In this document: positions 1-64,000 of the stretch, in pieces
How positions within the stretch are numbered: the first letter of the stretch is position 1
Layout: every line of letters begins with the position of its first letter
From: Bacteroidales bacterium
Lineage (GTDB): Bacteria > Bacteroidota > Bacteroidia > Bacteroidales > VadinHA17
NCBI GenBank assembly: GCA_050014255.1
Contig: JBEKDR010000033.1
Location: forward strand, 2,064-66,063
Length of the DNA stretch: 64,000 bases
Direction of reading: 5' to 3'
The notes under the pieces: model-generated
The model's database searches: none
What the model was told of the DNA's origin: nothing
Seen by the model: only the letters and a program-made list of their open reading frames with translations
Program-made: the position numbers and the translations under genes

Positions 1-863
1 CCTTTATTTTTTGCTCCTTCAAGCCGGGTTTTGGTATCCTCTGCTAAATGTTCTTTTGCATTATTTAATGAAGAAAGAACCGATACATACTTGTTCAGAA
101 CAATCTCTTCACCATTTTTAATGGCAAGGGAAACATTGCCGGCAATATATTTATCCCGGACAATATTCCCTGTTTTTATCACAATCGCTCTGTTATCTTT
201 CAGAAATTCAAAATTCATCCCGGTTGCAACATGAAAGTCAGTTTTTAATGTCCTGGTGATAAGGAGTCCGGTGTTACCATTTATCTCTTTGCTTACCTCT
301 GCCCAGAATTTTTCCCCGTAATTTGTATCTTCATTTTTTACATCCCCGTCAATATAAACAGTGAAATCGAGAGTACCTTCAAAATCCAGTGATTTAACAG
401 CATATCTGATTACTCCAAGATCAGGTTCTGCCATGCTGACAAATCTCCTGCTGTTGATCTCAATTATCTTATTTCCCGAAACTGTTACCCTGAAGGTCCT
501 TTCCAGATAACCTTCCTTCATATTGAGAATCCTTGAGAACGAGATGATTTCTGAATTTGCCAGGTCGACTTCTATGCCATTTACAGATATATCAATGCCG
601 ATCCAATTTGGTGCATTCAGGACTTTAGCAAAGTATTCAGGATATCCGTTTTTCCACCACCCTACCCTTGTTTTGTCAGGGTAATATACACCGGCAACAT
701 AACTGCCCTGCATTCTATCGCCTGAATAATGTTCTTCAAAATTGGCTCTCTGTCCCATATAGCCATTCCCTATCGAAAAGATGCTTTCCGACTCCCTGTT
801 CATATCAGGGTGGAATTCCTCTTCGATAATCTGCCAGGCATCCTTTTTATAAAAACTTTTCAT
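1..863 (-). CDS. Glycoside hydrolase family 65 phosphorylase (maltose-phosphorylase type), N-terminal ~287 codons; the 3' part lies beyond the window start
   Basis: Absent from the ORF track because it runs off the window. My minus-strand translation from the ATG at 863-861 reads MKSFYKKDAWQIIEEEFHPDMNRESESIFSIGNGYMGQRANFEEHYSGD... with no stop down to position 1. FSIGNGYMGxR is the GH65 N-terminal motif. An ATGA overlap joins it to the stop of the pgmB-like gene. Confidence 0.8.
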   Translation of the reverse strand, partial: MKSFYKKDAWQIIEEEFHPDMNRESESIFSIGNGYMGQRANFEEHYSGDRMQGSYVAGVYYPDKTRVGWWKNGYPEYFAKVLNAPNWIGIDISVNGIEVDLANSEIISFSRILNMKEGYLERTFRVTVSGNKIIEINSRRFVSMAEPDLGVIRYAVKSLDFEGTLDFTVYIDGDVKNEDTNYGEKFWAEVSKEINGNTGLLITRTLKTDFHVATGMNFEFLKDNRAIVIKTGNIVRDKYIAGNVSLAIKNGEEIVLNKYVSVLSSLNNAKEHLAEDTKTRLEGAKNK

Positions 864-1525
864 AGCTGGATATCTTTTTCTAGAGTTCTAAGTTTTGCCA
901 GGTTCATCTCATTTAACCCCGGAACAACAAAATGAGCCTGCGTTAAAATCCCGGGAGATCCTATTCCGATACACATCATACCTGCATTAAGTGCAGCCTG
1001 CACACCTGCAACCGCGTCTTCAAATACAGTACATTTCCCGGGTTTTATACCTGCCATTTCAGCAGCCTTGAGGAAAACTTCCGGATCAGGTTTTGCTTTA
1101 CTTATAATATTCCCGTCTGCCACTGCATCAAAAAGTTCCAGAATGCCTACCCTTTCAAGGATCATGGGAGTGTTTTTGCTTGCAGATCCTATTGCAACAC
1201 GGATATTTGCATCTCTGAGTTCTTTAATGAATTCGAGAGATCCGGGAAGTATTTCATCCGGAGTCATTTTGCTTATATAATCAATATACCAGTTGTTCTT
1301 GAGCGTTGCATATTCATGTTTCAGATCCTCATCGACTTTTCTGTTGCCAATCTCGAGGATTATTTCAAGGGAAGCCATGCGGCTCACTCCTTTAAGGCGT
1401 TCGTTATCTTCTTCCGTGAAATTAATGCCAAGCTGATCAGTCAATCTTTTCCATGCCAGATAATGGTATCTTGCGGTATCAACAATTACTCCGTCAAGAT
1501 CAAAAATACATGCAGCGGTTTGCAT
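860..1525 (-). CDS. pgmB: Beta-phosphoglucomutase (HAD superfamily)
   Basis: HAD motif I is present (FDLDGVIVDT), with GSASKN and FEDAVAGVQAA downstream. It sits between a GH65 phosphorylase and a sugar transporter. The ATG at 1525-1523 overlaps the transporter stop (TGATG); the ORF track starts one codon earlier at a GTG. Confidence 0.85.
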   Translation of the reverse strand: MQTAACIFDLDGVIVDTARYHYLAWKRLTDQLGINFTEEDNERLKGVSRMASLEIILEIGNRKVDEDLKHEYATLKNNWYIDYISKMTPDEILPGSLEFIKELRDANIRVAIGSASKNTPMILERVGILELFDAVADGNIISKAKPDPEVFLKAAEMAGIKPGKCTVFEDAVAGVQAALNAGMMCIGIGSPGILTQAHFVVPGLNEMNLAKLRTLEKDIQL

Positions 1526-3048
1526 CACACTTTTACTGATTTTGTTTCATCCACATCCTTTACAAAAAGAATCAGTACAGCGGCTATAAACATCGAAATA
1601 CCTCCTGTTACCAGTGCATAAATACTTTCACCTCCAAAGATATCCCGTACGAAGAATCCGAGAATGCTTGCTGCAAGTATCTGTGGAATAACTATGAAAA
1701 AATTAAAGATACCCATATAGGTTCCCATTTTGTTTGAAGGAAGTGATCCGGTCAGAATTGCATACGGCATGGCAAGAATACTGGCCCAGGCAAGGCCAAT
1801 TCCCAGCATAGATAGAATTAGCATCATGGGCGTGTGGATCAGGATTATGGAGATTAGCCCTAAACCACCCGCAATCAGACTAATAGAGTGTGTAATTCGT
1901 CTGTTTGTCCACCTCGCCAGTACAGGAAGCAGGAAAGCTACAATTGCAGCAAATCCGTTGTAAACACCAAAGAGTAAACCCACCCAGTTGGCACCCTGGT
2001 TATATAGTTCACTTGTCGGATCCTTTGTCCCGTATATGTGACTCGTTACTGCCGAAGTTGTATATATCCACATGGAGAAAAGAGCAAACCATGAAAAAAA
2101 CTGAACAATTGCCAGCTGTCCCATTGTCTTTGGCATCCTGTAGAGATCACTTAAAACAACCACCAACCCGTTATCTGTTTTTCCGTTTGATACAAACAAT
2201 CCTGAAATAAACTGGATCAATCCAAAAGCTCCTATTCCAAATGATAGAATATACAATTCCTTTTCACGTGCAAAAAAGTAAACAAGCAAACTTAATATAA
2301 GTCCTGCAAAAATCCAGTAAAAGCCTCTTTTTACAAAAACACTAGGTTTAAAAGAGCTATCAGAATCTGCCTCATATTTGGGTAAAGGATTATCTTCAGT
2401 CGAGAATTCTTGAAGCTCTTCAGGTGAGTACTCTTTTGTTTTGATTATTGTCAATAAAACTGCTGAGATAAATACTACCCCTCCTATATAAAATGACAAC
2501 TTGACTGATAATGGTATCTGACCGGCGGGAGCAGTATTCTGTACATGGAAAAAGTTTGTAAGAACGATAGGCAATAATGAAGCAATTACAGCTCCGGTAC
2601 CGATAAAGAAACTTTGTGTTGCAAAACCCGTAGTTCTCTGTTCTGAAGGCAACATATCACCAACGAAAGCTCTGAACGGCTCCATCGATATATTTATAGA
2701 TGCGTCCATAATCCACAGCGTTCCGGCAGCGATCCAAAGCACAGGCGAGTTTGGCATAAAAATCAATGCAAGAGATGCCAGGATAGCTCCCGTAAGAAAG
2801 TAAGGACGACGTCTGCCCAACCTGTTCCACGTGTTGTCACTCATATGTCCGATTATCGGTTGAATAATAAGACCTGTAACAGGTGCAGCAATCCATAAAA
2901 TCGGTATATTTTCGACTTTGGCTCCGAGGGTTTCAAATATCCTGCTGACGTTGGCATTTTGAAGCGCAAACCCGAACTGAATTCCAAGAAATCCAAAACT
3001 CATGTTCCAGATTTGCCAGAAGGATAAACGGGGTTTTGATTTTTTCAT
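1525..3048 (-). CDS. MFS/GPH-type sugar:cation symporter, probably a maltose/maltodextrin importer
   Basis: 507-aa polytopic membrane ORF with about 12 hydrophobic segments. It is the first gene of the transporter-pgmB-GH65 operon. Confidence 0.7.
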   Translation of the reverse strand: MKKSKPRLSFWQIWNMSFGFLGIQFGFALQNANVSRIFETLGAKVENIPILWIAAPVTGLIIQPIIGHMSDNTWNRLGRRRPYFLTGAILASLALIFMPNSPVLWIAAGTLWIMDASINISMEPFRAFVGDMLPSEQRTTGFATQSFFIGTGAVIASLLPIVLTNFFHVQNTAPAGQIPLSVKLSFYIGGVVFISAVLLTIIKTKEYSPEELQEFSTEDNPLPKYEADSDSSFKPSVFVKRGFYWIFAGLILSLLVYFFAREKELYILSFGIGAFGLIQFISGLFVSNGKTDNGLVVVLSDLYRMPKTMGQLAIVQFFSWFALFSMWIYTTSAVTSHIYGTKDPTSELYNQGANWVGLLFGVYNGFAAIVAFLLPVLARWTNRRITHSISLIAGGLGLISIILIHTPMMLILSMLGIGLAWASILAMPYAILTGSLPSNKMGTYMGIFNFFIVIPQILAASILGFFVRDIFGGESIYALVTGGISMFIAAVLILFVKDVDETKSVKV

Positions 3049-3280
3049 AGGTAATGATTAATTTTTATGAAGCTTTCAAACAGTTATGAAATTATAATAT
3101 ACTCAGTCAAAATATCTGGTCGATTCCTAACCAAAAATAGAAAATTGGTTCGATAAATGGCAAACGGGAACCACTTATTTTATAGTATAACTATTGATTT
3201 TCAACACGGAAGACCGCATCAGTTATTTTTCAAACGATTTCTGAAAACGAAGTTATTTTAAAATCGCTGATATGGTTTAG

Positions 3281-6200
3281 TTACTGAACCAGCGTAAATT
3301 TAAGACTGAACCCAAAGTTAGTGTTAGAAGTTGGAAAAGTAGTGGCAACAAAAGGATTATTCATCGTACGGTTATAGAAGATCTGGAGATTAAATTTGTC
3401 GCTTAAAACATAATCTGCAGTCGCCCCCAAAGTAAATACTTTCTGTCCTATTACCGGTTGATCGACATCCTCTACCAGCTTCCTTGCAATTGTTTTATCA
3501 TCGCGAATTGAGAGATCAAAACGCAAGTTCAGATCGCTTTTCAGTGCCCGTTGCACTCCTCCTGTTTTAATATTTATCTTGACATTATCAAACCTGTAAC
3601 CCGCACCGAATACCAGTTCATTTATCCGCGCATCAGCTACCTGGTTACTGGTCAGATTAAGTGTGACAGTGCGAGATTTTTTCCATTCAAAACGGGTTGT
3701 AAGACTGTTTTTCCAGTTCATGTCCACATTGATCAGAGGACTGAATTGCTCACTGATTGTCACAACATCTATATCATATTGCTGAATAAAGTTATTTTGA
3801 AGGTCCCTGATACTGTTTATACCGTTGTCATCGAGCTTATAATTCAGATTGGTATTAAAAGAACCGATTTGATATGTACTTCTGTATTGATGCGTTAAGC
3901 TTATGGATCTGAATACGCTTTGTACAAAATCAAGTTTTGACAATCCGTCAAAAGTTATTCTCCAGTTTGGCATCATTTTTAAGGCTGATGGGAATGTTTC
4001 AAGATCGACATTATTGGGGTTTGTTCTGGTATATGCAGCAATGAATGCCGGGATCATAACCTCACTGGATGTCTGTCCATATCCGCTCTTATACGGACCT
4101 GTAACAGGATTACCTGTTGTAGGGTCAATATCAGGGTTATAACCAGGATCTGTCTTTTGTCTTTCAGCTGCCCTCCTTGCCGAAATGATAATAATATCCT
4201 TTTTGAAAGTTTCAAAGGCGGAAGAGGCATAATCATTGCTCTTTGATATCTTCTCAAAAGCGGTTCCCCATGATATAATAGAAATGGAGTAATTACCTGA
4301 TATCATGCGGTTGCGTGTGCTATCTGGAAAGTTACCGTTACGATCAGCATTATAGTATGAACTTATAACCTCCTGGTATCTTCTGTCAGCATTCAGATCA
4401 ATTCTCAGTCCGGGAAAAGGTTCAATGAGACTTCGAATTGACAGGCTGATACTTTTATTGTACACGGCCGGTGTATTAAGCAAGGTATCTTTTGAAAGCC
4501 AACCGTTTGATAATGCTTTATCAAAAAAGCTTTTATCACTATATCCCAAAATGAATGGCCATCCGGGGGCAAGCTTATTATTGAAAGATGACATCCCGAG
4601 GTACTTCGTTTCCGGAATATAACCAGGAAGGTACTCTCCCTGGGAGGTTGTATAGCTCAGACTTAATGACCTTACTCCCATTATTGCCCTAACCAGGTAC
4701 TCACCAACAACTATTGCCGGATTCCTGTTTTTCCTGACCTTGCCTTCAATTACTACCCTGGCGTCGTTAATTTGTTGAGCAGCAGTAAAATTAACCCTGT
4801 TCTCGTTTACAATTTCCAGCTTGCCTTTCACCTCCTCCCCGTTCTTTCCGACAATCTTAACTTTCACATCTTTTGTCTTAAGATTATGATAAATTGCTTT
4901 GACAACATTTGGTTTGAAGCTTACGTTTTCCTTTGTGTATGTGACTGTTATTAATTCTGCCTTCATTTTCCGAGCGGCACCGGGCATCGTATTATTCTCA
5001 ATGTTTTTAAGGAATTTCAATTTAGTATATAGCGAAGAAAAATTTGCCATAGCTGTAAATGTCATTTCGCTATGATTCTTAATTGAATTCCCCAAATTGA
5101 TCTTCACACTGTCGGGGAAAAGTGGGCTGGCCAACCATGTATAATCTGCACTATAGCGGGCGTTGGCATTTATCCAGGAAAGCATAGGAAGCTTATTTAC
5201 AGGAATTGTATAGGTAACGTTCATAAAATGATTATAATCGGTCGTCCTGCCGCCTTTCTTTAAGTTAACCCAAACTGAATCGCGCCAGGCATCGTATAAG
5301 CTGGGATACCTTGTTTTGTCGACACCTCCTGGAGGTTCGTCAATCCTTGAAAGATTGGTTGCAGTAAAATCAAATTTCAGATTCCGGGTAATATCATATT
5401 TAAAATCATAAATCCTGCTCCATTCAAAATCCTTTTTGAAAGAAGGAGTAATTTCCAGGTAAGGGTTGTTAATATCTCTTGTTATTAATTCGTTATAAGT
5501 GCGACTCAGATCCGTCCTGAATGAGATGCTTTTTGGATAAGGATAAAAGTTAAAGTCTTTTATAATTTTAAAAAGAGGGGAATTCAGAAAACTTACATTT
5601 TTAAAAGGCATGATATTGGCAGGTTGCGCCTGAAAATCATAATTGATCCCTCCTCTGTAATCTTTTTCAAGGTTAATTTCGGTTGTAGTATTACTGCTGT
5701 ATATTTCATTGTAAGTATAATTAATGCTTAAATTCGACGGGTCCCAAAAATGGGGTGTTTTTCCATGTTTTGTTATGCCTGCATTGCTTATTGTAATAGT
5801 CTTTCTTCTTGTATAATCCTCTGCTATAGATAATATTGAATCTCTGGTAGCCTTGTTGTTTGCATTTTTTAAAGCGGTTGTTAAAAGAATATCAGGATCA
5901 AGAGGATCATACTGGGGTCTGATCCTGGTTTCGGAATAACCGACATAAACGGGAAGCCTCACACCAACCTTTTCAGGGAAGAATTTCCCAAGTTCAATGT
6001 TGGATGAAATGTCATATTTCAACATCTGATCCTTGCTTCTCTCATTCACTTTTTTATCTATACTCCCCCATCCCGGAGTACTAAACTGACCGACCATATC
6101 AACAGTACCCAGATCGGCAAGACGGGCCTGCATATGCCCGTTCGCTGCCCATCCTCCGTTTTCAATAAAATCGTTTAGCCTTAGTTCATCAAACCATACT

Positions 6201-9200
6201 TCTCCATATTTTGGCAGGCCATCATCCGTTGCTTTGTTCCTTGTTTTTATCGGATTCCTCACTCCCAGCATGATGACCTTTATATTACTCATGTTAGGAT
6301 TGCCGGAAACTGAAATACGGGCCGTTCCGTTAGTGTAAACAAAGACATCGGATATACTTAATGATGAACCTGGAAGCTGCATTTGCCGGTTACGTTCTTC
6401 CTTGGCTTCCTGCAACAGTGAAAGATCGATGTCAAAACTGTTTTCCGCAGGCCACACCTTTGCCCTCTGGTCATCTGAATTATTATCATAATGACCCGGC
6501 GGAGTAAGTTTCAGAGGAAGCTCATATTCATAAAAATTGCTTTTATAATCGGTACCGATTCTTATAAATGCTGTCAGGTCACCATCTTTCAATGGTTGTC
6601 CGATCATTGCTTCAGCATGAACCTCCATACGCAGTTTGCGATATTGCCTTATATCGAGATTTTGATTTTTGAACGCTGCCCTGGCATCACCATCTTCAAG
6701 ATTCATAACCCTAAGTACCATCGATTGTTCGTTAAGCAGTTGCAGCTGTGGGTTCTGCGGGTCTGTTTGTCTGTTAAACCCGGGAGGTAAAACATAATTG
6801 ACAGGTACTTTCCCCGAATTTTCCTCGATACTGACAGAACTTATTTCAAAAGTTCCATCCGAAGCCTGAGGCATAGTTATCCTTTCTGCACCTTCCGAAA
6901 ATGAAATATTGTATTTTCTCCATTCTGCCCGGACAAGGTCAAGATTGGCAAACCGCATAATAACAGGATCTTTGAAGCTCTTAAGGAACATCCGCATAAA
7001 CCGTATTGATTTAAAATCCTGAATATTCCCAACAGCTTTCTGATAATCAGTTATAGGAATCTGAAACTGGTACCACTTTACTTTTGATTTTTTACCATTT
7101 GGAAAGGTAGCTTCGTACTCAATATCATCAACTACATAATTCGAACCAACTTTTATGTCTCCCGGACGAATGCTTACTTTATACTGATAGTAGCTTTCTG
7201 TTTCGCTTAATGTATTATCCCGGTTAATATCTTCCATGTCGGGCAATGTTGAGCCGGCAGTGGGATAAGACTCCTTCGACATCTCGGATGTAGGTGAGTT
7301 TCCTTCCTCCCCGTTATACTTTTTATACCTGTCCAGGATACCCAGACGTTCAGCATCATAATCCGATCCTCTGTAGTAATGATAATCATCACCTGAAGGG
7401 TCGTTCAGAATCTGCTGGTAGGAATCAGGATCCGCGATGAGGGCTGATTTCTGAAGGTAATCCTTGAAGAATGTCTGTTCGTCGTGGTCGCTAAGGCCAT
7501 CAAGTCCGACATCCTGATACAACCTCGATTCAGGGGCGTTGTCAAAAGCATTAACGACGGCCTGAATTGTTGGTACCCTTCCCCATGCTGTAGTATCCAC
7601 ATTTTTTACCTCGGCTGTACTCGGAAGTCCATTCTCAAAACTTTTCCTTGAATCCTTCAAAATATCTTCTGAAATATCGCCCAGGTTTATGTAAAGATCT
7701 CCTCCCTCATCGGTGGGATTATCAACAAAAGGATCCATGACCCAAAACTTGATATATTGAATATTTGCTGCTTCGAAATCGTTAGTGAGCACCTCTCTCA
7801 TTATGCCGCCCCATCTTGATTTAGGGTCGTTCAGTTTTCCGGTGGAACTCATTCCTGCCGAGTATGCCCCGGGATTAGCATCATAATTATAAGGGCCCTT
7901 CTCGTCGGGATAATATGCAAGATTTAAAACGGCTATCGTGGCTGGAATTCCACTGGGGCTTTCTTTATACGGGAATATTTCATTTTCATATATCTCTCGT
8001 ACAAAATGGCTTGATTGATAATCCGGATCATTTTTCATATAGTCCGGTGTTGATGATCCGTTACGCAAAAAGAGAGGGTCAATCACATACCAGGCTATTT
8101 TGGCCCGGTTAAAACCACTGACAAGATCGTTGTTGAACTTCGCTTCAGGGAAAAGCTGATCCTGTCCCTGAGGGACACTGCAAATACTCCACGCATTAAA
8201 TGCTTTCATATCAAGAGGTATTTCGCTGGACTCAAAATCATCAATATATGAATTCCCAGCGCTCGATATTGCCTGAGAATGACCGGGTATCAGGTTAGCA
8301 AACTCACCAAAAAAGGAGAAAGATGACGGAGCTTTTGTATTGAGCAGTGGAATTTTGTCAATTATCTTTGTAAGTAATTGTGATTCTGACTTATATGAAG
8401 CATTCAAACCCCAAATTGTGTTTGAAATAGGTTCCTCTCCATAATTTACTTTCTGAGTATACGGTCTTTCAGTCAGATTAAGAATTGTCGCACCGATATC
8501 GAGCTTATCCGAGGCTCTGTAATCGAGATGAGTTCCAACAAGTGTTTTTGTCTGAAAGCCAAAAAACTGATTGTTCTCCAGTGAAACCTGAATGGGTGTT
8601 TGTGAATCAATAAGTGCACTGTTAATTATTGTCACCGTTCCCATATTGTAATCAACTATATAATCAGTGTTTTCACTAAGTGGTACTCCTCCGGCCGTAA
8701 CCTTAACTGATCCTTGCGGTATACTCGTTGCATTAAGTCTTATAACTGATCCGGATGCAGATGAGTATTGTCCTTTAAATTCGAATTTGTCTTTCTCGGC
8801 TATCTGGCGGGCGACTGTCTGAGTCGAATCATATAACTCCTGAAAGATATACTTCGAAGCCAGAGTAGGATCGGAAATCATACTTTTAAGATGACTTCCG
8901 AAAGGTTCAATAAAGGGGAAAATAATTCTTCCTCTGTCAGCTATTACGGTCACTCCATCTATAAAATCGAAAAAACCATCAGGTTGCCTGTCAAGCTGGG
9001 AATTAAGGTTGTCAAGGCCCATGACCTGTAATAGTATCTTGTTAGCAAGATTCCCTTCAGGGATATAGTTTATTGAATTGCCTGTTTTATCATCCTGGTA
9101 AAGGATATTAAGTACAAAGTTGTTTTTATCCAGTTTCCCCGATCCGAGAGAATAAATGTTTTTCATCATCAGTTTCCAGGTAGGCAGTTTTGGACTCAGA

Positions 9201-10720
9201 TTAGTACCTTTTAACAGTTTAAGTATCAGAGTCTGCGGGGCGGTGATTCCATCTGTCGAAAATTCACCAACTTTAAATACCTGGCCTGCAATTGTATATT
9301 CATAAGCAACTGCCAGAACCTCATCTGCGTTCAAAGCCGTATTAAGCGAAATAAAACCCAGCTGTTTATTAAAATAATACTCCCTGTCATCAAGCTTTCT
9401 GGCATTTTCAATCTTTTCATAATCACGCCCGATCTGGAATCCGGGATATAATGGAGCAAATGCGTTTGTGACCTGGTCAACGCTCCGGATGATGTTGTAT
9501 GCTGTAGTGAACTGTTCATACATTTTATTTGCATTATTGTCAGGGTAGATCATAGCTCCCGGAGTTGCCTGAAAAGCCGGGATCTTATTGAAAATATGGT
9601 TTTTACTTTCACCCAGGTCAACAAAAGCAACTATATTCCTGTTGCTGGCATCCTGAAAACTGCTTAATTTATTTGTTACCCATACTTCGATCCGGTCAAT
9701 ATTGATCCCTGAGCTGATAATTGGCAGGTTCTTTAATGATGCATCATAAGTATCTCTGAAATATTGTGAAATAAAGAAATGCTTGTTTGCCTCATAGGAA
9801 TCAGCAAGCATATCAAAATCTGTCAGTTGAGCTCCTCCCGCAGCATTTATGACAGAAGATTGTCCCTTCTGCTGGGAAAGTACGGTAGTGACAGTCAACT
9901 TTCCGAACTGCATTTCTGTCTTAAGTCCAAACAGGCTATAACTACCTGTAATAAGAGTCCCGGTCAGGGGAAGAGTGACATCACCGGCCTCAACTTTCTT
10001 AAGTATTTCATCTTCCTTTCCTGCGTATTGAAGTTTTGTCCTGTTCTCAAATTCAAACATTGCATCGGTGTTGTAATTCACTCCGAGCGTCATTTTGTCA
10101 CCAATGGTACCGGTGACATTCATCTGAATTTTCTCTTTAAAATCGAATGTTGGAATTGTTCTTAGTTTTTCAGAGAGTGTCGGGTTTTCAGTTTTTGAAA
10201 TATTTATCCCGAATATAAGTTCAGCCGATCCCTGGGGTATTATATTGATAGTATTACTCCCGAATATTTTATCAAATGCCGCGCCTCCGATTTCGATTTG
10301 TGGTATCAGGTTTGACTTGAATCCGGCCTGAGCACCCGATATACGCGACTGCCAGTAATCGCGCATTGCTTTGGCATATTCATACTTCCTGAATTCTTCA
10401 GGACTCATATGTACGGGGGTACGATAATCTAAAGCTCCTATTTTCTCATAAAGAATATATTCATTCTTATCGGGGTCATAAATAACCGTGGATTTGAAAT
10501 TAGATGGCTTATCGAGGAAAAGCGGTGCCTTTTGCTGTAATTCCCATGGAATCCCGGAGTCATCCTTAAGTTTCAGAATTGATTTGTGTGTTGTATCCGT
10601 TGACTGACCTTTTTGTAAAGCAGTCTGACTACTTGCTTCTGAGGACATTAAGAGAAGAGAAGCTAACAGCAGAAGATACGAAAATATCAGAATATTCTTA
10701 TGTGATATCCCTGATCTCAA
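3281..10720 (-). CDS. sprA: SprA, giant outer-membrane beta-barrel translocon of the type IX secretion/gliding system
   Basis: 2479-aa ORF with a signal peptide. Size, composition and the C-terminal beta-barrel-like end (FGFSLKFTLVQ) match SprA of Bacteroidota. The start is a non-ATG (TTG) in the ORF track, so the exact start is uncertain. Confidence 0.85.
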   Translation of the reverse strand: MRSGISHKNILIFSYLLLLASLLLMSSEASSQTALQKGQSTDTTHKSILKLKDDSGIPWELQQKAPLFLDKPSNFKSTVIYDPDKNEYILYEKIGALDYRTPVHMSPEEFRKYEYAKAMRDYWQSRISGAQAGFKSNLIPQIEIGGAAFDKIFGSNTINIIPQGSAELIFGINISKTENPTLSEKLRTIPTFDFKEKIQMNVTGTIGDKMTLGVNYNTDAMFEFENRTKLQYAGKEDEILKKVEAGDVTLPLTGTLITGSYSLFGLKTEMQFGKLTVTTVLSQQKGQSSVINAAGGAQLTDFDMLADSYEANKHFFISQYFRDTYDASLKNLPIISSGINIDRIEVWVTNKLSSFQDASNRNIVAFVDLGESKNHIFNKIPAFQATPGAMIYPDNNANKMYEQFTTAYNIIRSVDQVTNAFAPLYPGFQIGRDYEKIENARKLDDREYYFNKQLGFISLNTALNADEVLAVAYEYTIAGQVFKVGEFSTDGITAPQTLILKLLKGTNLSPKLPTWKLMMKNIYSLGSGKLDKNNFVLNILYQDDKTGNSINYIPEGNLANKILLQVMGLDNLNSQLDRQPDGFFDFIDGVTVIADRGRIIFPFIEPFGSHLKSMISDPTLASKYIFQELYDSTQTVARQIAEKDKFEFKGQYSSASGSVIRLNATSIPQGSVKVTAGGVPLSENTDYIVDYNMGTVTIINSALIDSQTPIQVSLENNQFFGFQTKTLVGTHLDYRASDKLDIGATILNLTERPYTQKVNYGEEPISNTIWGLNASYKSESQLLTKIIDKIPLLNTKAPSSFSFFGEFANLIPGHSQAISSAGNSYIDDFESSEIPLDMKAFNAWSICSVPQGQDQLFPEAKFNNDLVSGFNRAKIAWYVIDPLFLRNGSSTPDYMKNDPDYQSSHFVREIYENEIFPYKESPSGIPATIAVLNLAYYPDEKGPYNYDANPGAYSAGMSSTGKLNDPKSRWGGIMREVLTNDFEAANIQYIKFWVMDPFVDNPTDEGGDLYINLGDISEDILKDSRKSFENGLPSTAEVKNVDTTAWGRVPTIQAVVNAFDNAPESRLYQDVGLDGLSDHDEQTFFKDYLQKSALIADPDSYQQILNDPSGDDYHYYRGSDYDAERLGILDRYKKYNGEEGNSPTSEMSKESYPTAGSTLPDMEDINRDNTLSETESYYQYKVSIRPGDIKVGSNYVVDDIEYEATFPNGKKSKVKWYQFQIPITDYQKAVGNIQDFKSIRFMRMFLKSFKDPVIMRFANLDLVRAEWRKYNISFSEGAERITMPQASDGTFEISSVSIEENSGKVPVNYVLPPGFNRQTDPQNPQLQLLNEQSMVLRVMNLEDGDARAAFKNQNLDIRQYRKLRMEVHAEAMIGQPLKDGDLTAFIRIGTDYKSNFYEYELPLKLTPPGHYDNNSDDQRAKVWPAENSFDIDLSLLQEAKEERNRQMQLPGSSLSISDVFVYTNGTARISVSGNPNMSNIKVIMLGVRNPIKTRNKATDDGLPKYGEVWFDELRLNDFIENGGWAANGHMQARLADLGTVDMVGQFSTPGWGSIDKKVNERSKDQMLKYDISSNIELGKFFPEKVGVRLPVYVGYSETRIRPQYDPLDPDILLTTALKNANNKATRDSILSIAEDYTRRKTITISNAGITKHGKTPHFWDPSNLSINYTYNEIYSSNTTTEINLEKDYRGGINYDFQAQPANIMPFKNVSFLNSPLFKIIKDFNFYPYPKSISFRTDLSRTYNELITRDINNPYLEITPSFKKDFEWSRIYDFKYDITRNLKFDFTATNLSRIDEPPGGVDKTRYPSLYDAWRDSVWVNLKKGGRTTDYNHFMNVTYTIPVNKLPMLSWINANARYSADYTWLASPLFPDSVKINLGNSIKNHSEMTFTAMANFSSLYTKLKFLKNIENNTMPGAARKMKAELITVTYTKENVSFKPNVVKAIYHNLKTKDVKVKIVGKNGEEVKGKLEIVNENRVNFTAAQQINDARVVIEGKVRKNRNPAIVVGEYLVRAIMGVRSLSLSYTTSQGEYLPGYIPETKYLGMSSFNNKLAPGWPFILGYSDKSFFDKALSNGWLSKDTLLNTPAVYNKSISLSIRSLIEPFPGLRIDLNADRRYQEVISSYYNADRNGNFPDSTRNRMISGNYSISIISWGTAFEKISKSNDYASSAFETFKKDIIIISARRAAERQKTDPGYNPDIDPTTGNPVTGPYKSGYGQTSSEVMIPAFIAAYTRTNPNNVDLETFPSALKMMPNWRITFDGLSKLDFVQSVFRSISLTHQYRSTYQIGSFNTNLNYKLDDNGINSIRDLQNNFIQQYDIDVVTISEQFSPLINVDMNWKNSLTTRFEWKKSRTVTLNLTSNQVADARINELVFGAGYRFDNVKINIKTGGVQRALKSDLNLRFDLSIRDDKTIARKLVEDVDQPVIGQKVFTLGATADYVLSDKFNLQIFYNRTMNNPFVATTFPTSNTNFGFSLKFTLVQ

Positions 10721-10738
10721 TCCGGCTTATATTCAGAA

Positions 10739-11320
10739 TTACAAGTTTTTAAGCGCTCTCTTTATCATATCCTCAACCGTCAGGTTTTTTTCATCTCTGA
10801 CAATTTTATCAACGACTTTGGAGACAGTGCTTTTGGCAAATCCCAGCATTACTAATGCAGATAACGCTTCTTCGCGCTTTGTATTGTCTGCAAAGGCAAA
10901 TATTTCACCACTCCCGGCATGTTTGCCAAGCTTGTCTTTCAGATCAACTATAATCCGCTGAGCGGTTTTTAATCCTATTCCTTTGACGCTTTTTAAAAGG
11001 TCAGCATCTGAACCTAAAATTGCCTTTTCTATCTCGCCCGGACTAAGAGAAGAGAGCATCATCCTTGCTGTATTCGCACCCACACCTGTAACTGATATCA
11101 GCAACCTGAAAATATCCCGTTCCTCAGTATCAGCAAATCCAAAGAGCTGATGGCTGTCTTCCCGGATGACTTCATGAATAAGAATTTTAAATTCTTTCTT
11201 TGCCTCAAGTTTCGAAAACGTCGTTAACGAGATATTGATCAAATAACCTATTCCTCCCGTTTCCATTGTCAGGTATGTCGGTGTGATCCGGGTAATGTCA
11301 CCTTTGATATAATCAATCAT
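10739..11320 (-). CDS. ruvA: Holliday junction branch-migration complex subunit RuvA
   Basis: 193 aa. Typical RuvA N-terminus (MIDYIKGDI...GGIGY) and HhH motifs (VTGVGANTARMML, VKGIGLKTAQRII). Confidence 0.9.
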   Translation of the reverse strand: MIDYIKGDITRITPTYLTMETGGIGYLINISLTTFSKLEAKKEFKILIHEVIREDSHQLFGFADTEERDIFRLLISVTGVGANTARMMLSSLSPGEIEKAILGSDADLLKSVKGIGLKTAQRIIVDLKDKLGKHAGSGEIFAFADNTKREEALSALVMLGFAKSTVSKVVDKIVRDEKNLTVEDMIKRALKNL

Positions 11321-11322
11321 AT

Positions 11323-12423
11323 TTATTGTTCAGGATTAAATATTTCAGGTGGAAGTTCATCAATGCGGTCGCTATGAATTTCGATATCCTGATGTTTTAA
11401 GGGATTTTTTGATATCTCGTTATACAACTGCCTGTTTTTAAAAATATCGCACGCAAGATAAATTGCCTGGCGAAATGAATTTTCTGATGCTTCACCTTTT
11501 CCGGCAATATTAAAAGCAGTACCATGAACCGGCGATGTTCTTATAAAAGGTAATCCTGCAGTGAAGTTAACCCCTGAATCAAACGATAATGCTTTAAATG
11601 GAGTAAGCCCCTGATCGTGGTACATTGCAAGTATCCCATCAAACTGAGTAAATGATCCGGCTCCAAAAAAACCATCTGCAGGGAAAGGTCCAAATGTCAT
11701 TATTCCTTCTTTTTGAGCCTGCAGAATTGCCGGGTTTATTATTTCAACCTCTTCTGTTCCGAGCAGTGCATTATCTCCGGCATGCGGATTAAGTCCAAGT
11801 ACAGCAATACGGGGTCTGCGGATTCCGAAATCAAGCATGAGCGACTGATTCATAATCCTGATTTTATGTATAAGGGTTTCAGTAGTTATTAACCCCGGAA
11901 CTTTGCTAAGCGGGACATGGTCAGTAGCAATGCCGATTCTCATGCTTTCACCAATCATAAACATAAGAGCTTCCGTGGTACCAGCAACAGATTTCAGATA
12001 ATCGGTATGCCCTTTGAAATGAAAATTTTCCGATTGAACATTCTGTTTGTCAATAGGTGCGGTAATCAGTACATCAATTTTACCGCTTTTCAGGTCTGCT
12101 ACTGCTTTTTCGAGTGAAACAAGAGCAGCTTCCCCTCCCTGAGGTGTTGACTTTCCAAGTTCCACCCTGATATTATCATCAAGGCAATTTATCATATTTG
12201 CTTTCTTCGCATGAGCTTCTTCTGCCGACCTGATGTTATTAAAGCTAAAATTATTAACATTCAATGCTTTACGATGGTATGCAGCTACCTTTGGGGAACC
12301 ATATACAATAGTTGTACAAATATCATTTATTGTGGGGTCAGAAAGAGCTTTGATAATAACCTCATATCCGATACCATTAATATCTCCGTGAGAGATGCCG
12401 GCAATTATTGTTTTCTTTTCCAT
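11323..12423 (-). CDS. pdxA: 4-hydroxythreonine-4-phosphate dehydrogenase PdxA
   Basis: 366 aa. Carries GDINGIGYEVI, GHTDYL, LNPHAGD and AMYHDQGL motifs typical of PdxA. Confidence 0.9.
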   Translation of the reverse strand: MEKKTIIAGISHGDINGIGYEVIIKALSDPTINDICTTIVYGSPKVAAYHRKALNVNNFSFNNIRSAEEAHAKKANMINCLDDNIRVELGKSTPQGGEAALVSLEKAVADLKSGKIDVLITAPIDKQNVQSENFHFKGHTDYLKSVAGTTEALMFMIGESMRIGIATDHVPLSKVPGLITTETLIHKIRIMNQSLMLDFGIRRPRIAVLGLNPHAGDNALLGTEEVEIINPAILQAQKEGIMTFGPFPADGFFGAGSFTQFDGILAMYHDQGLTPFKALSFDSGVNFTAGLPFIRTSPVHGTAFNIAGKGEASENSFRQAIYLACDIFKNRQLYNEISKNPLKHQDIEIHSDRIDELPPEIFNPEQ

Positions 12424-12429
12424 AAATTT

Positions 12430-13887
12430 TTATTTCTTTTCTGCATAGTCAGATGCAATTCTTCTGAGGAATGTCGACAGTAACCTTAACCCCGATGCGG
12501 GTCCGCTTTTAAGTCTGTAATAATCATCCTTCTTCAGCATTTCTGTCCCGGCAATGTCCATATGTAATAAAGGAAATTCGGCAAAACGCTCCAGGAATTT
12601 ACCAGCGATAATGGCTCCTGCTTCACGTCCGCCGACATTCTTAAGATCCGCAACATCAGATTTCAGCAACTCGCCGTATTCATCCCAGAAAGGTAATTCT
12701 GCAATCCTTTCATAAACATCGTTACCACAATCCTCAAGCAGGTTGATATATTTCCTGTCGGCGTTTGTCATTACCGCTATTGCCTGGTTTCCAAATGTCA
12801 TTGCCGCTGAACCGGTAAGAGTTGCAATATCGATTATTAATTCCGGGGAATATTTTGAAGCATAGCTGATAGCATCTGCAAGTATAAGCCTTCCTTCGGC
12901 ATCTGTATTGCCGATTTCAACACTCATTTTATTAAACATGGTAATGATATCACCCTGAGTATAAGCATTTCCACCGGGACGATTATCAGTTGAAGGGATT
13001 AATCCAATTATATGAAGAGGAATACCGGTTTTTGCAACAGTATGCAGAACACCGGTTACCGTTGCAGCTCCGGCCATATCTCCGTTCATGCCCGCCATAA
13101 AATCACCTGTTTTTATATTCAAACCTCCTGTGTCATAGACAATTCCCTTCCCGACCAGGATAATCGGTTTCTTGTTTAGGCATTGTGCCGGATGCCATTC
13201 CAGGATACAGAAAACTGGTGGATCCACACTTCCTTTATTTACAGCCAGAAGCCCTCCCATTTTTAATGCTTCTATTTTCCCCTTTGTTAATACCTCAACT
13301 TTGAAACCTGCAGCATCACCAATTTTCCTGATCTCAGCGGCCAGGGAAGTTGCATTCAGCTGGTTGACCGGTTCCTGAATAAGATCGCGTGTAAAGTAAA
13401 CAGCATCAGTAAGATCGACAAGCCATTTAATATCTGAATCCGTAACTTCACCTTGTAACAGAAGCTTTTTTGGATAGAATTTTTTATCATCCTTACCTGC
13501 TTTTGTCTTGTATTTATCGAAAGAATAGAAGCTCAGGAGAAGTCCTTCCATAAAATCTTCAATTGCACCTTTATAGGCCTTATCGGAAGTGATGACCAGT
13601 TCAGAATGGTTGTTCTCTCTTATAAGTTTTCTTAAATTGTACGCTGTCCTTCTGAGTTCCTCCCGGACTTTATAATGCGCAATCCCATCCTTAGTTCTGA
13701 TCAGGTAGGTGCACCTGTTATAAGAATTAATAAAAATAAATTCTTCCCTGGTCTGAAGCTGGGCACTGGCAAAGTCTGATTCCTGTTTAGTGAGTTTTAG
13801 CCTTTCAGGAATCTGATCGTCTCCAAGAATACATATAACAGATTGGTCAGATGATATTTGTGATATTCTTTGAATTTCTGGTTTCAT
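12430..13887 (-). CDS. pepA: Leucyl aminopeptidase (peptidase M17)
   Basis: M17 signature NTDAEGRL is present (IGNTDAEGRLILADA), along with VGKGIVYDTGG. The ORF track begins at a TTG (13902); the first ATG is at 13887. Confidence 0.85.
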   Translation of the reverse strand: MKPEIQRISQISSDQSVICILGDDQIPERLKLTKQESDFASAQLQTREEFIFINSYNRCTYLIRTKDGIAHYKVREELRRTAYNLRKLIRENNHSELVITSDKAYKGAIEDFMEGLLLSFYSFDKYKTKAGKDDKKFYPKKLLLQGEVTDSDIKWLVDLTDAVYFTRDLIQEPVNQLNATSLAAEIRKIGDAAGFKVEVLTKGKIEALKMGGLLAVNKGSVDPPVFCILEWHPAQCLNKKPIILVGKGIVYDTGGLNIKTGDFMAGMNGDMAGAATVTGVLHTVAKTGIPLHIIGLIPSTDNRPGGNAYTQGDIITMFNKMSVEIGNTDAEGRLILADAISYASKYSPELIIDIATLTGSAAMTFGNQAIAVMTNADRKYINLLEDCGNDVYERIAELPFWDEYGELLKSDVADLKNVGGREAGAIIAGKFLERFAEFPLLHMDIAGTEMLKKDDYYRLKSGPASGLRLLSTFLRRIASDYAEKK

Positions 13888-13966
13888 ATTATTATCCGGC
13901 AATTTTTGAAGCTGTAAAGTTAACTAAAATATTGATTGTTTTGTTTCCAAAGAGTTACCTTTGAAA

Positions 13967-14058
13967 GTCGGAAGCCGGAAGTCGGAAGACAGAAGCAACT
14001 AGAATGATGAATTTTCTGATACGTACTTCGGACTTCGGACTTCGGACTTCCGGCTTCC
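13967..14058. repeat. Heptad-repeat inverted pair (GNCGGAA x4 ... CTTCGGA x3-CTTCCGG-CTTCC) in the divergent pepA/radical-SAM intergenic region
   Basis: Left block 13967-13995, right block 14026-14058, with a ~30-nt spacer. A perfect 14-nt inverted core pairs GGAAGCCGGAAGTC (13970-13983) with GACTTCCGGCTTCC (14045-14058). Confidence 0.8.
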
Positions 14059-14088
14059 TGCTAATTAGTTAGTAATGTATTTATACAG

Positions 14089-15195
14089 ATGATCTTAGAA
14101 GAATTATATAATAAAGCTCTCCGACTTATTCCATTGAATGTTGATGAAGGTGTTGCACTTTATACCTCTGCTCCTGCAGAAGAGCTTATGTTTGTTGCAA
14201 ATAAGCTCCGGCAATTGCATAATCCGGGTAAAATTGTGGGCTGGATGATTGACAGGAATGTGAACATTACTAATATCTGCTTTTCTCAATGTACATTTTG
14301 TAACTTCTGCAGGAAAAAAGGATCTGAGGAAGCATATATTACATCGATAAATGATTATAAATCCAAAATTGATGAATTGTATTCACTCGGAGGAGATCAG
14401 CTTCTTTTACAGGGAGGTATGAATCCGGATCTTGGCCTGAGTTTTTATGTTGATCTTTTCAGAAATCTGAAGGTACTCTATCCCTCATTAAACCTCCACG
14501 CCCTGGGGCCTCCGGAGATTGTTCACATAGCAAAGAAGGAAGAGTTATCATATTCAGAGGTTCTTTCTCATCTGATTGAAGCAGGGCTGGATAGTCTGCC
14601 CGGAGCAGGAGCTGAGATTCTTTCCGACAGGGTAAGGAGAATTGTTTCTCCTGCTAAGGCTACATCGGAAGAATGGCTTGGGGTGATGCGCGAAGCTCAC
14701 AAATTGAATCTCCCTACTTCGGCAACTATGATGTTTGGCCATATAGAAACAGCCAGGGAGAGGATTGAACACCTTATCAGGATCAGAGATCTTCAGGCTG
14801 AAAAACAGGAAAATCATTTTGGATTCATAACTTTTATTCCATGGCCCTTTCAGGATGAGGGAACCATTCTTTTAAAAAAACATGGGATCAGAAGCAGCTA
14901 CAATGGTCCGGATTATTTGAGGATTATTGCCATAAGCCGGATCTTATTAAATAACATCAGGAATATACAGGCTTCAATATTGACTGTGGGTAAAGACATC
15001 GGGATGTTGTCACTTCATTCAGGGGCAAATGATCTTGGATCTATCATGATTGAGGAGAATGTGGTTAGTGCAGCCGGGTCTAATAACCGTTTCAATGCCA
15101 GTGAGATACAATCAATTATAAAAGAAGCTGGATTTATTCCTGGGAGAAGGAATCAGAAATATGAAATGGTTTATCTGAATACAAACCCCGGGTAA
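14089..15195 (+). CDS. Radical SAM enzyme of the CofH/MqnC/MqnE family (futalosine-route menaquinone biosynthesis)
   Basis: 368 aa. Cluster motif NICFSQCTFCNF (CxxxCxxC). Overall length and GGMNPD, ATMMFGHIET, FIPWPFQ segments are typical of MqnC/MqnE. I cannot separate MqnC from MqnE by eye. Confidence 0.7.
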   Translation: MILEELYNKALRLIPLNVDEGVALYTSAPAEELMFVANKLRQLHNPGKIVGWMIDRNVNITNICFSQCTFCNFCRKKGSEEAYITSINDYKSKIDELYSLGGDQLLLQGGMNPDLGLSFYVDLFRNLKVLYPSLNLHALGPPEIVHIAKKEELSYSEVLSHLIEAGLDSLPGAGAEILSDRVRRIVSPAKATSEEWLGVMREAHKLNLPTSATMMFGHIETARERIEHLIRIRDLQAEKQENHFGFITFIPWPFQDEGTILLKKHGIRSSYNGPDYLRIIAISRILLNNIRNIQASILTVGKDIGMLSLHSGANDLGSIMIEENVVSAAGSNNRFNASEIQSIIKEAGFIPGRRNQKYEMVYLNTNPG

Positions 15196-15203
15196 AATTT
15201 AAT

Positions 15204-16535
15204 CTATTTCCTGATCCACCTTAAGATATCATTGCCATTGGCATAGAGTAATAGTGCCAGTAATATTATCATCCCAGTAATCTGCGCATATTCAAGAAAC
15301 TTGTCGCTTGGCTTTTTCCCGGTAATTACCTCAAACAATAAAAACAGAACATGACCTCCGTCAAGAGCAGGTATTGGCAGAATATTCATAACTGCCAGTA
15401 TAATTGAAAGAAAGGCAGTAATGTTCCAGAACCTTTGCCAGTCCCAAACTCCGGGGAATATGTTGCCGATTGTAATAAAACCACCCAATGACTGATAGGC
15501 TTTTGTATGCTTTGAAAAAATAAGCTTGAATTGCTTAAGGTAATCGGTGATTGTCTTGAAACCTTTGTTAATTCCGGCCGGAATTGATTGCAGGAATCCG
15601 TATTTAATAGTTTTGAGATCAAATATCTGAGAAAGGGCCACGTTCCTGCTTATCCCAAGCATCCCCAAAGAGTCAGGTGTTACGGTAATATTGAGGTTTA
15701 CTCCTTTACGTAAAAGATTAAGTTTTACAGGATGCTCCCTGTTATCGGAAAGATACTTTTGAAATTCATCATAATAAGTAAATTTTTTGTCATCAATTCC
15801 GGTAATTTGATCCTTAAGGAGAACCCCGGCCGTTTTGCACGAAGATTTTTTGACAAAGCTCTCAATCACATACGGCCCGAAAGGTATCCTGTAGTCAATC
15901 ATACCTTTGCCCTTCAGCATTTTAGGAACATATTCCTTTGGTATTTCAATATTCAGGAGTGCGCCATCCCGTTCAATCTGAATAGTTTTGCGGTTGTTTA
16001 AAACAATATCGGCGGTTATTTCAAGGAAGTTCTCAACATGCTGATTGTCGACTGTAATGATCTTGTCTCCATTTCTCAGACCAATACCATAACCGACCGA
16101 GTCGGTAACAATTCCATATTTTACATTAGCAGTAGGCAGGTAGGTTTCTCCCCATGCAAATAATACAAGAATAAAAATCAACATTGCGAAAATAAAATTG
16201 AAGATAACACCTCCTGTCATTATCAGAAGTCGTTGCCACGATGTTTTCGACCTGAATTCCCATGGTTGAGGAGGGAGTTTCATCTGCTCCTTATCCATTG
16301 ATTCATCAATCATTCCTGAAATTTTTACATAACCGCCAAGTGGGAGCCATCCTATACCATACTCGGTCTCGCCCTTCTTATGTTTAAAAAGTGAAAACCA
16401 TGGATCAAAAAAGAGGTAGAATTTTTCGACTCTTGTTTTGAAAAATTTGGCAAGTGTAAAATGTCCTAATTCATGTATGATTACAAGAATTGAAAGGCTC
16501 ATTACAAGCTGCAGGATTTTAATAAGTATTGTCAT
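15204..16535 (-). CDS. rseP: RIP metalloprotease RseP (site-2 protease, peptidase M50)
   Basis: 443 aa. HELGH zinc motif at the N-terminus, a PDZ-like central region, and a C-terminal NILPIPALDGG motif. An ATGA overlap joins it to the dxr stop. Confidence 0.85.
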   Translation of the reverse strand: MTILIKILQLVMSLSILVIIHELGHFTLAKFFKTRVEKFYLFFDPWFSLFKHKKGETEYGIGWLPLGGYVKISGMIDESMDKEQMKLPPQPWEFRSKTSWQRLLIMTGGVIFNFIFAMLIFILVLFAWGETYLPTANVKYGIVTDSVGYGIGLRNGDKIITVDNQHVENFLEITADIVLNNRKTIQIERDGALLNIEIPKEYVPKMLKGKGMIDYRIPFGPYVIESFVKKSSCKTAGVLLKDQITGIDDKKFTYYDEFQKYLSDNREHPVKLNLLRKGVNLNITVTPDSLGMLGISRNVALSQIFDLKTIKYGFLQSIPAGINKGFKTITDYLKQFKLIFSKHTKAYQSLGGFITIGNIFPGVWDWQRFWNITAFLSIILAVMNILPIPALDGGHVLFLLFEVITGKKPSDKFLEYAQITGMIILLALLLYANGNDILRWIRK

Positions 16536-17701
16536 CTTTCTTTTTGAAGTTTATTAATAAATCGGAGAGCTGTTTCCCTTGCACTTGTATCAGTGACTTC
16601 AAGGAAATCCAGATCAGGAGACGGTGAAAATAAACAATTTTCCATAGCATACTCCACAATTTCGGGTATTTGAGTAAATCCTATTTTTTCGTCAAGAAAA
16701 GCATTGACTGCCATCTCATTGGCTGCATTTAATATGCATGGCATGTTTCCACCCCGTTTAAGTGCCTCAAACGCCAATGGAAGATTCCGGAATTTTTTTA
16801 TGTCGGGATCGCTGAATGTTAAAGATTTACAATCCTCCAGTTTTAGTCGCGGAAGATCAGACTGCAGACGATCGGGATAGCTAAGCGCATAAAGGATCGG
16901 AATCCTCATATCAGGAACACCAAGCTGAGCTTTTACTGATCCGTCAGCAAAGTGTACAAATGAATGAATGATCGATTGCGGGTGAATAATAACCGAAATC
17001 TGTTCAGGTGTAAGATCAAAAAGCCATTTTGCTTCAATTACTTCCAGTCCTTTATTCATAAGTGAAGCAGAATCAATAGTGACCTTACAACCCATATTCC
17101 AGTTTGGGTGTTTAAGAGCATCGCAGGGCCTGACATTTCTCAACATCTCTTCGGACATATTCAGGAATGGCCCTCCTGAAGCTGTGAGAGTAATTTTTTC
17201 AACCGGGTTTCCCAATTCCCCAACCAGACATTGAAAAATTGCCGAATGTTCTGAATCGACAGGAATTATAATGCTTCCCGATTCTTTAACTATTCCGCCT
17301 ATAATCTCACCTGCCACGACCAGGGTTTCTTTATTTGCGAGGGCTATTTTTTTACCGGCTTTTATTGCAGCAATTGTTGGTCTCACACCTGAATAGCCCA
17401 CAATAGAAGCAATGACAACATCAACATTTGATGAGGTGACAACCTGTTCGATAGCTTCATTGCCTGCATAAATTTTAATATTTGAATTATGAAGATTTTC
17501 TTTTAATTTCAGGTAATGATCAGAATTCGCGATAACGACTGAATCAGGCTGAAACCTATGTGCCTGCTGTATCAGAAGATCAATATTATTTCCGGCAATC
17601 AGGACCTCAACAGTAAACTTTTCGGGATACTTTGAAATGATATCCAGAGACTGGGTACCGATCGATCCAGTTGAGCCCAACAAAGCAATTCTTTCTGGCA
17701 T
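16532..17701 (-). CDS. dxr: 1-deoxy-D-xylulose-5-phosphate reductoisomerase
   Basis: 389 aa. Motifs LGSTGSIGTQSLD, LANKETLV, PVDSEHSAIFQC and HPNWNMG are diagnostic of Dxr. Confidence 0.95.
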   Translation of the reverse strand: MPERIALLGSTGSIGTQSLDIISKYPEKFTVEVLIAGNNIDLLIQQAHRFQPDSVVIANSDHYLKLKENLHNSNIKIYAGNEAIEQVVTSSNVDVVIASIVGYSGVRPTIAAIKAGKKIALANKETLVVAGEIIGGIVKESGSIIIPVDSEHSAIFQCLVGELGNPVEKITLTASGGPFLNMSEEMLRNVRPCDALKHPNWNMGCKVTIDSASLMNKGLEVIEAKWLFDLTPEQISVIIHPQSIIHSFVHFADGSVKAQLGVPDMRIPILYALSYPDRLQSDLPRLKLEDCKSLTFSDPDIKKFRNLPLAFEALKRGGNMPCILNAANEMAVNAFLDEKIGFTQIPEIVEYAMENCLFSPSPDLDFLEVTDTSARETALRFINKLQKER

Positions 17702-17718
17702 ACCGGGTTTCCTGGTTA

Positions 17719-18582
17719 TTAGAATAAAATATGTTTTTCGGGATCCAGAGGACTCCCTTTATACCAGATCTCAAAATGAAGATGAGGACCAGAGGTATAT
17801 AGTTCACCGGAGTCACCGACAACAGAAATTGGATCACCGGCACGGACAAGATCACCTGTTTCTTTGAGGAGACTTGCATTATGTTTATACACTGAAACAA
17901 TATTATTCGGATGCTGAACTTCAATTACAAATCCGGTTTCCATTGTCCATCCGGTGAAGATAACGGTTCCGTCAAGAACTGTGGATACAAGAGCTTTAGG
18001 TTTTGTAACGATATCCGTACCAAAATGTTTTGTTCTGACATCATACTTCCCCGAAACAATTCCCTTGACAGGAGGGAAAAAATGAAGACTGGCCAGACCT
18101 GATAGTGATCCGGATGCTGATGGTCCGATTGTGAGATTATATTTTTCTTCGCTCTCAACACGTGCCCTTAAAGCAGAGTCGTTGGAGGAAGTGCTGAATT
18201 TGATTGCTGTATAATTATTTGCAGTGTCTTGTTGTACAGACATTTCAACAGGTTTGTTGCCCGATATGATTGCATTAAGATTATCAAAATACTTATCCCT
18301 TAACTTGAGCTCACGATCGAGAGAATCAAGACGTATCGCACTCATCAGGATATTGCGACGCATAGTAACGTCAGGATAACCGGGAATAAACTCCCGCAGG
18401 TTTGTGAATGAGATCAGAGTGGCGGTGCCCCAGATAATAAACAGGATAATAAAAGTTATCAGAAGAAATGCATTATATCTTGTCATTATTAAATTCCAGA
18501 CCTCCTCTAATGTATGATCATTTCTTACAGTAAATCTGTATTTATCGCGCCAGTTGCTTTTTTTCTTATCGTCCTTAGCCAT
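17719..18582 (-). CDS. M23 family (LytM-type) metallopeptidase with an N-terminal membrane anchor
   Basis: 287 aa. One TM segment, with HPNNIVSVYKH and SGPHLHFEIW motifs typical of peptidase M23. Confidence 0.8.
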   Translation of the reverse strand: MAKDDKKKSNWRDKYRFTVRNDHTLEEVWNLIMTRYNAFLLITFIILFIIWGTATLISFTNLREFIPGYPDVTMRRNILMSAIRLDSLDRELKLRDKYFDNLNAIISGNKPVEMSVQQDTANNYTAIKFSTSSNDSALRARVESEEKYNLTIGPSASGSLSGLASLHFFPPVKGIVSGKYDVRTKHFGTDIVTKPKALVSTVLDGTVIFTGWTMETGFVIEVQHPNNIVSVYKHNASLLKETGDLVRAGDPISVVGDSGELYTSGPHLHFEIWYKGSPLDPEKHILF

Positions 18583-18619
18583 TTTCTATGATTTAATCGG
18601 CCTGCAAAGATAATAATAT

Positions 18620-18714
18620 CCGGTGACAGGCGACCGGCTACCGGTAACCGGTATATAAATTATTCATGTTTTTTTTCGGACTTCCGACTTCGGACTTGCG
18701 ACTTCGGACTTCCG
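18620..18714. repeat. Two adjacent heptad microsatellites: CCGGNNA x5 (18620-18654) and T(C/G)(C/G)GACT x5.5 (18676-18714)
   Basis: Read directly as CCGGTGA CAGGCGA CCGGCTA CCGGTAA CCGGTAT, then TCGGACT TCCGACT TCGGACT TGCGACT TCGGACT TCCG. It shares GACTTCGGACTTCC with the 14.0-kb repeat. Confidence 0.8.
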
Positions 18715-18725
18715 TCAGTGAACTA

Positions 18726-19109
18726 TCAGACAACCTTTACAGGCTTGTCCTCGCTTTGCCAGAGACCATGTTTGGTACACACCGACATTGCAGAAAGGTT
18801 CATCGATACTTCAGGAGCAACTATATAAAAATCGACCTCAAAATGAGAAGGCACATTCCCATAAACACCTGCAGTATAACGGGCTTCCGCGAGGAGTGTT
18901 TCCCTGTTCCATAGCTGGATTACGCTTATAAAATGATCATGCTCATCCGGATGGGGATACTCTTCACCTAGTTTTATTTTGACCTCAAATTTTTCTCCTC
19001 GTTTAACTGTATCGGGACAGAAAACATGTGGCATATGTCTGTCGAGATAATCGCGTTTTACCTCTTTTTCTTCCTTTTCAATCTCTGTTGCTTTAAATAC
19101 TCTTGGCAT
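18726..19109 (-). CDS. Superoxide-reductase-like protein (desulfoferrodoxin ferrous-iron-binding domain only)
   Basis: 127 aa. Candidate metal ligands lie in DRHMPHV, HPDEHDHFI and CTKHGLW, resembling the His4-Cys site of neelaredoxin-type SOR. Confidence 0.55.
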   Translation of the reverse strand: MPRVFKATEIEKEEKEVKRDYLDRHMPHVFCPDTVKRGEKFEVKIKLGEEYPHPDEHDHFISVIQLWNRETLLAEARYTAGVYGNVPSHFEVDFYIVAPEVSMNLSAMSVCTKHGLWQSEDKPVKVV

Positions 19110-19260
19110 GGTAAATAATTTTCAGTTAATACAATAGCTCACCTCCGGGACAAAATCTATGCAATAAATATGTGAACAAACTTAATAATTAATTTATCAG
19201 AGTTCACTAAAAATCAAAGATACTCCTTTGAAATCGTTTGTTAAATGAAATTGCAGGACT

Positions 19261-19686
19261 TTATTGCATTTTGTTAGTGTTTTGACCGGAAGGAGTGGAT
19301 TCAACAGGGTCATAATATTTCCCCGTTGACAAATCAATAGGCATGTCTTTCTTATGCCCCGGATTACATCTGGTAAGTCTGTCTATTGCATTGAGGAAAC
19401 CCGGAATAACCCCTTTCCGTTTTATACTTTCTATTGCATAAACTGAACACGATGGAGTAAAAACGCATGCATCTATATCCTGTGAGGAAAAAATTTCTTT
19501 GTAGAGTACAAAGGTAGCTGAAAAGATGAAGGTTATTTCATTTTTGTTGTCCTTTAACTGGTCTCCCCACTTATGATTATGGCTCTTTTCAGCAAACAGA
19601 TTTTTAAACATTTTTAGATCTTCCTGATTCTGGGCAAGACATTTAAAAGGTAAAATAACAAGAAATAAAATTGCAGCTGTTTTCAT
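19261..19686 (-). CDS. Secreted YidD-domain protein (membrane protein insertion efficiency factor-like domain)
   Basis: 141 aa. Signal peptide MKTAAILFLVILPFKCLAQ, with a C-terminal CVFTPSCSVYAIESIKRKGVIPGFLNAIDRLTRCNPG matching the YidD C(R)FxPSCSxY...RCxP pattern. Confidence 0.6.
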   Translation of the reverse strand: MKTAAILFLVILPFKCLAQNQEDLKMFKNLFAEKSHNHKWGDQLKDNKNEITFIFSATFVLYKEIFSSQDIDACVFTPSCSVYAIESIKRKGVIPGFLNAIDRLTRCNPGHKKDMPIDLSTGKYYDPVESTPSGQNTNKMQ

Positions 19687-19689
19687 AAG

Positions 19690-20670
19690 TCAATTATTAT
19701 TTTCAACCGATGTTTTTGTCAATTCCCCGATCTGAGAAATAAAATGATTTTTCTGTACATTATTTATGTTTTTTGCTGTCTGAATTTCCTTAATCATCTC
19801 TTTCTGAAATACCTCAGCCTCTTGTGTTTTTTTCATTTTCAGCAGCAGTTTAAATTGTTCCAAGCTATAAACCAGATTTTTTGGATGTTGTCGGGTTAAA
19901 ATCTGAGCGTTTATAAATGCTTTTGAATAATCTCTTTCAGTATAGGCATAAATTTTCAGTAAAAAATAATTAGCTTCAGTTCTGATCATATCATCACCGG
20001 AGATTGAACATCTTTCGAGGTACATGAGTCCCTTGGTCTTATCTCCCCTTGGAAATGAAAAAAACAGGGCGTTCAACATAAAATATTTATTTTCAACATA
20101 ATCGATAAAATAATAGTACAAACCTAAAACTAAATTAAGTTTTTCATCCACAGCAGGATTATCAATGCATTTTTCAATGTAAGTAATTGATTTATAAAAA
20201 TTAATTAAGGTTTTAAGCGTGTTTCCCCTGTAGTTTTCAAGACGTGCCTTTAAGGAATAAGAGTAGATAATATTGAGCAGCGAGTTAAGGTCCGGATGAT
20301 TACTGCTTAAACTCGACCTGATCGATTCTTCAATATTTAAATTACAGTCCTTTAAATTGGTTTCAATTTCATCTCCGCTTAATAATTTCCACCATGCCAG
20401 GTTTGCTTTAATATTATAGATTGTGGCATTATCCATATTCGAATCGTGCATAACCACAATTACTGAATCTGCTGCATTAAATGAAAAATCATATAAATTC
20501 CTGAAAAAGCAGTTAATCAAAATATTTTCATCAGGTATTTTGACATCCCGGGCGAAATTTGAATTAACAGTGAGAACCATGAATAAAGTAATCAACGAGA
20601 ATATTTTCCGATTAAGACGGCTAGATATAAATAAGCTGATGGTGTTTCCTAAAATTAAGTTTTTAGTCAT
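19690..20670 (-). CDS. Hypothetical helical-repeat protein with an N-terminal anchor/signal
   Basis: 326-aa ORF with an 8-nt overlap with the upstream gene and a 3-nt gap to the YidD-like gene. No motif recognised. Confidence 0.5.
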   Translation of the reverse strand: MTKNLILGNTISLFISSRLNRKIFSLITLFMVLTVNSNFARDVKIPDENILINCFFRNLYDFSFNAADSVIVVMHDSNMDNATIYNIKANLAWWKLLSGDEIETNLKDCNLNIEESIRSSLSSNHPDLNSLLNIIYSYSLKARLENYRGNTLKTLINFYKSITYIEKCIDNPAVDEKLNLVLGLYYYFIDYVENKYFMLNALFFSFPRGDKTKGLMYLERCSISGDDMIRTEANYFLLKIYAYTERDYSKAFINAQILTRQHPKNLVYSLEQFKLLLKMKKTQEAEVFQKEMIKEIQTAKNINNVQKNHFISQIGELTKTSVENNN

Positions 20671-21517
20671 TCGGATTTTTAACGGCCAGGTTTAATATTT
20701 TGGTGTAGGTCTCATTTCTTCTCTGTTCCCTTTTCTTCCTTGCAATTTCTTCAGCTTTCCCATAGCCCCCGGTATAATATCTCTGATACCAGGGTAAAAT
20801 TGCAAAAATTGCATCAATCGGTGTATACCTGATACTAATGTCTATTCCCAAAGCTATCAGACCAGAAGTTAAAAGCAATGAATTTAAGCCGGATTTAACA
20901 TCTCCTGAATAAGTTTGTCCCAATCCGGGAAGAATCATGCTCATAATTCTGGCTTTTTTAGGTGAAGGTGATAATAATTTTTTCCCTGAAAACAAATCCG
21001 ATAATTCTTTCCTGTCCTTCAATTCCAGTACAGATTCAAAGTACGATTGAGCCTTGTTAAAGTCTTCCAGACCAAAATAGCAGGTCGCAAGAAAGAAGTC
21101 CAGTCGTTTCTGAACAACTCTGGTAGTGTCAGTTATTGAAAATAAATCTATTAAAGCAAGCTGGAAGTTTTTGTTCAGTATCCGGCAGGATGCCTTATCA
21201 AATAAAAGCTCAGTTTTTAAACTATCATCCTCCGATTGATTATAAGCAAATCCAAAGTATTTTTGTGCAGTTTCGTAGTCATTATTTAAATATGAGATTT
21301 CAGCTATTTGCCTGAACAAATAGAGATTTCTTCTTCCTTCACTAAAGAACAGAGCTCTCTGGTATGTTTTTAATGCTTTTGTTAACTCCCCTGATTTGAA
21401 TTGATTATCAGCGAAAACAATCGTTTCTTCAAAATCCTGCGCAGTAAGTTTTTGAAATGCCATCAGGCTAAAAACTATCAGAACGGACAAATTCAAATAT
21501 TTGATTATCAATTTCAT
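20663..21517 (-). CDS. TPR-like protein with a C-terminal PGxGQxY membrane module
   Basis: 284 aa. Signal peptide and TPR-like repeats. The C-terminal ILPGLGQTYSGDVKSGLNSLLLTSGLIALGI is paralogous to the C-terminus of the upstream gene. Confidence 0.55.
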   Translation of the reverse strand: MKLIIKYLNLSVLIVFSLMAFQKLTAQDFEETIVFADNQFKSGELTKALKTYQRALFFSEGRRNLYLFRQIAEISYLNNDYETAQKYFGFAYNQSEDDSLKTELLFDKASCRILNKNFQLALIDLFSITDTTRVVQKRLDFFLATCYFGLEDFNKAQSYFESVLELKDRKELSDLFSGKKLLSPSPKKARIMSMILPGLGQTYSGDVKSGLNSLLLTSGLIALGIDISIRYTPIDAIFAILPWYQRYYTGGYGKAEEIARKKREQRRNETYTKILNLAVKNPND

Positions 21518-22349
21518 TTTTCTTGTTTTTGTTGTACCGTTTGGCTGCTTTCACAGCGCCTAAAATATTCCCGATATAGAAACTTGCTGAAAGAGTGGCA
21601 AAAGTCCAGCCATAGGCGCTTTTTATTCCATGTTCACTAAATCCCCTGTAGGCTTGCCATGCATTGCCCGCAACAAACAACATTGAAAAAATACCATCAG
21701 TCCAATTCCTGGTGTAGAATTTTCCTGTTCCGGGGATGATGGCTGAGAAACTTCCGGCTATAAAAGGGCTTTTGAATTTAATATCAGTGGCTTTTTGAGT
21801 TAACTTGATGACAGCGGATGGAAATGCAGGGTAGCTTACAGCAGCATCTTTTGCTAAAAGACTGGCTTTCTTATAATTGCTGCTTAAAAGCAAGCTGTAG
21901 CATTGAAAAATTGCCTTATTTTCTACTGATAATTTGTTTTTCTGATTAACGAAATTTTCTACAACTGACAATGAATCTGTTAAAAGCTGCAATTTCACAA
22001 ATTCACTTGCCAGAATTTGTGGCATTGTATCAAGTGAATTTCCGTATAACAAATATATATGTTTGATTCCTGAATTTAAATCACCCGATAGCCTGTATGA
22101 TCTTATTAAGTTGTACTTAAAGTCGGTATTGCTCCTGTCAAAGAAAACCAGCCTCTCGTATTCCTCTGCTGCAAGCGAATATTGCTGACTGGAGAATAAA
22201 TATTCGGCATATTTTAGGCTATGTTCCAGATTATAAAGGTCCTGAGAATAGCTGATAAAAGGGTGTGAACCAAAAAATATGAGATTGATTACTATTATCA
22301 GGCGAACCCGATTAGTTTGCAGGAATTTTATAATTGTATATATTTTCAC
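21468..22349 (-). CDS. TPR-like protein with a C-terminal PGxGKxY membrane module (paralogue of 20663-21517)
   Basis: 293 aa. GTG start in the ORF track. C-terminal IIPGTGKFYTRNWTDGIFSMLFVAGNAW. Overlaps both neighbouring genes (38 and 50 nt). Confidence 0.5.
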   Translation of the reverse strand: MKIYTIIKFLQTNRVRLIIVINLIFFGSHPFISYSQDLYNLEHSLKYAEYLFSSQQYSLAAEEYERLVFFDRSNTDFKYNLIRSYRLSGDLNSGIKHIYLLYGNSLDTMPQILASEFVKLQLLTDSLSVVENFVNQKNKLSVENKAIFQCYSLLLSSNYKKASLLAKDAAVSYPAFPSAVIKLTQKATDIKFKSPFIAGSFSAIIPGTGKFYTRNWTDGIFSMLFVAGNAWQAYRGFSEHGIKSAYGWTFATLSASFYIGNILGAVKAAKRYNKNKKNEIDNQIFEFVRSDSF

Positions 22350-22989
22350 CAGATAAGTCGTTAATTAAGATATTAGTAAAAGTTGTAAGTTCATAAACTT
22401 TTTGCCCGTTGACATAATTCTCCTTTACTATTTCCTGTGGAAATAATAACCCTTTCACTTTTATATAGTTTCTGAAGAATTGCCTGGTAATAATTTCACC
22501 TGCATTATTTTTGAAGACAATTCCGTTAAGTTGTTGGTTTACATTCGACAGAAGTATGTCACCAAGATACTTTTTCGATTCTGCAGGAGGCTCCCAGGTA
22601 GAAATGACACTGCCATCGCCTTTTTCAACCTTTTTAATTTTGAATCTCGTTTTTCTTAAGCCATAATCAGCAAGGTTCCCGTTTAAGACCAGATTATAAA
22701 TGGAAAATTCAATCCCTGCCGGGATGTGTTGTTTGCTGACAACTTTTGAATCAACTATTTTATACAAAAGAGTATCTTTCTGAACCCATATTTCTTTTTC
22801 GGGGAAACTCACTCTGTAAATAATCTGTTTTACATTTTTATCATAAAATAATTCCCCGACAGTCAACTGCTGTTCACCGGTCGGAGATTTAGCTTTAATA
22901 ACGAAATCGGTCCTGATTCTGAAAAAATACTGAGGCTCTGTCTGGAGGAGTGAAAGAGGTAATAACAGTAAACTAATTAAATTTATCAC
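22312..22989 (-). CDS. Hypothetical secreted protein (possibly a LolA-like fold), first gene of the five-gene operon
   Basis: 225 aa, GTG start, N-terminal hydrophobic leader, beta-rich composition. The function is not supported by any motif. Confidence 0.4.
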   Translation of the reverse strand: MINLISLLLLPLSLLQTEPQYFFRIRTDFVIKAKSPTGEQQLTVGELFYDKNVKQIIYRVSFPEKEIWVQKDTLLYKIVDSKVVSKQHIPAGIEFSIYNLVLNGNLADYGLRKTRFKIKKVEKGDGSVISTWEPPAESKKYLGDILLSNVNQQLNGIVFKNNAGEIITRQFFRNYIKVKGLLFPQEIVKENYVNGQKVYELTTFTNILINDLSGENIYNYKIPAN

Positions 22990-23062
22990 ATTTAAGATTT
23001 TAAGGAAATTGATTCAGCTTGCAAATATGCCAAAAATAGAAATTACAACTTAAAATCTCATA

Positions 23063-23111
23063 TTTTACAAACAAAAAGAGTATACCAAAAAAATATTTTG
23101 ATATACTCTTT
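23063..23111 (-). terminator. Rho-independent terminator of 23126-23569
   Basis: A 10-bp stem (23075-23084 pairs with 23102-23111) is followed on the minus strand by TTGTTTGT. Confidence 0.5.
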
Positions 23112-23125
23112 ATTTTTAGTTTTAG

Positions 23126-23569
23126 CTAGATTCCGCTACCGCCCCAAATTGAACCCCACCAAACAACGTCAACGATCACAACAACAGCAGTCCATGTTAT
23201 ACAACCCCAGAATGCTTTCTTTGTCTCATCCATGTTTTTATCGCTGACAAGATATACCACCAAAATACCAACTACACCAAGTCCGCATCCCCACAAGAAT
23301 GAAGGTATACCAAGAACCGGATTTTTTGTGCCATCAGGAAGGGCACTTTCCGGAACAAGCTTTAAAGATGTAACGAGATTCCCATCTGCAAGCAACAATG
23401 CGCTATAGGTAAGATCTTTGTTTGATGTAACCATAGTTGCAAGCTGATTCAGCTGAGTAAACTCTGCCTGAACAGCGTTGTAATCTAATTTGAATAAATC
23501 GGCATCATTTGCAAATATGGTAAAACCTGCAAAAAACACCAGAAAAACTGAGACAAGTAATTTTTTCAT
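23126..23569 (-). CDS. Hypothetical small membrane protein (signal peptide plus two C-terminal TM helices)
   Basis: 147-aa ORF with a Trp/Gly-rich C-terminus. No recognisable family. Confidence 0.5.
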   Translation of the reverse strand: MKKLLVSVFLVFFAGFTIFANDADLFKLDYNAVQAEFTQLNQLATMVTSNKDLTYSALLLADGNLVTSLKLVPESALPDGTKNPVLGIPSFLWGCGLGVVGILVVYLVSDKNMDETKKAFWGCITWTAVVVIVDVVWWGSIWGGSGI

Positions 23570-23843
23570 AGGCTAGTAGATAATAAATAATTAAAATATT
23601 AAATTTATAATTCAATTAATTTTAGACAGTTAATCCGCTCAAAAAGCAATAAAATATGCCTATTTCGCATGCCAACTTCCCAGCGTCTTTCTTTTATAAA
23701 AATATCACATAGTTTTAAAATATCCTAATTTTCAAAATAAGTTTATTATATTCAGAAATCAAAACATTAGAAATTAACAATTTATTTTTTCTGCCGTATT
23801 TATCCGATGCGGCCTAATAATCTTATCAAAAAATCAATATTTT

Positions 23844-23874
23844 TTTGGTAATTGCTCTTAAAATGTTAAATTTG
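23844..23874 (+). promoter_or_regulatory. Bacteroidetes-type promoter (TTTG-N19-TAAATTTG) upstream of the tRNA-like repeat array
   Basis: TTTG at 23844-23847, a 19-nt spacer, and TAAATTTG at 23867-23874 match the TTTG / TAnnTTTG consensus. It ends 14 nt before repeat unit 1. Confidence 0.5.
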
Positions 23875-23888
23875 CACCTCAATTAAAC

Positions 23889-24152
23889 TGCGGGGTGGTC
23901 CGCCGGCTGGCGGACGTTGGGCTCATATCCGCCGGGTGGCGGACGGTGGTTCGGAAATGTTCTTTTGAAAATATATTGCGGGGTGGTCCGCCGGCTGGCG
24001 GACGTTGGGCTCATATCCGCCGGCTGGCGGACGGAGGTTCAGAAAAGTTCTTTTGAAAATATATTGCGGGGTGGTCCGCCGGCTGGCGGACGTTGGGCTC
24101 ATATCCGCCGGCTGGCGGACGGTGGTTCGGAAATGTTCTTTTGAAAATATAT
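23889..24152 (+). repeat. Three tandem 88-bp tRNA-Met-like pseudo-units, each carrying two CCGCC-NNNN-GGCGG palindromes
   Basis: Units at 23889, 23977 and 24065, with the genuine tRNA starting at 24153 in the same 88-bp register. Units share TGCGGGGTGG and GTTGGGCTCATA with the tRNA. Units 1 and 3 differ by 1 nt. Confidence 0.9.
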
Positions 24153-24224
<72 letters not shown>

Positions 24225-24230
24225 CAAAGA

Positions 24231-24267
24231 AAAGCCATGGCGCTTAGCGCCACGGCTTTTTTGTTTT
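24231..24267 (+). terminator. Rho-independent terminator after tRNA-Met
   Basis: GCCATGGCGC-TTA-GCGCCACGGC (9 of 10 bp paired) followed by TTTTTTGTTTT. Confidence 0.75.
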
Positions 24268-24898
24268 CAGCCTCGTCAGGAACTTCTTCCTGTAAGAGGA
24301 TGGAAACAAAAAAGCTGCAGCTATGCGCAGCATAGCGTGGCTTTTTCTTTGTTAAGCACCCCCCAGGAGGATCAAGCCGAACGTAGTGAGGCTTAATCCT
24401 CCTCATATTCAACCCCGCCGGGGTTGATAAATTGTTTCCTGTTCTTACCACGGACGTTACCGTGACTATTGGAATCTCCACCTCTGCAGTCAGGCCCCTC
24501 ACTAAAATTAGCCAAAAGGCTAATTTATTAACGTTCGGGCCTCTCCGGCATTATGAATTCAATTTCATCGCAAATCTTTACAGGCTTTTTCTTTGTTAAG
24601 CACCTCAAGAGTATCACGCGACCCACCGGATGGCGGAGAGCGTAATCCTTCAAGTTTCTTACCCCCAAACCCACCCAGGGGCTTAAACTTGCTTTGAAAA
24701 GGTTTGTATTATCATTTTTCATTTTTAGCTTTTCTTTAAAATATTTCTCCTTTACATGCGTCTCTTGATTAGAAAATCTCTTTCTTGAAGTAAACGGAAA
24801 AGAGAACTATTAAAACTGAAATAATAACAAGTCAGTAAAATGAACATAATCAAAACCGCCGTCAACAAGTGAGCAATGCAATATAATATAAAGATAAT

Positions 24899-25048
24899 AT
24901 GAGACTTACAATTTTTGGAGCGACTGGGCAGACCGGGAAGCCACTTGTCACTCAGGCATTAGATGCAGCTTCCTTTATGCTTAATGAAATAAAAGAATCG
25001 AAATATATAAAACATACACCTGTAATTTTCAATCATAATAAAAGGTAA
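24899..25048 (+). pseudogene. Internally deleted relic of an NAD(P)H-binding SDR (NmrA/flavin-reductase-like)
   Basis: A 49-codon ORF joins an SDR N-terminus (MRLTIFGATGQTGKPLVTQAL) directly to a typical C-terminal tail (FMLNEIKESKYIKHTP). The ~150 residues expected in between are missing. Confidence 0.55.
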
Positions 25049-25056
25049 AAACGACC

Positions 25057-25257
25057 ATGATTACAGCTAGAACAAATGCACGCATTTTTGACAGAGGGAG
25101 CGTCATTGACGACCACATCGCAGTGATTCAGGGGGAAAGAATTCAGAGTGTTGGTGGAGTTGTACTGACCGGGGCGAGCGTCAAGGCTCTCCATAATGCG
25201 GGAGTGGACATTTTGTTATTTGTTGAGCAGAAATTTAAAGAGTTGAAGTATTATTAA
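25057..25257 (+). pseudogene. Internally deleted, truncated copy of the amidohydrolase gene at 30426-31631
   Basis: Codons 1-40 align to codons 1-40 of 30426-31631 (MITARTNARIFDRGSVIDDHIAV... versus MLTAITNAHIFDGESVIDDHIVV...). It then jumps to the segment SVRALHSAGVDIL (31299 onward). Confidence 0.8.
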
Positions 25258-26153
25258 TCCAGGAGATTATATTTTCGAAGAAAATCATCTGCAACCTTAA
25301 GTATTTCATCGTCAAAGTAGCGTGAATATTTTGGGTTTCCCTCTCCCAGATAGTGCCTCCTTCCCTCGTATGTGTGCAGCTCAAAATAATTACCTGCCTT
25401 TTTCATGTCACTTTCAAAGAATTGAACAGTCCAGACAGGGACCTGGTCATCATACTCGCCATGGAACTCGATCATTGGAGGCATTCCTCTTTTTATATTA
25501 TGGGCTGGAGAGATACTCCATATTTTATTCCGGCGGTCGCCAAGCAAACGGTCGCACCAGCCTTCCACTGCATTTACGCATGCTGAAAACAGCAGAATTG
25601 CATCCGGGCGGCAGCTTATGCTGAGGTTATCTGATTTTTCACTGTAATCATCAATCATCGCTGTGCTTAATGCCAGGTGACCTCCTGCAGACTGACCGGC
25701 AGCAACTATTTTATTTTTGCCAATATGGAATTTCCCGGCATTTTCCCGAACCCATCTCATGGCCGATTTTGCATCCATTACAGATTCGATCGGGCTGATC
25801 AATTTATTTGGTGTTACCCCATTTTCAATTGACAAGCGATAATCTACAGAATACGCAACAATCCCCATTCTTGCATATCGTTCACAGGTAGTAAAGAACT
25901 CACTTGGGGTTCCAAAGGCCCAACCCCCTCCATGGAAGAAAACAATAGCTGTATTATTTTCTCTTTCAAACGATTGATTTGTATAAAATATGTCAACCTT
26001 AAGTTTGAATGTGTCAACTGTTTTGTAAACTTCCTGTATATGAATAACCTGGTCATCGTTTTCAACTTTATCAGTCAGGGTCCGCTCTCCTCTGATGACA
26101 GAATGGGTCAAAAAAGATAAGCACAGGAAAATGATAATGAAAAGGTTTTTCAT
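25254..26153 (-). CDS. Alpha/beta-hydrolase esterase/lipase (HSL-like family) with a signal peptide
   Basis: 299 aa. Oxyanion-hole HGGGW (FFHGGGWAFG) and nucleophile elbow GQSAGG. Confidence 0.8.
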   Translation of the reverse strand: MKNLFIIIFLCLSFLTHSVIRGERTLTDKVENDDQVIHIQEVYKTVDTFKLKVDIFYTNQSFERENNTAIVFFHGGGWAFGTPSEFFTTCERYARMGIVAYSVDYRLSIENGVTPNKLISPIESVMDAKSAMRWVRENAGKFHIGKNKIVAAGQSAGGHLALSTAMIDDYSEKSDNLSISCRPDAILLFSACVNAVEGWCDRLLGDRRNKIWSISPAHNIKRGMPPMIEFHGEYDDQVPVWTVQFFESDMKKAGNYFELHTYEGRRHYLGEGNPKYSRYFDDEILKVADDFLRKYNLLD

Positions 26154-26375
26154 GAAGATTTAGGTTTTATTGTTGTTGGTTACCATTAATTAGTGTTTAT
26201 TGGTCATTCTTATTATTGCGCCAATCAAATATCGAGAAAATAATTTAAAAATTGACAAATAACCTTGTCTGCCAGTCATTGCTCCAGGTTGATCCGGAAT
26301 ACATTTATTTGTCTCTTTGAGTATAATAATTATTCTATTTATGCTAAATTTAGATAAGTTTAAAAATCCGAATAA

Positions 26376-28562
26376 ATGATTAACCAGTCTTTTTCACGAA
26401 GAGAATTTGTAAAGCTTTTTACCGGAGGAACAGCCGTGGTGCTCATCTCCTTTAATACTGCCTGCAAAAACAAAATCAGTCAATGGCATTATCTTGATGA
26501 AAAAGAGATTACACTGCTGGATGCGATTGTTGAACAGATAATTCCAGCTGATGATTTTCCTGGTGGCAAATGGGCAAATGTGTCAAATTTTATTGATAAG
26601 CAACTTAACACTTATTACAGTAAGCATCAGCCTGAATATAGGGAGGGTCTCGCTGCCTTTGAAAAAACTGTAATTCAGATGATGGGTAAAAAGTTTGAAG
26701 AACTTTCTTTTACAGAACAGACGGCATTACTTGAGAAGATGGAAGCGGGTGAATTTTCCGACGGTTATTGGAAGGACCACCCGTCAGCAAATTTCTTTGA
26801 TATGGTCAGACAGCATTCTTTGCAGGGTTTTTATGGAAGTCCCGGCCATGGAGGAAACCGGGAATATATCAGCTATCGTATGCTTGGAATTGATTATCCT
26901 AAAGTTATAAATAAACATGTAAATGCTGTTGTGATCGGTGCCGGAGCAGGTGGTGGGGTAGTAGCAAAGGAACTCTCTGTTGGAGGTCTCACAGTGGTAC
27001 TCTTTGAACGTGGAAGATGGCATACCTACGATGAACATGGCGATGATGAATTGACTTCTCAACGGACTTTTCCTCTCAAATGCGGCTTTGGTCCGGATAA
27101 TGATCGCAACTGGAGAATGGCTCCTGATGGAAAGAATGGCTGGAGAAAAGTTTTCCCGAACGAATGGAGCTATGGAAATAATGCAGCATGTGTTGGCAGC
27201 GGGACCGTTAGTTATGGAGCTATGGCATGGAGATATCAGCCTGAAGACTTTCAGCTTAAAACCAAATATGGTGTGGTGCCCGGAAGCACTCTGGATGACT
27301 GGCCTTTGAGCTACGATGAACTTGAACCTTACTATGAGAAAGCTGAATATGAATTAGGCGTATCCGGAGACCCCACAAACGATCCTTATGTACCGCCAAG
27401 AAAAAAACCTTATCCAATGCCTGCCTTTTCATTTAACAGGGAAGGAATCATTCTGGAAAAGGCTGCAAAAAGACTGGGTTTGCATCCTTTCCCAATACCA
27501 ATGCTAAGAAATTCAGTGCCCTATAATGGTCGCTCTGCATGCATCCGCATGCGAACATGTGTAGGTTTTGCTTGTCCTGTGGGCGCAAAGGCTGGCACAC
27601 AGAATACAGTAATTCCTGTTGCATTAAAAACAGGTAATTGTGAACTTCGGATAAATTGCATGGTTAGTGAAATTATAGTCGATGACAGGGGCAAAGCCAG
27701 GGGAGTCAAATATTTTGATCCAGATAACAGACTTCAGGAACAAACTTCGGACCTTGTGGTTGTGTCAGCTTCCGCCAGTGAAACTGCAAGACTTCTGTTA
27801 AATTCCAAATCGAAGTTATTTCCTGATGGAGCAGGAAATAATAATGGCTGGGTAGGGAAGAATATCCAGGATCATGCATATACAGGAGCTTATGGTCTTT
27901 TTAAGGATGAAGTTTATGATGATGTGGGCCCCGGGGCCTGCATAGCAATAAATGATTTCAACCATCGCTTTCCGGATATTATTGGGGGCGGTGTGCTGTG
28001 CAATGAATTTATCCGAATGCCATATCAGTTCACATCAATACGCCCTTCGGGCAGCAGGATGTGGGGAAAGAATCATAAAGCTTTTCAGAAGCAGTACTTT
28101 AAAAGACATATAGCCGTACATGGACCCGTACAAGAAATACCGGTATTTAATAAGATGGTTGAAGTAGATCCTGTAGTAAAGGATTTCTGGGGGATACCTG
28201 TTGCAAGAATCAGTGGTTTCAGGCACGATAATGATATTAAAGTAGCACATTTCCTTGCTGATAAAGCAGAAAAATGGCTTAAGGAAGCAGGGGCGATACA
28301 AACATGGCAATCTGTTCCGGGTAAGGAGAGCACTCCCAGCCAGCATCAGAGTGGGACCTGTCGTATGGGCAATGATCCAAAAACCTCCGTAACCAACAGG
28401 TATGGCCAACTGCATGAAATCGACAATATCTTCATTGCAGACGGAAGCCTTCATGTTAACAATGGTGGTTATAACCCAGCGCTTACAATACTTACTCTTG
28501 GTTATTGGGTTGGAAAGCATATTACAGAAAACTGGAAGGGGACAAAAATGAACCAATTTTAA
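26376..28562 (+). CDS. Tat-signal fusion of a gluconate-2-dehydrogenase subunit-3-like domain with a GMC-family FAD oxidoreductase
   Basis: 728 aa. Twin-arginine motif SRREFVK followed by a Cys (FNTAC). The N-terminal ~175 aa resemble the small gamma subunit (LLDAIVEQIIPADDFPGGKWANVSNFID). Then come the FAD fold VVIGAGAGGGVVAKEL...ERG and GMC C-terminal HQSGTCRMG. Confidence 0.75.
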   Translation: MINQSFSRREFVKLFTGGTAVVLISFNTACKNKISQWHYLDEKEITLLDAIVEQIIPADDFPGGKWANVSNFIDKQLNTYYSKHQPEYREGLAAFEKTVIQMMGKKFEELSFTEQTALLEKMEAGEFSDGYWKDHPSANFFDMVRQHSLQGFYGSPGHGGNREYISYRMLGIDYPKVINKHVNAVVIGAGAGGGVVAKELSVGGLTVVLFERGRWHTYDEHGDDELTSQRTFPLKCGFGPDNDRNWRMAPDGKNGWRKVFPNEWSYGNNAACVGSGTVSYGAMAWRYQPEDFQLKTKYGVVPGSTLDDWPLSYDELEPYYEKAEYELGVSGDPTNDPYVPPRKKPYPMPAFSFNREGIILEKAAKRLGLHPFPIPMLRNSVPYNGRSACIRMRTCVGFACPVGAKAGTQNTVIPVALKTGNCELRINCMVSEIIVDDRGKARGVKYFDPDNRLQEQTSDLVVVSASASETARLLLNSKSKLFPDGAGNNNGWVGKNIQDHAYTGAYGLFKDEVYDDVGPGACIAINDFNHRFPDIIGGGVLCNEFIRMPYQFTSIRPSGSRMWGKNHKAFQKQYFKRHIAVHGPVQEIPVFNKMVEVDPVVKDFWGIPVARISGFRHDNDIKVAHFLADKAEKWLKEAGAIQTWQSVPGKESTPSQHQSGTCRMGNDPKTSVTNRYGQLHEIDNIFIADGSLHVNNGGYNPALTILTLGYWVGKHITENWKGTKMNQF

Positions 28563-28577
28563 AGAATACCTGGCCAA

Positions 28578-29636
28578 ATGAAAAGGATTATCATTATAAG
28601 CTCAAGTCTGCTTTTGTTATTTGTGGCATTTCTTGCTTATTACTCTCACTGGAATTCAGCCTCGCCAACAAAGACCTGCGCAAGTTGTCATGAAATTTTG
28701 CATTCGGTCGATCTTTGGACAGAATCAGCCCACAGGAACATAGCCTGCAAGGAGTGCCATGGTACAGCCCTAAGCGAAGGGATACATAGTCTGAAAGAAA
28801 AGGGAGCCATGGTTTTTCATCATATCGGAAAAATAAAACCTGACAATGTAAAAATTTCAGAGGTTCAGCGTCTTGAGGTAATGCAAAGGTGTAAAAGCTG
28901 TCATCAGACCGAGTACGCTAAATGGAATTCGGGCGGACATGCTATGAACTACTCCGGGGTTTTTTTAAATTCCGTTCATAATAAAGCTGAAACCATTAAT
29001 GAAGATTGCCTTCGCTGCCATGGTATGTTCTATGACGAAGGCACCGTTATTGATATTGTCGAACCACTTAATATTACCGGCCCCTGGAAACTTAAAAATG
29101 TCAGCCTCGCAGGTCGTCCTGCAATTCCTTGTTTCGCCTGTCACCAGGTTCATAAGCCGGGCACTCCCGAAATAAGGCAGAATCTTGAAACGCCTTCTTC
29201 CCTGCATTATTCAAGGGTGAAAAAAACACTTGCCTCATTCTATTACAGACGAGATAGCTTGTACTTTCCGGTATTAATGCTTACTCCTCCTAAGATAAAT
29301 TACCGGACAATGTCAGTTAAAATGTCACAAGATCCAAATCAAAGCTTATGTTTTCAGTGCCATTCACCGAATGCATTCAATATGGCAGGTACGGATGATG
29401 ATCGCACTCCCAGGGGAGTTCATGAAGGAATTAGCTGCCTGGCATGTCATGATTCACATTCCAACTCAGCAATAGCTTCCTGTAAAAATTGCCACCCGGC
29501 TATTTCCAACTGCAAACTGGATGTGGAGAAGATGAATACCTCCTACAAAGACCAGACAAGTAAAAATAACATCCATTTTGTTGCATGTACAGACTGCCAC
29601 AGTAAGGGAAGGCCGACAAAACCAACTAATCCATAA
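28578..29636 (+). CDS. Membrane-anchored nonaheme c-type cytochrome (NapC/NrfH-like N-terminus)
   Basis: 352 aa. One N-terminal TM helix and nine CxxCH motifs (CASCH, CKECH, CKSCH, CLRCH, CFACH, CFQCH, CLACH, CKNCH, CTDCH). It starts 15 nt after the dehydrogenase stop. Confidence 0.85.
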   Translation: MKRIIIISSSLLLLFVAFLAYYSHWNSASPTKTCASCHEILHSVDLWTESAHRNIACKECHGTALSEGIHSLKEKGAMVFHHIGKIKPDNVKISEVQRLEVMQRCKSCHQTEYAKWNSGGHAMNYSGVFLNSVHNKAETINEDCLRCHGMFYDEGTVIDIVEPLNITGPWKLKNVSLAGRPAIPCFACHQVHKPGTPEIRQNLETPSSLHYSRVKKTLASFYYRRDSLYFPVLMLTPPKINYRTMSVKMSQDPNQSLCFQCHSPNAFNMAGTDDDRTPRGVHEGISCLACHDSHSNSAIASCKNCHPAISNCKLDVEKMNTSYKDQTSKNNIHFVACTDCHSKGRPTKPTNP

Positions 29637-29811
29637 ATGTGTTCCGTAACGATAACAGTAACCCCATCCTGACCTGGGATCGAATCTGTTTTGATAAGGT
29701 TTGTAATATTTTTTTGGATTTTTAGCTTTTCTTTAAAATATTTCTCGGGTTCATTCGTCTATCAATTTAAAGACAATAAACTCAAATGATAATTTATATT
29801 AAATAAAAAAG

Positions 29812-30402
29812 ATGAAAGAAAAACCTGGCCCACCGGCTACTAATATAGAATTTGACAAAGCATACAGTTCCTTACTCCACTGGATGTGGAGCGATATAAG
29901 AATTCCTAAGGAACTTAAAGAACTTGTTACAATCAATAAACCCAAAAATTCATTAGAGTTAGGTTGCGGACTTGGTCGATTTTCTTCCTTTATGTCAGCA
30001 CAAGGAATTAAAGCAACAGGAATTGACTTTTCTTCCGTTGCAATAGAGAATGCTAAGAAAAGAGTTGCCAGCGATAAATACAAACCGACATTTTTAGTGG
30101 GCGATGTGACCAATTTAGAAATGTTTAACGAACAGTTTGATGTTTCCTTTGATGTTGGTTGTTTTCACTGCTTGAATGAAGAAGGACAGAAAAGATATGT
30201 TGAAGAGGTTTACAGATTATTAAATTCTGGTGCTATACATTTACTTTGGGCGTTAGATAATTCACCCGGCAATATTAAATTAAATCCAAATTACATTTCC
30301 AATGTTTTTGGAAGCCATTTTCAATTGACAAAATCAAAATTTAGTGGGAGAAGAATTATATTTGTTGCATCACACTGGTATTGGCTTGTTCGTAAAAAAT
30401 AA
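29812..30402 (+). CDS. Class I SAM-dependent methyltransferase
   Basis: 196 aa. Motif I LELGCGLGRFS and post-I GIDFS. Confidence 0.75.
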   Translation: MKEKPGPPATNIEFDKAYSSLLHWMWSDIRIPKELKELVTINKPKNSLELGCGLGRFSSFMSAQGIKATGIDFSSVAIENAKKRVASDKYKPTFLVGDVTNLEMFNEQFDVSFDVGCFHCLNEEGQKRYVEEVYRLLNSGAIHLLWALDNSPGNIKLNPNYISNVFGSHFQLTKSKFSGRRIIFVASHWYWLVRKK

Positions 30403-30425
30403 TCCTCCTAAATGGAAAAACAACT

Positions 30426-31631
30426 ATGCTCACAGCTATAACAAATGCGCACATTTTCGATGGAGAGAGTGTCATTGACGACCACATCGTAGTGATTGAC
30501 GGGGAAAGAATTCTTAGTGTCGGCGGAGTTGTACCAACCGGGGCAACCGTCATCGATGCCCACAATACAACCCTGATGCCAGGACTAATAGATTCACATG
30601 TACATACTAATATTGACGGATTACATGACGCACTATTATTCGGTGTCACTACCGAGTTGGAAATGATGGGGCGATGGTCATTCAAAGAGCGCAAAAAAAT
30701 TGCTGAACGGTATGATGTAGCTGATTTTCGCTCTGCTGGTATGGGTGTCACTCCTCCGGGGGGTCATCCAACTCAATACATGAAATCCAGCAGTAACTTA
30801 CTGCTTAGATTTTTCTATCGCTATCCATTTGTTTCAAAACCTGAAGAGGCAATCAAATTTGTAAAAAAGCAGGTCGCCAACGGAGCCGATTATATCAAGA
30901 TTTTTATTGAAGATGGAACCACTGTTGGCTTTCCCGGACTTCCGGTTTTAAGCAACGAGATAATCATTGCGACCGTTAAAGAAGCTCATCGACTTTGCAA
31001 GATGGCCATTGCTCATGTGACAACTTTTGAAGGAGGGCAGAAAGCCATTTCGGCAGGAGTGGATGGGTTAGCGCACTTGTTTTTTGACCGCCAGCCTACC
31101 CCTGAACTAATTTCCGCTATTGCTTCTTCCGGAGCTTTTATTACTCCCACACTTGTGACGCTCTCAACTGCCTTTGGTAACAGCGCAGCCGGGCTGGCTA
31201 AAGACAAAAGAGTAAGTTCCAAACTCAGCAAAAAGTGGCTCAATTCACTCTCCAGGATCATGAATGTGTACCCTCAGGGTAACCTCGAAGATGCATTCGC
31301 CAGCGTCAGGGCTCTCCACAGTGCGGGAGTGGACATTCTGGCTGGCAGCGATGTGTCGGAACCAATCCCAATCCTTGGCGGTCTCGTCCATGGCGCCAGC
31401 CTCCATCACGAGCTTCAGTTGCTGGTCGCTGCGGGACTGAAACCTATCGAAGCCCTCCGGACAGCTACTTCGATACCTGCAAGACGCTTCGGACTTACAG
31501 ACCGTGGACGGATTGTTCCCGGAGCACGAGCCGACCTGCTTTTAGTCGGAGGGGACCCAATAACCAAAATCAGCGACACGCTGTCCATTCTTGGCATCTG
31601 GCGTAATGGTACTAAACTCAACACACACTGA
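30426..31631 (+). CDS. Metal-dependent amidohydrolase family protein
   Basis: 401 aa. PGLIDSHVH metal-binding motif, with later HV/HL and GSD segments. By eye it is more GC-rich than its surroundings. Confidence 0.8.
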   Translation: MLTAITNAHIFDGESVIDDHIVVIDGERILSVGGVVPTGATVIDAHNTTLMPGLIDSHVHTNIDGLHDALLFGVTTELEMMGRWSFKERKKIAERYDVADFRSAGMGVTPPGGHPTQYMKSSSNLLLRFFYRYPFVSKPEEAIKFVKKQVANGADYIKIFIEDGTTVGFPGLPVLSNEIIIATVKEAHRLCKMAIAHVTTFEGGQKAISAGVDGLAHLFFDRQPTPELISAIASSGAFITPTLVTLSTAFGNSAAGLAKDKRVSSKLSKKWLNSLSRIMNVYPQGNLEDAFASVRALHSAGVDILAGSDVSEPIPILGGLVHGASLHHELQLLVAAGLKPIEALRTATSIPARRFGLTDRGRIVPGARADLLLVGGDPITKISDTLSILGIWRNGTKLNTH

Positions 31632-31804
31632 TATAATAATTTGCTCCTATGCAAATGTCTTCTACCAATCACAGGTTAGATATTTCACCAGTCTCCGCTC
31701 CAAACAACAACAACCAATGACCTGTAAACTAATCATTTACGAGGTTGTTTATTGTCAAATTAGAAGCATATGGGAACCATTTGCTCTATTTACAAGCTAA
31801 ACAA

Positions 31805-31851
31805 CCTGACTCATAATCATATGGGTGCTGGTTTGAGCCCAGTTGGGCCCA
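31805..31851 (+). pseudogene. 3' half of an elongator-type tRNA-Met (anticodon arm to discriminator); the 5' half is absent
   Basis: CCTGA-CTCATAA-TCATA (decayed anticodon stem), TGGGT, T arm GCTGG-TTTGAGC-CCAGT, acceptor 3' strand TGGGCCC plus A. There is no complementary 5' acceptor strand upstream. Confidence 0.55.
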
Positions 31852-32176
31852 ATCACAAAATCTAACAGTTACAAATCCATATCGGAACTGTTTTTTATTT
31901 TTAGCCAGGGTTAAGCCAGGTTTTATTGAGATTTAACGAATTCCGGTTCAGTGTGATATAAAGGTCGGGGGGCAGTTACCACTTTCCTTTTATTATTTCA
32001 ATCAACAATCTTATTCAAGTCCTGACCAGATGGTTAACATGCTGAGTTTTGTTCACTGTTGTTTTGAAAAGGATCTCTCTCGACTAAATTTTAAGAATAC
32101 CTTAAAATCAGTGATGCTAATTCCGTATATCAGGAGGATTTTTCAGATGAATGAATTTTTATTTGTGTTTAATTAA

Positions 32177-32235
32177 TGTCTTTTATAACTTTATCACAAT
32201 GAATTACTAATATGGCAAGTCTCATCCAGGGGTTT
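32177..32235 (+). repeat. Left arm of a 59-bp inverted repeat (promoter-proximal DNA plus the first 8 codons of the TIR gene)
   Basis: 54 of 59 nt are identical to the reverse complement of 40499-40557. It includes TAACTTTA (a -7-like box), the start codon and MA(S/N)LIQG(F/Y). Confidence 0.9.
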
Positions 32236-33780
32236 GAATATGACATCTTTATTAGCTATCGTCAGAAAGATAATAAATATGATGGCTGGGTGACAGAATT
32301 TGTTGATCATCTGAAGAGGGAACTTGAGGCAACGTTTAAAGAAGAAATCAGCGTTTATTTTGACATCAATCCTCGTGATGGACTTTTAGAGACCCATTCC
32401 GTTAATCGTTCCCTTGAAAACAAACTGAAATGTCTCATTTTTATTCCAATACTCTCAAGAACTTACTGTGACTCAAAATGTTTTGCATGGAACAATGAGT
32501 TTCTTCCTTTTTTGAAAATTGCAGAAAAAGATAGGTTTGGGTTAAATATAAAACTAATAAACGGCAATGTAGCATCCAGAGTATTACCTGTACGCATCCA
32601 TGACCTTGAGCTAGAAGATATTAAATTAATAGAAACACATCTTGGTACTATTCGGTCAGTAGATTTTATTTATAAATCTCCAGGTGTTAACCGTCACTTA
32701 AGAGCCATAGAAGAGCACCCTCAGGACAATCTTAATAAAACTTACTATCGCGATCAGATAAACAAACTGGCTAATGCTATTGATGAAATTATCCGAAGCC
32801 TTAAAATTGTACAAATAATAACGGATGAAGAAAGAACTCTATTAAAGGAAGTTGCCACACCTGATTTTTTACAGGAATCAGGAACCTTTCTAAGTTATAA
32901 AGGTCAGATAGATTTTAATACTATTAATTTGTTATTAAAAAAACTAAAAAAGATCCCCATATTTGAAAATCTCAAAAAAACATCTGCAAAGAAAGTATAT
33001 TCTATTCTATCTGAATGCCTTGATAATATATCAAAATATTCTTTAAAAAAGCCTGGACTTTCTGGAATAGCCCAACCTTCTATTTCACTTGGACTTCAAA
33101 ATAATAAAATCATCATTAAAACAAGTAATCCAGTTTCTGAAGAAAAAATAAATAATCTGGACAGAAAGCTTAAACAGATAAATGACCTTGATGAGGAAAC
33201 CATCAGAGCCTTATATGATGAAAGAATTAATCAGGAATCAAAAACAGAAGAAAGTGGCGCAGGACTTGGATTTATATTAATGGTATTGAAATCAGGAAAC
33301 AAAATAGAATACAAATTTACCAGAGCAAATGAGGGCTATTATTATTTTGAATTACAAATTCCTGTAAATGAATCTATTGGAAGAAAGTTAATTATTGATA
33401 AAACAATATATTCACCTGCGGTTACTTTTGATCCCGACAAAAATATCTTTGAAATATCTGGAGAATCAAGACCCTTTGACGTTCCTAGATTTTATGAGAT
33501 TCTTTTAAAATGGCTTGATGAATATTCATTACATTTAAACAATTCGAACACTAACCAGGAACCGATTATATTTAATTTTAATTTTGAATATTACAATTCT
33601 TTATCATCAAAATACATACTTGACTTTTGCAAAAAGTTAGCTAATCTCCGCATAGATGGTAAAAATATTAACATAAAATGGCATTATGAGGAGGATGACA
33701 TGGATATGCTTGAAGCCGGCAAAGAGATGTCAAGAATTTCTAAATTCCCTTTTGAATATATTCAGAAAGGGCTAAATTAA
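32212..33780 (+). CDS. TIR domain - SiaB-like protein kinase - SiaC-like (DUF1987) triple-fusion protein
   Basis: 522 aa. TIR: YDIFISYRQKDN, CLIFIPILSRTY, CFAWNNEF. SiaB-like: FLSYKGQIDF, ECLDNISKY, SGAGLGFILMVLKSGNKIEYKF. DUF1987-like: SPAVTFDPDKNIFEISGESRP, FEYYNSLSSKYILDF, WHYEEDDMDMLEAGKE. Confidence 0.75.
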   Translation: MASLIQGFEYDIFISYRQKDNKYDGWVTEFVDHLKRELEATFKEEISVYFDINPRDGLLETHSVNRSLENKLKCLIFIPILSRTYCDSKCFAWNNEFLPFLKIAEKDRFGLNIKLINGNVASRVLPVRIHDLELEDIKLIETHLGTIRSVDFIYKSPGVNRHLRAIEEHPQDNLNKTYYRDQINKLANAIDEIIRSLKIVQIITDEERTLLKEVATPDFLQESGTFLSYKGQIDFNTINLLLKKLKKIPIFENLKKTSAKKVYSILSECLDNISKYSLKKPGLSGIAQPSISLGLQNNKIIIKTSNPVSEEKINNLDRKLKQINDLDEETIRALYDERINQESKTEESGAGLGFILMVLKSGNKIEYKFTRANEGYYYFELQIPVNESIGRKLIIDKTIYSPAVTFDPDKNIFEISGESRPFDVPRFYEILLKWLDEYSLHLNNSNTNQEPIIFNFNFEYYNSLSSKYILDFCKKLANLRIDGKNINIKWHYEEDDMDMLEAGKEMSRISKFPFEYIQKGLN

Positions 33781-33832
33781 TATTTTCTTAATCACCTTTT
33801 CATTTGAATCTTTCAGTAATGATCAACTGTAA

Positions 33833-35074
33833 TTACTTCATTTTTATTCCTACGATCAAAATATCATCAACCTGGTCAATATCACTTCTCCAATCTTCAA
33901 ATTTTTTTTCCAGAGTTTTTTTCTGTTCTGGCATAGACATGTTATGAATATCAATTAAAAGCTTTTTGAAATTTTCTGTTCTGAATGTTTTTCTATCTGC
34001 ACCTCCGAGCTGATCTACATAACCATCAGTAAATAAATAAATGATATCATTTTTTTTAATTAGTATTTCTTTATTAGTGAAGGATTGATCTTCCTGTTCG
34101 TAAATTCCAATTGGCCTTTTGTCGCCCTTAAATTCTTTTAATTCTTTATCGCGTATAAGATATAAAGGACGAAATGCCCCTGAATACTGTAATTTCTTCT
34201 TATCGGAATCAATAATGCATATAGCCATCTCCATGCCATCCCTTGTTTCATCACATTTCCCAGTCTGGTGAAGCGATTTTATAACCTGTTCACAGAGCTG
34301 GTTTAATATCTCATTTGCCTTAATAGTAACACCGTTATTCACAATTTCATTTAAAAATGAAACACCCAGGATACTCATAAAGGCTCCTGGAACACCATGG
34401 CCCGTGCAATCAGCAACTACAATGAACACTTGGTCGTCTTTACTGGCCAGCCAATAATAGTCCCCACTTACAATGTCCCTTGGCTTGCTTAAAACAAAAT
34501 ACGATGGAAGTAGTTTTTTAAACTCCTCATTTGGAGGGAGTAAAGCATGTTGTATCCTGCTGGCATATTGAATACTACATCTAATTTCTTTGTTCTGAGC
34601 CTCAATCTTCTGTGTGCGTTCAATTACTTTCTGTTCCAGTGTTTGGTTTGCTTCCTTAAGATCTTCAATTAATTTTCTATTTTGCTCCCTAAGATGATAT
34701 GTTTCAAGAGCCTTATCAATGTTTATTTTCAGTTCTTCCTTGCTCCATGGTTTAGTTATGTATCGATATACTCTGCCTGTATTTATGGCCTGAATAATAG
34801 CTTCAATGTCACTGAAACCGGTGAGTATCATCCTGATACAATCTGGGTACTCCGGAATGATTTTTTCAAGGAATTGAATACCAGTCATCTCAGGCATCCG
34901 TTGGTCGGTAATTATAAGATGAATCTCATTTTTTTTGAGTATTTCAAGTCCTTCGGCACCTGAAGTTGCCATGTGAACTTCATACTCGCGCCTGAAGGCT
35001 GAACTAAAAACAGTAAGATTATCCTGTTCATCATCAACATAAAGAATCGGTGGTAATGATTTGGTTGTATTCAT
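33833..35074 (-). CDS. Fused response regulator (REC) / PP2C-SpoIIE-type serine phosphatase
   Basis: 413 aa. REC: YVDDEQ, IITDQRMPEMTG, YITKPW. A coiled-coil linker follows. PP2C: SGDYYW, VADCTGHGVPGAFMS, FTDGYVDQ, DDILIVGI. Confidence 0.85.
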   Translation of the reverse strand: MNTTKSLPPILYVDDEQDNLTVFSSAFRREYEVHMATSGAEGLEILKKNEIHLIITDQRMPEMTGIQFLEKIIPEYPDCIRMILTGFSDIEAIIQAINTGRVYRYITKPWSKEELKINIDKALETYHLREQNRKLIEDLKEANQTLEQKVIERTQKIEAQNKEIRCSIQYASRIQHALLPPNEEFKKLLPSYFVLSKPRDIVSGDYYWLASKDDQVFIVVADCTGHGVPGAFMSILGVSFLNEIVNNGVTIKANEILNQLCEQVIKSLHQTGKCDETRDGMEMAICIIDSDKKKLQYSGAFRPLYLIRDKELKEFKGDKRPIGIYEQEDQSFTNKEILIKKNDIIYLFTDGYVDQLGGADRKTFRTENFKKLLIDIHNMSMPEQKKTLEKKFEDWRSDIDQVDDILIVGIKMK

Positions 35075-35116
35075 CTGAATTTAATTTTAATATATGACAA
35101 TTATAAATCGCTATAA

Positions 35117-38100
35117 TTATTCGAATGACTGACTTAAAGGAAGAGTTATTATAAAAACTGTGCCATTCCCCTGTTCACTTTTAAAAGAAATTGTGCCTTT
35201 GTGTTTCTCAATTATGCTTTGGCTTATCGAAAGTCCTAAACCCGTTCCCTTTCCAACTCCTTTTGTTGTAAAAAAGGGATCAAATATTTTTGTCTTCAGG
35301 TTTTCATGGATCCCATACCCAGTATCTTTTATGCTGACTTTTACGCTTTCTCCAGATATTGAAGTGCTTATGGTTATAGTCCCTTTTTCATCTATGGCAT
35401 CAACAGCATTAGAAAGAATATTCATAAATACTTGGTTTAGCTGACCCGGGTAACATTCAATAAATGGTAAATCACTATAGTTTTTTACAATTTCAATTCG
35501 ATTCTTGTACTTATTATGTAAGAGAATCAGAGTGGAATCTATCCCTTCATGAATATCCGCCATTTTAAGGATATCTTCATCCAAACGGGAAAAAGTACGC
35601 AGTCCTCTGACTATTTCAGTTGTTCTTTTTGCTCCGTTTTTGATACTATCGATGAGTTTGTTGATCTCCCTTATGGCTTCTTTGTAGTTAACTCTTTCCT
35701 TAAGCTCTTCAATCTCTTTCAGTTTTATATTGACGTTACGGGCAGTGATTTTATGATAAATTTCTATGACCTGTCTTATTTCTTCCAAGTTGTTCGACAA
35801 TGAATCGACACCAGCACTTATGAAATTTACTGGATTATTAATCTCATGAGCGATACCCGCAACAAGCTGACCAAGAGAAGCCATCTTCTCAGATTGTACT
35901 AGCTGGACTTGTGAATATTTAAGATTATCTAAGGTGGTGTTTAACTCTTCTTTTTGAATATTCAATTGTTCATTTTTAAGAGAAATTTCCGCTGTACGTT
36001 TCTCTACCTTTTCTTCCAAATTACGGTTATATTCTTCAAGATTTTTATAAAGTCTTGCATTTTCAATGGATACAACAATCTGCCCTGAAAGCATTTTTAG
36101 TATTTCTACTCGTTCAGACGTAAAAGCACCTGTTATAAGATTATTTTCAAGGTATAAAATACCGCTTAATTTGTTTTGATAAATAAGTGGCATACAAAAT
36201 AACGATTTTGATTGATTATGAAGAATATAATCATCATAACTAAAGATTGTTTCTTTCACGGCATCATCAAGAGTCAGAGTTTCCTTGGTCCGCAGTACAT
36301 AATTGATTACTACTTGCGCTATGTAATTGCTTTCCATAAATGGAATATGATGCAGAACGTTTACTTTATCTCTATTTGCAAATGCTTCTCCCTCTATAAA
36401 GAGTTTTTGATTATCCATTAAAAGGATATAGCCCTTTTCCGCTCCTGCGTCGGCAATAAGAATTTTTAGTAGTTTTTCAAGTAGTTTTTCCAAATGAATT
36501 TCACCTGATATTATCTGCGAGGCTTTCAGTACTGCCTCAAGGTCAATACGATCGATCGTTGCATCATCAGAATCAATGGTTTTCGTTTTCTTAAATTCTT
36601 CTTTTTCCTTAATGTGATCAGAGCCATGGGAGAGCAGATCCTTATATTCTTCATCAAGATGCCTGACTTTTGCTTTGGCACCCCATTTTATATACAAAAA
36701 TCGGGCTCCAGACATATGACTCCTGGCTGATGATTCATTGCCTTTAATTAGATAATACTTAGCTGCCAGTTCGTTTGCCAGTGCTTCATCCTGAATATAT
36801 CCATTTATATGAGCATACTGGATTGCTTCATTATAATGCACTATTGCCTTTTGATCTTTGCCAAGGACTTTAAACTTTTCCGCTTCCACAAGATGCCATT
36901 TATGAAGATGATTTTCCGGAGCATTTTTGGCATATTTCTTCATGGTTCTCTGATTGAGAAAGACTTTTCTGAGATAATAGAAACGCCTTTGCCATGGTTC
37001 TTCAGAAAGTTGATAAAGAAAAACAAGAGAGGTATAATAATAAACTAATGGAAGATATATCATTCCTACTAGTGGCTCTTTGTATTTTTCCAGGATAAGA
37101 GCATTTTTCAATGCTTCCGTTCTCTTGCCAAACAGGTAACAAACCATAGTTTTTTTTGTGTATAAGGTTCCTATTGTAACCTTATCATTAGCTTTAATCA
37201 GGAATGGCAACATCTCCTCTTCATTAAAACTATCACCAATAAAAAGAGTGTTGTCTTTTGCATATCCTCTAAGGTTAAGAGCCAGTTGCCTGTGCAATTG
37301 CATGTTATATAAAGTTCTTTCCTGTTTGAGTTTCTTTACAACCTCAATATATTTTCCCATTTCTTTATCCACTAATTCCAGATCCGTTCCGCAATAAAGA
37401 GAGTGAATACATGCCATCATTATGCTTAATGCTGCAAATTCCAAATCTCCTGTTTCCAATCCTAACTGATAACCTGCCATTAATGGGTCTATAGTTTCCC
37501 TTAATTTATCTTTCCAGTGTCTGATAAAAATATTGAATACTGCAATTATATTTGCATTAAATTCTTTTGTATTGAATTTTGAAATTAAATCAAATGAAAA
37601 TTTACCAAACTGATAACCCTGGGGAGTATTTCCAATCACACCTAATGAAACAACACCATACATACTATAACCATAAGGAGAAAATGGAGAGTTGCCATAT
37701 TTTATAGATAAATGAACCATATTTAATATCATCATTATTACCTTCAGGATTTGTACCCGATAGGCAGAACTGGCAGCTCTCATTAGAATTCGCATAGCTG
37801 CAAGCATATGTTCATCCTTCATGTGAGGCAATGCATTTAATTCATCCAGTGTATATCTGGATAAGATAAACCGCAGTTTCAGAATTGAAAGTAAAACATT
37901 AATCCTCTTTGGCTTTTCCGGAATATAAACACCTAACTGTTTAAGTATACCTATAGCGGTTGAAACAGCTTCTTCAATTCTTGCTCTTGCAATTAGTGAT
38001 TGTATAATTACTTCATTTATTTTAATTCTGTCAAGAAGTGATCTGGAATTCTTTATAACTTCTTTAGCTAAATCATTCATTTTTTCGAAATCTCCTGTTA

Positions 38101-40522
38101 AATAAGAACCTTCTGTGGCTTCCGTATACATCATAAGTGCAAGTGTATATTGATCTCGCCAACAACTAATTCCTAAAAGATCTATACCCAACAAGAAATA
38201 TCTATATGCAATTTCATAGGCGTTCGCTGCCTTAGCTTTTTTTCCTGCCATAAAATTTAGCCGGGCAAGTTCATTTTTTTCAGTTTTTTCCTCAATCAGA
38301 TCCAAACCGGAATTCAGTTGATTAGTAATATTAAATATTTTCTCCTCAAGCTCCTCCTCTCTGGAATTGCTTAATAACATACGACCTATTTTCAAATGGA
38401 GTTCTTTTCTTTGCTTTTCTGCAATCAATGAATAAGCAGCATACTGAATTCTGTCGTGACAGAATCTGTAACATACTTCTGCACTTTCGATATCATTATG
38501 AATGTACCTGTAAACATCACTCAAAGGGAGAATCAATTCCTCCTGAAGTGCTTCCCATAAATTATTTGCTGTTTCGATTGGAGTTTTTTCACATGTCATT
38601 GAAAGTGTTTTTAAATCAAATTGATTCCCTATGCATGCAGCAAGTTTCAGGGCAGATTGTGTATCCTCTGATAGTTTTTGAATTTCATTGACCATTAAAT
38701 CCACCACGTTGTCAGTTACCTTCAGTTTTTCAATCTTATAAATATCCCAGTGCCAAACCATCAGCTTGTGATCAAATTCAAAAAGCTTATTCCCGTATAT
38801 TGTCAGCAAAAATTGTATCAGAAAAAAAGGATTTCCGTTTGTCTTTTTCATGCAGAGTTTTGCAAGCTCTTCCGTTTTATCTGTCGAACATTTCAATGTA
38901 TCGGCAAGTAATAGGTTAATACTGGTGAAATCCAAAGATGATAATGAGAGAGTGTTTATTTTGATTTGAGCCTTTTGAATCCTATTCAGAACAATTAAAA
39001 GCGGGTGACTATTATCAACTTCATTATCCCTGTATGCGCCAATGAAAAAAAGATATTTTGTTTCTGAATCTGTCATAAACAACTCTACTAAATTTAATGA
39101 AGGAAGATCAATCCATTGGAGGTCATCAAGGAAAATAATTAGTGGATGTCCCACATTTGTAAAAGTTCTTATGAAATTAGTGAAATAAAGATTAAATCTG
39201 TTTTGTGACTCCTGCGATGGAAGCTCAGGGACAGGAGGCTGTTTGCCAATAATCAGCTCAACTTCAGGAATGACATCAATTATTACCCGTCCGTTTGGAC
39301 CGATTGCTTCCAATATTTCTTCTTTCCAGGTTGCAATTTGTTCTTCGCTTTCTGTGAGGATTTGTCTTATTAACTGCTGAAATGCCTGAATCAGTGAAAA
39401 AAATGGGATATTCCGTTTAAATTGTTCAAATTTTCCTGAAATGAAATATCCTTTTTTTGCGACAACATGCTTATGAATTTCATTCACTAAGGCTGATTTC
39501 CCAATTCCGGAATAACCGTAAACCATCATCATCTCTTTAGTACCCTGGCATACCCTGTTAAATGAATTTAATAATATTTCAATTTCTTTTTCCCGACCAT
39601 ACAATTTTTGTGGAATTTGGAACCTATTAGAAAAGTCTTTTTTTGCAATAGGAAAATTCTTTATTTTTCCTCCTGTATGAAGTTGTTCCAGACAATTTTC
39701 CAGATCAGCATTTAATCCAAATGCACTTTGATATCTTTCTTCAGCATTTTTTGCCATTAACTTAAGAATGATGCTTGAAAGAATCTCCATAGTTTCTTGC
39801 TCCTCATGACCTTTGGTAATCTTCAGTTCAACTGGAGGAACCGGGTCCTTGGCTATGTGGCAGTGAACTAATTCCATTGCATTGTTACACACGAAAGGTA
39901 GCTGACCTGTCATCATCTCATATAAAGTAACTCCAAGTGAATACATATCCGTCCTGTAATCTAGCATACGGTTCATTCTTCCTGTCTGTTCAGGAGATAT
40001 ATAGCTCAGAGTTCCTTCAAATTCATTCGGATTTTGTATACCAGTAACCTCGCGTGAAAGCACTGTTGAAATACCAAAATCAATGATTTTGACCTGGTCA
40101 GTTTCCTGATTCCAGACAATATTAGTTGGATTAATGTTTTTATGAATAATATTCAATTGATGAAGCTGACCCAGAATATAAGATATCCTAATTGAAAGCT
40201 TAAGAAATTCATTTAAATTCAGTTTCCTCTTTTCCAGTATTTCCTTTATTGATTCACCTCCGAAATCCTCCATGATGATGGCATAACTGTTATTATAGCT
40301 TTCAAGACTATAAGCTTTAATAGCACCTTCCAGATTTAAATTCCTCAGAATTTCATATTCCCTGTTAAAGCGGGCAATTCTTTCAGGGTCGGGATATTCT
40401 CCATTAAGAATCTTAATAATTACAGGAATGTCCTTTGCTTTCTTAAAAGCGCGATACACAGCTGAATTATAGCTTTCATAAAGCTTTTCTTTTATTTGAT
40501 ACCCCTGGATGAGATTTGCCAT
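35117..40522 (-). CDS. Giant sensor: degenerate Ser/Thr-kinase domain - AAA_16/STAND NTPase - TPR-like repeats - GAF - histidine kinase (HstK-like architecture)
   Basis: 1801 aa. Kinase fold with VIIK, DFG and SPE, but HRD reads HKN and the G-loop reads YESYNS. Walker A GYSGIGKS and Walker B IIFLDDLQW. About 650 aa of helical repeats, then a GAF-like region. H-box AGIAHEINNP and HATPase boxes NILSNAVDA, DTGYGI, GKGTGLGLS. Confidence 0.8.
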   Translation of the reverse strand: MANLIQGYQIKEKLYESYNSAVYRAFKKAKDIPVIIKILNGEYPDPERIARFNREYEILRNLNLEGAIKAYSLESYNNSYAIIMEDFGGESIKEILEKRKLNLNEFLKLSIRISYILGQLHQLNIIHKNINPTNIVWNQETDQVKIIDFGISTVLSREVTGIQNPNEFEGTLSYISPEQTGRMNRMLDYRTDMYSLGVTLYEMMTGQLPFVCNNAMELVHCHIAKDPVPPVELKITKGHEEQETMEILSSIILKLMAKNAEERYQSAFGLNADLENCLEQLHTGGKIKNFPIAKKDFSNRFQIPQKLYGREKEIEILLNSFNRVCQGTKEMMMVYGYSGIGKSALVNEIHKHVVAKKGYFISGKFEQFKRNIPFFSLIQAFQQLIRQILTESEEQIATWKEEILEAIGPNGRVIIDVIPEVELIIGKQPPVPELPSQESQNRFNLYFTNFIRTFTNVGHPLIIFLDDLQWIDLPSLNLVELFMTDSETKYLFFIGAYRDNEVDNSHPLLIVLNRIQKAQIKINTLSLSSLDFTSINLLLADTLKCSTDKTEELAKLCMKKTNGNPFFLIQFLLTIYGNKLFEFDHKLMVWHWDIYKIEKLKVTDNVVDLMVNEIQKLSEDTQSALKLAACIGNQFDLKTLSMTCEKTPIETANNLWEALQEELILPLSDVYRYIHNDIESAEVCYRFCHDRIQYAAYSLIAEKQRKELHLKIGRMLLSNSREEELEEKIFNITNQLNSGLDLIEEKTEKNELARLNFMAGKKAKAANAYEIAYRYFLLGIDLLGISCWRDQYTLALMMYTEATEGSYLTGDFEKMNDLAKEVIKNSRSLLDRIKINEVIIQSLIARARIEEAVSTAIGILKQLGVYIPEKPKRINVLLSILKLRFILSRYTLDELNALPHMKDEHMLAAMRILMRAASSAYRVQILKVIMMILNMVHLSIKYGNSPFSPYGYSMYGVVSLGVIGNTPQGYQFGKFSFDLISKFNTKEFNANIIAVFNIFIRHWKDKLRETIDPLMAGYQLGLETGDLEFAALSIMMACIHSLYCGTDLELVDKEMGKYIEVVKKLKQERTLYNMQLHRQLALNLRGYAKDNTLFIGDSFNEEEMLPFLIKANDKVTIGTLYTKKTMVCYLFGKRTEALKNALILEKYKEPLVGMIYLPLVYYYTSLVFLYQLSEEPWQRRFYYLRKVFLNQRTMKKYAKNAPENHLHKWHLVEAEKFKVLGKDQKAIVHYNEAIQYAHINGYIQDEALANELAAKYYLIKGNESSARSHMSGARFLYIKWGAKAKVRHLDEEYKDLLSHGSDHIKEKEEFKKTKTIDSDDATIDRIDLEAVLKASQIISGEIHLEKLLEKLLKILIADAGAEKGYILLMDNQKLFIEGEAFANRDKVNVLHHIPFMESNYIAQVVINYVLRTKETLTLDDAVKETIFSYDDYILHNQSKSLFCMPLIYQNKLSGILYLENNLITGAFTSERVEILKMLSGQIVVSIENARLYKNLEEYNRNLEEKVEKRTAEISLKNEQLNIQKEELNTTLDNLKYSQVQLVQSEKMASLGQLVAGIAHEINNPVNFISAGVDSLSNNLEEIRQVIEIYHKITARNVNIKLKEIEELKERVNYKEAIREINKLIDSIKNGAKRTTEIVRGLRTFSRLDEDILKMADIHEGIDSTLILLHNKYKNRIEIVKNYSDLPFIECYPGQLNQVFMNILSNAVDAIDEKGTITISTSISGESVKVSIKDTGYGIHENLKTKIFDPFFTTKGVGKGTGLGLSISQSIIEKHKGTISFKSEQGNGTVFIITLPLSQSFE

Positions 40523-40557
40523 GTTAGTAATTCATTTTGATAAAGTTATGAAAGACA
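40499..40557 (-). repeat. Right arm of the 59-bp inverted repeat (promoter-proximal DNA plus the first 8 codons of the sensor-kinase gene)
   Basis: Its reverse complement TGTCTTTCATAACTTTATCAAAATGAATTACTAACATGGCAAATCTCATCCAGGGGTAT matches 32177-32235 with 5 mismatches. Confidence 0.9.
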
Positions 40558-40851
40558 ATGATAAAAATCAATAAAAATCCATCCAAAAAAAAACTTAAGA
40601 GCATGTCTTATTCTTTTTAGGCTTAAGTTGGGAAAATCAGTGACCCTGACCATGAGAGGCCCGATCAAATTGACTACCAAAAGCACGAATAAAGATTTAT
40701 TGTATTGTTATTTTCGTAAGTGCTTCGAATACTTGGGATTATTATCCTAATGTCGTCATTAACCCCTCCTTCGGCTCCTCCCCTTAAACAAAAAGCCCTG
40801 CCCCGGGCCAGGAGAGCTAAAATGATCTGTTCCTGTATAGATATAGCGTTT

Positions 40852-41925
40852 TTACTTATTTTTTGGCGGGTCCTTGATGCAGCGGACAGATATGCCTTCA
40901 TAGACACCTGTGGTGCCACGATATATCTGGGAAGAATTATAATCCAGCTGCCGTACCCAGGCGTAATCACCTCTGATCGAGGAGGACCAGAACCGGATAG
41001 ATGTTCCAATATTCGTGAAATAGCCGGCACCATCACGCCATCCTGCGGGCAGTGCCCTGAAACGACTTTCATCGGTTGCTCCGGTGTTAGGAGTTTTCCA
41101 CAACTCTATTCCTTCATTTTTCATCTTGCCTCCTTCATCTTCTCCGCGCCAGTTCTCTTCATCGACTTCTGCCTGACTCATCCCAAGGAACATCTCAAGC
41201 TGTTTCCATTCACTGTCACTTGGCAGATGCCAGCCGTCAGGACAAACACCCTGCACGTTTCCCGTTTTGATATCGCTCCCTGAATCAAGATTCATAGCTG
41301 CCGGCCATGTGTAAAGATTGCCATATGTACCGGCGATGGCGCTATAGTTTTCATACCAGCAGTATGCGCTGTTATACCATGGCATGTTAAACCATGTGAG
41401 ACGGTCCTCAATCCGAGGAATTATTGAACCATCAGGATAGTGGCTTACCTTCAAATTATCACTCATCCATGTCTGATCACCAATATTTACAGGATAGTAT
41501 ATATTGTGGTCAATATCAATTATTGGAAGTACTAATGTATCAGGTGTTTTAAATGATTTCTCATCGCCATAATAAGGAATTGAATTGGTTATCGCAAAGG
41601 CTTTGACATAATAAGTTGTACCTGGCAAAATATCATATACAGTACTACTGAAACTTCCCGTTGAGTTTATGGGTCCTAACTGGATTAAAGTTCCATTTAT
41701 TTCGGGATTTGTTGATTCAGACCAATAGAATCCATGCTCATTGATTTCTTCCTTCCCGATACTGACAATTGTACCTTTTAATGTATAAATTCCCTCTGAA
41801 TAGATTTCTATATTATCTGTTGTAATTGCAAGGATTTTTTCAGTTTCAGTTTTTTTGCACCCGCTTAATGAAAAGATAATTACAACTATACCGATTTGTA
41901 TTTTTACTTTAACAGGATTCATCAT
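40852..41925 (-). CDS. FISUMP-domain lipoprotein (Fibrobacter succinogenes major paralogous domain)
   Basis: 357 aa. Lipobox LSGCKK. The C-terminal region has GDQTWMSDNL, YGNLYTW, CPDGWHLPSDSEW, RALPAGWR and ISVRCIKD, typical of FISUMP. Confidence 0.75.
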   Translation of the reverse strand: MMNPVKVKIQIGIVVIIFSLSGCKKTETEKILAITTDNIEIYSEGIYTLKGTIVSIGKEEINEHGFYWSESTNPEINGTLIQLGPINSTGSFSSTVYDILPGTTYYVKAFAITNSIPYYGDEKSFKTPDTLVLPIIDIDHNIYYPVNIGDQTWMSDNLKVSHYPDGSIIPRIEDRLTWFNMPWYNSAYCWYENYSAIAGTYGNLYTWPAAMNLDSGSDIKTGNVQGVCPDGWHLPSDSEWKQLEMFLGMSQAEVDEENWRGEDEGGKMKNEGIELWKTPNTGATDESRFRALPAGWRDGAGYFTNIGTSIRFWSSSIRGDYAWVRQLDYNSSQIYRGTTGVYEGISVRCIKDPPKNK

Positions 41926-42044
41926 TCAAAATTTACCCCTTTTTCCTAAGACCGTTATACCGACTGATACCCTACCGAAATTAAAATAATCCCCGGGGTC
42001 AGAAACAAAGAATTAACTTTTGAGGTTAGATATGTCCTATTGGT

Positions 42045-42236
42045 TGATTTTGCCCTTGAAATCGTTATTACCCTGTCTTCCAGAGGCTGCCTCATCACTT
42101 CCAGTACAGATCTTTTGAACTCAGGAAGTTCATCGAGAACTAAAACGCCATTATGCCCAAGGGAAATTTCGCCTGGTTTTGGAAAGATACCACCCCCTAA
42201 AGGGGCAATATCAGAAAAATATTGATGTGGGTATAT
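42045..42236 (-). pseudogene. Internal fragment (~64 codons) of a ComM/YifB Mg-chelatase-like ATPase gene
   Basis: My minus-strand translation reads [62 protein letters not shown]. It matches the conserved [20 protein letters not shown]...RQPLED...ISRA core of ComM, with no N- or C-terminal parts. Confidence 0.7.
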
Positions 42237-42303
42237 TTAATAGGTTCAAAGATTGTTGGAAATGTGATTCCCCTTTCTTTTCATGCTCCAATTATTTGTA
42301 CAA

Positions 42304-42696
42304 TTACTGATTAGCGATTAATTCTTTCTTGCTCTTGTTGTGACTCATTATGAATAAAATACCTGCCACAATTAAAGGAAGACAAAACATAAGCGGACCT
42401 TTAAGACCTTCCACCACTGAACCTGACCTTATATAAATAATTAAAAAGGCATAAATGAGGAAGGCAAAACTGAAAATTAACACGCTTATACCACCAACCT
42501 TTTCGTGTTTCCATGCAATTATTAATATAACAAGCAATACCATTGCTGGTGCAGAATTTGCCAAAAAAGTTCCTGCTTTCCCCCAAAAAGTGTGTTGATG
42601 TAAGACCGAATCAAAAGACATGAAGGCCAGTCCAAGGATAAAGAGGATACAAAGAATCCTTGCTATCCATTCAATTACTTTGGTAGATGTTTTCAT
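42304..42696 (-). CDS. Hypothetical 4-TM membrane protein
   Basis: 130-aa ORF with four hydrophobic segments. No family recognised. Confidence 0.5.
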   Translation of the reverse strand: MKTSTKVIEWIARILCILFILGLAFMSFDSVLHQHTFWGKAGTFLANSAPAMVLLVILIIAWKHEKVGGISVLIFSFAFLIYAFLIIYIRSGSVVEGLKGPLMFCLPLIVAGILFIMSHNKSKKELIANQ

Positions 42697-42877
42697 TTGA
42701 TTGATTTAATGAAGATGAATAACTAAAATAACTGAAAACCAGAAATTTGATGCAAGTTACACCAACTTAAAAGCAATGTCAAATAATTTATTATTACACC
42801 ACATAATAAATTACTGCATCATCAGATGTATTTTGATGTGGCAAATAAATGGTTAATTAACTTTATATTATTGTATT

Positions 42878-42917
42878 ATAAAAAATAAAATGCCCTAAAA
42901 TAATATCATTGGGCATT
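42878..42917 (-). terminator. Possible Rho-independent terminator of 42977-43393
   Basis: A 7-bp stem AATGCCC/GGGCATT (42889-42895 and 42911-42917) is followed on the minus strand by a T-rich run. Confidence 0.4.
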
Positions 42918-42976
42918 CAGTTGATATTAAGAACTACTATTTTACCCGTGTCCAGGTATAGGTTACGACAGGTTTG

Positions 42977-43393
42977 TCATTTACTATTGTGGTTTCTGTT
43001 ATAATATTCGGGATTCGAAAGATCACTAAATGAAATACTTACATATTTATATTTTGATACAAACCAAACTGCATTAATCTCTACGTCTGGTTTTTCATTA
43101 ATTGCTGCAACAATGTATTTATCAATTCCTTTGACATACCCCCAAAGTTGCTTTCCTTCTAAAATCGTTTTTCCTTTAGTAACATTCCACCAATCGCAAT
43201 CTTTGCCAGTTCCAACAGGTTTAAAATTCCAGTTGTCGATTGTGTCTTTACCAATTTCTCCAGTCCAGGAACCCTCTAGCTGTTTTATCAACTCAACTTG
43301 ATTGAGTTTTGTTTGTGTGGTTTGTGCCTGCAATCCGTCTAAACAGATTAAAAGAAATACAGGAATTGTGATTGTTAAGCAAAATTTTTTCAT
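42977..43393 (-). CDS. Hypothetical secreted protein
   Basis: 138-aa ORF with the signal peptide MKKFCLTITIPVFLLICLDGLQAQ. No family recognised. Confidence 0.5.
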   Translation of the reverse strand: MKKFCLTITIPVFLLICLDGLQAQTTQTKLNQVELIKQLEGSWTGEIGKDTIDNWNFKPVGTGKDCDWWNVTKGKTILEGKQLWGYVKGIDKYIVAAINEKPDVEINAVWFVSKYKYVSISFSDLSNPEYYNRNHNSK

Positions 43394-43654
43394 ACGATTG
43401 GTTTTTAATTAATTATTAAGGTATTCCACATTATATGATGATGTTAAAAACTAAAATAATTGTCAGTCAATTATATGAGCAAAGTTAAACCAGCATAAAG
43501 CCTAAGTCAATTTTATTTTAACCAGCCGAAAAATCAGGATGCAAGATTATTGATTAAATCAAGATAGTTGGAACTATATGGATTTAATCGCCTATTTTTA
43601 TCTTCAATGGACAATAAAACCAATTATTAAGATACGTTCACTTTTCAACCTTTT

Positions 43655-45835
43655 CTACTGTTCTTTTGGATTAAGCTTTTTCACAAATTCATTATAGCGA
43701 GAATCACCATGAAGGGGGTTAAACTCCGGAAGGATAGCGAGCCCGGCAATCCAAGCATGATAAGGCTTATGCTCCAGCCATTTGAATGCCTCATCTTTTT
43801 CTCCCAGCGCAGCATAAATCTCTATCAGACCAAGTGCCTGCCATGGTGTGACATCTCCTTTCAATATTTCATCTACTATCTGTTGCGCCTCTTTCTTATG
43901 CCCGGCCTTTGCATATGTGTATCCCAAAGCCCATTCCCACGTGGGATCCAGTTCAGCAAGTTTTTTATGTTCAGCAATCGCTTCATCAAATTTCCCCTGG
44001 CAAAGGTAGCAAAGACCTATAACATAATAACTTATTATGTAGTCCTTTTCAATCTCAAAAGCTTTTTTACATTCACGTATTGCATCATCATATTTTCCGT
44101 CATAATAGTATAATCCTCCGAGCCATGCAGTATGCTGCGGATTGAAGGGATCATATTTCTGTGCAAGTTTATGTTCCACGACTGCTTCCTCCATGCGACC
44201 TTTCAAGTAGAGGCACCAAGCATAATGATAATGAGTGATGGCTGAGTTTGGATTCAATGCAAGAGCTTTCTTAAAGTATTTCTCTGCCATGTCAAATTTC
44301 CAGTCATAATATGCCGATACTTCTCCAAGGGCCGTATAAACTTCTGCTATAGTCGTATCCAGTCTGATCGCCTGTAATGCTGCAGCCTCAGCTTTTTCCA
44401 GTGCATCACCCGTATCAAGGGGCCCGTGAGCAATTGCAGCATATCCAAGAGCCACACCAGCATAAGCAAATGCATCTCCCGGATCCGTTCTCAGGACTTC
44501 ATTCAGATACTCAATTCCCTTTTTTAATCCTTCATCCGTAAAAGCGTTAATATTGTACATACCTCTTAGGTATATCGCATAGGTTTCAGGATTAATTTTA
44601 CGTGGTGTCGGCAGTTTTACAATATTTTCAGGAGTAATATCAAAACCAATTTTTTTAATTATCTGACCTACGATATTGTTATATAGTTTTTCTGAATTAA
44701 TAATATCACTTTTATAATTACTGGCCCATATCAGTTTTTCATCCGGAAAAGCCTGAACCAGCCTTAACTTCAAATTAATTGAGTCTCCGACATTAATAAC
44801 TGAACCTTCAATAATATAATCGACATTGATCTCATTTGCTATTTCCGTAATCGACCTTGTGGCATTAGCAAACATTGAAGCCGTTTGACCTGAGAGCACA
44901 CGAAGGGGTTTGACCTGGCTTATCATGCATAATTCATTAGTCAGTGCTTCATTTTGTCCCTGAACAAGATAATCCTGATCTTGCTTCCCGGTGAGATTCT
45001 TGAATGGCAAAACTACAACTGATTTTTCTATGTCAGCAAGATTTGTTTTAGCATCAGGACTATTAAGGATCTCTTTATTATCTGCCTTACCTGAACCCGG
45101 AACAAGATAGAAATCCCCGGTAAGTGAAGTTGAAACCCATGGCAATTGGTGATTATCAGATTTTTTATATACATAAGCAGTTACCTTCTGGAACATCTGG
45201 ATAGCCGTTATCCCGGGTTCATTTATGTATGTCAGTATTCCTGAGGTATACAATCCGTTATTTCCTGCTATTCCGTCTGAAGCTGTGCTCCCGGGGGAAG
45301 TTGCAAGTGCGATTATAGAACCCACCGGCGCTGTCATTGTCGCGAGGCCCTTTCCCTTAGCTGCTCTTGTCCAGCTTCGTTCAAAGGGGTTATCCCGGCA
45401 TGCATCGAGGATCACAATATTAACTTTGTTTTTTGCATCCTCCATTTTTCCTAAAATCCTGTCGGCTCTGACACAGTTATATTCTACATCAGATTCGGAT
45501 TTTAAGGTTGCATCAACCGGCATCAGGTAATTAAAACCTTTTGACTGCAAACCATGGCCGGCATAGAAAACTAACCCTATATCATAATTTTTTAACTTGT
45601 TCCCGAAGTTATCTATAGCCCGGAACATCCCTTTTTGATCCAGGTTTTCATATTGCTCGACTTCAAACCCGATCCCTTTAAGTGCCGCCTCTATGGATTT
45701 TGCGTCATTTATAGGATTTGCAAGACTATTTTTCCCGTAATCACCATTACCTATTACCAGGGCCAGACGCCTTTCCTGCGAATAAACCGAAATGCAGAAA
45801 AGGAATATTACCGTAATAAAGACTAATTTTTTCAT
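43655..45835 (-). CDS. Secreted caspase-family (peptidase C14) protein with a TolB-N-like module and C-terminal TPR repeats
   Basis: Caspase His/Cys dyad context VFYAGHG and ILDACRDNPF. Middle module KSVVVLPFKNLTG. The C-terminal ~300 aa are TPR. The ORF track starts at a TTG (45859); the first ATG (MKKLVFITV..., a signal peptide) is at 45835. Confidence 0.75.
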   Translation of the reverse strand: MKKLVFITVIFLFCISVYSQERRLALVIGNGDYGKNSLANPINDAKSIEAALKGIGFEVEQYENLDQKGMFRAIDNFGNKLKNYDIGLVFYAGHGLQSKGFNYLMPVDATLKSESDVEYNCVRADRILGKMEDAKNKVNIVILDACRDNPFERSWTRAAKGKGLATMTAPVGSIIALATSPGSTASDGIAGNNGLYTSGILTYINEPGITAIQMFQKVTAYVYKKSDNHQLPWVSTSLTGDFYLVPGSGKADNKEILNSPDAKTNLADIEKSVVVLPFKNLTGKQDQDYLVQGQNEALTNELCMISQVKPLRVLSGQTASMFANATRSITEIANEINVDYIIEGSVINVGDSINLKLRLVQAFPDEKLIWASNYKSDIINSEKLYNNIVGQIIKKIGFDITPENIVKLPTPRKINPETYAIYLRGMYNINAFTDEGLKKGIEYLNEVLRTDPGDAFAYAGVALGYAAIAHGPLDTGDALEKAEAAALQAIRLDTTIAEVYTALGEVSAYYDWKFDMAEKYFKKALALNPNSAITHYHYAWCLYLKGRMEEAVVEHKLAQKYDPFNPQHTAWLGGLYYYDGKYDDAIRECKKAFEIEKDYIISYYVIGLCYLCQGKFDEAIAEHKKLAELDPTWEWALGYTYAKAGHKKEAQQIVDEILKGDVTPWQALGLIEIYAALGEKDEAFKWLEHKPYHAWIAGLAILPEFNPLHGDSRYNEFVKKLNPKEQ

Positions 45836-46010
45836 AACCGGCTGATTTTGTTTGCGCAAAGTTACACCTCGTTTAAGCCAAAGTCAATTCTTTTGTTCCA
45901 AATAAAAATCCCTGCCCCCAAGATTAACTCAGAAGGATTGAATAGAGAATAACCCAAGTATTTTAAAGTTCGTCCAAAATGTACTTGAATACATAGCAAT
46001 TTTATGCTAA

Positions 46011-46070
46011 AAACCTGCAATTTTTTGACAATTTGTTAAAATTTTCTGCTAAACTTTAAATTTTTGACAT
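46011..46070. promoter_or_regulatory. About three 20-bp direct repeats (AAnnTTTAAAnTTTTTGACA type), 176-235 nt upstream of the caspase-TPR gene
   Basis: AAACTTTAAATTTTTGACA at 46051-46069 is identical, apart from a 1-nt indel, to 47870-47889. Weaker units precede it at a 20-bp period. Confidence 0.5.
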
Positions 46071-46275
46071 TTTATCACTATTGGCTGGAAAAGCCGGAGG
46101 CCATAACAATATTTGGCCGTATCTCATTGACCACAAAAGGCCGGAATTAAATGCTTGTTTTTTAATTATATATGATAAATGTTATTTGACCGGCCAAATG
46201 TGGTCAAGATGCCCGGCTTTTGCACACTACTCTGTTTGTATTTTGGAATTGTTGTAGTGTACGCCAACAGTTGTA

Positions 46276-47772
46276 TCATTGCAGGTTATGCCGGTTAAAC
46301 ATATCATTATGCATCCTTCCGATTCTATCCATGCATTCCTTTGGTATTCCATGACCCGGATTCTTTACTCCTATGACCTTGTTATTGACACCAAGATCCG
46401 TAAGTGTGACGTTGGATAAATCTCCCTCAACCAGGTTATTTTGTGTATCCCAATACAAAACAACAATGAAATTCTTCTGCTGGAAATTATTATTAACCAT
46501 TTTGCAATTTTCACCTACGGACAATAAATAGTTGGGGTCATCGGCACTAGTTACATACCATTCATCACCAGCAATAAACCAATAGCAATCAGGTAATGAT
46601 GCATCTCCGGTAATTGTGTTATTGGTGAATACTCCATTCTTCATTGCATAAGTCTGTATAGGCCAGGCCCAATCTTCCATATCATTAAATGTATTATTAC
46701 TACAAAACATCTGAATCCAGACAGGATTATCAGGATGAGCATACCTCCAGCCGTCCCACATGCCTATTCCGGAAGCACCATAATGAAGATTGAATACATT
46801 ATTACTTATTTCATAATTCCCCGCTTCTTCCCGGACATATTCAAAAATGTTATGCTCCTCAGAGCAGTTTACATCTATTCCATCATAATTATAAGCAGTG
46901 ACATTAAATACATTATGCATCATTTTGACCTTTACTCCTATATTTTGATTCACTAAAAGCCCCTGATAATTTCCGGAAAAAACATTACTCCCTTGCATAC
47001 CAAAACTGAGATTGCCACTTTTACAGCCAAAGACATATAAGCCCCTCCAGAAATTGTTAAACCGGCTGTTTGAAACATCTGCATCAATATTTCCTCTCGT
47101 AATGAGAGTGCTTCCAACTGGTTCATATACGTCCGGAGCCAACTTGACACCGTTATAGTTGTAATATGGATAATAATCTGCCACAGTTCCGTCCCACATT
47201 GTAACATCACTCTGCTGTAATCCTGTTACTTCAATATTATTGAGGGTAACCCCGATGTATTGCCTGGTTGGTACATAATCTGCAGAATAATCGGAGAATA
47301 GCAATAAATTCATTTCCTCATTTCCAAGCAAAGACAATGTTTCTGTCTGGGTGACCGACAGGTCGCTTACTGTAACGTTGCCTCCAATAAAAGTAATTAA
47401 GGCAGGCAATTTGTTCTGCAGGGTATTTGATTCAGGAGTGAGCCCCGGGAGATTGGTTATGATAGTTTTTCCCATCCCTGAGCCGCAAAAAGTCCCGTTA
47501 AACGCCCTGACTTCAATCATGCCGATAGAGAATGTACCCGGCATAAGTTTCACGACAGCATTTTTACCGCAGACCTGAGCCTGGGCAAAAGCATCAATCA
47601 GGTCCTGAGTGTCGTTCGGCCCCGGATAAACCTTTACTACATTACCGCATTTCATAAGGGCTGTATTGCCAGAAAGCTTATCAGCAACCGGATCCGTGTT
47701 CAACATGCCATCCTTGGAGCAGGAAAAGGCCAGAACAGCAAGAAAAATTAAAATAAAATTCAGTTTTTTCAT
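46276..47772 (-). CDS. Hypothetical lipoprotein, possibly a right-handed beta-helix fold
   Basis: Lipobox AFSCSKD after MKKLNFILIFLAVL (ATG at 47772; the ORF track begins at a TTG at 47796). Repeated NNxF/NNTI-type motifs suggest PbH1-like repeats. The function is unknown. Confidence 0.5.
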   Translation of the reverse strand: MKKLNFILIFLAVLAFSCSKDGMLNTDPVADKLSGNTALMKCGNVVKVYPGPNDTQDLIDAFAQAQVCGKNAVVKLMPGTFSIGMIEVRAFNGTFCGSGMGKTIITNLPGLTPESNTLQNKLPALITFIGGNVTVSDLSVTQTETLSLLGNEEMNLLLFSDYSADYVPTRQYIGVTLNNIEVTGLQQSDVTMWDGTVADYYPYYNYNGVKLAPDVYEPVGSTLITRGNIDADVSNSRFNNFWRGLYVFGCKSGNLSFGMQGSNVFSGNYQGLLVNQNIGVKVKMMHNVFNVTAYNYDGIDVNCSEEHNIFEYVREEAGNYEISNNVFNLHYGASGIGMWDGWRYAHPDNPVWIQMFCSNNTFNDMEDWAWPIQTYAMKNGVFTNNTITGDASLPDCYWFIAGDEWYVTSADDPNYLLSVGENCKMVNNNFQQKNFIVVLYWDTQNNLVEGDLSNVTLTDLGVNNKVIGVKNPGHGIPKECMDRIGRMHNDMFNRHNLQ

Positions 47773-47869
47773 AGCCAAAATATTTAAGTTAAACAAAAAC
47801 CAGAAAAGGGTTAATATTTTAATTTAAGTTCGGCTAAAAACATTCTGAGGCACTAAATTATTTTTACAA

Positions 47870-47929
47870 AAACTTTAAACTTTTTGACAGAATTTTAAAT
47901 TTTTTGTCAAAACCTTAAATTTTTTACGA
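47870..47929. promoter_or_regulatory. Three tandem 20-bp direct repeats, 98-157 nt upstream of the lipoprotein gene
   Basis: AAACTTTAAACTTTTTGACA / GAATTTTAAATTTTTTGTCA / AAACCTTAAATTTTTTACGA, followed by ATAATCAC (compare TTTATCAC after the 46-kb array). Confidence 0.55.
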
Positions 47930-48070
47930 ATAATCACAATTTTGCGCTGATGCTTCAACAGATTTATACATTTACTGGCAGCGCGAAGGGTTAAAATGAA
48001 ACAGAGACCCCTATGCGATGATTTCCGGGGGTTAGTAATAAGTTAATTTTATCAATGGTTATAGTCTTTT

Positions 48071-50206
48071 TTATAGTATTCCTCGATCCTCAAGCCATTT
48101 TCTTACTCTTTCGTGGTCTGCCTGGTATTTTGCTTCAACATCTTTGACTATTTGCTGAAACTCCGGTTCATCTTTTATCTTATTAAAAAGTGGATCATTT
48201 TTTAAATATGTCAACCACCATCTAGGACAATTAGGGATTCCTGACCACAATTTTAGATTCTCATATGCTTTTTTCCTATCTCCCAGGATTGAATATGTAG
48301 CAGCAAGATCATAAGCCGGACGTAATGGATCAACACTGACTCTCCCCATTTTTCTCACCTTGTCACAATATTTTATTAGCTCATTAAAATAATATTCTGC
48401 TTCCCGTTTATTTCCTTTTTGCCAGTATGCCCATCCCAATCGATGCATGCCAAACAAATATTGATCGCTAAGAGATTTAGATCTTTTTAACCATTCTTTG
48501 AAATATTTTAATGCTTCTTCATGCTTATCAAGAAACATATAATCTATTCCTAAAGACCAGTAGTTGTAAGTATTGCTTGAATCTATAGCACACCTCATAT
48601 ACAATTCAATAGATTTTTCGAAATTACCGGAAGCTAATTCATCATATGCCAGATTCTCATAATATTCCAATGAATCCTTGTCTAACTTAAGGGCTTCCTC
48701 TGCATAATATTTAGACTTTTCTAAAAATCCTGCCTGAAGATAAACACTACCAATAGATCTTAGTATACCTGGTAATTGTGATCCATGATTAAGAGACTTT
48801 GCTTTTAAAAGATTTTCAATGGATTTAACATTGTCATAATTAGAATAAACTTGTCCTTTTGAGTAATAAGCCATCCAATCATTAGGATTGTATTTCAGGG
48901 CTTTATCAAGTTCTTCTATAGCCTGTTCTTTATTACCCATCTGATTATAGTATACTCCTTTGATTGTATATGCTTCTGATAATTGATCATCATACGAAAG
49001 TGCAATATTTGTTAATATGAGAACAGAATCCAGAAAATTCCTGGTTAAAAAAGTTTGCCAATAATACTTAGCCAGATATACCGTAGCCAATCCGGAATAA
49101 GCCTGAGCAAATTTGGTGTCATATTTTAAGGCTTTACGATAAAGATTTTCGGCTCTCTCAAGTGATTCCTGGTTATCGCTTAAGAAATACTTCCAATATT
49201 CATCTCTTCCTCTCTGAAAAAAATCATTTGCAGTCAGACTCGTTGTGGGAGTTTTTTCGATAAGTTGTTTTTCCTCAGGGGTCATTGTTGCTTTTAATTC
49301 ATCTGCTATCATTTGAGCAATCCGGCTTTGTATATTAAAAATATCTTTAGATTCCTTTATTTCCTGTTCATAAGATTCTGCCCATAAATGTTTTTCGTTG
49401 TCAGCAGCAATTAGTTGCACCCTGAGACGAAATGTGTTGCCATATTTTTGTCCCTCACCTTCGACTATATAATTTACCCCCAGCTTTTTTGCGATTTCAG
49501 GCGTGGATTTGGTAGTGTTATTTCTGAATTGTTCAACTGAATTGCGGGAAAGAACCCTGAAATCTTTTATTTTTTGCAGATTATTAAGTATCTCTTCCAT
49601 GACACCATCCATGAAGTAAGTGGTTGAATCATTAGGGCTGTCATTATTAAAAGGTAATACTGCTATTGATTTTTCAAGGTTTGCGAGAGCTTTAGACTGT
49701 CTCCTGTCCTGAATGTAAAATATAAGGAGAATAGTTATTGCGATAAATGTGAATATAAACAAGATCCAGGGGAGGAGAAAAACAATAGCTCGCCTCATGG
49801 GTTTCTTTTGCTGCCGTTTGGCAGTGTTTTGAATGAGAATGTTTTCTTCATGACCAGGATCGCTGATTTCTCTTTTTTTAACTTCACCAGGAGCAAAGCC
49901 ATAATAATCATGAAAACACTTATCAAAGTAAGTTGAACTGCCAAATCCGACCCGAAAAGCGATTTCAGAAACTGTCGCTTCACCCCTTTGAAGCATTTCC
50001 ATGGCCTTTTTTAATCTTATTTCACGGATAAACTTGCTTAATTTCTGGTTATTTATGGACTTAAGTTTTCGGTTTATTTTAGAGTAGGTCATACCCATTT
50101 GCCGGGACACCACATCAACTCCGAACTGTTCATTCTCCATGTTAGCCAGAACAATAGCTGTCAGCTTCCTGATGAATATCTGATCTGTAGTCTGAGACTC
50201 GGTCAT
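48071..50206 (-). CDS. Membrane-anchored AraC-family HTH regulator with an extracytoplasmic TolB-N-like module and TPR repeats
   Basis: 711 aa. The N-terminal AraC dual HTH includes VSEIAFRVGFGSSTYFDKCF. One TM helix (IVFLLPWILFIFTFIAITILLIFYI), then KSIAVLPFNNDSPND and about 350 aa of TPR. Confidence 0.75.
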   Translation of the reverse strand: MTESQTTDQIFIRKLTAIVLANMENEQFGVDVVSRQMGMTYSKINRKLKSINNQKLSKFIREIRLKKAMEMLQRGEATVSEIAFRVGFGSSTYFDKCFHDYYGFAPGEVKKREISDPGHEENILIQNTAKRQQKKPMRRAIVFLLPWILFIFTFIAITILLIFYIQDRRQSKALANLEKSIAVLPFNNDSPNDSTTYFMDGVMEEILNNLQKIKDFRVLSRNSVEQFRNNTTKSTPEIAKKLGVNYIVEGEGQKYGNTFRLRVQLIAADNEKHLWAESYEQEIKESKDIFNIQSRIAQMIADELKATMTPEEKQLIEKTPTTSLTANDFFQRGRDEYWKYFLSDNQESLERAENLYRKALKYDTKFAQAYSGLATVYLAKYYWQTFLTRNFLDSVLILTNIALSYDDQLSEAYTIKGVYYNQMGNKEQAIEELDKALKYNPNDWMAYYSKGQVYSNYDNVKSIENLLKAKSLNHGSQLPGILRSIGSVYLQAGFLEKSKYYAEEALKLDKDSLEYYENLAYDELASGNFEKSIELYMRCAIDSSNTYNYWSLGIDYMFLDKHEEALKYFKEWLKRSKSLSDQYLFGMHRLGWAYWQKGNKREAEYYFNELIKYCDKVRKMGRVSVDPLRPAYDLAATYSILGDRKKAYENLKLWSGIPNCPRWWLTYLKNDPLFNKIKDEPEFQQIVKDVEAKYQADHERVRKWLEDRGIL

Positions 50207-50480
50207 TGAAGATGTTATAAGTTAATAGTTCAAATCCTTCCAGAGTATCTATTATCAAAGTTCTGAAACTATGGTCATTTCTGCAAATTAATTTGATGGC
50301 CATTCTCCGGGAAATGATGAATTTTGAATCTTTTTCTGAATCCTTTCTCGAGCCTTAGATTCAATTTTCTCTGAACAAATATTATTCCCATAAGGGATAT
50401 TATTTATATCTTCACATTACATAATGATTAACAAATAATACATTCGTTCAGGATTTATTAGATTATCAAAAACATAGAAA

Positions 50481-53042
50481 ATGAAGAAGCTGACTTTATC
50501 AGGTGTTATCTTGATATTCTTATTGTTATTAATTGGAATCTCAGGATGTAAACAAATTAAAACTGAAGTAAAACCAAGGACTATTTCTTTTGACCTGGGA
50601 TGGCGATTCATTAAAGCTAATCCTGCCGGAGCTGAAAAACCGGATTTTGATGATTCAGCCTGGAAGAGCTTAGACCTTCCACATGACTGGAGCATCGAAG
50701 ATCTGCCAGGTCAAAAGAAGGACAGTGTTGCAGGACCCTTTTCCAAAGAGTCCATCGGCAAAATGGGGACAGGTTATACAATTGGAGGGACGGCCTGGTA
50801 CAGAAAATCATTTACAATTGATAAGGCAGATAAAAACAAGATTGTGTACCTGCAGTTTGATGGTATTTATATGAACTCCGATGTTTGGGTAAATGGCAAG
50901 CATGTTGGAAACCATCCTTACGGTTACACCTCTTTTTACTACGACATAACGCCATTCCTTAATCCTGTCGGAGAAAAAAATGTAGTGGCTGTTCAGGTAA
51001 AGAATGAAGGGTTGAATGCCCGCTGGTACAGCGGTTCAGGAATATATCGGCATACCTGGCTTACAATTGTAAATCCTGTGCATGTCAGTATCTGGGGTAC
51101 TTATGTTACAACACCTGATATTTCCGATAAGAATGCTAAAATTGAAATTGTAACAAATGTTACAAATGCTGGTAATACTGAATTACCGGTTACTCTCCAG
51201 GTACGGCTTATCGATCCGGCGGGAAAAGTAGCAGGTACTGCCAGCACTGATTCATCAGTACCCGCAGAAAGTTCTTCAGATATCAAACAAAGTATCCTGG
51301 TAGACAGACCAGTTCTCTGGTCGGTTGAAAATCCGAATCTGTATCAGGCTCAGATAACATTGTCCGTTAAAAAGAAAGAATCAGATAATCTGAAAACTTC
51401 CTTTGGTATCCGTAATATTCATTTTGATGCACAAACAGGATTTACCCTGAATGGTAAAAGCATTAAGCTTAAAGGAGGATGTTTCCACCATGATAATGGT
51501 CCGCTTGGTTCTGCAGCTATTAACCGTGCAGAGGAGCGCAAGATTGAGCTTCTCAAAAAGGCAGGATTCAATGCCATACGCTGCAGTCATAATCCGCCTT
51601 CCCCATACCTGCTTGACGCCTGTGACCGGCTGGGTATTCTGGTCATAGATGAAGCGTTTGACATGTGGGAAAAGTCCAAGATGGCAATGATGAGCATGAT
51701 GCTTGGCTCTAAAGGGGCAAAAGATATAGTTGTTGATGATTATTCAAAATATTTTAAAGAATGGTGGCAAAATGATATTCGGGCAATGGTAGTGCGCGAT
51801 CGTAACCATCCATCAGTTATAATGTGGAGCATAGGAAATGAGATACCTGAAGCGGCAGATACTTCAGGACTGAGAATTGCTACAAATCTTACAAGAGAAG
51901 TCAGGAAATACGATCTGACCCGTGTTGTAACAGAAGCCAATGTAGATATGGGAGCTATGCTCAGTGGGAGAAGCACATGGGACATAAGGGCTCCTCATCT
52001 GGCTTTACTGGATGTGGTGGGTTATAATTATGCTTTCGACAGGTATGAAGCGGATCATAATAAATACCCGGAAAGAGTAATGGTCGGAACAGAATCCATG
52101 CCTCCGCTGGCATTTGAAAACTGGAAGGCTGATGAGTCTTTCCCGTATGCCCTTGGTGATTTCACCTGGGTGGCTATGGATTATCTTGGGGAGGCCGGAA
52201 CCGGTGTTCCCCGCCTTATTGATATTAATCCTGCGGGTAAAGGAGCCATAGATAATCCGATGGCTGGAATGATGCTATTTTTCAATATGAATTCATGGCC
52301 CTATTTCAATGATTTCCAGGGTGATCTCGATCTTATAGGTGTTCCGAAGGCTCCCTACTATTACAGGCACGTGACCTGGCATGAAATGCCCGCTGCAATG
52401 TTTGTTCACAGGCCAATTCCTGCCGGCAAAAAGGAAGTTGTGAGCCCATGGGGATTCCCTGACGAGCTTAAATGCTGGAACTGGGAAGGTCACGAAGGAG
52501 AAAAATTGCAGGTACATGTTTATACACGCAGCAAACTTGTCAGGCTCGAGTTGAATGGCAAGCCGGTTGGTGAACAGTCTGTTGACGACAGCAAATCAAT
52601 TACTGCCACATTCGAGGTTCCCTATGAACCAGGGACTCTTGTTGCCCGTTGTTTTGATAATGACATAGAGACTGCATCGGAGACAATCAAAACTACAGGC
52701 AAACCGGCGATCATCAGGTTAACCCCTGATCGATCTGTCATTAAAGCCGACAGGAATGACCTGTCTTACGTGATGACTGAAATACTTGATGCAGAAGGCA
52801 ATGTAGTACCGGATGCCGACAACATTCTGGTGAACTTTGAAATCAACGGTAATGGGGAAATTGCCGGTGCAGGCAGTGGCAGTCCAACGGATATGTCGAG
52901 TTTTCAGCAGCCTCATAAAAAGACCTGGCAGGGAAGGTGCCTGGCAATTATCAGGCCTAAGGGAGAAGTCGGCAAAATTTTACTGACTGCCAGGGCAGAA
53001 GGATTAAAAGAGGCGGTAGCAGAGATTACAACTAAAAACTAA
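50481..53042 (+). CDS. Glycoside hydrolase family 2 (beta-galactosidase/beta-glucuronidase-like), secreted
   Basis: 853 aa. Lipoprotein-like signal (ISGCK). Motifs DLPHDWSIED, NAIRCSHNPP, WSIGNEI (acid/base Glu) and GTESMP (nucleophile Glu). Confidence 0.85.
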   Translation: MKKLTLSGVILIFLLLLIGISGCKQIKTEVKPRTISFDLGWRFIKANPAGAEKPDFDDSAWKSLDLPHDWSIEDLPGQKKDSVAGPFSKESIGKMGTGYTIGGTAWYRKSFTIDKADKNKIVYLQFDGIYMNSDVWVNGKHVGNHPYGYTSFYYDITPFLNPVGEKNVVAVQVKNEGLNARWYSGSGIYRHTWLTIVNPVHVSIWGTYVTTPDISDKNAKIEIVTNVTNAGNTELPVTLQVRLIDPAGKVAGTASTDSSVPAESSSDIKQSILVDRPVLWSVENPNLYQAQITLSVKKKESDNLKTSFGIRNIHFDAQTGFTLNGKSIKLKGGCFHHDNGPLGSAAINRAEERKIELLKKAGFNAIRCSHNPPSPYLLDACDRLGILVIDEAFDMWEKSKMAMMSMMLGSKGAKDIVVDDYSKYFKEWWQNDIRAMVVRDRNHPSVIMWSIGNEIPEAADTSGLRIATNLTREVRKYDLTRVVTEANVDMGAMLSGRSTWDIRAPHLALLDVVGYNYAFDRYEADHNKYPERVMVGTESMPPLAFENWKADESFPYALGDFTWVAMDYLGEAGTGVPRLIDINPAGKGAIDNPMAGMMLFFNMNSWPYFNDFQGDLDLIGVPKAPYYYRHVTWHEMPAAMFVHRPIPAGKKEVVSPWGFPDELKCWNWEGHEGEKLQVHVYTRSKLVRLELNGKPVGEQSVDDSKSITATFEVPYEPGTLVARCFDNDIETASETIKTTGKPAIIRLTPDRSVIKADRNDLSYVMTEILDAEGNVVPDADNILVNFEINGNGEIAGAGSGSPTDMSSFQQPHKKTWQGRCLAIIRPKGEVGKILLTARAEGLKEAVAEITTKN

Positions 53043-53065
53043 ATGATATAATAAAACAAATAAGA

Positions 53066-53863
53066 CTACATAGATATTATATCCAGGGTTTTACCTTCCG
53101 TCTGTTCATAAAGCTGTTTTGCAATCTCGGCCTTGTCATGGCTGAAGGAAGGATCCATGGAATAAGCTATCATATATGATTCATAGGCTTTATCGTATTT
53201 CTTAATATACATATAGAAATCTCCCTTTGAGTCGTACACGTTCGGATTCTTCGGTTCAAGCTCAATGTATTTGTCGAAAGCCTCCTCCCCCTTATCGTTC
53301 TGCTTTAATGTCAGATATGCGTATCCGAGCTGGTTGTAAAAGGATGCAGGATTCGAAGCGATTTTAATTGCCTTATTTAAAGTTTCAACAATACCGGTAG
53401 TATCGCCTGCAAGTGATTGAAAAGAAACCAGGTTATTATATGAATTGGGATCATTTGGATACATCTCTATAAGCTTTTGCCCCAGGTTGGTAACATCGCT
53501 TTGTCCCTGTTTCAATCTGGACAAAGCCTCTTTAAGAAGTTCTTCAGCATCACTGAGTTTAGTTTTGCAGTTTATTGCAGCATCTACATACTCGTTAAAA
53601 TTATCACCAGATCGATTCAGAAGGTAATAAGATGCCAGCTGGAAATTAGCCATAAAAAAATCGGGATCCTGATCAAGAGCTTTTTTAAAGGTTTCAATTG
53701 CTTTATTCAGATTTACGTCATCATAGTACTTTATGGCATGGTTATAAAGTGACAACGCTGATTTAGAATTGGTAGTAACCGGCATAAATTTATCATTAGC
53801 CGGCTGGGAAAATATCAATGTTCCTGTTATAAGTAACATTGTCAAAAGAAATATCCTCTTCAT
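53066..53863 (-). CDS. Secreted TPR-repeat protein
   Basis: 265 aa with a signal peptide and several TPR-like repeats. Confidence 0.6.
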   Translation of the reverse strand: MKRIFLLTMLLITGTLIFSQPANDKFMPVTTNSKSALSLYNHAIKYYDDVNLNKAIETFKKALDQDPDFFMANFQLASYYLLNRSGDNFNEYVDAAINCKTKLSDAEELLKEALSRLKQGQSDVTNLGQKLIEMYPNDPNSYNNLVSFQSLAGDTTGIVETLNKAIKIASNPASFYNQLGYAYLTLKQNDKGEEAFDKYIELEPKNPNVYDSKGDFYMYIKKYDKAYESYMIAYSMDPSFSHDKAEIAKQLYEQTEGKTLDIISM

Positions 53864-54067
53864 TTTTCTGAATTTTTAGTTAATTGAGCTTTACTAATAT
53901 CTAAATTTATTTATACAAATCATAAATCATTTATTAATTATGAGTATAACAAATAAAAACGCATACCTGTTTAATAAATGCAAAATTGTCCGATTTTTTC
54001 TGTTTAAGTGGTGAAAGAGTCCTAAAATTTGTTTTATTTTTACTACAGTTCATAAAAACTCCCTGTA

Positions 54068-56512
54068 ATGAAAAAACTGATTATTCCCCTGTTCCTCTCA
54101 TTAAGTTTAATGTTGTTATCCTCCTCAACGGATACTGTAAAAATCGGATCCATCAATAATCGTAATCTTCCCTTTGACACGGGGTGGAAATTCCTGCGCG
54201 ACAGTGTGGCCGGAGCACAAAATCCTTCGTTTGACGACTCCGGATGGCGTAAACTGGATCTGCCCCATGACTGGAGCATTGAGAATTTTGCCGATAACGA
54301 TAATGAGGATCATATTGGTCCCTTTACCAAAACGAGTGAAGGAGGCGTTTCCACGGGTCATGTAAAAGGTGGCACCGGTTGGTACAGAAAACATTTCACG
54401 CCGGATGATTCATTCAGGATGAAGAATGTATCTGTTTGCTTCGACGGTGTTTACATGATAACCACTGTCTGGGTGAACGGGAAGAAGGCAGGGGATCATT
54501 TCTATGGATATACCCCTTTTTCGTTCGACATTTCAGGGCTGCTGATACCGGGAACCGATAATGTAATTGCTGTTGAGGTAAAGAATCCAGGGAAGAACAG
54601 CCGATGGTACAGTGGATCAGGGATATATCGCCACGTGTGGCTCACAATAACCAATCCGCTCAGAGTAGATGAAAATGGCCTTTATGTTACAACAAAATTA
54701 CTTTCAAAGGAAACAGCTCAGATTCAGCTGTCAGTTAAACTTAAAAACAGCGGTCACGAAAACTCTGAAGGAAAGCTTGTAACTTTTATCAGTGATACGG
54801 ATGACCGGGTTCTTGATAAGACAGAGAAATCAATAGAGATTGAGTCAGACGGGACATTATCAGTTGAACAGTCACTTAAAATAACACAACCGTCTCTATG
54901 GTCGGTTGAAAATCCCCACCTGTATCGGGCCACATCCCAGATCGTAGTAAAAGGGAAGATAATTGACAGTTATTCAGTGAAGTTTGGAGTAAGAATACTT
55001 GACTTCAATGCAGGCAAAGGTTTTCGCCTTAATGATATCCCGCTTGAGCTTAAGGGTGCATGCATGCATCATGACAACGGGTTACTTGGCTCTGCAGCTT
55101 TCGACCGTGCAGAAGAAAGACGGATTGAAATAATGAAAGCCAATGGGTATAATGCCATACGTACCAGTCATAATCCACCTTCGAAACAATTTCTCGACGC
55201 CTGCGACCGGCTTGGAATGCTTGTAATCGATGAAGCATTTGATATGTGGGAGCATCCAAAAAACCTCTCGGATTACAGTAATTATTTTAAAGATAACTGG
55301 AAAAATGATCTGCAATCTATGATCCTTCGTGACCGTAACCACCCCAGTGTGATTGCATGGAGTATAGGTAATGAAATTTACGAACGGGCCGACACTTCAG
55401 GTCAGCGTATCGCAGGCCATCTGGTCAGTGTTGTTAAATCTCTTGACAATTCACGTCCTGTTACTGCAGCAGTTTGCTTTTTCTGGGATCATCCCGGTAC
55501 TGATTGGTCAGCCTCGGCAAAAGCTTTTGCCAGCCTTGATGTGGCAGGATATAATTACGAATGGAGAGAGTATGAAAACGATCATAAAAAATACCCCGAT
55601 CGGATAATGGCAGGTACAGAGTCATTTCCGATTGAAGCATTTGAAAACTGGCAGCAGGTGGAAAAAGATTCATGGGTTATAGGGGATTTTGTCTGGACCG
55701 GCATGGATTATCTGGGAGAATCGGGCATCGGCCATGTGTATTATGACAAGAATGCCAGTTTCAGTATGCCCTGGCCCTGGTATAACTCCTGGTGCGGCGA
55801 TATAGATATTACCGGACAAAAAAAAGGTCAATCTTATTTCAGGGATGTTGTATGGGGCAGAAGTAATCTTGAGATGGCAGTTCATGCACTACTTCCGGCA
55901 GGGAAAAAGGAAGGTATTTCAATGTGGGGCTGGCCGGCTGAATATCAGAGCTGGACCTGGCCCGGAGAGGAAGGTGATACATTGCAGGTATCTGTTTATT
56001 CGCGTTGCCAGGAAGTACGCCTTGAGTTAAATGGAAAAGTTATAGGGCAAAAACAAACTTCTGACAAAACCAGTCTTACCGCAAAATTCACCGTACCATA
56101 CTCAGCTGGTGAGCTAAAAGCTACAGGGATAATAAATGGAAAGGAAGTAGCAACAAAGGTGTTTAAAACAGCCGGAAAGCCTTCTCACCTGGTATTAACA
56201 TCAGACAGGGCACATATTAATGCTGATCGTAACGATCTCGCTTATGTTTCAGTTGAAGTCAGGGATAAAGATGAAAATCTTGTGCCGAATACTGACATAA
56301 CTGTTAAATTCAAAGTATCAGGTGGCGGTGAATTGCTGGCATCTGGAAATGCTGCACCCGATGATATGCAAAGTTTCCGCAAACCTGAATGCAAGACCTT
56401 TGATGGGAAATGCCTGGCTATTATCAGACCTTATGCAAAAGCAAGTCCAATAAAGGTGAATGCTGAAGCAGCAGGACTTCCGGATGCTATGATTGAGATC
56501 CTGACCAGGTAA
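54068..56512 (+). CDS. Glycoside hydrolase family 2 paralogue
   Basis: 814 aa. It is collinear with 50481-53042 (DLPHDWSIEN, NAIRTSHNPP, WSIGNEI, GTESFP). Confidence 0.85.
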   Translation: MKKLIIPLFLSLSLMLLSSSTDTVKIGSINNRNLPFDTGWKFLRDSVAGAQNPSFDDSGWRKLDLPHDWSIENFADNDNEDHIGPFTKTSEGGVSTGHVKGGTGWYRKHFTPDDSFRMKNVSVCFDGVYMITTVWVNGKKAGDHFYGYTPFSFDISGLLIPGTDNVIAVEVKNPGKNSRWYSGSGIYRHVWLTITNPLRVDENGLYVTTKLLSKETAQIQLSVKLKNSGHENSEGKLVTFISDTDDRVLDKTEKSIEIESDGTLSVEQSLKITQPSLWSVENPHLYRATSQIVVKGKIIDSYSVKFGVRILDFNAGKGFRLNDIPLELKGACMHHDNGLLGSAAFDRAEERRIEIMKANGYNAIRTSHNPPSKQFLDACDRLGMLVIDEAFDMWEHPKNLSDYSNYFKDNWKNDLQSMILRDRNHPSVIAWSIGNEIYERADTSGQRIAGHLVSVVKSLDNSRPVTAAVCFFWDHPGTDWSASAKAFASLDVAGYNYEWREYENDHKKYPDRIMAGTESFPIEAFENWQQVEKDSWVIGDFVWTGMDYLGESGIGHVYYDKNASFSMPWPWYNSWCGDIDITGQKKGQSYFRDVVWGRSNLEMAVHALLPAGKKEGISMWGWPAEYQSWTWPGEEGDTLQVSVYSRCQEVRLELNGKVIGQKQTSDKTSLTAKFTVPYSAGELKATGIINGKEVATKVFKTAGKPSHLVLTSDRAHINADRNDLAYVSVEVRDKDENLVPNTDITVKFKVSGGGELLASGNAAPDDMQSFRKPECKTFDGKCLAIIRPYAKASPIKVNAEAAGLPDAMIEILTR

Positions 56513-57272
56513 ATAGGAAGAATGGGAAAATGGCATTTCTTTCTTTAGGGTATTCTGGAAATTCTTTAATATACCATTTGTGATGATCAAGAGCTCTTGT
56601 TGTAAGATTTACTAAAGTCCAAACCAAAAAAGAGAGAGCAGGCAGATTAAAAGCAACAAGTACGTAACCTGTCCATGAAATAATTTCACCGAGAAAATTA
56701 GGACAGGAAACATATTTGAAAAGTCCACCGTAAGGAATTTTATAACCGTTACCTGATGCCGGACGGAGGTTAATCAGTATTAAGTCGTGATATTTATTAA
56801 TGACAAAACCTGTTAAAAATAAAATTACACCAGTGGTCAGGCGTAAATTAATTAGTACACCTGATCTGTACTCATTTGCGAAATGTACAAACCAGTAGCC
56901 ATTTAAAAATCCGTTTATGATATTAAATACGAAGGCAAGAATTACAATTACTACAGGTATCCTTTTCCTGGCTGTCCTGATCTGAAGCGGAAAAATAATA
57001 ACACGGTGAATATAATGTATTCCCCATAATAATGCCGGCACCAGGATAAGAACGTTGAACAAATTCACTTTATAAACCATAAAATATCCAAAGACTACCA
57101 AGGCAGGCAACTCCATTAAAAACCATCCGAATCTATTGTTAATCATTGGGCCCCAGTTGTTCTTCGCATGTCTCCCATAAGGTTGTGTAACTCTTAGGAG
57201 TATTGGAAATATGATAACCGCAATAGCGATCCAAATCAAGCAAATCATGTTAAATATCCCGTGCGATATCAT
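56487..57272 (-). CDS. 3-oxo-5-alpha-steroid 4-dehydrogenase (SRD5A/polyprenol-reductase)-like membrane protein
   Basis: 261 aa, polytopic. The C-terminal YKIPYGGLFKYVSCPNFLGEIISWTGY matches the steroid 5-alpha-reductase family motif. Its 3' end overlaps the convergent GH2 gene by 26 nt. Confidence 0.65.
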   Translation of the reverse strand: MISHGIFNMICLIWIAIAVIIFPILLRVTQPYGRHAKNNWGPMINNRFGWFLMELPALVVFGYFMVYKVNLFNVLILVPALLWGIHYIHRVIIFPLQIRTARKRIPVVIVILAFVFNIINGFLNGYWFVHFANEYRSGVLINLRLTTGVILFLTGFVINKYHDLILINLRPASGNGYKIPYGGLFKYVSCPNFLGEIISWTGYVLVAFNLPALSFLVWTLVNLTTRALDHHKWYIKEFPEYPKERNAIFPFFLFTWSGSQS

Positions 57273-57273
57273 A

Positions 57274-58251
57274 TCAGTTTATTATATTGTTCTCTCTGTA
57301 CCAGTCAAATGTGTCCTTAAGCGTCTTTTCAAGAGGACGCGGTTCGTATCCTAACTCCTTTTTAGCTTTTATATTTGAAATATTAACAGGGGAATTGATC
57401 AGAATGTCAAGAGACTGATATGTATATAAAGGCTCCTTTTTTGTCAATGACGAGTAAACCTGAATAAACGGACATGCCATGCGTGCAAGCGAAACCGGAA
57501 CGATAACAGGAGTATTTCGCCCCGATATTTTACTAATCATTACAGATAACTGACGGAGGCTACAGAATTCCCCGGACAGGATATATTTTTCTCCTTTCCG
57601 TCCCGAGACAATGGCTTGTATTGAAGCTGACACCACATCACGAACATCTACCCAGTTGTAACCGCCAGAAACCAGAAATGGCAATTTCTTTTTATAAATT
57701 TTAAGAAGTGCCTGACCAAGCAAAGAGCCTCTGTAATCGAACGGACCAATTACTGCTGTTGGATTTAAAATGACAGCGTTCAGCCCCTCTTTCACCGCGT
57801 TCATTACTTCCCTTTCGCCTTCAGCTTTTGTAAACTCATAAATTATCTTATTTGTTTCAACCAAAGATGTGCTCTCATCAATCAGCTGATCGGGAGACGC
57901 AATCTGAAATGCATGAATACTGCTGAAATGAATGAATTTTTTGGATCCGGCCTTATTAGCTGCTTTTATAATGTTTTTAGTACCGGTAACATTGGTTTCA
58001 TAGACTTTTGCTGAAGATCGGTTATCTATGGCAATCTGAGCTGCAAGATGAAATACAACATCCACTCCTTCACACAATTTAATCAGAGATTCAGGTTCAA
58101 GCAAATCTCCCTTGATAAGTTCAACGTCCATTTCATCCAAACCGTTTCCGGAATCGTAAACCAAGGCTTTTATCCCGGCCCCCTGCTTTTTTAGTTCCCG
58201 AAGGAGGCAACTTCCTATATGTCCACTGGCGCCGGTAACAGCGACTTTCAT
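57274..58251 (-). CDS. NAD-dependent epimerase/dehydratase-family SDR (dihydroflavonol-reductase-like)
   Basis: 325 aa. Rossmann motif VTGASGHIGSCL and a YEFTKAEGE (YxxxK) catalytic segment. Confidence 0.75.
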   Translation of the reverse strand: MKVAVTGASGHIGSCLLRELKKQGAGIKALVYDSGNGLDEMDVELIKGDLLEPESLIKLCEGVDVVFHLAAQIAIDNRSSAKVYETNVTGTKNIIKAANKAGSKKFIHFSSIHAFQIASPDQLIDESTSLVETNKIIYEFTKAEGEREVMNAVKEGLNAVILNPTAVIGPFDYRGSLLGQALLKIYKKKLPFLVSGGYNWVDVRDVVSASIQAIVSGRKGEKYILSGEFCSLRQLSVMISKISGRNTPVIVPVSLARMACPFIQVYSSLTKKEPLYTYQSLDILINSPVNISNIKAKKELGYEPRPLEKTLKDTFDWYRENNIIN

Positions 58252-58412
58252 AATAAAATGTGTAAAATCTTAACTTTATAAAGCTAAACTATTTACACAA
58301 ATAAGCAAAAGAGTTGTCTGTCAAAATGGATATTTAAAATATTCGCCGTACTGATAACCATTATCCAATAAAATTGTGTGTCTTCTTTTATAAGGTGTAA
58401 GTCAAGGAAATT

Positions 58413-60311
58413 TTATGTCGGCGGATGCAGCCGTTTATGAAACCACATGCGCACCGAACGCATGGTTTCAAACTGGTTTAAAGGCGCGTGACGATGGCAA
58501 GTAGACCGTTCATCGCTGTTTTCAGGTGCCCCCCAGCGGATTTCGATTCCATCATTCGGATTATAAGCCATTTCAAAGATATCCCTTCTTTTAAGTATTT
58601 CCCCGACAGTCAGTTTTTGTTGAGAGCCATTTGTGCGGAAATAATTTATCGATAGTTCGGAAACCTTTTGATCCAGGATCGACTGAAGCTTTTTCTTAAC
58701 CTGCTCCGGAAAGGCTAGTCCTGAAGTATTAAAATCCTCCGGTGAACTGACAACCAGGTCCGGGAAATCCAGAACTGCATCCATCGCAATCAAAAGCCTT
58801 AAATCGCGGTTAGGAGTTGAAAAGTCTTCCCATTGACCACCGGCCTGAAAAATTCCGTTAGCGCTGGAAGGCATAGGTATTATAGCACCAGGGTGTAATT
58901 TAAAAAAAGCTTCGCCATTAGCAACTGAAGTGACACGTACCATTAGTTGTTCATGAAGTGCCTCGATCAAGTCGAGTAATGCGGTTTCGGGGTCAAGTGG
59001 CTTCGGGTTGATTAATCGCTCCATGGTATGATAGAAAACATCGGTTTTCATTTTTCTCTGCTGAAGTGAAAAGGGAACGAACCCGGCTGACGCGGTCAGT
59101 GTTTTGTTTCCTGTGAGGCTTAGCACACCCTTTTTCACCAAAATGGGGCGAAAAGCCTTGAACCCGGGTTCCCCGATCACTCCGGAGGTGTTAAACAGAA
59201 AATTTCCTTTCCAAAACCGTTTGATTCCTACTGTCCCGTCGGGTTGAGCATCTACCGCAAGTAATAAACCCGGATGGGCTTTTGATTGAGGTACCCAGCC
59301 TGTGAGAATGAGTGTATGTCCGTAAGGATCCGCATAAACAGTACCAGGAATTAAGGTTTGACGTTCGAGCGGGATGGGATAATAATCGGAATTCTCATCA
59401 TCAAATGCAGTTCTGGCCGTGCCTGAATGTACACCATTCATAACTCTTCTGAGAAAGGCATCGAATGCAAGTACAGGATTGGTTTTCGAACCGGAAGTTT
59501 CATTTGTTATCCATCGTCCCGCTTTTGGATTATGCACAAGGCTGCCTCTGTCGCACTCATGGTAACCAAACGGGAGACCCAGTTTCCATGCAAAATATGC
59601 TCTCAGGCAAAATGGATTATCAGCACAATCAGGCTGCATGATCACTTTGTTTTTTCCGTTAGGTTCATCTTCGCCAAGTGAGAAGTAGTTGTAAAGAAAA
59701 TTCTGGTTTTGATTTTGTGTTACCTCATTTAGTGCAGACCAGGAAGCGTTTTCGTCGCAGTCCTGAAATAAAGCGTTTATCCAGGCAGAGTAAATTTCCT
59801 CCTTACCACCATCCCATCCACCGAGTGTCTTCCATACCTCATCAGTTGGATGAGTCACCTCCCGCGGAGAAATTGTAAACTCCAGATTACTGACTGGTTT
59901 TTTATCGGCAATTAAAGTGACCTTATATTTACCGGCAGAGCTTCCGGTAAAATCATCAATCCGCCAATAAGGAAATCCTTCTCCCATTTTACTTTTCAGG
60001 GATTCCAGTCTGCCGGAAGAGCCGCTGACAATGATCTGCGCTTTCCGGATATTTTCTCCTCCGGTGGCCAAAATGCGAAATACTTCGCCCGGACCCGGAT
60101 TTTTGGGTAAAACCAGCAAAGTATTAACCGGCTGGTATTCATCAATAGTCCCGTTATCTTTTGTTGAATCTGACATTTCTGACGTTACCAGGCCTCTCTT
60201 CGGGGAAGAACTATTATCGCAGGATATTATAAAATTGAATATTAAAGGAATAGTCAGACTTAAGATCAGCCAACGAATATTGGTGGCGGTAAAGGTTTTT
60301 ACGATTGACAT
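58413..60311 (-). CDS. Hypothetical large lipoprotein
   Basis: The ORF track begins at a TTG (60356). The first ATG at 60311 gives MSIVKTF...LIFNFIISCDNSS, a lipobox-like signal. No family recognised. Confidence 0.5.
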   Translation of the reverse strand: MSIVKTFTATNIRWLILSLTIPLIFNFIISCDNSSSPKRGLVTSEMSDSTKDNGTIDEYQPVNTLLVLPKNPGPGEVFRILATGGENIRKAQIIVSGSSGRLESLKSKMGEGFPYWRIDDFTGSSAGKYKVTLIADKKPVSNLEFTISPREVTHPTDEVWKTLGGWDGGKEEIYSAWINALFQDCDENASWSALNEVTQNQNQNFLYNYFSLGEDEPNGKNKVIMQPDCADNPFCLRAYFAWKLGLPFGYHECDRGSLVHNPKAGRWITNETSGSKTNPVLAFDAFLRRVMNGVHSGTARTAFDDENSDYYPIPLERQTLIPGTVYADPYGHTLILTGWVPQSKAHPGLLLAVDAQPDGTVGIKRFWKGNFLFNTSGVIGEPGFKAFRPILVKKGVLSLTGNKTLTASAGFVPFSLQQRKMKTDVFYHTMERLINPKPLDPETALLDLIEALHEQLMVRVTSVANGEAFFKLHPGAIIPMPSSANGIFQAGGQWEDFSTPNRDLRLLIAMDAVLDFPDLVVSSPEDFNTSGLAFPEQVKKKLQSILDQKVSELSINYFRTNGSQQKLTVGEILKRRDIFEMAYNPNDGIEIRWGAPENSDERSTCHRHAPLNQFETMRSVRMWFHKRLHPPT

Positions 60312-60393
60312 TTTGAAATTAATATGAATCAAATATATGTTTTTTAAATTTTTCAACCATGGGAAATAGTATTTCCTCAGGCTTGAATAAAAG

Positions 60394-60425
60394 GAACCCG
60401 GTCTGAAAAATTTCAGACCGGGTTC
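60394..60425 (-). terminator. Rho-independent terminator of 60460-60969
   Basis: Perfect 15-bp palindrome GAACCCGGTCTGAAA/TTTCAGACCGGGTTC, followed on the minus strand by CTTTTATT. Confidence 0.6.
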
Positions 60426-60459
60426 TTAATCAATTAATTAATAATTTTGAAAATTACAT

Positions 60460-60969
60460 TTACCTTCCTCTTCCGCCATGGAATCCGCCACCACCACCAA
60501 AACCACCATGGTATCCACCACCATAGCCTCCGCGGAAGTTATATACTATACTCGGTCCCCAGCCCCAGCCTAAGTAGCCATAAGGCCAGCCCCAGCCCAA
60601 ACCAAAAGCTCCATAATAGAACCCATTGGCCATCCACCAGTAAGATGAATCAGAATACCGCTGATCTTGCTGGATTAAATCAAGCTTTGTCTGTTCCATA
60701 TAGTTTATGACTGAATCCTGGACTCCCTGATCATGAAGCTTGGCTAACTGATCTGCTTTAAGTCCGTAAGCTGTATGGGATTTTTGTATTTCACTGATAA
60801 TATCCTTTGATGAAGCTCCGTCCTTACTCATTTGTATGATATCAGGTACTGTCAGAAGCTGTGCATTTTCAGGATATGGACGGTATACAATGCAACTTTG
60901 GAGAATTGCTATACCAGAGATAAATAACGATAACCAGATCGCATTTTTTAAATTTATTAGATTTTTCAT
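60460..60969 (-). CDS. Lipoprotein with a Gly/aromatic-rich low-complexity C-terminal tail
   Basis: 169 aa. Lipobox ILQSC. The C-terminal ~60 aa read GFYYGAFGLGWGWPYGYLGWGWGPS...GGYGGGYHGGFGGGGGFHGGRGR. Confidence 0.6.
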   Translation of the reverse strand: MKNLINLKNAIWLSLFISGIAILQSCIVYRPYPENAQLLTVPDIIQMSKDGASSKDIISEIQKSHTAYGLKADQLAKLHDQGVQDSVINYMEQTKLDLIQQDQRYSDSSYWWMANGFYYGAFGLGWGWPYGYLGWGWGPSIVYNFRGGYGGGYHGGFGGGGGFHGGRGR

Positions 60970-61207
60970 TTTAATTCCCTCCTCAAATCTATCTTTTAAA
61001 TCATTTTTTCAATAGCTAATTCCCAAAGTATATTACAAATTTGATGCCTAAATGCACTTTATGATACCGGAATGTTGTTAATGAAGTGTTAATAATTGAA
61101 GAGATATAGTAAGAATCTTATTAACAGATCCTATATTCAAATAACCGGGCCGTGTGAAGAGAATTTGAACCGATTGCTATTTTACTTGTTTAATTGAAAA
61201 TAGCTAG

Positions 61208-61729
61208 ATGAAAAAAATTACCTTATTAATATATACTATAATGATCTTCAGTTCAGTCCGATCCCAGCAGGCACCATCAGTTGTATCAACTGTCGACCTT
61301 AAAAGATATCAGGGTGTCTGGTATGAAATTGCCCGCCTTCCAAATTTTTTTGAGAGAAAGCTGAAGTGCATTTCTGCAACGTATACACTCCGTAATGATG
61401 GCAGAATAACAGTCCTGAATAAAGGAAATTATCTGACTGATCCTCAAAAGTCGACATCGTCAAAAGGCGTTGCCTGGATCCCTGATAAAAATAGCCCGGC
61501 CAAACTCAAAGTACAGTTTTTCTGGCCATTTTCAGGAGATTACTGGATTATGGATCTTGATAAAGAATATAAATATGTTCTCGTCGGTGATCCATCGTTT
61601 AAATATCTCTGGATACTTGCAAGAGAGAAGAAAATGGATGAATCAACGTACAATTTGTTGCTCGGGAAAGCAATTGAAAACGGATATGATTTAAAATCAA
61701 TTATAAGAGTGCAGCAGGATTGCGAGTGA
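61208..61729 (+). CDS. blc: Bacterial lipocalin (Blc-like)
   Basis: 173 aa. The VDLKRYQGVWYEIARLPNFFE motif is diagnostic of Blc-type lipocalins. Confidence 0.85.
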   Translation: MKKITLLIYTIMIFSSVRSQQAPSVVSTVDLKRYQGVWYEIARLPNFFERKLKCISATYTLRNDGRITVLNKGNYLTDPQKSTSSKGVAWIPDKNSPAKLKVQFFWPFSGDYWIMDLDKEYKYVLVGDPSFKYLWILAREKKMDESTYNLLLGKAIENGYDLKSIIRVQQDCE

Positions 61730-61739
61730 GTACCCCCTC

Positions 61740-61865
61740 GCCCGCCAACCGGCGGGCACTCCCCCTTTGCAGGGGGAGAAAATTCTGCATTTAAGTAATA
61801 TTCATTTTAAAAAAGCGTATTTTCGCCCCTCCAGGGGAGATGTCATCCGCCAGTTGGCGGATGAC
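61740..61865. repeat. Cluster of GC-rich palindromes (REP-like) between convergent gene ends
   Basis: GCCCGCC-AACC-GGCGGGC (61740-61757), CTCCCCC-TTTGCA-GGGGGAG (61759-61778), CCCCT-CC-AGGGG (61826-61837) and GTCATCCGCC-AGTT-GGCGGATGAC (61842-61865). Confidence 0.8.
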
Positions 61866-61892
61866 AGAGGGGTTTTGATACAATTTAAAACT

Positions 61893-63458
61893 CTAATTTA
61901 CAGGAACATAAACCAGCTCAATCCCATAGTTCTTTCCCAGATTGCGGCTATATTTTTTTTCAGCAGCATTGTTCCAGTGCTCCATTACACCCAGGCTTTT
62001 CAACCGTGTCCCATCACGTTCAGGATCATAGAAAGTTTTGGAAGGCGGATTTTCAGCGAGGGCAGACTCAATTAAATATTTTTCGCTATATGCCAGATCA
62101 GGATTATCGGGCCATTCCGACCTTATAAAATCAAGCCCTACAGCATCAACCGCCACTCCATCCTGCGAAGCGAACAGGCTTGAACACCAGCGGTTATTAA
62201 AAGGAGCCATTCTCCATTTATCTTTATTCAATGGAGGACCATCCTGAGAACGGGCACCATAGAATCCGTCAATCATAAACAATAATGTTTTCCCTCCGAG
62301 ATCTTTATGCCCGAGGAAATCAGTAAAGGTCATATATTTATCTTTCCCCTGAGGATCCTGGTTGAAGTTGTCATGAGCATTTTTCCTCCAACTTCTGTCA
62401 ATACTTGTTGCTCCGTAAAAATTCTTTCCACAGAGAGTAACACCTTGCCCTATATGCCCTTTCAATAAGGCCAGATTTATAATATAATCTGCTTCGACGG
62501 CACATGTTGCCAGACCTGTTGCAAGTTTCCCGTTATCGACAGAATAAGGAATTGCCTTTTCAACATAAGTGGATTTAACACGTCCATCCCCTCCTTCATT
62601 ATCAACAAAAATGACATCAGGGAAATCTTTATGGCATTTATTAAAGATATTATCAGTTATGAAACGGCTGGCATCGAAGATTGTAATATCCTTCTGGGGC
62701 ACACCTCCTTCTTTGGTAAGACTGGCAATTAAGGCATATACCAGCTGAGGAGTACCATTCAGACCTGTTGTATCAGCATGACTACGGGTATTGTTCTGAT
62801 TGATCTTGACGGCAATCTTCTGATTAATTGCATATCCACTTGTGAATTTCTTTTTCTCCTTATTAAAATTCTTAAAAAGCGCATCCCAGGCAAATGCTTC
62901 TGTACTCTTTCCGGTAAGTGATTTCAGCACATTTTCAAGCATCTTATCTACTTCAACCTGTGAAGTACATTTTTCATCCCACCAGTATTTATTTGTTCCG
63001 TCCCATGTTGCAACTTTTGGATCAAAAACCCATACTACACGACCCGGGAATATCCCATGTTCAACACCAACAGGCGAATTTGAAAGAACGCTGTTTACAT
63101 CAACAGTGCTGGCGTTTACTTCTTCAGTTTTATTGGTCAGAAACAATAAAGTACATACAAGCGCAATAGCAAAAAAGGAGGCTGCATATAAATATCTGGC
63201 CTTCCTGAAATGATTTTTTCCTTTTCTAAAAGCAAAAACGGAACCAGATAACGAAAACATATAAATGACAAATGTCGACATTATTGGCGCAGCAGCTCTC
63301 ATGCAAGGATAAGTTGCTCTTTGTGGTTTTGGAATTACTCTGATCAGGAACCAGATTGTTGAAGAGATCCCTAATGCAAAAAAAACTACTTTGGGCAGAA
63401 TCGACTTTCCAGGCAGGCTCTTAAGCTTAAGAAAGAACAATTTTAACTTTGCTTTCAT
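61893..63458 (-). CDS. Membrane-anchored DUF362-like protein
   Basis: 521 aa with N-terminal TM segments. KIAVKINQNN...GTPQLVYALI and LALLKGHIGQGVTLCGKNFYG resemble the DUF362 pattern. The assignment was made by eye only. Confidence 0.45.
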   Translation of the reverse strand: MKAKLKLFFLKLKSLPGKSILPKVVFFALGISSTIWFLIRVIPKPQRATYPCMRAAAPIMSTFVIYMFSLSGSVFAFRKGKNHFRKARYLYAASFFAIALVCTLLFLTNKTEEVNASTVDVNSVLSNSPVGVEHGIFPGRVVWVFDPKVATWDGTNKYWWDEKCTSQVEVDKMLENVLKSLTGKSTEAFAWDALFKNFNKEKKKFTSGYAINQKIAVKINQNNTRSHADTTGLNGTPQLVYALIASLTKEGGVPQKDITIFDASRFITDNIFNKCHKDFPDVIFVDNEGGDGRVKSTYVEKAIPYSVDNGKLATGLATCAVEADYIINLALLKGHIGQGVTLCGKNFYGATSIDRSWRKNAHDNFNQDPQGKDKYMTFTDFLGHKDLGGKTLLFMIDGFYGARSQDGPPLNKDKWRMAPFNNRWCSSLFASQDGVAVDAVGLDFIRSEWPDNPDLAYSEKYLIESALAENPPSKTFYDPERDGTRLKSLGVMEHWNNAAEKKYSRNLGKNYGIELVYVPVN

Positions 63459-63509
63459 GATTAATTTTTTTTATAAAGATAATCCTGTTTTTGGATTATT
63501 ATAATAGGA

Positions 63510-63542
63510 TAAAAAAAAGAGGGACATGCCACGGCATGTCCC
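63510..63542 (-). terminator. Rho-independent terminator of the partial OMP gene
   Basis: GGGACATGC-CACG-GCATGTCCC (63521-63542), followed on the minus strand by TCTTTTTTTT (63511-63520). Confidence 0.7.
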
Positions 63543-63586
63543 TATATATGTGCAAAATTTTTCCTTATAAAACTGTTTGATAAAAA

Positions 63587-64000
63587 TTACAGTTTAAGAG
63601 CGACACCAATGTTAAGATAGGTTATGCCATATCCTAATTCTGCCATAACAGCAAATTTACTACTGAAATAATATCTTGCACCGACAAACCATGCCCCAAC
63701 AAGGCCACCGGTTGATGCACTATAGTCATAACCATAGATTGCGGTTCCAAACTCTTTTGATGATGCAATGTCGTAACCAAGCAAAATACCTGTATATGTA
63801 TCCAGTTTATTCACCAAAGGATAATGGAACACGCCTCTCGCACCAATTATAAAGTTTGAATATTTATAACCCCAGTTGTCATATTCCCATTTATGAGAGG
63901 AGTAACCCAGGTAACCGCCGACACCGATAGATCCTTTGTCGAGAATACCATCCTTAACTCCAAACTCAAGAGAAGCTGAGATAGGAGGTACTGAGCTTGT
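63587..64000 (-). CDS. Outer-membrane beta-barrel protein, C-terminal part (the 5' end lies beyond the window)
   Basis: The frame stays open from 64000 down to the stop at 63587 (...GVGGYLGYSSHKWEYDNWGYKYSNFIIGARGVFHYPL...ELGYGITYLNIGVALKL). Alternating aromatic/Gly strands are typical of small OMP barrels. Confidence 0.55.
   Translation of the reverse strand, partial: TSSVPPISASLEFGVKDGILDKGSIGVGGYLGYSSHKWEYDNWGYKYSNFIIGARGVFHYPLVNKLDTYTGILLGYDIASSKEFGTAIYGYDYSASTGGLVGAWFVGARYYFSSKFAVMAELGYGITYLNIGVALKL

Follow-up and report, generated by a model that had tools for sequence, protein, structure and literature searches.

A TIR-family promoter and start module repeated in inverted orientation around a SiaABC-like gene cluster of an uncultured Bacteroidales genome

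Two convergent transcription units in the metagenome-assembled genome of an uncultured Bacteroidales bacterium begin with nearly the same DNA and nearly the same first eight codons, and one unit encodes a TIR-like fusion protein, the other a very large sensor kinase. The window (the whole stretch of DNA that we analysed, 64,000 nt) has a G+C content of 39%. Why should the outward ends of one gene cluster carry the same 5′-end in inverted orientation? Three explanations had been put forward for this locus in the original prediction: co-regulation through a shared factor or RNA element, a shared N-terminal tag, or a substrate for recombination that inverts the intervening segment. Of these, co-regulation is the best favoured by our analysis. 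In our reading, which we consider probable, the kinase operon captured the promoter and 5′ module of the TIR-like family, and this capture probably co-regulates two halves of one pathway.

The inverted repeat and the genes between its arms

The inverted repeat is real and far beyond chance. Positions 32177-32235 (forward strand) and the reverse complement of 40499-40557 are identical at 54 of 59 positions, exactly as first described (strings and coordinates included), but the repeat is longer than that. A repeat search over positions 30000-43000 returned an ungapped inverted repeat of 82 nt with 84% identity (32157-32238 and 40496-40577), by far the longest in that interval, and a gapped local alignment placed the arms at 32148-32233 and 40501-40585, with a single 1-nt gap. 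Overall, the arms extend over 32148-32238 and 40496-40585, with 82-86 nt aligned at about 84% identity. The window contains exactly two occurrences of a 34-nt core pattern, where 100 shuffles gave an expectation of zero. When the 5′ regions of the genes in the window (from -90 to +30 of each) were compared in all 630 pairs, the two arms scored 53.5, and the best of the remaining 629 pairs scored 16.5 (mean 8.2, standard deviation 1.3). An independently made JGI assembly of the organism (L001) also has both arms, in identical arrangement, so the repeat is not an assembly artefact. The features of the locus are as follows:

32148-32238, forward strand: left arm, read as the native TIR-family 5′ module of the TIR-like/SiaB/SiaC gene; it holds the upstream GATGAATGA box, -33 element, -7 element, leader, ATG and codons 1-8/9
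32162-32165, forward strand: predicted -33 element TTTG (published consensus), 20 nt upstream of the -7 element
32186-32193, forward strand: predicted -7 element TAACTTTA, matching 7/8 consensus positions
near 32198, forward strand: predicted transcription start of the left arm, placed ∼5 nt downstream of the -7 element as is usual for sigma-ABfr-type promoters
32212-33780, forward strand: gene for a fusion of a TIR-like domain, a SiaB-family kinase (DUF6272) and SiaC, 522 aa (Pfam, NCBIfam, AlphaFold)
33833-35074, reverse strand: gene for a receiver plus PP2C (SpoIIE/SiaA-like) phosphatase, 413 aa, second gene of the kinase operon
35117-40522, reverse strand: gene for a sensor kinase with Ser/Thr kinase, AAA_16 STAND ATPase, GAF and HisKA/HATPase domains, 1801 aa (Pfam)
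40496-40585, reverse strand: right arm, read as a second TIR-family 5′ module, joined to the sensor-kinase gene
near 40536, reverse strand: predicted transcription start of the right arm
40541-40548, reverse strand: predicted -7 element TAACTTTA of the right arm, by sequence match
40569-40572, reverse strand: weakened -33-like element ATTG, 20 nt upstream of the right-arm -7 element
40794-40809, reverse strand: terminator-like hairpin with T-run after the upstream Fib_succ_major gene, by consensus match only

Pfam domain results agree with the earlier gene calls (a TIR fusion and a sensor kinase) at the two ends. The 522-aa fusion, whose first eight residues are MASLIQGF, scored 111.5 bits against the NCBIfam model SiaB_fam_kinase (NF038262; cutoff 85 bits), 98.7 bits against Pfam SiaC (cutoff 24.5) and 101.3 bits, again above cutoff, against Pfam DUF6272. 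Its TIR-like domain (about residues 1-210) fills the output position. Against Pfam TIR_2 this domain scored 22.6 bits (E 1.6e-4), which is below the gathering score of 28; its AlphaFold2 model (mean pLDDT 80, pTM 0.81) adopts a TIR (flavodoxin-like) fold, and the top PDB matches in Foldseek are all TIR domains (RPP1, RUN1, BtpA, SARM1, MyD88, PdTIR and AbTir; probability ∼1.0, E 1e-4 to 1e-3, target-normalised TM ∼0.45-0.6). PADLOC gave no anti-phage defence match for the TIR gene, and its matches for the kinase are generic kinase-domain ones. The phosphatase carries a SpoIIE/PP2C domain (82.3 bits); the SiaA equivalog model covers its PP2C part only and scores 194 against a cutoff of 700, so the protein has a SiaA-like domain and is not a SiaA orthologue. 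We found no GGDEF or SiaD diguanylate cyclase in the cluster or the neighbouring genes. Genes for the kinase, the receiver-PP2C protein and the DUF6272-SiaC protein co-occur in four further loci (L004, L010, L011, and L013), in varying order and orientation, and are therefore taken as functional partners.

The conserved 5′ module of the TIR-like family

In many Bacteroidota, members of the TIR-like family also occur in fusions with TPR, TolB-like and other domains. The family's native start is very conserved (MASLIPGYEYDIFISYRQ / MASLIPGYEYDIFISYRQKDNKYDGWVTEF), and the N-terminal peptide MASLIPGY is nearly invariant, so that MASLI(P/Q)G(Y/F) describes the native start of the family; the first eight codons of the window kinase, MANLIQGY, are of this type. 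Upstream of the start there is a common layout: a GGATGGA-like box, TATTTGaCTT (the -33 region), 20 nt, the 24-nt core CTTTCrTAACTTTAwCACAATGAA (the -7 and start region), 8 nt, and the ATG, which is followed by the codons GCA AGT CTC ATY CCN GGN TAY. Whole-collection DNA scans with a 28-base core, in collections that exclude the window's own genome, gave two matches, in a metagenome contig (L014) and in a contig of a Bacteroidales MAG (L015), and both directly precede TIR-family genes. The same upstream architecture and spacing were seen at L014, L015a, L015c, L016, L018a/c, L020, and L009a/b, and partly at L004, where the orthologue retains CTTTTATAACTTTATCA at the equivalent place. Across 283 kb of scanned DNA, the 24-nt core (allowing up to 4 substitutions) is found only 8 nt before the ATGs of TIR-family genes, with the window kinase as the exception, and this exception is replicated in L001.

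Conservation reaches about 65 nt upstream of the ATG: the mean pairwise identity is 0.68 over -34 to -1, as compared to 0.46 at third codon positions and 0.28 over -120 to -71. The internal genes of two tandem TIR arrays (L015b and L018b) do not have the module, as expected for genes that lie inside operons. The alignments thus show a module that is specific to this gene family and, judging by these identities, under selection, and by the same alignments each arm of the inverted repeat corresponds to one copy of this standard promoter, leader and start module. The duplicated expression signal and shared first codons of the original prediction are borne out in this form, since the arms align with TIR-family promoter and start modules elsewhere.

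The published promoter consensus of Bacteroidetes has a -33 element TTTG and a -7 element TAnnTTTG (PMC7366714, PMC6847099). The -7-like box noticed earlier, TAACTTTA, fits the Bacteroidetes -7 element at 7/8 positions. The mismatch is the final base, which is A instead of the consensus G on both arms and in all family members; in F. johnsoniae, the -7 element spans -12 to -5 and its final G is nearly invariant (PMC6847099). The TTTG-type -33 element sits at a spacing of 20 nt, within the expected range of ∼19-21 nt, and in the left arm it lies in the region conserved as TATTTGaCTT across the aligned family members. Its counterpart in the right arm, ATTG, is a 3/4 match and carries a 1-nt deletion as compared to the family consensus. 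Both arms then have a predicted leader of about 14 nt followed by the ATG and 7-8 codons; the leaders are short, predicted to be unstructured, and have an A at -3. From these parts we infer that both arms fire as sigma-ABfr-type promoters, with start sites and activity being predicted; the right promoter, with its degraded -33 element, may be the weaker one, or the two strengths may differ. A scan for E. coli-type promoters gave fewer matches than in shuffled sequences, and such a scan is uninformative for Bacteroidetes.

Conservation that extends beyond the -33 and -7 elements, in a module tied to one gene family, may point to a further site for a regulator or to a sigma factor of a specialised kind. 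A bolder possibility, which we put forward tentatively and regard as rather unlikely, is that the 24-nt core and the GGATGGA box would be recognised by a dedicated protein, be it a regulator or an alternative sigma factor, whose regulon comprises TIR-like genes across Bacteroidales, and that the module is a recombination-prone 5′ cassette. If so, the cassette would have been grafted repeatedly onto different bodies (TPR, TolB-like, CsgG-like, and SiaB-SiaC), and the TIR-less kinase in the window would be a snapshot of the recruitment of a signalling gene into the regulon.

Because the leader and the first codons are conserved across the TIR family, along with the nearly invariant peptide MASLIPGY, the shared element could be thought to act after transcription, either as a cis-regulatory RNA made up of the leader and the first codons or as an N-terminal octapeptide tag. 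We regard this as very unlikely. Rfam gave no match at the gathering score over the whole window, and none around the arms at E values up to 1; four family leaders are predicted to fold no better than shuffled sequences do (z from +0.2 to +1.5), which fits the unstructured, A-rich initiation regions favoured by Bacteroidetes (PMC6847099). Moreover, the conservation that reaches ∼65 nt upstream includes DNA that is presumably outside the transcript, and the start of the kinase family (MISLPGY) is already similar, so no new peptide function is gained. A structured RNA or riboswitch was accordingly rejected on the missing Rfam match and on folding z-scores that are not below those of shuffles. 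The shared N-terminal tag proposed earlier is not needed, given that the peptide is the native start of the TIR family and that the native start of the kinase is similar. Co-regulation, as proposed, is favoured through a shared family-type promoter and not through an RNA element, for which there was neither an Rfam match nor excess folding.

The start of the sensor kinase and the origin of the right arm

Kinases of this family, found from Bacteroidales to cyanobacteria, natively begin MIS(L/F/I)PGYQIKEKL, with seven residues before the Q. A start of the form MA.LI..Y was found in none of the other 119 kinases among the matches listed. The four nearest orthologues seen (84-68% amino acid identity) keep the native start, and their upstream DNA is unrelated to that of the window kinase. 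For example, the L010 kinase (84% amino acid and 82% nucleotide identity) aligns only from window position 40509 onwards, 14 nt inside the kinase gene; the L021 kinase (77%) truly starts with ATGATTTCTGTCAGGGGGTACCAG, a short intergenic gap after another kinase gene; and the L013 and L011 kinases have the native start as well. The contig of the closest orthologue cluster of TIR-SiaB-SiaC (L004) ends before the kinase start, and the comparison covers the four loci just named. There are also TIR-SiaB-SiaC clusters with other sensors that have no inverted copy, at L006 and, within its 10-kb contig, at L009. By these sequence comparisons, the kinase copy of the module is shown to be unique to this lineage. 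The original prediction allowed that the repeat might be missing from related clusters and so be particular to one strain; orthologue clusters do lack it, and the pairing is specific to the lineage. With only 84% identity in the nearest kinase relative whose start is visible, the event can be dated only loosely.

The kinase takes its start codon from the right arm: no other start lies between this codon and the in-frame stop that precedes it, and the methionine that follows is ∼83 codons further on, within the kinase domain. The terminator-like hairpin is predicted to isolate the kinase operon from read-through, which leaves the right arm as the only evident promoter. Since it provides the start codon and sits downstream of this hairpin, the right arm must be in use. 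The MIS(L/F)PGY of the kinase family is already similar, making a swap to the TIR-type start nearly conservative.

We propose that the left copy is the TIR-like/SiaB/SiaC gene's own and that, in this lineage, the right copy would have taken the place of the 5′-end with which the sensor-kinase operon natively began. The junction would lie within ...CCAGGGGTA... (the G-Y codons); both families natively carry CCAGGGGTA-type sequence at their P/Q-G-Y codons, and the junction is thus one of microhomology. The exchange may have come about by ectopic recombination or conversion; alternatively, a TIR paralogue may have been deleted down to a stump that was thereby joined to the kinase. As to the donor, 45/56 positions agree between the arms in the promoter and leader columns, and the arms match L015a, from another MAG, at 48/56 and 47/56; being no closer to each other than to L015a, the arms owe the promoter part of the repeat to membership in one promoter family. 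Over codons 1-7 the arms match at 21/22 positions, and both carry ATCCAGGGG, which is unusual in a family that mostly has ATTCCAGGT there; the other family members in our alignment (A1) match the arms at no more than 19/22. L020, which is outside this alignment, shares the first 19 nt of its coding sequence with the left arm and shows that CTCATCCAGG is also native in the TIR family. Given the likeness over codons 1-7, one arm may have been copied directly from the other or converted by it, or the donor may have been a close paralogue.

The same data could be explained with no selection for co-regulation, if the right arm were a neutral relic of a TIR paralogue (or an ancestral TIR-kinase fusion) that was deleted down to its first 8 codons. 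This is possible but, in our judgment, on the doubtful side. The layout has a precedent: the sensor operon of L009 is flanked by a second TIR-family gene, whose 121-bp 5′ region is 97.5% identical, and tandem arrays of TIR genes are found in L015 and L018. The promoter part of the right arm also resembles the L015a type more than it does the adjacent gene, and one microhomology deletion at CCAGGGGTA would be enough. However, this account concerns origin more than function, and an arm that gives the kinase its only plausible start codon and its only evident promoter is not inert. Similarity stops at the upstream edge of the conserved module, which suggests that the functional part was maintained and the flanks decayed, and no TIR-kinase fusion was found in 240 homologues among the matches listed.

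Inverted repeats that bracket a whole cluster and include 5′ coding sequence could also be recombination sites of an invertible 8.3-kb segment, of the shufflon or phase-variation type or RecA-driven, that swaps the upstream contexts or N-termini of the two genes. Many invertible elements are used by Bacteroidales (PMC5903667, PMC10028968), and their commonness lends this idea some credit, as does the gene order around the module, which varies between genomes. Yet no tyrosine or serine recombinase was detected by Pfam among the ORFs of at least 150 aa in the 64-kb window and three shorter ORFs beside the cluster. The arms are 84-92% identical, with a longest perfect run of 14 nt. Efficient RecA recombination needs roughly 20-30 bp, more than this run offers. 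Each arm has a complete promoter and start, so that flipping the segment would change almost nothing. The same orientation is found in all four assemblies of the organism, at the level of the assembly consensus (the window, L001, L002, and L003). Finally, the chimeric proteins that a crossover would create (MAN...TIR and MAS...kinase) are absent from a collection of ∼15 billion proteins (exact look-up), and the 90% protein clusters of the TIR fusion and of the kinase each have a single member. Inversion is thus extremely unlikely as an account of the arms. A DNA inversion switch is disfavoured by the lack of a recombinase among the window ORFs scanned, the 14-nt run, the single orientation and the absence of chimeras; the recombination substrate of the original prediction is likewise unsupported, on the orientation shared by the four assemblies, the window's lack of a recombinase and the missing chimeras.

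Meaning of the proposed capture and comparison with known systems

Promoter capture by the kinase operon, which we prefer, would place two convergent units under the same transcriptional control if both arms fire as promoters of the same type: TIR-SiaB-SiaC on one side, and the receiver-PP2C phosphatase with the sensor kinase on the other, together making up one SiaABC-like partner-switch pathway. The feature is best filed as ordinary promoter and 5′-end capture involving a sigma-ABfr-type promoter that is specific to a gene family; it is not a DNA switch. The analysis brings out the module itself, conserved across many Bacteroidales genomes and with one copy on a kinase, and reveals no new class of element. 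The finding suggests that a short 5′-end graft can put a sensor-kinase/phosphatase operon under the promoter type of its downstream partner, a compact route for regulatory rewiring in uncultured Bacteroidales. The promoter and leader module of the TIR-like family is unusually conserved and gives a concrete sequence with which to look for a dedicated regulator; this by-product is more interesting than the pairing of the repeats.

As compared to the sigma-ABfr promoters of Bacteroidetes, the arms have in common the -7-like TAACTTTA, a TTTG-type element 20 nt upstream of it and a short unstructured leader, but their -7 element ends in A, their conservation reaches well past the two boxes, and they add the 24-nt core, the fixed 8 nt to the ATG and the GGATGGA-like box; the module is also tied to one gene family. 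Invertible promoters and shufflon-like swaps of Bacteroides (PMC5903667, PMC10028968) likewise have inverted repeats with gene 5′-ends bracketing a segment; here, in contrast, there is no nearby invertase, the arms are imperfect, a promoter lies on both of them, and one orientation is seen.

SiaA, SiaB, and SiaC form a partner switch in P. aeruginosa (PMC7647112). The SiaABC(D) system of that species (PMC7647112) and the cluster described here both encode a PP2C phosphatase, a SiaB-family kinase and a SiaC phosphoprotein together. They differ in that SiaB and SiaC are here fused behind a TIR-like domain, the phosphatase has a receiver and is paired with the 1801-aa Ser/Thr-kinase/STAND/GAF/histidine kinase, there is no SiaD, and the genes form two convergent units rather than one operon. 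A further parallel, in mechanism, would be promoter capture by ectopic recombination between paralogues, in which a short 5′ segment likewise comes to lie on an unrelated gene, with a microhomology junction and with orthologues that do not have the feature. Unlike promoter capture in general, the recipient here encodes a signalling partner of the donor-type gene, and the copy is inverted at the other end of the cluster, giving the locus its symmetrical layout.

The TIR-like domain and its neighbours

The N-terminal TIR-like domain of the cluster's TIR-like/SiaB/SiaC gene (about 210 aa; 32212-32850 in the window) is unusually highly conserved among its listed homologues (P0041-P0120): amino acid identity is 65-78% across many MAGs, despite differing C-terminal parts (TPR, TolB-like, or SiaB-SiaC). 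No Pfam family scored above threshold in this domain. Two further genes with TPR-containing products are located within a few kb of the cluster:

43655-45859, reverse strand, caspase (Peptidase_C14)-TPR protein
48071-50206, reverse strand, AraC-HTH-TPR protein

In another contig (L016:7641-10469), a TIR-TPR gene is adjoined by a gene for a CHAT-TPR protein. The TIR/caspase/TPR gene neighbourhood may be a recurrent one.

5′ ends of TIR-family and kinase genes

Tandem arrays of three TIR-family genes each were observed in two contigs (L015:1651-7079, reverse strand; L018:1263-8136, forward strand); the conserved promoter module is found on the first gene, and sometimes also on the last, and the internal genes (L015b and L018b) lack it. 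In L009, two TIR-family genes enclose a whole SiaB-SiaC/receiver-PP2C/HK/FIST cluster, and their promoters, leaders, and first 20 codons are near-identical, forming a 121 bp direct repeat (L009:1403-1523 and L009:9858-9978; 97.5% identity). These near-identical 5′ ends suggest gene conversion between the paralogues, or else a recent duplication. The native start of the kinase family, MIS-LPGY, oddly resembles the MASLIPGY of the TIR family, with the two families being unrelated; this likeness accounts for the microhomology at the junction where the TIR-family 5′ module joins the kinase gene, and may be due to chance or be a trace of earlier exchanges.

Surroundings of the cluster in the window

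The housekeeping genes in the window include ruvA, pdxA, dxr, and an rseP-like gene; together with the SprA gene, they show that the context is ordinary chromosomal DNA. The positions of the SprA gene and of a tRNA gene are as follows:

3281-10720, reverse strand, SprA (type IX secretion), 2479 aa
24153-24224, forward strand, tRNA gene, the only Rfam match in the window

The amidohydrolase gene is separated from the left arm of the inverted repeat by an intergenic region (31632-32147, about 515 nt) that is unusually long for such a gene-dense window; it contains no ORF of at least 80 aa, and a search against Rfam at gathering score gave no hit there (E values up to 1 were also searched, for 32000-32400 only). 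A gap of only 52 nt (33781-33832) separates the ends of the convergent units; a scan of this gap for a terminator-like hairpin found none, and convergent read-through or transcriptional interference across it is possible.

Sensors of related clusters

Comparison of the window (33833-40522) with related clusters (L004, L006, L009, L010, L013, and L021) revealed that the sensor partnered with the receiver-PP2C phosphatase differs among them, having been swapped: it is a giant STK/STAND/GAF/HK protein in the window, and in L006 and L009 it is an HK accompanied by a pair of FIST proteins, one of which is a fusion with an FMN oxidoreductase. Insertions were also observed, namely a radical-SAM gene in L004, and an MFS transporter gene in L010, L013, and L021.
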